64,000 bases of DNA from Eledone cirrhosa. Lineage: Eukaryota. Within the stretch, counting starts at the first letter, position 1, and every line of letters starts with the position of its first letter. The notes beneath the pieces were generated by a model, which was not told the origin of the DNA, ran no database searches, and worked only from the letters and a program-made list of their open reading frames with translations. Shown here piece after piece: positions 1 through 64,000 of this stretch. The stretch lies in the NCBI GenBank assembly GCA_964016885.1, contig OZ024743.1, positions 251,534,001 to 251,598,000 of the forward strand. The letters are read 5' to 3'. The position numbers and the translations under genes are program-made.

Positions 1-99
1 AAAGGTTTCAAGGAACATAGAGTCATAACCTGAAGTTAAAGCTTAATATGTGTTTACTTAGTGGTATCAGTTTTAGGAAATGGTATTTGTAAGAAGGAA

Positions 100-985
100 A
101 GCCAAATTATGTAGTTCAACATAAGTAGAATATTAATTATAGGTTAACTAAAATAAAAATAGTTTATATATTAATTTCTAAGGTGTATACTAATTAGGTT
201 TATAATATTTAAAGCGGAATTATGCAGTTCAACAGTAGTAGAATATTAATTATAGTTTAACTAAATTAAAAATAATTACATATGTTTACTTGATGGTATC
301 AGTTTTAGGAAATGATATTTGTAAGAGGGAAAGCCAAATTATGTAGTTCATCGGTAGTAGAATATTAATTATAGGTTAACTAAATTAAAAATAGTTTATA
401 TATTAATTTCTATAGTGTATGTTAATTAGGTTTATAATATTTAAAGCAGAATTTTGTATTTTATCTGTAGTAGAATTTTAATTATAGGTTAACTAAATTA
501 AAATTAATCTATATATTAATTTCTAAAGTGTATATTAATTAGGTTTATATTTAAATGTTTTTCTCAGTTTATGATTACACGATATTTTGTATTTCATCTG
601 TAGTAGAATTTTAATTATAAGTTAACTAAATTAAAAATATAGGTTAACTAAATTAAAATTAATCTATATATTAATTTCTAAATTGTATATTAATTAGGTT
701 TATAATATTTAAAATTTTTCTCCGTTTATGATTACACGATATTTTGTTGTATTTCATCTGTAGTAGAATTTTAATAATAGGTTAACTAAATTAAAATTAA
801 TCTATATATTAATTTCTAAAGTGTATATTAATTAGGTTTATTATATTTAAATGTTTTTCTCAGTTTATGATTACACGATATTTTGTATTTCATCTGTAGT
901 AGAATTTTAATTATGGGTTAACTAAATTAAAATTATAGGTTAACTACATTAAAATTAATTTATATATTAATTTCTAAAATGTATA
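100..985 (-). repeat. Irregular tandem amplification (~115-235 bp spacing) of the 3' end of the adjacent Penelope-like element
   Basis: TAATTAGGTTTAT(A)ATATTTAAA, the reverse complement of the last PLE codons (FKYYKPN*), recurs at ~192, 424, 537, 692, 830 and 988. It alternates with a GTAGTAGAAT.TTAATTATAGGTTAACTAAATTAAAA block, and the proximal units also carry CTCAGTTTATGATTACACGATATT from the ORF. Confidence 0.85.
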
Positions 986-3040
986 TTAATTAGGTTTATA
1001 ATATTTAAATGTTTTTCTCAGTTTATGATTACACGATATTATTAATTCCTGCCGCTTATTTAATAGGATATCCTTAGATTTCATTATTTCGAAAAGTTCT
1101 TGGGAACACAATCTACATTCATTTCTACTATTTTGATAAGGGGTGGCTCTTTTGAGCACACTCCAGGTCATGTCATATTCTATATTCCTCTTTCTATAAC
1201 TATTAATTTTTTCTGCTAGAGATGTTGTATTAGCTAGTGCGGCATTTTTAAAACTATGTTTGTGGGTATTAAATCTTACCTTAAAATTGTTAGAAGTAGC
1301 TCCTATATATGAACAAATAGAGTCCTTAGTGTTAACTTTACATTTATATACTACGTTATTAACAAGACAATTTCCTTTTAATGGGCAGTTTGCCTTGTTT
1401 CTACAGTTACAACTTTTCGTTAATCCTGTATTTGAGGAGATATTATGGCTAGTTTGATGTACTGGTGGTATACTTATGGTTTTTTTACATTTATATGCAT
1501 TATAGGCACTTATATTTTGTTTTATGTTTTTGGTTGTTGAGTATGAGAATTTAACTATTGATCTATTTAAGATTTGATGGTATTTGTGGTTTGGCGGGAA
1601 GTTTTTCTCTAGGATATTAAAGAATTTTTTAGGTATGTTATCCTTAACTTGTAAATTAAATGGAGCATTATACCAAGTAACTCGTCTACTACGGTTTCTA
1701 TGTTGTTTATTGTTTTTATAGGATGCATCCTGATGTTTACTAGGAGAATTATTGTTAATGACCTCTCCACACACATTTTTAGTTAGATTTATTGATTTAG
1801 GTGTTTTAGCTTGTTTATTAGGAGTTTTATTATTAACATTTATTAGAGTTGTAGGATGAGTAGTTTTTTGAGAGTTACTATATTGTATATTAGAGGAGTT
1901 AGAAAAATTTGGTTTTATGTTGGTATTTTGGGGTATAGTGTGAGTGGCATGTAGGTGTGTACGTTTCATTTGGTGTTTGTTGGTAATATTAGGTTGTATG
2001 TTTGTAGTGTTATTGGTAGAAGGTATATATTCCAATCTATTTTTGTGGCCACTTCTAGCTAGAGCTTCGTTATAAAAGGTCGCATTTTTATCAAATATAT
2101 CTTGGTTAGACGAAAGGTTAGAAATTCTAAGTGATATATTATATGCAAGGTTTTTAAGGATAGATTTAGGGTGATTAGATTGTGAATGTATGTAGTGTAA
2201 ATTTTGGTTGGGTTTATGGTAAGGTTGGTAGATACCCGTAGCTAAGTCTAATGTTATATCTAGGAAATTAACTACTTTACTTGTGTTTTCAAATGTAATA
2301 TCTAGACTATAATAGTCTTTAAGGAAAGTTCTAATAAGCTTTTTGTTTTTTTCTATCTCTGAGAGGCTAAGGTTATTGGAAAGAAGAAGACAGTCGTCAC
2401 GATATAAACCACCTTTAAGGTGGGGAAAAGAAGCATTTAAGTTAAAAAGAAGAAAGAGGCCCACAAGATCAGTAATTTGGGCAGAATCGCTTGAGCCCAT
2501 AGTAATATCAAATAGATTACTATATGTGTTTCTGGTCCAGTATTCATTCTAAAATTCAATTAGTGTTAGTCTAGCATGTGTAATAATATTAATGTCATCC
2601 AAAGTTAAGTTAGATCTATTTTTAGCAAATATCAAGGCTTTGTTCAGGAGTATAGGTGATATAGAAGAATAGTAATTATCTATATCAAATTGTAGAAATG
2701 AAGCAGAGGATTTATATCTAATATTATTAAACCAGTTAATTACCTGGGATGTGTTTTCCCAGAGTGGTAGATTAACATGTTTTCTTATTTGTGGGATGAC
2801 TCTATCTAAAATTTTTTTACTAATTATTCCAATATCGGATTTGGAAGGGCATATAAGTCTTATAGAAGGATTAGAGTTAAAGTTTGATTTATGATCTTTC
2901 AGGTTGAAGTGTGGTCTTTTCAATGCCAAAGGTTCAGTTCTATCTTCAATATTAAGTCTATTCACTATGCTGTGTGTTTTGTTGTTGATGTTGGTAAGTG
3001 ACGCATTAGTTGTTTTTCTATAATTTTTCCTGAGTTCTTT
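986..3040 (-). mobile_element. Penelope-like retroelement (RT + C-terminal GIY-YIG endonuclease), Hydra-clade-like; 5'-truncated, one in-frame TAG
   Basis: ORFs 2549-2965 and 986-2500 are in the same frame, separated only by TAG at 2549-2551 (LIEF*NEYWTRNTYSNLFDITMGS). Motifs: RLICP, FDIDNYY, FDITMGS, GLYRDD, FLDITL, linker CNCRNKANCPLKGNC (CxCx5Cx5C), VVY...YIG...FKVRFNTH, CRLC..E, LNKRQE. The frame stays open upstream to the (TA)n at 3041. Confidence 0.92.
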
Positions 3041-3050
3041 ATATATATAT

Positions 3051-3615
3051 AAAAGAATTTTCGCTCTACATGGCTGAATACAATAAATGTAATCTGAGTT
3101 TTTCGAATGAACCCTTCATTCTACTGCATTTGGCTTTAAAAATGAGGCTTGTTTGCATAATTGCAAACGAAGTGAATGTTATTATTAATTTTCAAAAAAC
3201 TCAAATTACATTTATTGTATTCAGCCATGTAGAGCGAAATTTTTTTTTTTTATTTGAATGTGGCAAAGCCGGCCATTTATCGCTCGTATACAGGAAACTG
3301 ACTGGCCAGTCTGCTGATATGCAAATCTGCTAATATGCAGATCCGACTGATCAGCCATTCTGCTAATATGCAAATCAGGCCAATCAGTCACTGTATATTT
3401 TAGAAAATAGCATATATTTTCACTAGCTCTGACAGTTGGCAGGTGAACAGTGAGCTGTACTGATGAAGGGTGATACCTAGAAACATTAGTGTCTGTAGTT
3501 CTGTTTACATGCCAACACAAGAGCAAGAATGGCTTTAAAAATGAGGATTGTTTGCATAATTGCAAACAAATTGAATGTTATTATTAATATTTGAAAAACT
3601 CAGATTACATTTATT
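3051..3615 (+). mobile_element. Non-autonomous HHR element (PLE pseudo-LTR / retrozyme-like): ~400-bp unit with terminal redundancy and an inverted 5' arm, between (TA)n tracts
   Basis: 3131-3216 is repeated at 3530-3615; 3051-3106 is the reverse complement of ~3192-3248; (TA)n lies on both sides; contains an HHR. Confidence 0.8.
3435..3516 (+). ncRNA. Type I hammerhead ribozyme, GUC cleavage triplet
   Basis: GCTGTA-CTGATGA(3460)-AGGGTGATACCTA-GAAAC-ATTAGT-GTC-TGTAGT. Helix III ACA/UGU; helix I extended by GTTGGCA/TGCCAAC and GTGAACAG/CTGTTTAC. Confidence 0.8.
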
Positions 3616-3744
3616 TTATATATATATATATATCATCATCATCATCATATATATATATATATATATATATGACAAATACAGGGAATCAAAACCAATTTGT
3701 CTTATTAGGTTATTAGGATCATGCTTTGGATAATAGATGGTAAA

Positions 3745-3786
3745 AAAGTTAAACGTATCAGATATTATTCCTTCATCAGGAGAGTA
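3745..3786 (-). ncRNA. Decayed hammerhead-like motif in a small insert between (TA)n tracts
   Basis: Minus strand CTGATGA-AGGAATAATATCT-GATACGTT; the GAAA box reads GATA. Confidence 0.4.
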
Positions 3787-6576
3787 CAGTATTACAGAGA
3801 TTAGAAAATTAAAAAAATAAATATATATATATATGTAATATGTATATGCATGAATACATATTTGTGTATATACATGTTTGTGTATATATGTATGTAATTG
3901 CATGCATATATGTGTGTTTGTGTGTATGCATATATTGTCCTTTTTCAGTTTGCATGCTTGGACAAGTTTTGTTAGACCAGTAGTTGCACATAGAGCTACT
4001 CTCTCTTCTCCATATCCAAAGGAGTTTCTGGGCCAATACAGTTTGGGACCAGTGTCATTTAAGATGTTGTCATCAAATGAATTCTAAATTTATTTGAGTA
4101 TTGATATGGTGAAATGTATTCTGATAATTTAGAATGTGTATATTGTTGCAATAACTTCTTTTAAATGGATTTACAGTAAGAATTTTATTTCACCATTGTT
4201 GGCAAGAGAAAACTTACCTTGTTAAACTCATTCATGATTTAGAATGTCACATGCTTTTTGATATTAAGATTGATGCAATTACATAGAGAAAAAAGAGTTT
4301 TGTTTGTGTTTATATTGTAAAGTCTTTTAATAATACTGATTCTTGAAGTACAATATTTTTGGTGAAACAATAGCTGACCTTAATGCTATTTTCATTAATT
4401 ACTCTGTTATCCATGGTTTTAATAGAAATGAATATTTATAAGGTTTGGGTTGACCCGACAATATTGAACTTCTTAAAGCTTCTGCCATGGCAACAGGAAA
4501 TGTAGTCAGATTTTCAACAAAATTCTAAACCCTCACAATCAATTTTGCTATCCCTCATAACCAGATACATGACATTTTATCAACAATAAGATGAAGTTAG
4601 GACCTCATGATTGCAAACTAAACTTCTTAACCATTTGGCCATGTATGCAGCAAATTTAGTCAGACCTTCAACAAAACTCTCCACACTCACAACCTCTGCT
4701 ACTTCTCAGCAGCTAATATGACAATTTATCAACAATGGAAAGGACGGACACAGGTCGGACTTAGCTAAAATTTAATTAAAATTTATTTCCTAAATATAGA
4801 AGTGTTAAGAACACGAGGCGATGGAAAGTAGAGAGCTAGTTTGTTTTTTTAAAGAGTGAAAAAATAATTATAATTCTGTTGGTTAACTTGAAAATATGCA
4901 TGAGAATGGAAAATATGGTGAAAGTGAGAGGGAAAGAGATCACACTAATTATTATTACACTTATGAACAATGAGGGAAAAATGCCTAATAAAATATAGAT
5001 TGTATTGTAATTATTATTATTATCATCATCATCATCAGAAGTAATAGTGGTGGTGGTGGTGGTGGTGGTAATTTTCTTATTATCATCAACACCACTACTA
5101 CCATCAACATCATCATCATCAGTATCACTGCCACCATTACCAATGTGATCAACCACAACCACTGCTGCCATCACCATCACAACCATCATCAGCATCAATA
5201 TCATTGAAATAAAGATAAAAACACAATTTCAATTATTATTATTGTTGTTGTTATTATTATTGTTATTATTATTATTATTACTATTATTATTCCTTTTCTT
5301 TAGTTTTCTCTCCAAAATCAATTGTTTCTTCAATTAACTATTATAATATTAAAGTTGATATTATTTTTTGTTTTCTGTCTGATGCAAGGAAAAGAGATTT
5401 TTTCATTAGATAACGGGTGAATATAATAATAATAGTAATAATAATAATAATATGAGTGAATGGGAAAGACATAGTTACAAGATTGGCTGCAAAACTTTTT
5501 AATTATTTACCCAACTCATATTTCCATCATAAGATTTGATTTCAAAAAAATCCAATTGCAATTATAAGTTTGCAAGTTATAAAACTTAATTTTGGCTGTC
5601 ATCTTCTATATATAGACAGAATCTGGTTGTGTATCATGGTGTGGTTAATAAGTGTGTAGATACTCTTACTTACACTGCTTTAGAATCTGGTTGTATCAGG
5701 ATATGATACATAAATGAGACTTGTGCATTGCTATATATGTACGTATGGATTCATAACTCCTGGTGGAAGTGTAGGAGTGCTGTACTGACTGAAATATGGT
5801 GTGTCTTGGGCATTTAAACCTGGCAGAGCCCATCACCTTTCTATATCTGAACACAGCCAGTTTGTTCCAATAATTTAATGAGTAAGCTGTTCCATTAATT
5901 CAAAATCTAGAAAACTCATTGTTGAAACTGACTGCAGTCCATTCCATTGGAGTGAGCTACAGTTTTACTTAGCAGTCTCCTGAACACCATCAAACATCAG
6001 CATACAGAATTCATTTGGACATGTAATGAAAAAAAGTGTTCCCTGCAACATCTGGTAACAACAAGAAATGAGTATAGTCAAATAAATGGTTGGCTTAACA
6101 TCATGGTTAATGACAACAACTACCATCCAGATGGTTAGAGACTGTAAAGATTGTAAGACAGAATCACCTGCACAGCTAATTGATATATATATTTATATAT
6201 ATATAACTAGAAATTGATTAACATATAAATAAACATGAATAACCACAGGAGATAAATTTTACAAGTGTGTAACCCAACATAGCTAGGTAGGTAACTAAAT
6301 AAAGTTGACCAGAACTTCAAAAATAGATACCTTATAATGGCATGACACCCATAATTTTGATTTAGAGTAAATTCATTTGATTTATCTTAATTTTGGATAT
6401 AGATATATAAATATTTATAAATATATATATATATATAACATACATGCACACACACACACACACAAATATATATATACATATACAACCAAAGATTAATATG
6501 GTTCATTGATTATTCAATGAATATAGTTTTACAATAGATTAAAAGCACTCTACAAGAAGTTTTCTGGAGTTATTAA

Positions 6577-6843
6577 TATTATTCAAAATATTAATAAATG
6601 AAGACATTCACATAATCAAAATATATGTTTTATTATATATATTTTGAAGGTACTGTGCTGTTTTTTCAGTACGTCATCGTCAGATAAAATACATGAATTG
6701 ATGTATGACATACCTCAACTGTCTTGATGTATTTTATCTGACGAGGACGTACTGAAAAAACAACACAGTACCTTCGAAATATATATAATAAAACATATTT
6801 TCATTATGTGAATGTCTTCATACATTAATATTTTGAATAATAT
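6577..6843. mobile_element. Palindromic HHR element (~120-bp arms, ~28-bp spacer)
   Basis: 6577-6697 is the reverse complement of 6725-6843. Right-arm HHR: ATTTTAT-CTGACGA(6738)-GGACGTACTG...CAGTACCTTC-GAAA(6776)-TATATA-TAATAAAAC. Mirror copy on the minus strand (TCGTCAG 6677-6683). TA-rich right flank. Confidence 0.8.
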
Positions 6844-7036
6844 ATACATATGTATATATATATATATATATACATACATAGATATGTATATTTGTACTTA
6901 CAAACAGACACACATATATGCATGCGCATATATATAACATACATACACACACACACACACACATAAATATATATATGGACGTTAAACGATGATGATGATG
7001 ATGATGATGATATATATATATATATATATATATATC

Positions 7037-7238
7037 TATCATCATCATCATCATCGTTTAACGTCCATGTTCCACGCTTGCATGGGTTTGGACGGGAGTT
7101 TTCCCACTTGAGGCAAGAGTGGTTGTCTTGCTCGCATAGGACTGTCTGGCGGGTTTTCTACAGCTGGATGCCCTTCCTAACACCAACCACATTTACAGTG
7201 TGGGACTGGGAGGTTTTTACCGTGTTGCCTACATGGCT
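7037..7238 (-). mobile_element. RTE LINE 3'-UTR fragment with (GAT)n tail
   Basis: Reverse complement of the 3' end of the RTE at 31290-31490 (GGACGTTAAACGATGATG tail), inserted in (TA)n. Confidence 0.85.
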
Positions 7239-7532
7239 ATATATATATATATATATATATATGTATACATAGATATGTATATTTGTACTTACAAACAAAC
7301 ATAGACACACACATATATGCATGTGCACATGTACAGCTCTGTTTACAAAATGTTTTTTTCCCTGTCAGCTAGACATGCTCAATCAGCACCTTTTAAAACA
7401 AGATTATCTTACACAGAATGCCAGCATCAACAATTTTCCTAGAAATGGTGACGGAAATAGATCTGTTTTTTTTCTCTAAACAAATTTATTTTTGTTTCCT
7501 TAATCTTTCTATTTATTCTTTAATTTCTCATT

Positions 7533-7575
7533 CTATTTTCTGATGAAAGACTAGCGTCCAAAACGTTAAGACTCA
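7533..7575 (+). ncRNA. Decayed minimal hammerhead-like motif (second copy at 9599-9640)
   Basis: CTGATGA-AAGACTAGCGTCC-AAAACGTTA; the GAAA box is mutated, and the AACGTT helix III is palindromic. The 9.6-kb copy reads CTGATGAAAGACTAGTGTCTAAAATGTTAAGAC. Confidence 0.45.
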
Positions 7576-8129
7576 TTTCCTACTATATCAAGCATAAACG
7601 GACGTAAAAATTATGATGATGATGATATATATATGAATATTAATAATAAGTACAAATTAAACTTGTAGCTGCAATATAGCAGATACCAATCGAATTGTTT
7701 GAGGTAGTCACAAAGCACTCAATGGTATGAAAATTTAATACACTTTTGTTGAGATTGAACACAAAGTTAAGAAAATATGACATGAAGAAAAGTGACCAAA
7801 TGCATATGGCCATACCTATACCACAACCACGATAAGTACAAACGAGTTGAAGACTTACTTGGACTGGCTTGAGTAGATAGGAATCAATAGAAATCTTTGG
7901 TAGGTTTCTGGGATACAGAAAGCTGCACCACAAGTTGCATAATGGATATGCAAATCATAAATGCTTGTTCATGATTGAGCAGAAGTCTCAGTCATTGGCA
8001 GGCTTTGTTGTGATTATCCAACGTATTCGTTCTACAAGACATTGAGACATTCTACTATAGTAGTAAATTTGCCTGTGATCACATGACTTTTCTCAAAAGG
8101 TGAAGGTCAAGTTGGCCGAACTGTTGGCA

Positions 8130-8179
<50 letters not shown>

Positions 8180-8494
8180 CATATATGGACCACGTAACTC
8201 CTGATGGAGTTGTAGTTGCACTGTAGGGATATACAATGGGTTTTATGAATACTGCTGGGGCTTTTTTTTCGAGAGAGAGGAAGTAAGAAAGAGATATAGA
8301 AGAAGAATCAACCTCAGTACTGCACAGTTGCTTTATTATGGACTGTGAAAGGATTAAAGGTAACATTTACCTTGGCATGATTTGAACTTAAAGAGTGCAG
8401 AAAGCTTGAAGGAATACTACAATGCATTCTATCAGTTGTTCTAACAACTTTGCCAAACCAAGTTTTATAAAAGAATGAGTCAGGACCCCGATGG

Positions 8495-8576
8495 TTGAGT
8501 TCTTTCCATTTCAACAGCTAGTTCCAGACTGAATTGCAAATGTGTTGGCTGTGTAGTTGCTGTTTCATCAGGAAGT
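8495..8576 (-). ncRNA. Hammerhead-like motif with long loop 2, decayed
   Basis: Minus strand CTGATGA-AACAGC...GCTGTT-GAAA with a perfect 6-bp helix II; helices I and III are poorly formed. Confidence 0.4.
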
Positions 8577-10402
8577 ATCAATTAGTCCAAATAAGTGCAT
8601 ACCTTGTTTATCCAGTTGTAAAGAATCTTTATGAAAGTATCTGGTTTGGTTAGGGAGTGGCTGTGTGTGGTTGTGTGTATAAATATCTGACTTAGTGTTT
8701 ATACGTATGTGTGCGTCTATATGTGCAGTCAAGTTTATCTATCCTGACCTATCTACAGGGTGGGCCAGAATTCATAACTCACTTGATTATTTATAAATCT
8801 ATTAACACAAACAGTTATAAAACAAGTTAAGGAATATAATGGAATATAAATTAAGAAACCTGCTAAGCATATTAATAAATTAAAACAATACAATAACAAT
8901 AAAATAAGCATGTTAAGAAATATAACTAACAAGCGAGTCATGAGTTCTGGCCAACCCTGTAAATAGAATAATTGTGGAGAGGGGGACAAAATATATTTAT
9001 TGAGATGGCCTATTAGGGTTAGTGGCTTGTGTGTGTGTGTGTATGCTCCCCCAGGCATGTTATCATGACCGTCAAACACCCAGAGTATATGATTGGCATT
9101 GATTGCAGGGAGCAGATCAAAGAATAGTACAAGTTGACAGAATGGTAATTTATCAGCTGTGAGATGGCTAATTTTCTTAGAGAAATCTGATTCAACAGTG
9201 CACACATGCATCTGAAGACAACTATATACACATAAACATATAAATTAGGCTAAGTGGTGGAATCTGGATATTAATGAGCTTTCTTCACACCTTTTAATTT
9301 TTATAGGAAAACTATACTTTGCACAGAACTATTTTAAAAGAAAAGTTGTAGATAACGATTGCTTTGATGGAATCGATAATATAATTCCATTTCAAATCGA
9401 AAAAATAAAAGATAGATAAAGGTGGCAACTATAAAAAGATACAGGTGTGGTCAATTAGCCAGTGCTAAATGGGACAATATCTAGTAGAATTGATTTGCTA
9501 TAGGTACTCTGGTACTTAAGTCCCTATAGATATGATTAGGTGTATAGATTTGATTCATTTATGATATCTTCTCTCTATTCTACCTTTTGTTTCTAACTCT
9601 ATTTTCTGATGAAAGACTAGTGTCTAAAATGTTAAGACACTTTTCATGTTATAACAAGCATATTTCTTCATTATACTGTGTCGTTTGCTTTGTTATTTCT
9701 GTTTATTTTTTGCAAAAATGTATTGGGATAGAAAGCAGCAACTACAGTGAAGATGGTTAGAGACCATACAAGATGGAGAGACAGAATCACTTACACTGTA
9801 TGGTATGGTACCTGATTAATTGAGTGCACACACAGACATAAGCATACCTGTGTGGGGTAAGCATATAAGGACAACAACTGATGCTTAAGCCAGAACATGC
9901 TGTTTTAAAAATCAAAACCATACAATTGAAGTAGAGTACATATAATATGTACATAATCTTCTTTCGAGCTGTCTCTCATAAAAATGAAAGATTTATATTG
10001 AAATCATATTTATTATTATTTACATTCATTTATACATCTTAGGCATTGAATGCCTATTGCTTGTATACAGGAAACACTATTGCCTTGTATAGTCACTTAA
10101 TTATGGCTGCTTAGCTTAGAGAAAATACAAGTAAATCGGAACTTGACCATGCCGAAAGCTCAAGAATATGGCAATTAATGATAGTAAGAAGGAAACATAA
10201 AGGTGCTGTGACACCATTAGGGAATAAAAGAAGGCATTCGGAATCTAAGATATGTTTTCCCTTGAAATGGTTCTATGTGATATTTATAACTTCATAGATG
10301 GGAGATTACCAAAAATCTCTTTGCTGGAATCTTTATTAAATTATTTCTCTGTTGGGGCATTCTAGAGCAATTATTATTATCGTTGTTGTTGTTTATCAGT
10401 AG

Positions 10403-10755
10403 TTTAGCTGATTGGTTAAGAAGTTTGCTTTGCAATCATTAGGTCTCAGGTTCGATACCACTGTATGGTATCTTAGACAAATGTCATTTAAAACATCTTC
10501 AGATCGACCCATACCTTGTAAGCAAATCTAGGTAGCAGAAACTGTTTAGAATCCCATTAGATGAACTGTACTTGTAATTCAAAGGTCCTTCACTGTCACA
10601 ATGTACACACTGTTACACTGAATATTTCTGAGAATTATGTTAAGGGCACATGTGTCTGTGGACTGTTCAGCCACTTACACATTAATTTCATGACCAAGCT
10701 GTTTCTTAGATTGAACAGCTGAAAAACTCGTTATGGAAATCAACAGAGCTCTAGT
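10403..10755 (+). mobile_element. tRNA-derived SINE, family 1 (related copies ~36605-36905 and ~42745-43110)
   Basis: A-box-like TAGCTGATTGG and B box GGTTCGATACC; the body (TGTGTCTGTGGA.T..TCA.CCACTT.ACATTAA) is shared among copies. Confidence 0.7.
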
Positions 10756-11689
10756 CCTTACTGGATACTTATCATTATAAGACAAGAGTGAACCTATTTA
10801 ACAGTCTGGTAATTATTGTGTGGCATAAAACATATATGTACAAAATATACATCCTCTGTAAATAGAAGCTAAACAAATATAAAGTAATTCACTAATACAC
10901 CCCAAGCAGAATGTATATTGGCAAGCTCTAAAGATCTATTATATACTTAGAAAGGCTAAGTGTTTGTTAATATGATCTTTTTTGTTACCAAATTAATGAA
11001 AAAGTATTCGTTACCATGATTTACATTACTACAGACGTTCTTTACCAAATGGTTTATCATCATCATCATCATGTATATATATATATGTGCGTGTGTGCGC
11101 ACACACACACACACACACACACACTCATACATAAAACAAGAAATGAGATTGTGTGTAAAATATATTCAGTTCTTGAGACAATGGTGGCCTTTAATATATC
11201 TCTAATCTCTCACCAGAGGCCGCAGCATCTATAGAACAACAACAACAACAACAACTATAAATACAGCAACAACTATAACAGCAACAGCTACAACAACAAC
11301 AGCTACAACTGCAACTGAAACTATAACATTAACAACTACAATAACAACAAAACAACAATATATATATATAGAAGAAAACTAAATCAGTATTTCTACACAG
11401 CATGCCTCAAGATCTACATATATAACAATGACCCCCACCTCACCCCCTATATTTTTAGATCTGCTAACAGGTGAATGATACAATATGAATATTTAGTTTG
11501 CTAATCAAGCCAGAATCTCTTGTTTGGAGTTGTGTGGGGGCCTTTAACGAGAAAGTGATAAATAGTTCAGCAACTCTATCTCTTTATCACACAGTCACTG
11601 GCCATTAGAGTTGTGCTCTTTTAACAATTTAATTTGCCTTCCAGAGCAGTTTGATAACAAATGTCTTTTATAAGATTTCTTGTATTGTA

Positions 11690-12212
11690 TTGTGTTATAT
11701 TGGGCTGAGTGGTAGTGGTAGTTGTGGTGGTGGTTGTGGTGGTGGTGTGGTATGGTGTGGTATGGTGTTGTGTGGGGTTGGGTAGAGGGTGTGGTATGAT
11801 GTATAGCAGTGTGGTGTAGTATGGGATGGTATGGTGTAGTATGGTGTGTAGTGGTGGTGGTTGTGGTATGGTGTTGGATAGAGTGTGTGGTGTGTAGTGG
11901 TGGTGGTGGTGGTGTGGTATGGTGTTGTGAGGGTTTGGGTAGTGGGTGTGGTGTGTGGCATGATGTGTAGTAGTGTAATGTAATATAGTGTAGAGTGGTG
12001 TAGTGTGGTGGTGGTGGTGGTGGTGGTGGTGGTGGTGTATGGTGTGGTGTTGTGTGGGGGTGGTGTGCATGATGTGGGATGTGGTGAGGTGTGGTAGGGT
12101 ATCATGTGGTGGAGTGGTGTGTGGTGTGGTGGGGTCTCATATGATGTGGTGCAATGTGTGATGTGTTGTATGATGTAGTTTAGTGTGTGGCGTGGTGTGG
12201 TGAGGTCTGTCA
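11690..12212. repeat. Low-complexity (GTG/GGTGT)n tract
   Basis: Degenerate GT-rich repeats; these explain the His/Thr/Pro-rich ORFs. Confidence 0.85.
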
Positions 12213-13659
12213 TGTCGCGTGGAAATGGAAATTTCTTTGGAGTATTGTAACTAGTATCAATGTGTGTTTGTGTGAGCTTGCGTGTATGTGTAAATATTAT
12301 TTGCCTGGGTGTATATTTATATTATTAAGATGTTTGTATGTAGTATGAAACCAATTCTGCCTCTCCACACAGCCCCTCATTACACTATCCTGAATACCTT
12401 GTATTTATCACTATTTATATCACAGTCTATGAAGGACTGGTGTTACCCTTAAGGTTAACTTGTCCGCTGTGCTGGACACAAGTATTAGAGAAGTGCTTTA
12501 CTGAACATTAAAGAAATACAGTTTTATAAAAATTTGTATCATTCAATAAAATGTTTAATAATTTCCTGTGATCGAAAACCAAATTGTTAAACATCTTTGT
12601 GGAAATATCCAAAGCAATAGAGAGTGTTCTATGGTATTGTGACCTGTTACATGATATGGTGTAGGTGGGTGCGGACTGTGTGGTAGAAAATGCAAGCTTA
12701 GTAATTTTCTTAGTGTTATTATAACAAGAAGTATCAAAAACTAGGATCGGCCATTTGGCAACCAGTAAATTGAAATTATATTATTTGAAAGTAGGGGGTT
12801 CAGAATGGAGAGAAGTGTCGAAGAATTGGGTGCATAGTTGCGGAGAAGTATATACATATTGTAGGGCCAGCAAGAGCATTGAATATCCAGGTGCTGGACC
12901 TGAGTCCATGCCAACATTTCAAAATACTATCATTGCATACAAGTCTGTCATGTGAAAGCCACTTTGTTTGTCTTGTCTTACCATTCCTGTTGTGTTGGTG
13001 GTGATGGGAGTGATGGTGGTAGAGGTGATGGGGGTAATGGTAGTAGTGATATGGTGGTGGTAATGAGAGTGATGGTTATAGTGGTGATTGTGGTGGTGGT
13101 GATGGTGTTAGTGGTGTGGTGGGGATGGCAATGATGAGGGTAGTGTTGTGTTATCTTTGAAAGAATTCTTATATCTATTTTTATTTATTTCTATATTTGT
13201 TACATCACCCATCACTGCCACCGTCCAACACCACCACCACCATGACTAACATCACCCCCCATACTACCACCACCATCTCTAACATCAACACCAGACAACC
13301 ATCACACCACACCATACCACGCCCTCACTACACCACACCAACACCACAACACCATTGCCACTGCCATCAATAAACTATCATCACTATCCTTTACAAGATT
13401 TGAACTCAGAACATAGAAATGATAAGTGCTCTGGGAATGATTAAAACACACAGACAGATACATAACCAAAACCCCAGGACTTACAGATATATATAGCATA
13501 TATAAAATAGCACTACTAGACACTGCACACATATTGTGTAAACTACTCTCAACATAATAGAAACAAGACCACTAAAAAACCACACTGCACATACCCAAGA
13601 TGCACAAAGAAGTACTTGGTAGTGCAGTGATGACACACAATAAAAAATATGACAAATAA

Positions 13660-14192
13660 TTGTTTCTATTTGTAGGCACAAGGCCAGCAATTACTCAGTA
13701 CATTACTGGTACTTTATTTTATCGACCCCGTAAGGATGAAAGGCAAGGTTAACCTCGGCGGGATTTGAACTCGGATCATAAAGGGACGTAACTCTATGCT
13801 TCAAAGCATAGTGTCCGACTCTCTACCGATACTGCCAATCCACCGTGCCATCCCCACCACACCACTAACACCATCACCACCACCACAATCACCACTATAA
13901 ACATCACTCTCATCACCACCCATATTACCACCACCATATCCCTACTACCATGACCCCATCACCTCTACCACCCAAATAATGATTTCTACTTTAGGCACAA
14001 GGCCAGCAACTTGAAGGGAAGGGGAAAGTCGATTAAATTGACTCCAGTGCATTACTGGTGCTTATTTTATCCACCCTGTAAGGATGAAAGGGAAAGCTAA
14101 CCTTGGCAGGATTTGAACTCAGAATGTAAAGGGCCATAACTCTATGCTGCAAAGCATGGTGTCTGACTTTCTACCAATACTGCCAAACCACC
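13660..14192 (-). mobile_element. Two tandem tRNA-derived SINEs, family 2 (13660-13845 and 13980-14192; other copies ~18168-18330 +, ~33740-33900 -, ~43478-43690 +)
   Basis: Head GTGGATTGGCAG, B box GAGTTCAAATCC, body GAGGTTAACCTTGCCTTTCATCCTT..GGGGTCGATAAAATAAAGTACCAG, end GGCCTTGTGCCTA. Confidence 0.75.
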
Positions 14193-14667
14193 ATAATAAC
14201 AATAATATTAATATGTAATAAATAATTAAAATAACAATAATATTCAATGATAAGGCAATACAATACAATTTAAGTGTTTATCCTTCTTAAAATGAGGGTG
14301 GAAGAGCATCTTGTCTCATTGTTTACAAGAACAAAATACAAGGCCATGCTTAAGTAGCGCTAAAATGCATGTCTTCTGCATGAAGTGAGATAATATAAAG
14401 TAAACAGACAAATATGTAGATAAACAAATACAAGAGTAAATAAATAGATAAATAAATAAAATGAATAAGCAGATAAATAAGTAAAGGGTCTGAAGTGAAT
14501 GAAGAGCGATGTAATTCCCTGAAAATGTAGTGGGGGAAAAGGCAGCCTTCCACAAAATGGAGTCAGCATTAGGGAATCAATCCCCGCCCCCTATTTTTAA
14601 CACAAACATGATGATTTTGTTTTTAAAAAGGAATAAAGAAACGAAACAAAAATATTTACAAAACACA

Positions 14668-14672
14668 CATGC

Positions 14673-14704
<32 letters not shown>

Positions 14705-14722
14705 ATATATATATATATATAC

Positions 14723-14754
<32 letters not shown>

Positions 14755-14802
14755 TCATATGTACATACATATATACATATATATATATGCATATATATAT
14801 AT

Positions 14803-14844
<42 letters not shown>

Positions 14845-14846
14845 GC

Positions 14847-14896
<50 letters not shown>

Positions 14897-14898
14897 GC

Positions 14899-14952
<54 letters not shown>

Positions 14953-15111
14953 GCACATACATACATATATATATATACTATATTATATGTATGTATGTAT
15001 GTATAATGGAGAGAAAGCTCTCTGATGTTTGTATGGCCTGTTTGGTCTGTGTTCCAAGTTGACATTGTGTGTGCGTGTGTTTTATTTCAAGCCCTAATAA
15101 CTTAGATTGTA

Positions 15112-15167
<56 letters not shown>

Positions 15168-15200
15168 TATATACACATTTATATATATATATATGTGTTT
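14668..15200. repeat. Compound (TA)n/(TACA)n microsatellite
   Basis: Directly visible; source of the YI-repeat ORFs. Confidence 0.95.
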
Positions 15201-15478
15201 ACGTTTGTTTTATTTCAAACCCTATTAATTCAGATTGTATATATATTTTATGTGTGTGTTTGTTTTAACCCCTAATAACTCAGATTCTATCAAGAGCGAA
15301 AGGATTTTCTCCAAATTTACTGAAATGTTTTCATAAGAAGCTTTAACGGTGGTGATACAAACAAGGCTTTCTCTCTCTGTCTCTCTCTCTCTCTCTAAGC
15401 GCTACCCTCCAGAGATTAAAGGAATTTGGAAGCAAGTCTTTACTATGGTGATCACGATCAGGATCACGTTGTCTAAGC

Positions 15479-15524
<46 letters not shown>

Positions 15525-16939
15525 ACTTGCTAGAAGACAAACTGATTGAAGAAAAATCATGGAGGCAGGAAAAACACTGCATCTACCGATTTGGTTCCAG
15601 TTAATGGCTCTGGCAAACAAGAAGCTATTTGGAGGGGAAGGTTTGTCAAACAGGTTTATAAATTTATTATTATTGTTGTTGTTATTATTATTATTATCAT
15701 TATAGAGTCCTCAAGTGTGAAGGAATGTTAAAGGGTGTTAAAGGATTGCAGTGAAGTGAATATGTCTGATTATTAAAACGAGCTTTCGCTTCTATTCTCC
15801 TGAACTCTTGTTGGCTTTCATCCATTCTCAAACATCAATACATTAAATTTTTTATTTCTTTTTGACATATGTGTGCATGTCTGTGTGTTTGAGTGTGTGC
15901 ATGTATGTGAATGTGTGTGCGTGCATGTTTTTGTATGTTTGTGAGTGTGTATGTTAATATGCATATGTTTGTGTGTATGTGTATGTGTGTTTGTACATAG
16001 GAGTGAGTATGTGTATATGTCTGTGTGTATGTGTTCGTTTGTAATTTCCAAAGGCTGAAGATGCGACACAGAACATAAAATGTGGATGTGTTCTCTCTTT
16101 GACTTTCTATCTATGCCAATGACCATCCAATAGTATGTAGTATGTATATATCAGCTTAAGTGCCTATTTCTGGTGGAGGGACTTCAGTGATATTTTGATC
16201 TGGAAGGCTTTCCTGGGGTAAATCTAAATTTTGATAAGTCCAACTATGCCAGACAGGCTGAAAGGTAGGAGCCAGATTTAAACTTTAATCAGTAAAGGAC
16301 TAAAATCAACGACAAAAAAAAAAACAAAAAAAACACATGGAGAGACATGTGTCATAAGTGGATGAAGTTAAGTCAACTATGATTCATACTAGATGTTGAG
16401 CAGAAGAATGGCATGTCAATGGTCAGGATCAAAAGATTTCATGAATTGAAGGACAGCAGCATGCATTGTTGAGTAGCACCACATGCATGTATCAATGTGC
16501 AATTGAAAGTTAAAACCTCTTAGAATAACTACTACTGAATGGGTGAGAAGAAGGTTGAGAGTTGGGGGAACTGATATGGAAATGAAATGTAATAATTTCT
16601 AAATTTAAATGATCGGAAGGTCAAGCAATGCGTATAAAATCAAGCATAGTGTTTTATTCATAGATGTGTCAGTTCTGTCACTAACCTTGGAAAGAAAAGA
16701 TCTACCAAGTTTGATCAGGCATAGGCTTTGGTTGCTGTTGGAGGTTGAATGAATAGATTGTGAGTGTTGTGGTATGTTTTCTTTTTCCTCTCAAAGGTTT
16801 AGGATTCAGGGTTTCTTTTTCCTCTTTGGGTTTTCTTTTTCCTCTCCAAGGTTTGGAAATTGTAGAAAGTTTTTGCCGTTGAATGGCATTCAGATAGATT
16901 TTGGTTGTGTTGGGTGGCCAGGATCTCTTGAAAGTCATC

Positions 16940-17910
16940 TAAACAATGGCAATCAGGAGTGATAATTCCAATTTTCAAAAAGGGAGACAAGAAAGATTGC
17001 TCCAATTATAAAGGGATCCCTTTGTTAAGCCTCCCCGGTAAAGTCTATGCTAAGTGTCTGGCAAAGAGATGTAGGGAGATTGTCTAGTCCAAACTAACTG
17101 ATCGTTTTTGCCCCAGATGCAGGACAGCCAGCCAAATATTTACTCTGTGGCAGGTCTTTAACAAATCGTCATAGTATTGCCAAGAAGTGCATTCTTGCTT
17201 TGTAGACCTCAAAAAGGTATGTCCTTGTTCCACGGGACCTGCTGTGGAAGGTTCTACAGAAATATGGGATCGATGATCAGCTTCTTGCTGTCCTGATGTC
17301 TTTATATGAATGGCTGAGTATTTGTATTCAGATAAATGGTGCTAAATTGAAACCATTCATTGTGAAAGTTGGACTCCACCAAGGGTGTGTACTGTCACCT
17401 CTCCTGTTCATTAATTTCATGAACAGAATTGACATGGGTAGCCAGGCTAGAAGTGATATCATGACTGGCGAATGTAGAATCAGTTGGCTGGAATTTGCAG
17501 ATGCCATGGTATTACTTAACTTAACTGAAGGTGATATCTGACTTGCCCTTGATAGGTTTGATGTTGAGTGCTCCATGGCTGGAATGAAAATCAGTGTTGC
17601 AAAAACAAAGATACTCATCCTCTCACCGAAGTCTGTGTAGTGCACTCTACATGTGAATGGTATTCCACTGAAGCAGGTGGAGAAGTTCAAGTACTCGAGG
17701 CTGTGTTCATGAGTGATGGAAGGCAGGAGGCTGAATTAAGTGCAAGAATTGCCAGAAATGGTGCAGTAATGTGCCAGCTTCAGTGTTTGGTAATCAGAAG
17801 AATGGAGATAGGTATGAAATCCAAACTTGCTATCTTCAATATGGTATTCGTGCCTACCCTAAATTATGGTCATGATTCTCAGGTAATGACTGAAAGAATA
17901 TGAAACCACC
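16940..17910 (+). mobile_element. Degenerate RTE-clade LINE RT fragment (second family)
   Basis: Translations PIFKKGD..CSNYKGIPLLSLPGKVYAK, GLHQGCVLSPLLF, LEFADAM, VEKFKYL and PTLNYGHDS, with several stops and frameshifts. Confidence 0.85.
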
Positions 17911-18724
17911 TGACACCACCTTATGGTTTTATGATAGAAAACTGTTTATTGCAAAGTGTTTATAATTTTATGTAGAACCTTTGTTAAGTTATATTCCAAT
18001 GCCAATTGAATAATGAGGAAGTTATATTAAATTCCTGCGAATTCTTGATTATTTTCAAAATTATTTGAAAATCCTAGGCATTGATTTTCATTAGAAATAT
18101 CGTAATGAAAGGTTTAACGATGAGAGATGGAGGTGAGGTTTCTGTTTAGTTCAAGTCATAAGAACAATGGTGAATTGGCAAAGTTGTTAGAGCATTGGAT
18201 AGAATGTATTGCAAGTTTTGTTCTGGCTCTCTGCTCTCTGAGTTCAAATCCCACTGTTGTTAACTTTGCCTTTCATCATTTTGAGGTTGATAAAAAGTAC
18301 AAGTGTAGTACTGGGGTTGATTCTTACTCTCACTTTCTCTCTCCTTCTTTGGAAGAAATGTTCTGAGTTCAGAACTATAGAGGAGATGGGATACACCAAG
18401 CTTAAAAAGGCACAAGGAATGTTCTGTGTTAATATAGTACATCTACAACTTCATCCGGAGTTCCATAAGAGCAACACACAATGTCACACGCAAGAGTACA
18501 ACTAGCCCTAGAAGAAGAAATGATATTGATCAGGGATAGTGATATGGATTCGATTCAACTTTTAAAGATATTTTTCTCTCTTTACCTTACATATATCATT
18601 GTATCTTATTGCCAGTTACCAATATAGAAATTATTATTATTAAGTTTTGAGCAATAATTAGAAAGCATTCTCTTCTTTTTCCTCGCTTCCTATTCCTCCT
18701 TCTCCTTCTACTTCTCCTTCTCCC

Positions 18725-19045
18725 ACTTATTCCTGATAGGGTCGTCGTGGCAGAGTCCTCAAACACTCCTTCCAGCGGGTCCTGTCAGAAGCAACCATCT
18801 TCCACTGATCCGGCTGGATCCCCTAGCAAGACCAGCCAAGCTCGTGGGTGTTATCCAGCCATCTTGCTCAGGATCTAGCCCTGGGTCTTCTTTCAGTTGG
18901 TTTTGCCCTTAAAATCTGGCCAATGATTAATTCCTGAGACATTCTAAATACATGCCCATAGTATCGGAGCTGTGATCTCTCACTTCAGAGAAGCAACTTC
19001 TGTACATGAAGTGACACTCTGATCCCTGATCTACACACACTATCA
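18725..19045 (-). mobile_element. LINE (RTE-like) 3'-end fragment; related copy at ~43110-43285 (+)
   Basis: Minus-strand translation LRYYGHVFRM...RPR..W; the GTTGCTTCTGACAGGACC.GCTGGAAG segment is shared with the 43.2-kb copy. Confidence 0.65.
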
Positions 19046-19248
19046 ATTGGCATTGGAATATACATTAATAAAGGTTCTACATAAAATTATAAACACTTTG
19101 AAATAAACAGTTTTCGATCATAAAACCCTGGGGTGGTGTCAGATGGTTTGGTATGAAAATAGTTAAGACAGTGTTTGGAACATAATTTAAAGGTTCTTAC
19201 GTAAAAATCATAATTGAAGGGTTTTAGGTAAATATAAACGCTTTAAAA

Positions 19249-21907
19249 TACACTCGCGTATAGGTCGCATACCCACTTTTTATTTAACAAATAGGCTATT
19301 TGCCATTGACGCGCAGATAGGTCGCACTGAAATTTGGGCTGTCAAACTACTATTTTTTATGATAATTGAAACTAATAATCCGTTAGCTTTCCATTACTTC
19401 GCCGTTGCGATATATACTCCAAACCATGTTTTATTTATAAAATAAACATTAACGTCATCGAAATCTTGTCAATACTAGATTACTGCGTGATAAAGTCTTT
19501 AAGCGCGAAAATTAACTCTTAATATAGTGAAACAACTTGAAATAACACGTGTTTTTTAACGTCGAAAGTGTAACAGATTTTTTGCGTATCAACATGGCTT
19601 CCGAAAGTAGCGAATACCGACTTTGAAGGTTTTACATGCGACGACATTCGAAATGAAAAAGAAACACAAGATAATATTAGTGATTTATCTTCAAATGAAT
19701 CAGACGTATTTATTTCTGACGATGTTAGTTACTTTGAAAGTGAAAGCGATGATCTGACGGACACCATTGACAATATTACAGCAACGTGGTTGAAAGATAC
19801 AACACCAATTCATGTTCACACCTGTTAATGAACTTATATATTGGGAACATTCTGTTATGTATATTTACACCCTACATTGTGTAAGAGTACATTGCAAATA
19901 TTATTTTGACTGGTGAAAAGGTTTTATACATTTTTTTCAATGAAAATATTTGCCTGGAATGTAGAGAAAGACTGATTATATCTGCATTTTTAATTAATTC
20001 ACCTGTTCGGAAAACTGCTAGAATTGATGGAAGTCAACATCTAGGTCATTATTGAATTTTTTTGCAACAAATCTAAGAAGTAAGGCAGATAAAGTTTAAA
20101 TTTTTGTGTTTATCCATAAAGTTATTACTTTTACACCTGCTAATTAATAGTATTTCATTTCTTCATCTGTAACTGTGCATTCGTTATAATAGTCATTCAA
20201 TTCATCTTCACATTCTTCAATATCATCTCCCTCATCACTCTCTGCATTTTCTGTCTTTTCACCAACTAAATCCTCATATAACACATCATCTTCAGTCCCG
20301 TCCATCACATTTGATATGCCACATTTTTTGAAAGCCTTCATTATTAGCTCTTCAGGGATACTTTCCCAAGCCTCCTTCACCCACTCCACCACTAATCTCA
20401 AGCCAGGTCTTTTCAATGATCCACCTTTGGTAATTTCTTTTTCACCTGATATCATCCAAGAAGTCCAGAGTTTACGGATATAAGTTTTGAAGGGCTTATT
20501 TACTGCCACATCAAGGGGTTGTAAGACTGAGGTGCAACCACCAAGCATCACTGCTTATCTTGTTTTACAATCCTTCAGCTTAGACTTTACAGACTCACAG
20601 CAGTGAGATCGAAACATATCCCAAACTAGCAAACTTCGTGGCTTCAGTAATGCCCCTGGCCTTTTCATCCACACTTCATCAAGCCATAACTTTGTTAAGT
20701 TCTCGTCCATCAAACCCTTCGGATGTACCTTCACAATCACATCACTTGGAAAATTCTCTTTTGGCATAATTTTCCTTTTGAAAATAACCATAGGGCGAAG
20801 TTTTTTTCCATCAGCCTGGCATGCTAGAATAACAGTAAAATGTTGTTTTTCATGACCTGTGGTTTTGACTGTAACAGTGTTGTACCTACACTATCCACAG
20901 TTGTGTTGCCTGGCATGTCAAAGTACATGGGTGTTTCTTCCATGTTAGCTATATTCTCCATGGCAAAATCAAACATTTTTCTTTCCTTTAACACAAATTT
21001 TGCAAAATTGTGTACTTTGTCATCTTTTGGCAGCTTTTGTGCAATATGTGTCTTTTGGCGAAGAGTCAGTCCAAATCTATTCATAAACCGGGTGCACCAC
21101 CATGCTGACGATTTAAATTGGGATAAGTGGTACTTTGGTGCAAGTTGAAGGGCTTTCGTTCTTATAGAAAGTCTTGTAACAATGTGTCCATTTTCCCTGA
21201 TATCTAAAACGCAAATAATTTAGCTCTTTTTCAAGATCTTGATATGGTGATACTCCAAACCTTGCTGCTCTCTTTGATTTAGGCATTTCTCCCAGATTGT
21301 CTTTTTGTTTCCTCCAATCTCTCACCACCTTTTCTGACACTCCAAACTCCCTTTCTGCTGATCTATTTCCAAATTCTTCTGCATAACCAACCACCTTTAA
21401 CTTGAAAACTGTTTGATAACTTTTTCTCTTACCAGAATTCATATTTTTCAGTGAATTATGAAAAGAATTTCAACTATCAACTTTTCTCACTTGCTAATTT
21501 TGAAAAGAAACGCCACATGCAATAATCTGTTTCCTGTTAAAGTAAATAAGTCACAATACGTGTTCATAGCAACGCTAAGGCAATGAAATCACATTTTAAA
21601 TACCGGGTATGCATTTCTATGGATTTTAATGATGGATGGTTCGGTCAGATAGAAAAAAACGTAAACACTACGAAGTTTTAGTAACAAATTTAAAATCAAG
21701 AAATATATGTATAAGAAGGTAGATATATGAAATTATTATGTTAAATAATAAAAAATATTAACAAAGTTATTTTTATAAATACCCATCGTTGATTAAGTCT
21801 ATGAAAAATCATTGGTCAGTCTGATGTTGATCGGATAGGTCGCACCCCAAAAATTTATACTTATTTATCGTTAAAAAAGTGCGACCTATACATTAGTATA
21901 TACGGTA
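19249..21907 (-). mobile_element. pogo-superfamily DNA transposon (POGK/Passer-like), decayed
   Basis: Right end TGCGACCTATACATTAGTATATACGG-TA; left end TACACTCGCGTATAGGTCGCA, with its outermost bases missing. Subterminal ATAGGTCGCA motif at ~19260, 19317, 21835 and 21890. Confidence 0.85.
20144..21442 (-). pseudogene. pogo transposase (Brinker-type DBD, HTH, DDE_1), frameshifted
   Basis: KRKSYQTVFKLKVV..AE..GNRSAEREFGV...VRDWRKQ; RFGLTLRQKTHIAQKLP; NMEETPMYFDM; LLVWDMFRSH; GGCTSVLQPLDVAVNKPFK; split over four ORFs. Confidence 0.92.
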
Positions 21908-23109
21908 TCATAGAACCGATGGTGGTTTCAGGGAGTTTGGTATCAACAGATTTAAGACAGTGTTTGGAACATAATTAAAAGATTCTTATATAAAATTGTA
22001 ATGGAAGTTTTATATATAAATATAAACACTTTAACATAAACAGCTTAGTTCTTATAACGAGGAGTGGTTTCAGGAGGTTTTGTATCAAAAGAGCTAAGAT
22101 TTTATTTTGAATGTAATTTAATAAAGTTTCTTACATAAAATTATAATTCAAGGTTTATACATTGCAGTGTATATATCAGTCTTTAGAATATCCTGTATCC
22201 CTGCATGTTGTAAGAGATGACTAAAAAGATTGGCATCTGGGAGGGCACCTGGCTGAAAACATTGTCTCAAAACATTATGTCCAACCCATACCTGTATGGA
22301 AAAGTAGATGTAAAAACGATGATGATAAACGCTTTAAAATAAACAGCTTTGTGTCATAGAACCAGGGATGGTTTCAGGTTGTTATCTATAAAAACAGCTC
22401 AGATGATATTTAGAACAGAACTCAACAAAAGTTATCACACAAAATTATAGTAAAAGATTTATATATTATATATCAAAACTTTAAAATACACATCGAACCA
22501 GGGGCAGTTTCAGACAATTTGGAATCAAAAGAGCTAAATATATATATAATATGACATCTGACTTCATCTCAATATTTTATCACGAGTTAATTACAGTTAA
22601 TTACTGCTGATGATGTTATATATATATCATAATTAATTATATTATAGATATGTACTAAGATTAATAGCTTTAACCATACAATTCATAGATCAATCAACTT
22701 TGTATTTGGTTTCAAGTAAAAGGCCATCAAGTTTCTGGCAAAATAATTTTCTGATACTTTGTGATAAGAGCCTAGAGAAAAGCATGAAATTTATAAATAC
22801 TTTTTGTTGTTCATTAATATGTTACGCTCCACACTTACATGGAGACAACAATATTGACTCCCTAGGGAGGCGGGGTAGACATGTAGATATATATTTCTTT
22901 CTATCTCTCTAAAATGAAGGAAATTATTGATAGATGTAAGCATGGTTGTGTGTATGGCAAATCTTTTAGGCTGATCAACATGTTATGAGTGACATTTGGT
23001 AGACAGAAACTATATGGAAACCTGTTGTACATATTTCTGTATGTATGTGAGTATGTGTGTGTATGTATATATGTGTGTGTGTGCATATAACAATGAAAAA
23101 AGTCAGAAG

Positions 23110-23305
23110 TAGGGAGTTAATTAGTTCATGGTGCAACATCGCACTTCACACACAGGTAGCATATTGTTGTCCTTTCGTTTGTAGGGAGAAACATTTTGTG
23201 GTCAACAGAGAGAGTAGCTTCCTAAACTTCTTCCATCCTGTTCTTATTCTAGCTACTATGCTTTCAGAGCACCTTATTCCACTGCTAATTAGTTCACCTA
23301 GGTGA
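23110..23305 (-). mobile_element. RTE LINE internal fragment
   Basis: Translation LG..ISSG..CSESIVARIRTGWKKFRKLL is homologous to the RTE at 30545-30720. Confidence 0.8.
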
Positions 23306-23455
23306 TGTTGACCAATTCAAGAATGATTACACAATACCAAAGTAGAGTTTCATAATATTCTTTATTATGGCTAAATGATGAGTCTTGTTACTTTGCAGAA
23401 TTATTAGATGTTTTTGTGAATACACAGGTGAAACTCTAGAGTAACAAGATATTAA

Positions 23456-23494
<39 letters not shown>

Positions 23495-24363
23495 CCTTTG
23501 CATGTGTATTGGATGTGTGTGAATATGTTTGTGTGGAAGAATGTCTGTGTTGGTGTAAAATAGTGATTCCTTGGATGTTCTAGTTTGACTTGAAAGAAAA
23601 TATTTTTAAAAATTAAAGAAAATTTATAATTCAACAACAACCAGAAAAAACAACATAACCACCACCACCAAACACACACACACATACACACAAAAAGAAA
23701 GAAATTAAATCTTACAAGAAACAGAAAACATTTTCAAGACACTTTCTTTGTGAAAATTATTTCATTATTTTTCATTATTTTTATTAAAATTTCCTTGTTT
23801 GTTTATTGAAAGAATTTGAAAAGTAGGGGCTTCAATCCTAAGTTGAAGTTCAAAGGGTTTTTTAAAGATTTCAATCTTCACTGGAGGTGGAAGGAGTGAG
23901 TGAGGGAGTTTATTAATAGCAGACATTGTTCTGAAGGAAATGGTGAAGTGGAAACTGGAATTACACCAGTTTACACTTCATTCAATTGTAGTTTCTCTTT
24001 TTGGAAGTTTTGTCTTTATTTTTATTTCATTTTATTTATGATATTTTTTTGTTTTTGTTCTTTTGTTTTAGTTTTGGTTTTCTTTAATTGCATCAGTTAA
24101 GATTTCTCTCTCTCTCTTTGTTAATATCTCTCCTATCTCACTATCCATAGCTCTGTCTATATCTCTTCATCTATTTTTCTCTATACCTATTTCTTTCTCC
24201 CTCACTCCCTCTCCCCACCCCCTCTCTCTCTCTGTCCATATCTCTATACATATATATATCTTTGTCTTTCTCTGTTTCTTTATCTAATCCCCTATATCCC
24301 ATTCTTTCATTGCCTATCACTTTCTCTTTGTTTATTTCTCCTGGTCTGTCTACCCCCCCACCC

Positions 24364-24441
<78 letters not shown>

Positions 24442-26122
24442 GCATTTACTCTCCCCCTTATTATTACCTCCTGTCTTTGTCTTCTCTCTCTTTCATTAGC
24501 ACTACTAGCTCTTAATCTCCCCTTCTCCCTCCCACCTCTCTCCAATTCTCTCTCCATGTTACTTAATGAAAGAAGCTGTAAACCCTAATAATTCCAATCT
24601 GCCAACCCACCTCCAATGAAGTGTAAAGGAAGGGGTGGGTGGGTGTAGTATTGATCCCTATCTTTGTGAATTATGGGAGCTTATTAAGGAACAAACAAGG
24701 AATGGTATAACACACCAAAGATGGAATGGTTCTGTGAAGAGAATTAGTGGAGGATACATCCATATATGTGTGAGTTCATATGTCAGGTAAATGTGTGTTT
24801 GATGGAAGTGTTTATGAATGTGTGTGTGAAAAATGTATGTATGTGTTTGTGTAGGTGTACATTTAATGAAAGTATGTGGGTATGCATATATGTGTGTATG
24901 TATGTATGTATGTGTTTGTGTAAGCATGCGTTTGATAAAAGTGTGTCTGTGAGGGAATAGTATGAGTGTATATAAGTGTGTGTCAGAGATGTGTGTGTGT
25001 CTATGTATGTGTGTGTCTTTAAGAATTATAAGAGATTATTGAAGAACTGTTAAGGAATGGTAAAAGACACCAAAGATGGAACAATTATGTGAATTAATGT
25101 GTGAAGAATTTTTGAATATCTTGCTTTGATTGACTTGTCTGTGAATTAGAGTAGGGTGTGTGTATGTGTGTGTGTATGTGTATCCCCGAGGGAGTGAGTG
25201 TACATGTGTGAATGAGTGAGTGTGTGTATGTGCATGTATCTATGATTGTGTGAATAAGGGAAGTGTGTGTATGTATGTGTTGATATGAGGGGTATGTGTG
25301 TGTGTGTGTTGGTATGAGGGAAGTGGGTATGTGAGGAGCATGCTAGAATGTAAATGTAAGTCTTTGATAACAATGACAGTCATGATGTTGACTATGATGA
25401 TGACTGTTGGTGGTTGCGATGATGATGATAGTGATGAGTATGTTGGTGGCTGCGATGATGATGATGTTACATCACAATATCCTGTTTCTTTCCTATGAAT
25501 TTATAGAAAGACATTTAACACATTGTGCAACAAACATTGTTTTAACAAAAGTCACTTTTCAACACAATATTAAATTCATGAAGAATTTGAGGTCTTTTGT
25601 AGGTCTTGTGAAATTTGGGTCTATACCGAGAGTTTTGCTACTCCAGGGCATTGTGACCAATGAATGTAAGTCTCCCTTTTCCTCTGCCACTGATGCTTTT
25701 CCAAGAGAAAGTAAAGAGCTCATACTGCTCAAGACATGTCATCATGTGTTGCTGTCAGAATACAAACATCTAGAAGGAGATACTGCATTTTATCTAACAA
25801 CACATATTTAAATTCTACTTTGGTATTGAGTTCTCTTTTCTCTCAGCCTTCAACAGCATAACGGATATATATTTATATATATGTGTGTGTGTGTGTATGT
25901 ACATTGTTATATTTGGGGATAGTCATGTCGCCTATATTGCAAATAGAAAGAAACATGCACCATATCATTTTCACTTTATCATTATTGTTTGTTATTCCCC
26001 TTTTTGTTTATCAAAGTTCTTTCATCACACATTCTGTGGCAACATGAACATCTCCAAATATGATATCAGATTCAGCACACGATTCCACATCAAGAATCTT
26101 GCAGAACAAATATATATATATA

Positions 26123-26455
26123 TCATCATCATCATCATCATCAACGTTTAACGTCCGTGTTCCACGCTTGCATGGGTTTGGACGGGGGTTTTCCCACTTG
26201 AGGCAAGAGTGATTATCTTGCTCGCATAGGACTATCTGGCAGGGTTTTCTACAGCTGGATGCCCTTCCTAACACCAACCACATTTACAGTGTGGGGCTGG
26301 GAGGTTTTTACCGTGTTGCCTACACGGCCACATTACAGTGTGAACTGTGTGTTTTTTTACGTGACACCTACACGATCTCATTTGTTTCGGCCTGGATGTT
26401 GTGGCACCAACATAACTTTACATTGAAAGGGGCGGTGTGGATGGGGTGGGGGTGG
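26123..26455 (-). mobile_element. RTE LINE 3'-UTR fragment with (GAT)n tail
   Basis: Near-identical reverse complement of 31165-31490; (TA)n on both sides. Confidence 0.9.
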
Positions 26456-26529
26456 TATATATATATATATTTATATATATGAGAGTGTTGAAGTTTGCTT
26501 GCCAAAACGACCATTTTATATATATATAG

Positions 26530-26936
<407 letters not shown>

Positions 26937-27621
26937 CATATATACACACTTATATATGTATATATATATATTCATATATATGTGTGTGTGTGTTTATATA
27001 GAAAGAGAATTATCTAACTTGTGAGCTACTAAAATTACCAGATCAATCAAAACACAATACATTATAACAACATTCTCCCAATCTACCTTGGTTTACTGCA
27101 ATTACTTTCAATATTGCGGATGTAAACATTGCTTGTGTTCGTGTGATGATTGTTTTGGGGTAGAATCTGAAGTTAATGAGAGTCCGTAATCAAGATGCTG
27201 ACATTACTCATCAATTTAGGCGTTAAAGCTAAAGCAATCTGCATAGCCACACTAATTATATTTACAAACATTATAGATTGCTTTGTATTCTTTCTGCAGA
27301 AATTTCTAAATGATTATTTGTTATCTTTTTACATAACATTGTGATAATTTTTATAAGACCACCTTAAATAATGTATGTGTGTGTGTGTGTGTGTGTGTAA
27401 ACACAAACACACACACATATTGCATCATCATTATCATTGTTTCTACATCCACTTTTCCAAGTTGGCATGAGTTGATAAGATGTCTTGAAACAATGTTTTA
27501 CAGCCAGTTGCCCTTCCTGGCACCAACTCATTTAGTCACCTCTTAAGAGATGCAGGGATTCAGTGCATCTATTTTAAAAATTGTAATGCACACAGCATAT
27601 ATATATATAAATATATATATA

Positions 27622-28430
27622 TATAGAGGGGAAAGACACAGAAGAGTATGTTTTTCTTTACAGGAATTTCAAACCACCAGCGTGAAGAGAATATAAGCTA
27701 CTAGAGACATTGGAAAAACATTAAAATTAAAAGTATAACTTAAAATGAGAAACCAACCTCATATCTAAGTCACACATGTTCAAACTCACAAGGAGAATTT
27801 TTCGCCATTTAAGTGGGTTCCAATTCGGCCCTGTGGGTCATCAGTATGTGGAAGGCTGATATTGTCTGCACTACTAGAGAGAACTAAAGTAAACTACCTT
27901 TCACACATGTAGATATAAGGGAAATATGTGTGTGCGGTCCAGGAAAACTCTTTCCTTTGAGCTCATTTAATGACAGGGTTATACGCGAGTCCTTTGCTCC
28001 ATTATTTTATTTGATATTTGCTCCTTGCGCTCTCTCTGCAGTTGAGCACCATAAATTGAACAGTATAGGCTGCCATTTCTAGCAGCTTGTACTGTTCATG
28101 CCACCGGTTACTGCCTCGTGCACGCATTTCCCTTATATCTACACGTGTGAAAGGTAGTTTACTTTAGTTCTCTCTAGTAGTTCAGACAATATCAGCCTTC
28201 CACATGCTGATGACCCACAGGGCCGAATTGAAACCCACTTAAATGGCGAAATATTCTCCTGGTGAGTTTGTACATGTGTGACTTAGATATGAGGTTGGTT
28301 TCTCATTTTAAGTTATACTTTTAATTTTAATGTTTTTCCTATGCCTCTATTAGCTTATATTCTCTTCACGCTGGTGGTTTGAAATTCCTGTAAAGAAAAA
28401 CACACTCTTCTGTGTCTTTCCCCTCTATAT
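27622..28430. mobile_element. Palindromic element with ~305-bp arms, ~195-bp spacer and mirrored HHR-like cores, in (TA)n
   Basis: 27622-27926 is the reverse complement of 28125-28430 with scattered mismatches. CTGATGA at 28207 (+) with GAAA at 28248; TCATCAG mirror at 27838-27844. Helices I and III are not convincing. Confidence 0.8.
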
Positions 28431-28434
28431 ATTG

Positions 28435-29072
28435 TATGATGAGAGCTTCAAGATAGAAAAGACTCATCAGTACTCTACCAACATGCTAAAATAGATCATA
28501 AGGGCAAATTAGAGAACATAGAAATAAAAATAAAATCTACACACAGAAAAGATGCAATGTTTAAACAAATCACAGAGGAAATAAACATATATGAACTCCA
28601 ACCAAAATTAAATAGAAAACATGAATGGAATAGCAACATCACAACTTACAATTAAGGACAAAATGAAAACACACACACACATAGAACAAACAACCAACTA
28701 GTGACATCTAAATAAACAAATAAATAAACAAATAAAAACACACACAGACACCCACACAAAAACAAGATGGCATAGGACAGAACAAAGGAGAGGCACAAAA
28801 AAAGAAAAGAATCTCCGGTCACTGATGAGGTCACAGAATGTGTGACGAAAGAACTTTGACAATATATGAACAACCATCCGGTTGTGGAACCACCTAACCA
28901 ACCGGAAATTTATAAATTTTTTAAATTTATAATTTAATTTATAATAAATTGGAGTGAAAGCAACTGGTGCATGTGTTTCTTATTGGCAACATGACCCTCC
29001 CAAAGTATAACAATATCGGTTTCAACACACGTTTTCAGATAAAGAATCTTGCTTAACAAATTCAGAAACGAA
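28435..29072 (+). mobile_element. PLE 3' remnant: GIY-YIG C-terminus followed by a pseudo-LTR with an HHR-like motif (28818-28860)
   Basis: Hand translation from ~28451: DRKDSSVLYQHAKIDHKG...DAMFKQITEEINIYELQPKLNRKHEWN. HHR-like GTCA-CTGATGA-GGTCACAGAATGTGTGAC-GAAAGAACTT-TGAC. Confidence 0.65.
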
Positions 29073-29086
29073 ATATATATATATAT

Positions 29087-31494
29087 GGGCCAAAAAGCAG
29101 GCTTGGAAAGTATGGCGGGATGGGGGAAGTAGAGAAGACTATCAAGTCGCCAGGAGGGAAGCTAGGAGACAAGTGTACTTCGCAAGAAGGGAAGCAGAGG
29201 AAAGAAAGTTCAAGCATGTTCTACAACGAGAGGACCAAAAACGTGAGGTGTTCAGGATTGCTAGGCAATGTGTCAAGGAAAACCGTGATATTGTCGGGGA
29301 GAAGTGTGTACTTAATGATGATGGCGTACTTGCCATCACCGACGCTGATAAGAAGGTAGCTTGGAAGTGTCACTACGAAAGGCTACTAAATGAGGAGAAT
29401 AAATGGGAGAAAGACAGTCTCCCCCACATCGACCCAATAGAGGGACCAGCAGTGTTAGTCGAAGGTAGTATAATAAGTAAGGGAATCAAAGATATGAAGT
29501 CGAGTAAGGCGGCTGGGCCTTCGGAAATAGTTGCTGAGATGCTGAAAGCCTCTGGAACGGTGGGACACACCATGGTCACCCGGATAGTAAACCAAGTCAT
29601 ACAGAATGGGGTTGTTCCGAAGGACTGGTGTAGTAGCATCATCATTAACTGTTATAAGGGTAAAGGAGATGCCCTAGATAGGAGTAACTATAGAGGCATT
29701 AAATTAATCGACCAGGTCATGAAGGTCACGGAAAAAGTAATAGCGCAACTAATCAGAGAGAGAATTGATCTAGATGAAATGCAGTTCGGGTTTGTGTCAG
29801 GCAAAAGTACCACAGGCGCTCTTTTCATTGTACGACAACTACAGGAGAAGTACCTAGCTAAAAGTAAACCCCTATACTTAGCTTTTGTCGATTTGGAGAA
29901 AGCCTTCGACAGAGTCCCCCGTTCCATTATCTGGTGGGCTCTTAGAAAACTAGGTGTTGACGAATGGCTTGTGAGAGCTATCCAAGCCATGTATAAAGAA
30001 ACAGTCAGCAAGGTTAGAATTAACAACGAATATAGTGAAGAGTTTAGCGTAAAAGTAGGTGTCCATCAGGGCTCTGTTCTTAGCCCCCTACTATTTATTA
30101 TTGCCCTTCAAGCTATAACAGAGGAGTTCAAGACCGGCTGCCCATGGGAACTCCTATACGCAGATGATCTAACGCTCATAGCTGAATCAATGGCCGAGCT
30201 AGAGAAGAAATTCCAAACATGGAAGCAGGCCTAGAATCAAAAGGCCTTAAAATTAACCTGGCTAAGACTAAAGTTCTAGTTTGTAGGAAAGAAAATAAGG
30301 CGCCGGTCCCTTACGGGAAATGGCTATGCTCAGTGTGTAGGAAAGGCGTAGGTAGAAACTCCATTTTATGTCCCAAATGCAAAGTATGGGTGCATAAAAG
30401 ATGTAGTGGGATCACAGGTAAGCTAACTAAGAACATAGATGTTACATGTAGCCGGTGCTCTGGTGCAATAAGTAGCAGCAAGTGCCCACAATACTAGCTC
30501 TTTCAATTGCGCAGGGGGTTCTATAGAAATAGTGGACAGCTTGCGTTACCTGGGTGACAAAATCAGCAGTGGTGGAGGGTGCTCTGAAAGTACAGTAGCT
30601 AGTCATAACTGGATGGAAAAAGTTCAGAGAACTTATACCACTATTAGCCGCTAAAGGGTTCTCCCTAAAAATGAAAGGCAGGTTGTATGATGCCTGCATA
30701 CGAACAGCAATGTTGCATGGCAGTGAGACCTGGGCATTGTGTGCAAAGGATATACGCAGACTAGAGAGGAACGAAGCTTGCATGCTCCGCTGGATGTGTA
30801 ATAGTAATATACGTGAACGGCAAAGCATAAACGAACTAAGGAAAAAATTAGAAATAAGAGGGATCAGATGTTGTTTACTCGAGGAAGGCTACGTTGGTAT
30901 GGTCACATGATGCGCATGAAAGACGACAGCTGTATAACTAAGTGCAGGGCAATAAAGATAGACGGTAGCCACGGAGTAGGCAGACCCAGAAAAACCTGGG
31001 ACGGGCTGATAAATTCCGACCTCACACACTTACACCTCTCCAAGACAATGTCACTGGACCGAGACCTTTGGCGGTTCTCAGTAATAGAGAAGACCTGCCT
31101 TACCTAAATACAAAGTTAAACCTACTACAATCAGTAGGCATCTCTAACAAAATACACCCCCGTCCCACCACCCCCACCCCATCTACACCGCCCCTTTCAA
31201 TGTAAAGTTATGTTGGTACCACAACATCCAGGCCGAAACAAATGAAATCGTGTAGGTGTCACGACAAAAAAACACACAGTCCACGCTGTAATGTGGCTGT
31301 GTAGGCAACACGGTAAAAACCTCCCAGCCCCACACTGTAAATGTGGTTGGTGTTAGGAAGGCATCCAGTTGTAGAAAACCCTCCAGACAGTCCTATGCGA
31401 GCAAGACAACCACTCTTGCCTCAAGTGGGAAAACTCCCATCCAAACCCATGCAAGCGTGGAACATGGACGTTAAACGATGATGATGATAATGAT
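29087..31494 (+). mobile_element. RTE-clade LINE, 5'-truncated and frameshifted; RT with PHD-like Cys-rich insert; (GAT)n tail
   Basis: KAAGPS, YKGKGD..DRSNYRGI, QFGF, FVDLEKAFDRV, GVHQGSVLSPLLF, LLYADD; CSVC..CPKCKVWVHKRCSG..CSRC; LRWYGHMMRM, GRPRKTW; 3' UTR ends GGACGTTAAACGATGATG. Confidence 0.95.
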
Positions 31495-31748
31495 ATATAA
31501 ATGAAAATAGAGAAATTAATGTAAGCAAAAAGCCAACAATAATTCAGACATATAAGTGACTATAACATCAAGATGAAAAATTGTTAACGTAAGATGTGGG
31601 ATAAGTAATAGAATCTTAATTCAAAACAAGTCAAGAAGAAAAACTTTATCCTCAGACTTCTTGTAAGTTGGGGAAAAAGCAGTACAATCTTAACTCAAAA
31701 TAAAATGAAGAAAAAATACTTAACCGTCAATTTGGGGAAAACTACAAA

Positions 31749-31830
31749 AGCACTATATAGTTTTAAAAGACTATTTCCCGAAACTTTTCAGTGGGGTTAG
31801 TCACGGTTGGGGTCGATCTTCAGTAGTGCT
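31749..31830 (-). ncRNA. Possible decayed hammerhead with long helix II
   Basis: Minus strand AGCACTA-CTGAAGA...AAAACTATA-TAGTGCT with a perfect 7-bp helix I; the GAAA box is mutated or displaced. Confidence 0.3.
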
Positions 31831-32019
31831 CAACACATTAACTAAATATCACTGCTAAAATGCCGGAGGGGAATTAAAAGCAGGCAAGCGAACAGCGTGT
31901 AGATTTGAAACAATAAAACACGCTAGTGATGCCGGGATGAGACGAAAATCTGTTTATATATATATACAGTATATATATATATCGTCCCACCCTTGCAAGC
32001 AGGGAAAAGCGGACGTAAA

Positions 32020-32106
<87 letters not shown>

Positions 32107-32405
32107 TTTAGTACAGCATTAAGGAAACTTTAGAATACGGCCAAGCTAGCGAATGCATAATCGGTCTGTAGCTTTAGCACTCGGATGAGGAAGAACCCCA
32201 GAGTAATAACATTACGTTCAGAGCTTAGCAAATCAGATATAGTGGTCGGCAGTCCAGCCGCATCACTATAGCAACGAAAATCAGGACCCAGGAAAAGATA
32301 TATATATATATATGTAGAGGTTATATTTAATTTGTTGGGATACAACAAGCAAAATATTTTTATAACTGATATAAAGCACTCAACAAATTATTGGAGTAAA
32401 TATAC

Positions 32406-32752
32406 AATATATTATCAAATGGAAACTATATTTATAAAACCATATTTATTTCATTATACATATTTCAAGGGCCACCAGAGCAAACTATGGTGCGTTTTCA
32501 TCAGATAAAATATAATATAGGTTAGTTTTATAAATAAATATTTACATACCCTTAAAAAATGCAACCATATCCAGGAGATTCCAACCAGAATGGTTGCATT
32601 TTTTAAGGGTATGTCAATATTTATTTATAAAACTAACCTATATTATATTTTATCTGATGAAAGCACACCATAGTTTGCTCTGGTGGCCCTTGAAATATGT
32701 ATAATGAAATAAATATGGTTTTATAAATATAGTTTCCATTTGTTAATATATT
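32406..32752. mobile_element. Palindromic HHR element (~163-bp arms, ~21-bp spacer) next to a long (TA)n
   Basis: 32406-32568 is the reverse complement of 32590-32752. Right arm ATTTTAT-CTGATGA(32654)-AAGCACACCA...TGGTGGCCCTT-GAAA-TATGTA-TAATGAAAT; mirror on the minus strand. Confidence 0.8.
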
Positions 32753-32754
32753 TT

Positions 32755-33432
<678 letters not shown>

Positions 33433-34231
33433 ATATAATTTATATATATATATATATAATTTATATATATTTATATATATATATAATTTATATATATATA
33501 TATAATTTATATATATATATATATATATAATTTATATATATATATTTAAATATATATATATATATATATATATGGTCCTGTAAATCCTGATAGTCGTAGG
33601 GACGCTGTATTGACATACAGTGTTTCTTGGGCATCTTAAGTCTGGTGGAGCCCATCTCTCTCCAGGCGTGAGTACACCAGATTTCTTTCAGAGAATGATA
33701 AAAAGTGAGAGAGAGGAAATGAGTTAGAGAGATAGAGGAAGAATTGACCCCAGTACTAAACTGGTACTTTTATTATTAACCTCGAAAGGATGTAAGGCAA
33801 AGTTGAACTTGGCTGGATTTGAACTCAGAGAGCAGAGAGCTGGAACGAATACCACAAAGTATTCTATCTGACGTTCTAACAACTCTGCCAATTCACCACC
33901 ATATATACATATAGAGAGAGAATATTTGAAACTGGATTAATCCACTCGTGTTTTATCAAGGTGTATTAAAGCTTGATGTGTTATTTACATCAAAGTAAGC
34001 AAGTCAGAATATCCAAGATGTAATCCGTGGGGTATCATGCTCATTTTTGAAGACAGTGAAAATCACAGATAAATATTCTCATAGTTGTTTGTATCCCATC
34101 ATCGATATAATTAATTAAGTGACTAATGAATTTAGTTTATTGGTATTGTAGCTCTCTTAATCAAAATATTTGTTGAAATAAATGATTTTAACTGAGTAAA
34201 GCCTTTAGTTACATCATCTGAAATTATATAT

Positions 34232-35172
34232 AATACTTGGGTGACAAAATCAGCAGTGGTGGAGGGTGCTCTGAAAGTACAGTAGCCAGAGTTAGAACGG
34301 GATGGAAAAAGTTCAGAGAGCTTATACCGCTGTTGGCCATAAAAGGTTTCTCTCTGAAAATGAAAGGCAGATTGTATGATGCCTGTATACGAACAGCAAT
34401 GTTACATGGCAGTGAGACATGGGCATTGTGTGCAGAGGGCCTGTGCAGACTGGAAAGGATTGAAGCATGCATGCTCCGTTGGATGTGTAATAATAATATA
34501 CAAGAACGACTAAACATAAATGAACTAAGTGAGAAATTAGGAATAAGAGGGATCAGATGCTGTTTACTTGAGAGGAGACTACGTTGGTATGGTCACGTGA
34601 TGCGCATGAAAGATGACAGCTGTATAAAAAATTGCAGGGCGATCAAAATTGATGGAAGTTATGGAGTAGGTAAACCCAGAAAAACCTGGGACCACTTAAT
34701 AAATTATGACACATGCAACTCTCTAAGTCAATGTCACTGGATCGAGATCTTTGGCACCATGCAGTAATATAGAAAACCCGCCTTCCCTACGTGCAAAATT
34801 AGCCTACAGTCAGTAGGCTCCTCCAAACCAAACATACACTCCAACCCACTACCCCTACTCCATCCTTCCACTCCTGCCAACACCACCGTTTCTCTATAAA
34901 GTAATGTTGGTACCACAACATCCAGTCCAAACTAATGAGGTAAAAAAAAAACAACATACAGTCCACGCTGTAATGTGGTTGTGTAGGTAACACAGTAAAA
35001 AGCTCCCAGTCCAAACTGTAAATGTGGTTGGTGTTAGAAAGGGCAGCCAGCCATAGAAAACCTGCCAGATAGCCCTATACGAGTGAGACACGGTCACCTG
35101 ACCAATCTTGCCTCAAATGGGACAATTCCCATCTAACTCATGCTAGCGTGGAAGATGGACGTTAAATGATAA
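34232..35172 (+). mobile_element. RTE LINE 3' fragment, same family as 29087-31494
   Basis: YLGDKISSGGGCSESTVARVRTGWKKFREL...LRWYGHVMRM plus homologous 3' UTR. Confidence 0.92.
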
Positions 35173-35289
35173 TGCTGATTGCAGTGAAGTGAAGTATGGG
35201 GAGGTGAGTGGTAGAAGTTAAAATAAAATAAAATACAATAAATGAGATAAAACTTCTTTAAAAATGGTATATGTTTTGTGTTTTATTGT

Positions 35290-35960
35290 TCATTTAGTTG
35301 AAGGTAGATGTGTACCCGAGAGTTAATGTTAGAATTGAAATCAGGGTCAGTATAGTTACCATGAATGATCTCATGGCTAGAGTCTCAGAGCCATGTTACT
35401 GGGTTAGTATAGGTCACTTGATAGTGAAGGCTTTCAGATTGATAATCCTTTATCAAACTAGATTATTACTGGCTTGGCAAATCTATTACTCATCAGGGTG
35501 TTTGTATAGGTGTTTCCATGTGTCCAGGTTACTCTGACCAATTATGGTAGTCAGCCACTTGCTAATAAAATGTGCATCCACTATTCGTAAGTCTATCATA
35601 TCTCTTTGCTCTGCAAGTATTTTTGTGGTTATGTTCCTTCCACAAATTTCTCAGTGTTGAAATAATGCCCTCAGAGGCATTGTCCTTTTAAAATGTTCTT
35701 GTATTTTGTTACACAGTTGGCATGTCATGGAACTGACATAATTGCAGTTCAACTCATACACTGCATGGTCTCTCAGGCATTTTGGTTTTGTATTGTTGTT
35801 GTTGTTAATTCCTGACATAGTGTATTCTCCGACAGAGCATCTCTGAAGGCAGAAGGCATCTTCTTCAATGCTCTGTATGCGGTGTTGTCTCAACATCTTT
35901 GTATGTCTTGTTACTAACTCTGTGAGGCCTGATCTTTTGATACAGTTTCTCAGACAATTT
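35290..35960 (-). mobile_element. Highly decayed PLE 3' remnant (GIY-YIG-like) with downstream HHR-like motif
   Basis: KCLRDHAVYELNC.YVSS...L..KIQEH...ALFQH*EICG...KILAEQRDMIDLRIVDAHFI resembles a PLE endonuclease. CTGATGA (35496-35490) ...AGATT/AATCT-GAAA (35435-35432). Confidence 0.5.
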
Positions 35961-37146
35961 TCTCTCTGTTTTCCTTAGTATGGCAGCTCAATGTGGACCC
36001 AGGTTTTGTCTTTGTTTTCTCATTTCCTTCTGGGTCTGTTACGGGGTCCTGCAGTGCATGATTAGGTCCTGGTGGAATCTATGGCCTTGTTTGTCTGAGA
36101 TCTTCAATGGCAGATATCTTATGAGTGATTAACATTAACCACAAGGGACAGAATGGACAACCCATGGGATTGATTAAACTTCCAGGTCCATATCTGACAT
36201 TGGTATAAGAAATGAAAATACATACAACTTGATTATGCTGTTTTCCGATTTTTATATAATTAAACTTTATTGTCTATTTTATATTCTATTACTGATTTAT
36301 TTATATATTTTTGTATACTCCTGGGGCTGACAAGGCGGCAAAGGTTCCATGAGGAGTCAAAGGTCTAAAATGTTTGGGGATCCCTGCTCTAGGGTATGTT
36401 CTACATCAAGTTCTTTAATATCTAGCCTAAAAAAATAATATCAAAGACTGAATGGGTGATGATATTATGTCTGGGAGGCTCTTATAGCTGATCAGATATG
36501 ATTGAGAAGGCAGCTGTGCACCAATACCTTAAAATAAAAGACCATATAATTATTGATGCATGTCACTCTGCAAATATGTGTGTGTGTGTGTGAGTGTGTG
36601 TGTGGACACAGGCATGAAATCCTAGGTTCAGTTCCACTGCATGAATTTTAGGTAAAGGTCATTTAAAATAACCTTGGGTTAACACAAACAGTCTGTAAGA
36701 AATTGGGTAGACAGAGACTGTTTGGAATCACATAAAATGAAATGTACTTCTTATTCAAAGGTCCAGCTTCGTCACATTGTGTCAGATTGATTAACCGTGA
36801 GAATTACAATGATAGTACATGTGTCTGTGGAATACTCAACCACTTTGACATTAAATAACTAGTTGAACATTAAGTTGATGGAACTACTAGATGTTCATCA
36901 TGGAAATCGATGGAGAATCTGTCATATATCTGAGTGTAATCACCTATATGTAAAGCTTGTGTTTGCATTATTGAACACATGGGTGTATGTATAGGTATAC
37001 ATACACATGTGTGTGTGTGTGAATGTATATGCATATATATGTGTGAGTGTGTGTATATGTATGTATGCATATGTAAGTAAGAATGTATGCATTTATATAT
37101 ATATACAGGTGCATGTGTATGTCACTATGTATTTACTTATGCATAT

Positions 37147-38853
37147 ATTAGAAGATATTATGTCAGGTCACCAGTTGGTGCTACTGGTAACATGTATCCC
37201 AGTACAACCTGTCCCATGGTCGGGTCGTTGGCGACTAAACTGGCAACCCCACCAAGGTTTCTTGGTGAGGAGGGTGACTTTGGACATCCTGCAGGACTAA
37301 AAACAAAACCTGTCAAAAGGCAAAGGAGCTCTTAAGAGTCAATGGCCATCCAAAATCACCGGGAGAGATGACCCCTTAGCCTTTGTCAAGGCAGAATTCT
37401 AGGAGAAGGAAAACTCTGATATAACACCTGCAACCCTGATGGTATCCAATGATGTTGACTTGTTCTTCTTTTTGGTAAATATCATCTTGGTGAAGAGAGT
37501 GGGACTGGCTTTGTGCAGTGCCTTTGCTCACTATAAAAGCTTCACGGCACAGGCATTGCTTTATATCTGGAGATCTCTCTGCACTTGTCGTCACATGGTA
37601 CCATGGGCCCAGCACTATGTGTCAGTAATTGTCACAAGTGTAGTGTTTGTACCAGAGCTTTCAAGTCGCTGGCTGGACTAAAAAGTCACACTCGTTCAGC
37701 GCATCAGCAGGGGTTCTCCTACATGGATATAAAGTAGTGGCCGTACTCGAAAACGAGTTGGCAGCCACCATGTATGAATATATATATATGTATGTATATG
37801 TATATGTATGAATATATATATATGTATGTATATATATATATGTGAATATATATATATGTATGTATATATATATATATGAATATATATATGTATGTATGTA
37901 TGTATATATATGTATGTATGTATGTATGTATATGTATATGTATGTATGTATGTGTATATATATATATATGTATGTATGTATATATATATATATGTATGTA
38001 TGTATATATATATATATGTATGTATGTATGTACATGTATGTGTATGTATGTACATATGTATATATGTATGTATGTATGTACAACCTGTCTCATGGCCGGG
38101 TCGTTGGCGACTAAACTGGCAACCCCACCAAGGTTTCTTGGTGAGGAGGGTGACTTTGGACATCCTGCAGGACTAAAAACAAAACCTGTCAAAGGGAAAA
38201 GGAGCTCTTAAGAGTCAATGGCCATCCTAAATCACCGGGAGAGATGACCTTTTAGCCGTTGTCAAGGCAGAATTCTAGGAGAAGGAAAACTCTGATATAA
38301 CACCTGCAACCCCGATGGTATCCAATGATGTTGACTTGTTCTTCTTTTTGGTACATATCATCTTGGTTAAGAGAGTGGGACTGGCTTTGTGCACTGCCTT
38401 TGCTCACTATAAAAGCTTCACGGCACAAGCATTGCTTTATATCTGGAGATCTCTCTGCACTTGTCGTCACATGGTACCATGGGCCTAGCAGTATGTGTCA
38501 ATAATTGTCACAAGTGTAGTGTTTGTACCAGAGCTGGCTGCACTAAAAAGTCACACTCGTTCAACGCATCGGTAGGGGTTCTCCTACATGGATATGAAGT
38601 AGTGGCCATACTCGAAAACGAGTTGGCAGCCACCATGTATGTATGTATGTATATATGTGTGTATGTATATGTGTATGTATGTAAGTATGTATGTGTGTAT
38701 ATGTATATGTATGTATGTGTGTATGTATGTATATGTGTATATGTATATGTGTGTATATATGTGTATGTGTATATATGCGTATGTGTATGTATATGTGTGT
38801 GTATATATATATATGTATGTATGTGTATGTATATATGTATATATATATGTATG

Positions 38854-38885
<32 letters not shown>

Positions 38886-38895
38886 TGTATGTGTG

Positions 38896-38927
<32 letters not shown>

Positions 38928-40848
38928 TGTATGTATGTATGTGTGTATATGTATGTATGTCTATGTATGTATGTATGTATATGTATGTATGTATATGTAT
39001 GTATGTATATATTTTTTTTTTTTTTTTTGCGCGGGGACATAGAAATAATCGGGCTGGATGCCTGATCGCGCGGTTAAACCACTTGGGGTGAAGAACCCCT
39101 AGCCCTTGTCAGGGCATTCTTCTAGGAGAAGGCATCTCAGGAAACTGGGTGAACTCCGACATAAAACCTGCGGCTCAGTAGTTACCGATGATGTTGATCT
39201 TTTCATTTCAGGTTATAGCTACTGTCGCTCAGAGAGTGGGATTGGCTCAGTGCACAGTCTTTCCTCACTTTCAAAATATTTGTCACGCACAGGCATTGCA
39301 CGAGTGCATTAATAATTATTAATGGATGGCCATACTCGATAACGAGGGGGCAGCCATCATATATATATGTATGTATGTATATATATGTATATATGTGTAT
39401 GTATGTATGTGTGTATATATATATATATGTATGTATATATATGTATATGTATGTATGTATGTATATATATGTATGTATGTATGTATGTTTATGTATGTAT
39501 ATGTGTATGTATGTATATGCGTATGTATGTATGTGTATATGTATGTATGTATATATGTATGTATGTATGTATGTATATATATATATTGGTTAAGAGAGTG
39601 GGACTGGCTTTGTGCAGTGCCTTTGCTCACTATAAAAGCTTCACGGCACAGGCATTGTTTTATATCTGGAGATCTCTCTGCACTTGTCATCACATGGTAC
39701 CATGGGCCCAGCACTATGTGTCAATAATTGTCACAAGTGTAGTGTTTGTACCAGAGTTTTCCAGTCGCTGGCTGGACTAAAAAGTCACACACGTTCAGCC
39801 CATCGGTAGGGGTTCTCCTACATGGATATAAAGTAGTGGCCGTACTCGAAAACGAGTTGGCAGCCACCATCTATGTATATATATATGTATGTATATGTAT
39901 ATGTATGTATATGTGTATATGTATATATGTATGTGTATATATGTATATGTATGTGTATATATGTATATATATGTATGTATATATGTATGTATATATGTAT
40001 GTATATGTGTATGTATGTATATGTGTATGTATGTGTATATATGTATGTATATGTGTATATATGTATGTATATATGTATATACGTGTGTATATGTGTATAT
40101 ATGTATGTATATATATATATGTATATATGTATATATGTATATATATATATGTATATATGTATGTGTATATATGTATATATGTATATGTGTATGTATATGT
40201 TTATGTATATATGTATATATATATGTATGTCAGGTCACCCGTTGGTGCTACTGGTAACATGTATCCCAGTACAACCTGTCTCATGGTCGGGTCGTTGGCG
40301 ACTAAACTGGCAACCCCACCAAGGTTTCTTGGTGAGGAGGGTGACTTTGGACATCTTGCAGGACTAAAAACAAAACCTGTCAAAGGGCAAAGGAGCTCTT
40401 AAGAGTCAATGGTCATCCAAAATCACCGGGAGAGATGACCCCTTAGCCTTTGTCAAGGCAGAATTCTAGGAGAAGGAAAACTCTGACATAACACCTGCAA
40501 CCCTCATGGTATCCAATGATGTTGAGTTCTTCTTCTTTTTGGTAAATATCATCTTGGTTAAAAGAGTGGGACTGGCTTTGTGCAGTGCCTTTGCTCACTA
40601 TAAAAGCTTCACGGCACAGGCATTGCTTTATATCTGGAGATCTCTCTGCATTTGTCGTCACATGGTACCATGGGCCCAGCACTATGTGTCAATAATTGTC
40701 ACAAGTGTAGTGTTTGTACCAGAGTTTTCAAGTCGCTGGCTGGACTAAAAAGTCACACTCGTTCAGCGCTTCGGTAGGGGTTCTCCTACATGGATATAAA
40801 GTAGTGGCCGTACTCGAAAACGAGTTGGCAGCCACCATTAGAAGATAT
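37147..40848 (+). mobile_element. Concatemer of five bipartite non-autonomous RTE-derived elements separated by long (TATG)n/(TA)n tails, flanked by a 12-bp direct repeat
   Basis: Family A (~610 bp): 37160-37770, 38077-38636, 39586-39870, 40227-40838. Shorter family B: 39029-39360. Both share CTAGGAGAAGG, GAGAGTGGGA.TGGCT and the 3' end GGCC.TACTCGA.AACGAG..GGCAGCCA.CAT. ATTAGAAGATAT at 37147-37158 and 40837-40848. Confidence 0.85.
37603..37737 (+). other. 44-codon remnant ORF with one C2H2 zinc finger (RTE ORF C-terminus)
   Basis: [44 protein letters not shown]; intact only in copy 1, disrupted by indels in the other copies. Confidence 0.6.
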
Positions 40849-40881
40849 GCATGCCTATATATATGTATGTATATATATATG

Positions 40882-40924
<43 letters not shown>

Positions 40925-40929
40925 AGCAG

Positions 40930-40975
<46 letters not shown>

Positions 40976-41033
40976 AACGAGTAGGACCCCGACGGCTGAG
41001 CTCAAGCCGTTTCGACGGCTAATTCTGGACTAA

Positions 41034-41082
<49 letters not shown>

Positions 41083-41822
41083 TGTGTGTGTGTGTATACA
41101 CATTTTGTGTATAAATATATGTGCATAAACATCTATTTCATATGTTAGAAAGTCTAGAACAATAAATATATGTAATGAAATTAAGAAATCTTTGATCTGT
41201 CTAAAAAAAAATCATGCTTGCACATACAAAACCATGGGCACACAGACACATACACAGCCACATATGTGTAAATGTCTGTATATATATACATAGAGGGAGA
41301 GGTGTGTGTGTGTATGCAAATACATAGACACATTTATGCAATCATTTCTCAAAGTGAAAAATCACCAACACCACCACATTAATCACCTCAGCCACCACCA
41401 TGTACAGTCAAGACACTTCAACTCCGACATTTCCACATTTTCCGTAACAAAACAGGACATCCCATCATAGACAGCAACATCAACCACAAGAACATAGAGA
41501 ACAAATGATCTTCTACGAAAATGGTATTATTCCATTTACTATAAATATTTGAATTTACAATGACTTTATTGATGTGGTGGGAGGAAGGGCAGAGATCCGG
41601 AATAGGAGGAGGTAGAAGAGGGACATGATAAGTATGAGAGAGGGTGCCTGCAAATGTGATTTCCATAATAATAAAACTAACAATAATAATAATATTAATG
41701 TTATTTACATAATAAATAAAGCATCATTTATGGAAAGTATTCCTTTTGTAAATTGCTGGTCAAGTATACTCCATAAATTGAATTATATATAGTTCTTTGT
41801 AGGTTGTTTTTAGTTTTATAGA

Positions 41823-42003
41823 GCTACTACTACTGCTGCTGCTGCTGCTGCTACTACTACTGCTGCTGCTGCTACTACTACTACTGCTGCTACTGCTACT
41901 GCTGCTACTACTACTACTGCTACTACTACTACTGCTACTACTACTGCTGCTACTGCTACTGCTACTACTACTACTACTACTACTACTGCTACTACTACTA
42001 CTG

Positions 42004-42036
<33 letters not shown>

Positions 42037-42165
42037 ATACTACTACTACTACTACTGCTACTGCTGCCGCTACTACTACTGCTACTACTACTGCTACTGC
42101 TACTACTACTACTGATACTACTACTGCTGCTTCTACTACTACTACTACTACTACTACTTCTGCTG

Positions 42166-42236
<71 letters not shown>

Positions 42237-42243
42237 TCTGCTG

Positions 42244-42278
<35 letters not shown>

Positions 42279-42327
42279 ACTACTACTGCTGCTGCTGCTG
42301 CTGCTACTACTGCGGCTGCTGCTGCTG

Positions 42328-42371
<44 letters not shown>

Positions 42372-42534
42372 GCTACTACTACTGCTGCTACTACTACTAC
42401 TGCTGCTACTGCTACTACTACTGCTACTGCTACTACTACTACTGATACTACTACTGCTGCTGTTACTACTACTACTACTACTACTTCTGCTGCTACTACT
42501 ACTACTACTACTACTTCTGCTGCTACTACTACTA

Positions 42535-42602
<68 letters not shown>

Positions 42603-42630
42603 ACTACTACTACTACTACTACTTCTGCTG

Positions 42631-42680
<50 letters not shown>

Positions 42681-42698
42681 GCTACTCTTATTACTACT
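41823..42698. repeat. Mixed (CTA)n/(CTG)n trinucleotide microsatellite, ~875 bp
   Basis: Directly visible. Confidence 0.97.
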
Positions 42699-45085
42699 GT
42701 ATGTTGCTGTTGTGATTGTATTTGTAAATTACTGTTAATGTCGGCACATGTGGGTAGTTAAGAAATTTGCTTTGCAATCATGAACTTACATGTTCGATCC
42801 CACTATGTGACATCTTCAGTAAGTGTCTTTACCATATCTTTGGGTTGACCCAAACTTATGAATGAAATTGGGTGACAGAAACAGTGGAAGCCTGTCAGAA
42901 CGATTGTCTATGTAAATCATAGGTTCAGCCTTGTAATGTATTACTCCAGTTTTGACAATAAGCATCTAGTTGTTCAATCAACTGCATTTTCAACTTGTGA
43001 ATTAATGTGTAAGTGGTTGAGTATCCCACAGACACGTGTAACTTTAATTTAATTTTCAAGCAGAATCAGCGTGACATTATATGTCTTTGAATTACAAATA
43101 TACATTTGAATTACAGGAAGAGTCCATTTTGAAGACATCGAGAAAAGGTTGAATAACATCCATGAGCTCAGCTGGTCTCACTTGGGGATCTAGCTGGATC
43201 AATTGGAGACAGTTGCTTCTGACAGGACCTGCTGGAAGACATGCTTGAGGGCTCTGACCTCACAACCCTCCCAGGAATAAGAAGGCAGAGTCAACCTTGT
43301 ATTATAGTGTAAGGGGTTGAATATTCCACAGACATATTTACCCTGATTATAATTCTCAAACAGAATCAGAATGATATATTATGTGATAAAACTGGATCTT
43401 TGAACTCCAAGTATATTTCCATCTGTTAGTCTTTACCATCATCAGGATGGTGAACCAAACCTGTAATTATTATCATAGTGGATTGGCAGAATAGTTGAAG
43501 CTCAGAAAAAAATACTTTGCTATATTTCTTCTGGCTCTTTATGTACTGAGTTCAAATCCCATTGAGGTCAACTTTGATTTTTATCTTTCCCGGTTCGATA
43601 AAATTTAGTAGCAGTGAGGCACTAGAGTTAATTTAATCGACTTTACCATGCCACTAAAATTACCGGCCTTGTGCCTATGTTAGAAATCCTTATTATCATC
43701 TTGATCATCATCATTGTCATCACCATCATCATCATCTTCACCATCACCACAATCATTAGTATCATCATTATCATCACCACTATCATCGTCATAATCATTG
43801 TCATCATCATTATCGTCATAACCACCACCATCATTATCATCATTACATATTTATTATTATCACACATATTTATATCCATGAAGATGAAAGCATATTTAAA
43901 ACCAGGAAAAAAAAAATATAAAAAAAGCATTTTTATAAAAAGCACTCCAAACAAAACAACAAAACAACAACAACAACAATAATAATAATACTGTTTCATT
44001 TAAAAGATTTCCAATGCATTCTGAAGATTCCAACATTGGAAGTGTTTGACGCCAAAGTGAAATGGAAAATTCTTCATTGGAAATTAGTTCCTGTATAATT
44101 CTATTTGGAAGGAATGTTACCAAATAGCAATGTATCTTCGACTCATTGATTGCATTTAGAATTACAAGAGGAATAGTGCGATTCTATATAGAACTTTATT
44201 TATTTGAACATCTTTCTTTCATTCTTTTTTTTTCTTTTTCTTATACACCCCCTCCTCTTCTGACATCTAATATTGCCAGAGCCACAGGAAATGTTTTCAC
44301 CTCTTTAAGAGATGACGAACGTGTAGGGGGGGGGGGGAGTGCACACACACACACACACACACACAGACTGTATATATATATATATATATATAATGTATGT
44401 ATGTATGTGTGTGTTTTGAAAGAAATTGACAGAGAAAGAGAGAGAGAGAAATGAGTATGTATGCATCTTCTGGGGGTGTTAATGTTGAAGATAATGGTGG
44501 TAGTGTTGGTGATGTTGATGGTATTATGATCATCATGATAGTATGTTGAGATGGTGATGATGATGAAATAAGCCATAATGAACCTCATACATTCTTATTC
44601 TCTTTCATTACTTAGAAGTAAATCAATTCATATAACTCTTTTCCCTGAATGTATACATGCTTCCACTATCACCAACACTATTACCACCACCAACAACACT
44701 TCCATTATCATCATCATCATCATCATGCATTAGTTTTCAAATAATTGAAATAGAAATTTTAAAAAATGATGAAATCTGCTGCTACCATCTATGCAGGTTT
44801 AGGTGGCCTGCAATGAGCTTGCATCACAGAGAGAGTTTCTTAGGTGTTTTAATTATTGGGGGAGACCCTGTCATATCAGAAAAGACTGTGAAATGAAGCA
44901 TCTTTAGCAAGAAAATAATATGCTAACTGATCTGTGAAGCAAATCCAATGAACCTATGATCATGAGACTAAACCTTAACCACAAGGCCACAGGCTGGATA
45001 GATTTTATTTTATGATGGTGAGTCATAAGACTCAACCACAAGGCCATGGCTGGTGAAGTCTGAAACATAAAGATGCTTTCCCAAG

Positions 45086-45903
45086 TGGCAGGCTGTATGA
45101 TGCCTGCATACGAACAGCAATTTTACATGGCAGTGAGACTTGGGTATTGTGTGCAGAGGATATACGCAGACTGGAGAGGAACAAAGCTTGCATGCTCCGT
45201 TGGATGTGTAATAGTAATATACGTGAACGGCAAAGCATAAATGAACTAAGGGAGAAATTAGGAATAAGAGGGATCAGATGTTGTTTACTCGAGAGAAGAC
45301 TACGTTGGTATGGTCACTTGATGGGCATGAAAGACACAGCTGTATAAAAAAGTGCAGGCCGATAAAGATAGATGGTAGCCACGGAGTAGGCAGACCCAGA
45401 AAAACCTGGGACGACTTGATAAATTCCGACCTCACACACTTACACCTCTCCAAGACAATGTCACTGGACCAAGATCTTTGGCGCTACACAGTAATACAGA
45501 AGACCCATCTTGCCTAAGAACAAAGCGAAACCTACAGTCAGTAGGCACCTCTTAACAAAAATACACCCCCGTCCCACTACCCCCACCCCATCCACACCAC
45601 CCCTTTCAATGTAAAGTTATGTTGGTACCACAACATCCAGTCCGAAATAAATGAGGTCGTGTAGGTGTCACGACAAAAGAACACACATTCCACGCTGTGA
45701 TGTGGCCGTGTAGGTAACACGGTAAAAACCTCCCAGTCCACACTGTAAACGTGGTTGGTGTTAGGGAGGGCATCCAGCCGTAGAAAACCCACTATACTAG
45801 CAAGACAACCAATCTTGTCTCAAGTGGGAAAATTCCCGTCCAAACCCATGCAAGAGTGGAAGATGGAAGTTAAACGACGATGATGATGATGATGATGATG
45901 ATG
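45086..45903 (+). mobile_element. RTE LINE 3' fragment with (GAT)n tail
   Basis: GRLYDACIRTA..HGSETW...GRPRKTW plus 3' UTR, highly similar to 30675-31490. Confidence 0.92.
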
Positions 45904-47859
45904 AAGCATTGAACTAATATATTTCTTCATTACTGTGCTGTTTGGTTTGTTGTATCCATTTACATTTTGCATACACATACACTTGTATATATATATCTCT
46001 CTATATATATAGTACTGGTGTTACAATAGAATATATTCAGTAGAGTGCAGGGCCATGTGTAAGCAGGATTCAGGTCCCCCAGCCCATCTAAGAGGTTAAT
46101 AATCACAATTAAGTAATTTTTTGGTCTGTGAAAACTCTTCAAAACTTTGCTAGTGTTGGAAAATGGATATTAAATGATATATATATAAATATCATTATGA
46201 TTGTCAATTTAATGTCTGCTTTCCCTGCTAGCAACGGTTGGACGGGTCTATATAGATCAAGCCCATACTGAAGTGGAGCCACTGATCTCCCAAACAAGCC
46301 ATGGATCTGTGACTTGCTTATATATGGTTGCATGTTCCATTGGGTGCTCAGGAGTAGTTACTATGACTTAGCTACCACTGAGGGTCCTCCTAACCCTTTG
46401 TTTAGCAAGATGTCTATGGCTGGATGCCATCCTATCACCAACCACTTTACAGTACATACTGGGTGCATTTATCATGTAAATCACCAACACAAGGGAGGTT
46501 GTCTTGCCCTTGACATGATTAGAGAATCCTCTCGATCCTTTTTCTGGCAGGTTTTCTAGGACTGGATGCTCTTCCAATCACCAATATTCATATATTGTTG
46601 ACCCTCTTTTTGTGGACATTAGTTCATTTGCACTATGTGCTCCATGTAAATCCAGTAATACAAAATATTCATGGTGCCCCTCATCCCCTCATACTCTAAG
46701 CAGGAGCTTATTTTGCTTTATTGGTTAATCCAGCTTCAACCATGGGAATTTCACGGCACTAGTAGTGGTCCCTTGTCATCACCTTTCTGACATTCATAAT
46801 GCTGCGGTTAGCCTTTAGCCCTTCTTACCACATCTCACCAATTCCATGGCTTCTTTCCACTTGGAACTTCTGGCATTCCTTCCCCCAACTCTCATTACCC
46901 ATATCTATTACATGCCTGCACCATTGTAGTTTTCTCCCTGCCACACTACATATAATTCCTCTATTATCCAGTTTTCGTTTTCTCTTACATTTCATTCATG
47001 TACTTTGTCATTGCATATGTAGAGGTGTTGAATACACTTTTTATTCTTAATCCATCTTTTCTGTACCTAAACCCATATCACCATCAACACTTAACTCTTT
47101 TTCCCTGCTATACATATATATATATGTGTGTGTGTGGGGGGGGGGGTGTACACATAAAGATTCAGGAGGTTAAGTGCGAAAAAGTAGAATATATTCAAAG
47201 AACAAAAGAGCTCCCCCCCCACACACACACACATACACACAAAAAAGGAAAAAAAAACAATGGAAATTTCCCCACTATATTTAAGAACCAAATGTGGAAA
47301 CAGGGAATTAATAAACTTTGGTTCTTGTTAATGGAACAAACAAAAACTTAGTATTTTTACCAAAATTACTTTGGAATAACTTAGTGACATCCTTTAGAAA
47401 GAAGGCACTAGAAACACTTTCAAATTCATTTTCACACCCTTAAACTATATTCTGAACTATTTTCTACATTCTGTGTTTTCGGGGTATATTTTGTTTTTGT
47501 TGTTGATATTTTTCATCTTCCTACTATTGTTGCTACAGCTAATGTTGTTAATATTATTGTTTTTTAATCTTATTACTGATAATTTTGTTGTCACTAACAT
47601 TGTTGTGAATGTTGTTTTAAGTATTGTTGTTGATGTTATTTTAATGTGATTGCTGTTAATTTTTTTTTTGTTAACGTTGCTGTTGTTAATGTTGTTGCTA
47701 TTCTTAATTAAAAAAAAAAAATAATGTATGTCTTTTTTAGTGAGCTACAACAATGCAAACAGGACCTTAGCTCATAACATTACAATAACAAAGTTGTAAG
47801 AATGTTACCATTGAAGTTGTAAATTTTATTGTTGTTAATGTTGTTCTGAGTGACATTGT

Positions 47860-50800
47860 TGCAAATGTTGATGCTGCTAATGTTATTGTTGTTCCTGTTG
47901 TTGTTGCTGCTGTGGTTGTTGCTAATGTAGCTGTGGCTGTTATTGTTGTTGTTGCTATTATTGTTGTTCCTGTTATTGTTGTTGTTGCCAATGAGCTTGT
48001 TGCTACTAATGTTGTTTCGGTTATTGTTGTTGTTGTTGCCAATGAGATGTTGCTACTATTGTTGTTCCTGTTATTGTTGTTGTTGTTGCTAATGAGGTTG
48101 TTGCTACTATTGTTGTTCCTGTTATTGTTGTTGTTGTTGCTAATGAGGTTGTTGCTACGATTGTTGTTCCTGTTATTGTTGTTGTTGTTGCTAATGAGGT
48201 TGTTGCTACGATTGTTGTTCCTGTTATTGTTGTTGTTGCTAATGAGGTTGTTGCTAATATTGTTGTTCCTGTTATTGTTGTTGCTAATGTGGTTGTTGCT
48301 ACTATTGTTGTTCCTGTTATTGTTGTTGCTAATGTGGTTGTTGCTACTATTGTTTTTCCTGTTATTGTTGTTGTTGTTGCCAATGAGGTTGCTGCTAATA
48401 TTGTTGTTCCTGTTATTGTTGTTGTTGTTGCTAATGAGGTTGTTGCTACTATTGTTGTTCCTGTTATTGTTGTTGTTGTTGCTAATGTGGTTGTTGCTAC
48501 TATTGTTGTTCTTGTTATTATTGTTGTTGATAATGAGGTTGTTGCTACTAATGTTGTTTCGGTTATTGTTGTTGTTGCCAATGAGGTTGTTGCTACTATT
48601 GTTGTTCCTGTTATTGTTGTTGTTGTTGCTATTGAGGTTGTTGCTACTATTGTTGTTCCTGTTATTGTTGTTGTTGCTAATGAGGTTGTTGCTAATATTG
48701 TTGTTCCTGTTATTGTTGTTGCTAATGTGGTTGTTGCTACTATTGTTGTTCCTGTTATTGTTGTTGTTGCTAATGTGGTTGTTGCTACTATTGTTGTTCT
48801 TGTTATTATTGTTGTTGATAATGAGGTTGTTGCTACTATTGCTGTTCCTGTTATTGTTGTTGTTGCTACTATTGTTGTTCCTGTTATTGTTGTTGCTAAT
48901 GTGGTTGTTGCTACTATTGTTTTTCCTGTTATTGTTGTTGTTGTTGTTACCAATGTGGTTGTTGCTACTTTTGTTGTTCCTGTTATTGTTGTTGTTGTTG
49001 CTAATGTGGTTGTTGCTACTATTGTTTTTCCTGTTATTGTTGTTGTTGTTGCTAATGAGGTTGTTGCTACTATTGTTGTTCCTGTTATTGCTGTTGTTGT
49101 TGCCAATGAGGTTGTTGCTACTGTTGTTGTTCCTGTTATTGTTGTTGTTGCTAATGAGGTTGTTGCTACTGTTGTTGTTCCTGTTATTGATGTTGTTGCT
49201 AATGAGGTTGTTGCTACTATTGTTGTTCCTGTTATTGTTGTTGTTATTGCTAATGAGGTTGTTGCTACTATTGTTGTTCCTGTTATTGTTGTTGTTATTG
49301 CTAATGAGGTTGTTGCTACTATTGTTGTTCCTGTTATTGTTGTTGTTGCTAATGAGGTTGTTGCTACTGTTGTTGTTCCTGTTATTGATGTTGTTGCTAA
49401 TGAGGTTGTTGCTACTATTGTTGTTCCTGTTATTGTTGTTGGTGCTAATGAGGTTGTTGCTACTATTGTTGTTCCTGTTATTGTTGTTGTTATTGCTAAT
49501 GAGGTTGTTGCTACTATTGTTGTTCCTGTTATTGTTGTTGCTAATGTGGTTGTTGCTACTATTGTATTTCCTGTTATTGTTGTTGTTGTTGCTAATGCGG
49601 TTGTTGCTACTATTGTTGTTCCTGTTATTGTTGTCGTTGTTGCCAATGAGGTTGTTGGTACTATCGTTGTTCCTGTTATTGTTGACGTTGTTGCCAATGA
49701 GGTTGTTGCTACTATTGTTGTTCCTGTTATTGTTGTTGTTGCTAATGAGGTTGTTGCGACTATTGTTGTTCCTGTTATTGTTGTTGTTGCTAATGAGGTT
49801 GTTGCGACTGTTGTTGTTCCTGTTATTGTTGTTGTTGTTGCTTATGTGGTTGTTGCTACTATTGTTGTTTCGGTTATTGTTATTGTTGTTGTTGCTAATT
49901 AGGTTGTTGCTACTATTGTTTTTCTGGTTATTGTTGTTGATGCTAATGAGGTTGTTGCGACTGTTGTTGTTCCTGTTATTGTTGTTGTTGCTAATGAGGT
50001 TGTTGCTACTATTGTTGTTATTGTTGTTGTTGCCAATGTGGTTGTTGCTACTATTGTTATTCATGTTGTTGTTGTTGTTGTTCCTGTTATTGTTGTTGTT
50101 GTTGCCAATGTGGTTGTCACGACTATTGTTGTTGTTGCCAATGTGGTTGTTGCTACTATTGTTGTTCCTGTTATTGTTGTTGTTGTTGCTAATGAGGTTG
50201 TTGCTACTATTGTTGTTCATGTTATTGTGGTTGCTAATGTGGTTGTTGCTGCTATTGTTTTTCCTGTTATTGTTGTTGTTGTTGTTGCTAATGCGGTTGT
50301 TGCTACTATTGTTGTTCCTGTTATTGTTTTTGTTGTTGCCAATGAGGTTGTTGGTACTATTGTTGTTCCTGTCATTGTTTTTGTTATTGCTAATGAGGTT
50401 GTTGCTATTATTGTTGTTCCTGTTATTGTGGTTGTTGTTGCCAATGTGGTTGTTGCTACTATTGTTGTTCCTGTTATTGTTGTTGTTGTTGCTAATGAGG
50501 TTGTTGCTACTGTTGTTGTTCCTGTTGTTATTGTTGTTGTTGTTGTTGCTAATGAGGTTGTTGCTACTGTTGTTGTTCCTGTCATTGTTTTTGTTGTTGC
50601 TAATGAGGTTGTTGCTACTATTGTTGTTCCTGTTATTGCTGTTGTTGTTGCCAATGAGCTTGTTGCTACTCTTGTTGTACTTGTTATTGTTGTTGCTAAT
50701 GAGATTGTTGCTACTATTGTTGTTCCTGTTATTGTTGTTGTTGTTACCAATGAGCTTGTTGCTACTCTTGTTGTTCCTGTTATTGTTGTTGTTGTTGCTA

Positions 50801-53800
50801 ATGAGGTTGTTGCTACTATTGTTGTTCCTGTCATTGTTGTTGTTGTTGCTAATGAGGTTGTTGCTACTGTTGTTGTTCCTGTTATATTGGTTGTTGCTAA
50901 TGAGGTTGTTGCTACTATTGTTTTTCCTGTTATTGCTGTTGTTGTTGCCAATTAGCTTGTTGCTACTCTTTTTGTACTTGTTATTGTTGTTGCTAATGAG
51001 TTTGTTGCTACTATTGTTGTTCCTGTTATTGTTGTTGTTGTTACCAATGAGCTTGTTGCTACTCTTGTTGTTCCTGTTATTGTTGTTGTTGTTGCTAATG
51101 AGGTTGTTGCTACTATTGTTGTACCTGTCATTGTTGTTGTTGTTGCTAATGAGGTTGTTGCTACTGTTGTTGTTCCTGTTATATTGGTTGTAGCTAATGA
51201 GGTTGTTGCTACTATTGTTTTTCCTGTTATTGTTGTTGTTGCTCATGAGGTTGTTGCTACTATTGTTTTTCCTTTTATTGTTGTTGTTGTTGCTAATGAG
51301 GTTGTTGCTGCTATTGTTGTTCCTGTGATTGTTGTTGTTGTTGCTAATGAGGTTGTTGCTACTGCTGTTGTGCCTGTTATTGATGTTGTGGCTAATGAGG
51401 TTGTTGCTACTATTGTTGTTCCTGTTATTGTTATTGTTGCTAATGTGGTTGTTGCTACTGTTGTTGTTTCTATTATATTTTTGTTGCTAATGAGGTTGTT
51501 GCTATTGTTGTTGTTTCTATTATATTTTTGTTGCTAATCGGGTTGTTGCTATTGTTGTTGTTCCTGTTATTGTTGTTATTTTTAATGTGGTTGTTGCTAC
51601 TATTGTTGTTCCTGTTATTGTTGTTGTTGCTTATGTGGTTGTTGCTACTATTGTTTTTTCGGTTATTGTTGTTGTTGTTGCTAATGAGGTTCTTGCTACT
51701 ATTGTTGTTCCTGTTATTGTTGTTGTTGCTAATATAGATGTTGCTACTATTGTTGTTCCCGCTGTTGGTGTTGCCAATGTGGTCGTTGCTACTGTTGTTA
51801 TTCCTGTTATTGTTGTTGTTGCTAATTAGGTTGTTACTACTGTTGTTGTTCCTGTTATTGTTGTTGTTGTTGCTAATGAGGTTGTTGCTACTATTGTTTT
51901 TCCTGTTATTGTTGTTGTTGTTGCTCATGAGGTTGTTGCTACTATTGTTGTTCCTGTTATTGTTGTTGTTGCTAATGAGGTTGTTGCTACTGTTGTTGTT
52001 CCTGTTATTGATGTTGTTGCTAATGAGGTTGTTGCTACTATTTTTGTTCCTGTTATCGTTGTTGTTGCTTATGTGGTTGTTGCTACTATTGTTGTTTCGG
52101 TTATTGTCGTTGTTGTTGCTAATGAGTTTGTTGCTACTATAGTTGTTCCTGTTATTGTTGTTTGTTGCTAATGAGGTTGTTGCTACTATTGTTTTTCCTG
52201 TCATTGTTATTGTTGTTGACAATGAGGTTGTTGCTACTATTGTTGTTCCTGTTATTGTTGTTGTTGTTGCTAGTAAGGTTGTTGCTAGTATTGTTGTTCC
52301 TGTTATTGTTGTTGTTGATGCCAATGTGGTTGCTGCTACTTTTGTTGTTCATGTTATTGTTGTTGTTTTTGCAAATCTTGTTGTTGCTACTGTTGTTGTT
52401 CCTCTTATTATTGTTGTTGTTGCTAATAAGCTTGTTGCTACTGTTGTTGTTCCTGTTATTGTTGTTGTTGTTGTCAATGTGGTTGTTGCTACTATTGTTG
52501 TTCCTGTTATTGTTGTTCTTGTTGTCAATGTGGTTGTTGCTACTGTTGTTGTTCCTCTTATTGTTGTTGTTGTTGCTAATGAGCTTGTTGCTACTGTTGT
52601 TGTTCCTGTTATTGTTGTTGTTGTTGCCAATGTGGTTGTTGCTACTGTTGTTGTTCCTGTTATTGTTGTTGTTGCCAATGTGGTTGTTGCTACTATTGTT
52701 GTTCCGGTTATTGTTGCTGTTGCCAATGTGGTTGTTGCTACTATTGTTGTTCCTGTTATTGTTGTTCCTGTTATTGTTGTTGTTGCCAATGTGGTTGTTG
52801 CTACTATTGTTGTTCCTGTTATTGTTGTTGTTGTTACCAATGAGCTTGTTCCTACTATTGTTGTTCCTGTTATTGTTGTTGTTGTTGCTAATGAGGTTGT
52901 TGCTACTATTGTTGTTCCTGTCATTGTTGCTAATGAGGTTGTTGCTGCTATTGTTGTTCCTGTCATTGTTGTTGTTGTTGCTACTGTTGTTGTTCCTGTT
53001 ATTGTTGTTGCTAATGTGGTTGTTGCTACTATTGTATTTCCTGTTATTGTTGTTGTTGTTGCTAATGCGGTTGTTGCTACTATTGTTGTTCCTGTTATTT
53101 TTGTTGTTGTTGCCAATGAGGTTGTTGGTACTATTGTTGTTCCTGTTATTGTTGTTGTTGTTGCCAATGAGGTTGTTGCTACTATTGTTGTTCCTGTTAT
53201 TGTTGTAGTTGTTGCTAATGAGGTTGTTGCTACTATTGTTGTTCCTGTTATTGTTGTTGTTGCTAATGAGGTTGTTGCGACTGTTGTTGTTCCTGTTATT
53301 TTTGTTGTTGTTGCTTATGTGGTTGTTGTACTATTGTTGTTTCGGTTATTGTTATTGTTGTTGTTGCTAATGAGGTTGTTGCTACTATTGTTTTTCTGGT
53401 TATTGTTGTTGATGATAATGAGGTTGTTGCGACTGTTGTTGTTCCTGTTATTGTTGTTGTTGCTAATGAGGTTGTTGCTACTATTGTTGTTATTGTTGTT
53501 GTTGCCAATGTGGTTGTCGCTACTATTGTTATTCATGTTGTTGTTGTTGTTGTTCCCGTTATTGTTGTTGTTGTTGCCAATGTGGTTGTCACGACTATTG
53601 TTGATCCTGTTATTGTTGTTGTTGCCAATGTGGTTGTTGCTACTATTGTTGTTCCTGTTATTGTTGTTGTTGTTGCTAATGAGGTTGTTGCTACTATTGT
53701 TGTTCATGTTACTGTGGTTGCTAATGTGGTTGTTGCTGCTATTGTTTTTCCTGTTATTGTTGTTGTTGTTGTTGCTAATGCGGTTGTTGCTACTATTGTT

Positions 53801-56800
53801 GTTCCTGTTATTGTCTTTGTTGTTGCCAATGAGGTTGTTGGTACTATCGTTATTCCTGTTATTGTGGTTGTTGTTGCCAACGTGGTTGTTGCTACTATTG
53901 TTGTTCCTGTTATTGTGGTTGTTGTTGCCAATGTGGTTGTTGCTACTATTGTTGTTCCTGTTATTGTTGTTGTTGTTGCTAATGAGGTTGTTGCTACTGT
54001 TGTTGTTCCTGTTATTGTTGTTGTTGTTGCTAATGAGGTTGTTGCTACTGTTGTTGTTCCTGTCATTGTTTTTGTTGTTGCCAATGAGCTTGTTGCTACT
54101 GTTGTTGTTCCTGTTATTGATATTGTTGCTAATGAGGTTGTTGCTACTGTTGTTGTTCCTGTTATATTGGTTGTTGCTAATGAGGTTGTTGCTACTATTG
54201 TGTTTCCTGTTATTGCTGTTGTTGTTGCCAATGAGCTTGTTGCTACTCTTGTTGTACTTGTTATTGTTGTTGCTAATGAGGTTGTTGCTACTATTGTTGT
54301 TCCTGTTATTGTTGTTGTTGTTACCAATGAGCTTGTTGCTACTCTTGTTGTTCCTGTTATTGTTGTTGTTGTTGCTAATGAGGTTGTTGCTACTATTGTT
54401 GTACCTGTCATTGTTGTTGTTGTTGCTAATGAGGTTGTTGCTACTGTTGTTGTTCCTGTTATATTGGTTGTTGCTAATGAGGTTGTTGCTACTATTGTTT
54501 TTCCTGTTATTGTTGTTGCTAATGAGGTTGTTGCTACTGTTGTTGTTCCTGTTATTGTTGTTGCTAATGAGGTGGTTGCTACTATTGTTTTTCCTGTTAT
54601 TGTTGTTGTTGTTGCTAATGAGGTTGTTGCTACTCTTGTTGTTCCTGTTATTGTTGTTGTTGTTGCTCATGGGGTTGTTGCTACTATTGTTTTTCCTTTT
54701 ATTGTTGCTGTTGTTGCTAATGAGGCTGTTGCTACTATTGTTGTTCCTGTGATTGTTGTTGTTGTTGCTAATGAGGTTGTTGCTACTGTTGTTGTTCCTG
54801 TTATTGATGTTGTGGCTAATGAAGTTGTTGCTACTATTGTTGTTCCTGTTATTGTTATTGTTGCTAATGTGGTTGTTGCTACTGTTGTTGTTGCTACTGT
54901 TGTTGTTTCTATTATATTTTTGTTGCTAATGAGGTTGTTGCTACTGTTGTTGTTTCTATTATATTTTTGTTGCTAATCAGGTTGTTGCTATTGTTGTTGT
55001 TCCTGTTATTGTTGTTATTTTTAATGTGGTTGTTGCTACTATTGTTGTTCCTGTTATTGTTGTTGTTGCTTATGTGGTTGTTGCTACTATTGTTGTTTCG
55101 GTTATTGTTGTTGTTGTTGCTAATGAGGTTGTTGCTACTATTGTTGTTCCTGTTATTTTTGTTGTTGCTAATATAGATGTTGCTACTATTGTTGTTCCCG
55201 TTGTTGGTGTTGCCAATGTGGTCGTTGCTACTGTTGTTATTCCTGTTATTGTTGTTGTTGCTCATGAGGTTGTTGCTACTATTGTTGTTCCTGTTATTGT
55301 TGTTGTTGTTGCTAATGAGGTTGTTGCTACTGTTGTTGTTCCTGTTATTGATGTTGTTGCTAATGAGGTTGTTGCTACTATTGTTGTTCCTGTTATCGTT
55401 GTTGTTGCTTATGTAGTTGTTGCTACTATTGTTGTTTCGGTTATTGTTGTTGTTGTTGCTAATGAGTTTGTTGCTACTATGGTTGTTCCTGTTATTATTG
55501 TTGTTGCTAATGAGGTTGTTGCTACTATTGTTTTTCCTGTCATTGTTATTGTTGTTGACAATGAGGTTGTTGCTACTATTGTTGTTCCTGTTATTGTTGT
55601 TGTTGTTGCTAGTGAGGTTGTTGCTACTATTGTTGTTCCTGTTATTGTTGTTGTTGATGACAATGTGGTTGCTGCTACTTTTGTTGTTCCTGTTATTGTT
55701 ATTGTTTTTGCAAATCTTGTTGTTGCTACTGTTGTTGTTCCTCTTATTATTGTTGTTGTTGCTAATAAGCTTGTTGCTACTGTTGTTGTTCCTGTTATTG
55801 TTGTTGTTGTGGTCAATGTGGTTGTTGCTACTATTGTTGTTCCTGTTATTGTTGTTGTTGTTGCCAATGTGGTTGTTGCTACTGTTGTTGTTCCACTTAT
55901 TGTTGTTGTTGTTGCTAATGAGCTTGTTGCTACTGTTGTTGTTCCTGTTATTGTTGTTGTTGCCAATGTGGTTGTTGCTACTATTGTTGTTCCTGTTATT
56001 GTTGTTGTTGTTACCAATGAGCTTGTTGCTACTATTGTTGTTCCTCTCATTGTTGTTGTTGTTGCTAATGAGGTTGTTGCTGCTATTGTTGTTCCTGTCA
56101 TTGTTGTTGTTGTTGTTGCTACTGTTGTTGTTCCTGTTATATTGGTTGTTGCTAATGAGGTTGTTGCTACTATTGGTTTTCCTGTTATTGTTGTTGTTGT
56201 TGCTAATGAGGTTGTTGCTACTGTTGTTGTTCCTGTTATTGTTGTTGTTGCTAATGAGGTTGTTGCTACTATTGTTGTTCCAGTTATTGTTGCTGTTGCT
56301 AATGAGGTTGTTGCTACTATTGTTGTTCCTGTTATTGTTGTTGTTGCTAATTAGGTTGTTGCTACTATTGTTGTTCCTGTTATTGTTGTTGCTAATGTGG
56401 TTGTTGCTACTATTGTTGTTCCTGTTATTGTTGTTGTTGTTACCAATGAGTTTGTTGCTACTATTGTTATTCTTGTTATTGTTGTTGTTGTTGCTAATTA
56501 GGTTGTTGCTACTATTGGTTTTCCTGTTATTGTTGTTGCTAATGAGATTGTTGCTACTGTTGTTGTTCCTGTTATTGTTGTTGTTGTTGCTAATGAGGTT
56601 CTTGCTACTATTGTTTTTCCTGTTATTGTTGTTGTTGCTAATGAGGTCGTTGCTACTATTGTTGTTCCTCTCATTGTTGTTGTTGTTGCTAATGAGGTTG
56701 TTTGTACTGTTGTTGTTCCTGTTATTGATGTTGTTGCTAATGTGGTTGTTGCTACTATTATTGTTCCTGTTATATTTGTTATTGCTAATGAGGTTGTTGC

Positions 56801-59800
56801 TACTGTTGTTGTTCCTGTTATTGTTGTTGTTGTTGCTAATGAGTTTGTTGCTACTATTGTTGTTCCTGTTATTGTTGTTGTTGCTAAGGAGGTTGTTGCT
56901 ACTATTCTTGTTCCTGTTATAGTTGTTGATGCTAATGAGGTTGTTGCTATAATTGTTGTTCCTATTATTGTTGATTTTGCTAATGTGGTTGTTGCTGCTA
57001 TTGTTGTTATTGTTGTTGTTGCCAATGTGGTTGTTGCTACTATTGTTTTTCCTGTTATTGTTGTTGTTGCTAATGAGGTTGTTGCTACTGTTGTTGTTCC
57101 TGTTATTGTTGTTGTTGCTAATGAGGTTGTTGCTATAATTGTTGTTCCTATTATTGTTGATTTTGCTAATGTGGTTGTTGCTACTATTGTTGTTATTGTT
57201 GTTGTTGCCAATGTGGTTGTTGCTACTATTGTTATTCCTGTTATTGTTGTTGTCGTTCAAGTTGTTGTTGTTGTTGTTGCCAATGTAGTTGTCGCTACTA
57301 TTGTTGTTCCTCTTATTGATGTTGTTGCTAATGTGTTTGTTGCTACTATTGTTGTTCCGGTTATTGTTGTTGTTGTTGCCAACGTGGTTGTTGCTACTTT
57401 TGTTGTTCCTGTTATTGTTATTGTTGCTAATGTGGTTGTTGCTACGATTGTTGTTTCCGTTATTGTTGTTGTTGTTGCTAATGTGGTTGTTGCTACTGTT
57501 GTTGTTCCTGTTATTCTTATTGTTGCTAATGTGGTTGTTGCTACTATTGTTGTTTCTGTTATTTTTGTTTTGGTTGCTAATGAGGTTGTTGCTACTATTG
57601 TTGTTTCTGTTATTGTTGTTGTTGTTGCCAATGAGGTTGTTGCTACTATTGTTGTTTCTGTTATTGTTGTTGTTGTTGCCAATGAGGTTGTTGCTACTAT
57701 TGTTGTTTCTGTTATTGCTGTTGTTGTTGCTAATGAGGTTGTTTCTACTATTGTTGTTCCTGTTATTGTTGTTGTTGTTGCCAATGAGGTTCTTGCTACT
57801 ATTGTTGTTTCGGTTATTGTTGTTGTTGCTAATGTGGTTGTTGCTACTATTGTTGTTCCTATTATTGTTGTTGTTGTTCCCGTCGTTGTTGTTGTTGCCA
57901 ATGTGGTTGTCGCCTCTATTGTTGTTCCTGTTATTGTTTTTTGTTGTTGCTAATATAGTTGTTGCTACTATTCTTGTTCCTCTTATTGTTGTAGTTGCTA
58001 ATGAGGTTGTTGATACTATTGTTGTTCCTATTATTGTTGTTGTTGTTGCTAATGAGGTTGTTGCTACTGTTGTTGTTGTTGTTGTTTTTGTTGCCAATGT
58101 GTTTGTTGCTACTATTGTTGTTTCTGTTATTGTTGTTGTTGTTGCTAATGAGGTTGTTGCTACTATTGTTGTTCCTGTTATTGTTATTGTTGCTAATGTG
58201 GTTGCTGCTACTATTGTTGTTCCTGTTATATTTTTGTTGCTAATGAGGTGTTGCTACTATTGTTGTTTCTGTTGTTGTTGTTGTTCTTGCCAATGAGGTT
58301 GTTGCTAGTATTGTTGTTCCTGTTATTTTTGTTGTTGCTAATGAGGTTGTTGCTACTATTGTTGTGCCTGTTGTTGTTGTTGCTAATGTAGTTGTTGCTA
58401 CTATTCTTGTTCCTCTTATTGTTATTGTTGCTAATGAGGTTGTTGCTACTGTTGTTGTTACTGTTATTGTTGTTGTTGTTGCCAATGTGTTTGTTACTAC
58501 TGTTGTTGTTCCTGTTATTGTTGTTGTTGTTGCCAATGTGGTTGTTGCTACTATTGTTATTCCTGTTATTATTATTGTTGCTAATGAGGTTGTTGCTACT
58601 ATTGTTGTTGTTGCTAATGAGGTTGTTGCTACTATTGTTGTTCCTGTTTTTGTTGTTGTTGTTGCCAATGTGTTTGTTGCTACTGTTGTTGTTCCTGTTA
58701 TTGTTGTTGTTGTTGCCAATGTGTTTGTTGCTACTGTTGTTGTTTCTGTTATTGTTGTTGTTGTTGCTAATATAGTTGTTGCTACTATTCTTGTTCCTCT
58801 TATTGTTGTAGTTGCTAATGAGGTTGTTGATACTATTGTTGTTCCTATTATTGTTGTTGTTGTTGCTAATGAGGTTGTTGCTACTGTTGTTGTTGTTGTT
58901 GTTTTTGTTGCCAATGTGTTTGTTGCTACTATTGTTGTTTCTGTTATTGTTGTTGTTGTTGCTAATGAGGTTGTTGCTACTATTGTTGTTCCTGTTATTG
59001 TTATTGTTGCTAATGTGGTTGCTGCTACTATTGTTGTTCCTGTTATATTTTTGTTGCTAATGAGGTGTTGCTACTATTGTTGTTTCTGTTGTTGTTGTTG
59101 TTCTTGCCAATGAGGTTGTTGCTAGTATTGTTGTTCCTGTTATTTTTGTTGTTGCTAATGAGGTTGTTGCTACTATTGTTGTGCCTGTTGTTGTTGTTGC
59201 TAATGTAGTTGTTGCTACTATTCTTGTTCCTCTTATTGTTATTGTTGCTAATGAGGTTGTTGCTACTGTTGTTGTTACTGTTATTGTTGTTGTTGTTGCC
59301 AATGTGTTTGTTACTACTGTTGTTGTTCCTGTTATTGTTGTTGTTGTTGTTACTGTTGTTGTTTCTGTTATTGTTGTTGTTGTTGCCAATGTGGTTGTTG
59401 CTACTATTGTTATTCCTGTTATTATTATTGTTGCTAATGAGGTTGTTGCTACTATTGTTGTTGTTGCTAATGAGGTTGTTGCTACTATTGTTGTTCCTGT
59501 TTTTGTTGTTGTTGCCAATGTGTTTGTTGCTACTGTTGTTGTTCCTGTTATTGTTGTTGTTGTTGCCAATGTGTTTGTTGCTACTGTTGTTGTTTCTGTT
59601 ATTGTTGTTGTTGTTGCCAATGTGGTTGTTGCTACTATTGTTGTTCTTGTTGCCAATGTGGTTGTTGCTACTATTGTTATTCCTGTTATTATTATTGTTG
59701 CTAATGAGGTTGTTGCTACTATTGTTGTTCCTGTTATTGTTGTTGTTGCTAATGAGGTTGTTGCTACTATTGTTGTTCCTGTTATTGTTGTTGTTGCTAA

Positions 59801-59975
59801 TGAGGTTGTTGCTACTATTGTTGTTCCTGTTATTGCTGTTGTTGCTAATGAGGTTGTTGCTACTATTGTTGTTCCTGTTATTGCTGTTATTGCTTGCTGC
59901 AAATATTCTTGTTCCTTTTTGTTGTTGCTTATGTCGTTGTTGCTAATAATGTTGTTGTTGTTGTTGTTGTTGTAG
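47860..59975. repeat. 12-kb minisatellite, ~42-51 bp unit GCTAATGAGGTTGTTGCTACTATTGTTGTTCCTGTTATT(GTT)n, with higher-order duplications
   Basis: The unit is visible throughout. Identical ORFs at 57995 and 58812 give an 817-bp duplication; diagnostic variants recur ~3.4 kb apart (50038/53510, 51528/54967). Confidence 0.97.
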
Positions 59976-60330
59976 AGCAAAGTAGATTTATAGACATTGT
60001 TAATATTGTTGCTGTTTTTGTAGAGAAGTAGATAAGTAAATATTTGGTCTTACGTTAATGTTCTTGTTGTTATTGTGGAATAGATAAGTAAATTTTGGGC
60101 ATTTCTCTTGTTAATGTTGTTGTTGAGTCGATAAGTAAATTTGTTACTCAGCTCCATCAACGTAATTATCCAGATGACATCAATTCAATTTGGAAACATT
60201 AGGAAACAGGAAGGATTCCATCATGGAAGCAAGACACCTCCTCAAGCATCACTTAAAGAATTACAATGATATTGAAGCCTACTCAATGAGATGAGAGAGA
60301 CTCTTATGGAATTCATATAGTGTTTAGAAA

Positions 60331-60391
<61 letters not shown>

Positions 60392-61021
60392 ACTATATAT
60401 ATATATATATATAAACACTATATATATATATGTTTCTTTTGTGCATGTATATAGTAAAGATAACTACGTTGAATTGCTGGATTGTGCAGTACATAAACAA
60501 ATGTCACCATATGTCATCAATTGAATTTGGACACATTGGGAAATAGGAAAAATTCCAGCATAAAAGCAAAACACTTCCTGAAGCATCACTTAAAATAATA
60601 CAATGAAAGAGAAGTTTACTCAGAGATGTAAGTGAGACTTATGGAATTTATAAAATGCAGACTTGTGTATGTATGTATGTATTTGTGTGTGTATACAAAC
60701 ATATATATATATATATATGTATTTGTGTATATATATATATATGTATTTGTGTATATATATATATGTATTTGTATATATACATATATATATATTTATATAT
60801 ACATATATATGTATATATATTTGATATATATATATACACACTTATATATACATATACATGTATATATATTTGTATATATATATGTATATTTGTGTGTGTA
60901 TATATATATATATATAACGGAGGAAATGTGGTAAGGAACCAGGTGGACCATAATGCACCAAAGTACTCAATACTTAGGGTAGTAGAGTGGGTAATAGGAA
61001 CGAGTAGGGTTCCTACTCGTT

Positions 61022-61076
<55 letters not shown>

Positions 61077-61229
61077 ATAAATGCTCTGAAATAGCGATAT
61101 ATATATGAATATAGACCTAGAATATTCGAAAATATTCTGTATGTTTATAATAAACATTTTGAAGACCTAATCGCTATAGAATAGAATACGTCACGTATTA
61201 CAATTAGATTCTCGATAAAAGCAAGGGAA

Positions 61230-61272
61230 GTAATCTACGCGTTTCATTCTTGTTAGAATTCATCAGGACTAC
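61230..61272 (-). ncRNA. Type I hammerhead ribozyme (further minus-strand copies at 61540, 61850, 62160, 62470, 62780)
   Basis: Reverse complement of the 63125-63167 motif. Confidence 0.9.
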
Positions 61273-63124
61273 ATATCCAGTGCTTTTATCGAGAATGACA
61301 CAGCTAGAGACTTATAGAATACTTAGCTGTGTACAGGAACTGGTTTGAAAGAGCGGTTGCCGGTCCGGCAGAAATTAGAAATTGGAATAAATGCTCTGAA
61401 ATAGCGATATATATATGAATATAGACCTAGAATATTCGAAAATATTCTGTATGTTTATAATAAACATTTTGAAGACCTAATCGCTATAGAATAGAATACG
61501 TCACGTATTACAATTAGATTCTCGATAAAAGCAAGGGAAGTAATCTACGCGTTTCATTCTTGTTAGAATTCATCAGGACTACATATCCAGTGCTTTTATC
61601 GAGAATGACACAGCTAGAGACTTATAGAATACTTAGCTGTGTACAGGAACTGGTTTGAAAGAGCGGTTGCCGGTCCGGCAGAAATTAGAAATTGGAATAA
61701 ATGCTCTGAAATAGCGATATATATATGAATATAGACCTAGAATATTCGAAAATATTCTGTATGTTTATAATAAACATTTTGAAGACCTAATCGCTATAGA
61801 ATAGAATACGTCACGTATTACAATTAGATTCTCGATAAAAGCAAGGGAAGTAATCTACGCGTTTCATTCTTGTTAGAATTCATCAGGACTACATATCCAG
61901 TGCTTTTATCGAGAATGACACAGCTAGAGACTTATAGAATACTTAGCTGTGTACAGGAACTGGTTTGAAAGAGCGGTTGCCGGTCCGGCAGAAATTAGAA
62001 ATTGGAATAAATGCTCTGAAATAGCGATATATATATGAATATAGACCTAGAATATTCGAAAATATTCTGTATGTTTATAATAAACATTTTGAAGACCTAA
62101 TCGCTATAGAATAGAATACGTCACGTATTACAATTAGATTCTCGATAAAAGCAAGGGAAGTAATCTACGCGTTTCATTCTTGTTAGAATTCATCAGGACT
62201 ACATATCCAGTGCTTTTATCGAGAATGACACAGCTAGAGACTTATAGAATACTTAGCTGTGTACAGGAACTGGTTTGAAAGAGCGGTTGCCGGTCCGGCA
62301 GAAATTAGAAATTGGAATAAATGCTCTGAAATAGCGATATATATATGAATATAGACCTAGAATATTCGAAAATATTCTGTATGTTTATAATAAACATTTT
62401 GAAGACCTAATCGCTATAGAATAGAATACGTCACGTATTACAATTAGATTCTCGATAAAAGCAAGGGAAGTAATCTACGCGTTTCATTCTTGTTAGAATT
62501 CATCAGGACTACATATCCAGTGCTTTTATCGAGAATGACACAGCTAGAGACTTATAGAATACTTAGCTGTGTACAGGAACTGGTTTGAAAGAGCGGTTGC
62601 CGGTCCGGCAGAAATTAGAAATTGGAATAAATGCTCTGAAATAGCGATATATATATGAATATAGACCTAGAATATTCGAAAATATTCTGTATGTTTATAA
62701 TAAACATTTTGAAGACCTAATCGCTATAGAATAGAATACGTCACGTATTACAATTAGATTCTCGATAAAAGCAAGGGAAGTAATCTACGCGTTTCATTCT
62801 TGTTAGAATTCATCAGGACTACATATCCAGTGCTTTTATCGAGAATGACACAGCTAGAGACTTATAGAATACTTAGCTGTGTACAGGAACTGGTTTGAAA
62901 GAGCGGTTGCCGGTCCGGCAGAAATTAGAAATTGGAATAAATGCTCTGAAATAGCGATATATATATGAATATAGACCTAGAATATTCGAAAATATTCTGT
63001 ATGTTTATAATAAACATTTTGAAGACCTAATCGCTATAGAATAGAATACGTCACGTATTCCTGTACACAGCTAAGTATTCTATAAGTCTCTAGCTGTGTC
63101 ATTCTCGATAAAAGCACTGGATAT

Positions 63125-63167
63125 GTAGTCCTGATGAATTCTAACAAGAATGAAACGCGTAGATTAC
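63125..63167 (+). ncRNA. Type I hammerhead ribozyme, GUA triplet (further plus-strand copies at 63435, 63745)
   Basis: GTAGTC-CTGATGA-ATTCT-AACA-AGAAT-GAAACGCGTA-GATTAC. Core intact; helix I GUAGUC/GAUUAC; palindromic ACGCGU helix III; distal 16-bp helix ATTCTCGATAAAAGCA/TGCTTTTATCGAGAAT. Confidence 0.92.
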
Positions 63168-63907
63168 TTCCCTTGCTTTTATCGAGAATCTAATTGTAAT
63201 ACGTGACGTATTCTATTCTATAGCGATTAGGTCTTCAAAATGTTTATTATAAACATACAGAATATTTTCGAATATTCTAGGTCTATATTCATATATATAT
63301 CGCTATTTCAGAGCATTTATTCCAATTTCTAATTTCTGCCGGACCGGCAACCGCTCTTTCAAACCAGTTCCTGTACACAGCTAAGTATTCTATAAGTCTC
63401 TAGCTGTGTCATTCTCGATAAAAGCACTGGATATGTAGTCCTGATGAATTCTAACAAGAATGAAACGCGTAGATTACTTCCCTTGCTTTTATCGAGAATC
63501 TAATTGTAATACGTGACGTATTCTATTCTATAGCGATTAGGTCTTCAAAATGTTTATTATAAACATACAGAATATTTTCGAATATTCTAGGTCTATATTC
63601 ATATATATATCGCTATTTCAGAGCATTTATTCCAATTTCTAATTTCTGCCGGACCGGCAACCGCTCTTTCAAACCAGTTCCTGTACACAGCTAAGTATTC
63701 TATAAGTCTCTAGCTGTGTCATTCTCGATAAAAGCACTGGATATGTAGTCCTGATGAATTCTAACAAGAATGAAACGCGTAGATTACTTCCCTTGCTTTT
63801 ATCGAGAATCTAATTGTAATACGTGACGTATTCTATTCTATAGCGATTAGGTCTTCAAAATGTTTATTATAAACATACAGAATATTTTCGAATATTCTAG
63901 GTCTATA

Positions 63908-63956
<49 letters not shown>

Positions 63957-64000
63957 GGGAAAATGTACAGTTAGGTATATTTGAAAAAAGGTAAAGAATG

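Follow-up and report, generated by a model that had tools for sequence, protein, structure and literature searches.

How do five retroelements of two families come to lie head-to-tail inside a single target-site duplication (TSD)? The question is raised by a block at 37147-40848 of a 64-kb stretch of Eledone cirrhosa DNA, the whole of which we call the window. In rodents, SINEs are commonly joined head-to-tail into multimers, some with as many as eight units; the route by which they arise (tail insertion, a multimeric template or template switching) is stated as unresolved (PMC8466645).

One target-site duplication around five elements

The block consists of five co-oriented, RTE-type, non-coding elements, four of family A and one of family B. 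All lie on the + strand in the order A1, A2, B, A3, A4, head-to-tail and with microsatellite tracts in between (Table 1). The coordinates confirm the first-pass annotation of this DNA, which had described two full and two 5'-truncated A copies and one shorter B copy in the same orientation. BLAST and a fuzzy motif search found no further A or B copy in the 64-kb window.

Table 1. Coordinates of the features of the block
Feature	Position	Strand	Remarks
Left TSD, ATTAGAAGATAT	37147..37158	+	one of two copies in the window
TATG, one tail unit between left TSD and A1 body	37159..37162	+	also before A4; absent from right TSD copy
A1, full-length family A, 607 bp, non-coding	37163..37769	+	full relative to A4
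Core of RTE 5'-UTR conserved domain	37399..37419 (A1)	+	also A2 38275, A4 40466, B with insertion
Tract T1, 310 bp, strict (A/G)T alternation	37770..38079	+	four 34-bp units, each GAA-marked
A2, first 41 nt missing, 11-bp internal deletion	38080..38634	+	
Tract T2, about 376 bp	38635..39011	+	
T17 run directly 5' of B	39012..39028	+	only T run of at least 6 in the block
B, second family, 330 bp	39029..39358	+	matches A 191-397 (about 67-68%) and the last 42 nt
Tract T3, 228 bp	39359..39586	+	
A3, last 282 nt of family A	39587..39868	+	
Tract T4, 361 bp	39869..40229	+	
A4, full-length family A, 607 bp, no tail	40230..40836	+	
Predicted 3' hairpin common to A and B	40804..40835	+	outer stem G-C in A, A-U in B
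Right TSD	40837..40848	+	first AT doubles as first two bases of tail

The 12-mer ATTAGAAGATAT is present exactly twice in the 64 kb, at 37147 and 40837, and not at all on the minus strand. The earlier claim of a single 12-bp TSD around the whole 3.7-kb block thus holds, as the two copies stand at its outer ends. [quoted passage not shown] The right copy follows A4 directly through a shared AT; that the last copy has no tail and runs into the TSD was likewise read correctly (A4 ends at 40836, the TSD starts at 40837). With 12 bp (10-12), the duplication is inside the 7-15 bp range for RTE, for which 10-12 bp is the commonest length (PMC6007223). None of 21,257 other 30-nt windows has at least 10 nt in common with the 16 nt that open the right flank, and an iid estimate of such a TSD by chance is 9e-6 over 30 offsets.

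Because one TSD frames the block, the arrangement shows that at least the outer pair, A1 and A4, arrived together. The outer TSD constrains this pair only and is silent on the placing of the inner A2, B and A3. (A/G)T tracts also adjoin the outside of both TSD copies (36983-37146 and 40856-40973). These tracts had been missed by the first-pass annotation, as had the T17 run before B, the TATG after the left TSD and the deletion in A2.

RTE affinity of both families

The RTE origin proposed for both families is upheld by the presence of the RTE 5'-UTR domain in A and B and by their common 3' hairpin. The 21-nt domain core is identical to that of OegopSINE and Sepioth-SINE1 as given in the supplement of PMC5786205, with flanks that are similar when compared by eye; the paper also records the domain from one Ingi and one R4 element. 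A and B have their last 42 nt in common, including the predicted hairpin and a compensatory pair, and none of 2000 shuffles reaches the match of B to the A 3' end. The stability of this hairpin scores z -2.5 in A, with 3 of 200 shuffles as stable, and z -2.8 in B, with 2 of 200. The last 7 nt of both families equal the end of the RTE-derived SINE2_Gav, and (A/G)T tails follow four of the five units.

Stops interrupt A4 and B when translated in all six frames, in agreement with the non-autonomous nature ascribed to them. In a weak test, a 92-aa open stretch of A4 was compared with 27 candidate proteins, none of which proved to be a longer homologue. No partner LINE with the A/B 3' end was detected in the window or in those octopus paper supplements that were searched; the latter gave 0 matches to A/B motifs. 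The RT+PHD LINE at 29011-31494 was rejected as a partner, having a different 3' end and an (ATG)n tail. The 20-nt A/B 3' pattern in prokaryotic contigs was also dismissed (8 loci vs about 4.3 by chance, none extending past 28 nt).

We considered a tRNA-derived Pol III SINE, which should have a tRNA, 5S or 7SL head and be free of internal Pol III terminators, and rejected it: no tRNA or Rfam model is matched, and A4 holds T5 and T4 runs and B a T4 run. ARAGORN found 0 tRNA genes, and an Rfam scan of the whole window returned 0 matches. For the block, Rfam listed 102 matches at E values of up to 5; not one of them reached the gathering score, and the best were miRNA models on TA tracts. An unvalidated HDV-like ribozyme descriptor of our own had 0 matches in A1, A4 and B, and it matched 5 of 60 control stretches. 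When the 5' 100 nt were folded, z values were -0.3 and -1.1 for A and -1.9 for B, and no ribozyme is claimed.

In these respects the block elements resemble the bipartite non-autonomous RTE LINEs (RTE-N families, RTESINE, Bov-A/Bov-A2; Kojima 2018, PMC5786205), which are non-coding, carry the RTE 5'-UTR domain, a short hairpin 3' end and a microsatellite tail, are flanked by a 10-12 bp TSD and have no tRNA head. Unlike them, the block unites five units of two families and tails of 228-376 bp under one TSD. Unlike some RTE families, its elements contain no detected 5' ribozyme.

Divergence of the copies and make-up of the tracts

Pairwise distances between the A copies are 2.8-4.5%, with 2.8% between A1 and A4. 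Private substitutions number 6 in A1, 16 in A2 and 9 in A4 (554 columns each) and 4 in A3 (271 columns). In the 271 columns covered by all four copies, not one derived variant is common to any two. Recent local duplication is therefore unlikely, and the divergence is star-like, as would be expected for independent source RNAs. The inner A2 exceeds the outer A1 and A4 in private changes (one-sided p 0.027; 6 in A1 against 16 in A2, p 0.026), while the three-way and four-way tests of unequal divergence are not significant (p 0.078 and 0.38). Judged by these counts, A2 has diverged furthest and seems no younger than A1 or A4, which speaks mildly against its later nesting; subfamily differences can mimic age in such a comparison.

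At the 5' junction of A2, a 3-nt microhomology forms part of a stretch that agrees in register with the tail repeat at 9/13 positions. Only 2 of 600 positions combine at least 9/13 in-register tail-repeat identity with 3 terminal matches, a criterion chosen after the junction had been inspected, and the breakpoint is among them. The T17 run is the only extra sequence at otherwise directly joined parts. It has no counterpart downstream of B, where the longest abutting suffix found is 3 nt; B is thus without an abutting duplication, which is again mildly against later nesting. The 19 nt upstream of A2 and the 21 nt upstream of A3 recur in the next tract, but other tracts match them equally well or better, and chance matches among tracts run 16-28 nt. 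TSDs of A2 and A3 themselves may be hidden in the microsatellite. A 20-bp TSD of A4's own was rejected; the 20 nt before A4 are found again outside the TSD on the right-hand side, but at chance level. Similarly, the BLAST similarity of A1 and A4 that reaches upstream to 37113 and 40179 is microsatellite similarity only.

The internal tracts had been given as 225-375 bp and each different. They measure 310, 376, 228 and 361 bp and differ in make-up, as claimed. Within their 1275 bp there are 14 alternation-breaking sites (10 independent) vs 12.3 expected at the divergence of A1 and A4. A 10-fold growth after insertion predicts 4.8 independent sites (p 0.025), whereas twofold and fivefold growth are not rejected (p 0.39 and 0.09), under a model that disregards the purging of interruptions by slippage. 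Since point changes are as many as in the elements, this suggests that the tracts were long at birth.

The further claim, that reiterative copying generated these microsatellites de novo, does not follow from this. Tails can pre-exist on the RNA, and the 3' UTR of an octopus RTE RNA, about 600 nt long, is mostly microsatellite (PMC9115989). Similar mosaics occur elsewhere in the window without A or B elements: an 867-bp CT(A/G) mosaic has 1.7% violations, and marker-bearing higher-order repeats are present in tracts at 14673, 33431, 60330 and 60666. For this reason the GAA-marked 34-bp repeat of T1 was set aside as evidence for polymerase re-priming, with which it is compatible. BLAST and the fuzzy motif search found no A or B copy in or beside 10 control tracts of the window, a comparison in which the locus itself was picked for its cluster.

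Possible origins of the block

Taking the anatomy, the TSD, the RTE domain, the star-like divergence and the tract purity as established, we infer the following steps. RTE protein would be supplied in trans and perform four template switches. At a nick at T|A before ATTAGAAG, a 2-nt AT match would pair the target with the A4 RNA, so that copying begins immediately 3' of the hairpin; A4 would then be the first template copied, and such priming would explain its lack of a tail. The cDNA would end first at the 5' end of A4, then part-way through A3, next at the 5' terminus of B and lastly within A2. Each time, its 3' end would anneal or be joined to a further RNA at the (AUGU)n/(AU)n tail, which would then be copied in full. 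Non-templated A addition, or an oligo(U) end on an RNA, could account for the T17 before B. Once A1 had been copied, the cDNA would be joined to the target, leaving a single TSD. The tracts would thus be copies of long RNA tails, made with some polymerase slippage and later remodelled by DNA slippage.

We propose this origin, one TPRT event with serial template switching, tentatively and at somewhat less than an even chance. As first put forward, it applied to the entire block; the TSD supports it for the outer pair, and the inner three elements are only mildly favoured as members of the same event, by the absence of common derived variants, by A2 not being younger than the outer copies and by B having no TSD. 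Tail insertion alone cannot make the outer pair, because no more than 2 nt of tail separate the body of A4 from the TSD. An element inserted into a tail that was already there should be followed by a remnant of tail or tract; A4 has neither, which favours switching. Precedents exist for the individual steps: tripartite chimeras under one direct repeat of 14-16 bp (PMC2104539), template jumps of R2 in vivo and in vitro, and TPRT in which a tail expands and its interruptions are duplicated (PMC3415434). The largest published chimeras that we found have three parts (in M. grisea, 1 vs 33 bipartite ones; PMC2104539), so four switches require an unusually switch-prone enzyme. A bolder version, which we hold to be quite unlikely, is that RTE reverse transcriptase chained the five RNAs through an (AUGU)n landing pad and wrote the 230-380 bp mosaics while slipping in 2-nt registers, in the manner of an irregular telomerase, and that such concatemers are a routine source of the genome's long compound microsatellites.

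Known systems share parts of this picture. As in the template-switch chimeras WEIRD-MgSINE-MGL of Magnaporthe and B2-U6-L1 of mouse (PMC2104539), RNA copies are co-oriented and directly joined, some parts are 5'-truncated, the 5' part (here A1) is full-length and there is one short direct repeat. Those chimeras consist of two or three parts, and their 3' part is 5'-truncated and mostly an autonomous LINE; in the block, five parts are all non-autonomous relatives joined through microsatellite tails, and A4 is full-length. The multimers of rodents (Dip/B1 in jerboa, with up to eight units, and B2/B1 in mouse; PMC8466645) are likewise of mixed families, co-oriented and tail-joined, but they are built of Pol III SINEs with A-rich tails, whereas here the last unit is tailless and adjoins the TSD. 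RTE-born microsatellites of Lepidoptera (PMC2887409) and Alu tails expanded by slippage of L1 ORF2p (PMC3415434) also lie between TSD copies, and thus were not at the site before insertion; slippage during reverse transcription is the source proposed or shown in these papers. Unlike in those cases, the tracts of the block are hundreds of bases long, near-random in A/G at strict phase and placed between elements instead of at the outer 3' end.

Two other origins would also leave one TSD; neither appears in the first-pass annotation. An A1-tail-A4 dimer may have been inserted at the start, by one switch or from a dimeric RNA, and A2, B and A3 may have entered its tail later, one at a time, by pairing of the tail with their RNA tails and with TSDs made invisible by the microsatellite. 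A single switch suffices here, the strand-asymmetric tail explains co-orientation, and the upstream 19 nt of A2 and 21 nt of A3 do recur downstream. RTEs of the Bov-B type cut at TA (PMC13295347), the outer target is T|A in a TATG-rich stretch, and mixed head-to-tail SINE multimers are commonplace in rodents (PMC8466645). Against this sequence of events, A2, although an inner copy, has diverged furthest instead of being the youngest, B lacks a duplication and has T17 in front, and none of the 10 control tracts holds A or B, though the locus was picked for its cluster; we consider it rather unlikely. Alternatively, a five-part cluster built elsewhere might have been transcribed from A1 into one 3.7-kb read-through RNA and retrotransposed whole from the A4 hairpin. 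Multimeric templates are named as an open possibility (PMC8466645), and 3.7 kb is the size of an RTE transcript, with the octopus RTE RNA and its microsatellite 3' UTR as a parallel (PMC9115989). Neither switches nor reiterative copying would be necessary, and the single TSD, the full-length 5' copy, the tailless 3' copy, the unequal divergence and tracts long at birth are all covered. Yet if the source grew by insertion into the tail of A1, A1 should be the oldest copy, and its private changes are the lowest in number (6, compared with 16 in A2; p 0.026); moreover, this origin requires both a source locus, which is not seen here, and priming at the last of five hairpins. We find this origin unlikely.

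A donor cluster is also needed if recombination or break repair copied a tract-A-B-A-tract segment from elsewhere into a solo tailless A with its TSD, in which case A1 and A4 would be reciprocal hybrids. The result would look no different had an assembler run on through the repeats. With either variant, multi-template TPRT is not needed to explain a single TSD and a last copy that lacks a tail, and a 100% identical 310-bp array with an inversion at 61071-63920 is possibly an artefact. However, the window is free of N and spans a 12-kb satellite, as long-read assemblies do, and the 2.8-4.5% between copies is enough for long reads to separate them, so that we regard recombination or misassembly as improbable. 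Least probable by far is that one A and its tail were duplicated in tandem on the spot, or that neighbouring elements inserted independently and show a 12-bp match by chance. Duplication right after insertion would also give star-like divergence, but the lack of common derived variants (0/271), the different 5' ends, the second family in the middle, the differing tracts and a TSD chance of about 1e-5 argue against both.

Taken together, the block is an unusually clean test case for the origin of head-to-tail multimers, with five parts, a non-repetitive TSD and a tailless last unit, while none of the natural chimeras that we found to have a clean direct repeat exceeds three parts (PMC2104539). 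If one of the rival explanations is true, it is an ordinary by-product of a microsatellite-rich genome. If serial switching is true, then RTE enzymes would be far more switch-prone in vivo than L1, and RTE could seed kilobases of microsatellite per insertion.

Structure of the block and identity of its elements

The first-pass annotation described four family-A copies and one family-B copy, co-oriented, separated by microsatellite tracts and closed by a tailless last copy; the A copies are here named A1 to A4, A4 being the full-length reference of 607 bp, and the tracts T1 to T4. This description holds on re-examination of the sequence. The 12-bp TSD assigned to the whole block, ATTAGAAGATAT, is equally well borne out, with two occurrences in the window, at 37147 and 40837. 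Its chance probability, as an iid estimate over 30 offsets, is 9e-6, and none of 21,257 other 30-nt windows matches the right flank's first 16 nt over at least 10 nt. When the 30-nt right flank is taken with its microsatellite, 67 of 6,139 windows reach at least 10 nt and none reaches 12 nt. RTE TSDs have a modal length of 10-12 bp (PMC6007223). TATG sits between left TSD and A1 and also before A4. The window outside the block contains no further A or B copies. The host is an animal, presumably an octopus, whose genome is rich in microsatellites.

Components of the block in order
Component	Position	Strand	Description
A1	37163-37769	+	block element
T1			tract between A1 and A2, 310 bp
A2	38080-38634	+	without first 41 nt; 11-bp deletion
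T2			tract after A2, 376 bp
T17			T run between T2 and B
B	39029-39358	+	second-family element
T3			tract between B and A3, 228 bp
A3	39587-39868	+	block element
T4			tract between A3 and A4, 361 bp
A4	40230-40836	+	runs into TSD via shared AT

By-eye comparison with PMC5786205 finds in A the motif CTAGGAGAAGGAAAACTCTGA with flanking similarity to an RTE 5'-UTR domain; the 5' UTRs of many RTEs contain this domain, as do cephalopod SINEs (PMC5786205). B aligns to two stretches of A, positions 191-397 (about 67-68%) and the last 42 nt, a 3'-end similarity equalled by 0 of 2000 shuffles. This common end is predicted to form a hairpin in both families (z -2.5 in A, -2.8 in B), the outer pair being G-C in A and A-U in B, the pattern to be expected of ends that share a single recognising enzyme. 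Both families lack an ORF (translations and homologue search) and a tRNA head, neither matches any Rfam model, and runs of four to five T in both would stop Pol III. No HDV-like ribozyme was found in either with our own descriptor, not validated on a known ribozyme, and no autonomous partner RTE for the 3' end in the window or in part of the octopus paper supplements. Judged by sequence, A and B behave like bipartite non-autonomous RTE elements, with a putative autonomous RTE as source of the 3' end.

Microsatellite tracts

T1-T4 keep strict (A/G)T alternation with no phase shift. They contain 14 violations in 1275 bp (1.1%), 10 of them independent when T1's fourfold GAA and twofold TAC are each counted once. 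Violations amount to 2.5-17% in ten control tracts of the window, and eight of the controls, when tokenised, have 0-21 TATG units versus 37-65 in the block tracts; T1-T4 are accordingly young and derive from tails. At the divergence of A1 and A4, 12.3 visible changes would be expected in them. A simple model of post-insertion growth expects 4.8 independent changes for 10-fold (p 0.025), 6.1 for fivefold (p 0.09) and 8.8 for twofold growth (p 0.39). Judged by these expectations, the tracts were probably long at birth, which by itself does not demonstrate de novo synthesis. The 3' UTR of an octopus RTE transcript measures about 600 nt and is mostly microsatellite (PMC9115989). A CT(A/G) control mosaic at 41824-42698 (about 867-870 bp) keeps strict phase with 1.7% violations and has no A or B beside it, and higher-order repeats with markers are present in other tracts of the window too. 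Because RT slippage duplicates tail interruptions in Alu/L1 (PMC3415434) and was proposed as a microsatellite source for RTE (PMC2887409), T1's 34-bp GAA repeat fits slippage, of which it is not diagnostic. Rare markers recur across tracts at 38778, 39488, 39520 and 40200 (GCG in T2 and T3, TTT in T3 and T4), either by recurrent mutation or by shared descent.

Neighbouring repeats

A broken LINE at 29011-31494, which we take to be RTEX-like, encodes RT followed by a PHD finger (Pfam; 3854 homologues) and ends in (ATG)n; its 3' fragments lie at 34234-35179, 45087-45893, 26145-26455 (-) and 7056-7237 (-). The SINE-like element at 33093-33430 has one segment in common with the 3' UTR of this LINE and a tRNA-like head by eye, with no tRNA call by ARAGORN. 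TA tracts on either side of it bear the same TAATT markers, which suggests insertion into a microsatellite. At 26482-26981, a frame with one stop directly abuts a 146-bp TA tract; it presumably resembles the C-terminus of an RTE-type ORF by motif, and Pfam gave no match for a 52-aa piece. The open frame of 520 aa at 986-2548 (-), without Pfam match, presumably resembles Penelope RT plus GIY-YIG. A pogo/Tigger-type transposase is represented at 20147-21219 (-) by DDE_1 and HTH_Tnp_Tc5 fragments.

Fold-back palindromes occur at 27619-28432, 32464-32693 and 6576-6843, one with 312-bp arms at 96% and two as near-perfect hairpins of 230-270 bp; several adjoin TA tracts. The motif TAGGAACGAGTAGG, which may be the terminus of an element that targets TA, stands at TA-tract edges (40970-40986 and 60995-61030, palindromic at the latter). 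A 310-bp unit at 61024-63956, bordered on either side by (TA)n, is repeated 6.4 times in tandem without any difference and then 2.8 times in inverted orientation; it is either a TA-flanked element of very recent origin or an artefact of assembly. A 12-kb satellite on TGT triplets with higher-order period of 48-51 bp occupies 47881-59972.

Origin of the block

Given the TSD and the tailless A4, the outer pair, A1 and A4, came neither from simple insertion into a tail nor from a second use of one site, a process that leaves a TSD between the copies of R1 arrays (PMC3414825). That an RNA-level event joined at least these two is highly probable. We favour, tentatively, serial template switching for the whole block. 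Priming would have occurred just after the A4 hairpin, and the enzyme would then have switched to the RNA tails of A3, B, A2 and A1 in turn. The mechanism proposed in the first-pass annotation is the likeliest individual reading, at a probability somewhat short of one half; serial switching combined with reiterative tail synthesis is decidedly unlikely.

Rather unlikely is an A1-A4 dimer that later received A2, B and A3 as three nested insertions. B has no TSD of its own, T17 being without downstream counterpart (3 nt). The 19 nt before A2 and 21 nt before A3 are repeated in the next tract, but other tracts offer matches just as good (up to 25 nt), so these repeats tell neither for nor against TSDs of A2 and A3. 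The right flank beyond the TSD repeats the 20 nt that precede A4, a match within the range among tracts (16-28 nt). For the 23 nt upstream of A1 the match lies only after A4 (12 nt, versus 6-7 in tracts). A2 starts with 3-nt microhomology inside a stretch that agrees in register with the tail repeat at 9/13; 2 of 600 positions in A score this high, and 48 of 600 score as high as the A3 junction (7/13, 1 terminal match), both by a post hoc criterion. Annealing to an RNA tail or to a DNA tract would predict the A2 microhomology equally. Over 554 columns, private differences number 6 in A1, 16 in A2 and 9 in A4 (chi-square p 0.078; A2 above one third of the total, one-sided p 0.027; A2 above A1, p 0.026). 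These counts mildly disfavour A2 as a later nested insertion and also A1 as old founder of a source cluster, and a distinct A2 subfamily would give the same pattern. Retrotransposed read-through RNA of such a ready-made cluster is unlikely, and recombination or misassembly very unlikely. Local duplication or chance is extremely improbable: the A copies differ pairwise by 2.8-4.5%, and in 271 columns covered by all four every difference is private (A1 4, A2 8, A3 4, A4 3; four-way chi-square p 0.38 for unequal counts), with 0 variants common to two copies, which argues against recent local duplication.

Magnaporthe and mouse both provide known cases of two switches within one direct repeat (PMC2104539), and R2 proteins jump templates in vitro and in vivo, with head-to-tail products seen in cells. 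In jerboa, SINEs of mixed families commonly form multimers, with as many as eight units, by a mechanism stated as unknown (PMC8466645, PMC10702118). A five-part RTE-derived block under one TSD was not found in the literature searched, most subscription papers being outside its scope. The block is a real, well-formed structure that belongs, as a variant, with the chimeric or multimeric retroelements already described.
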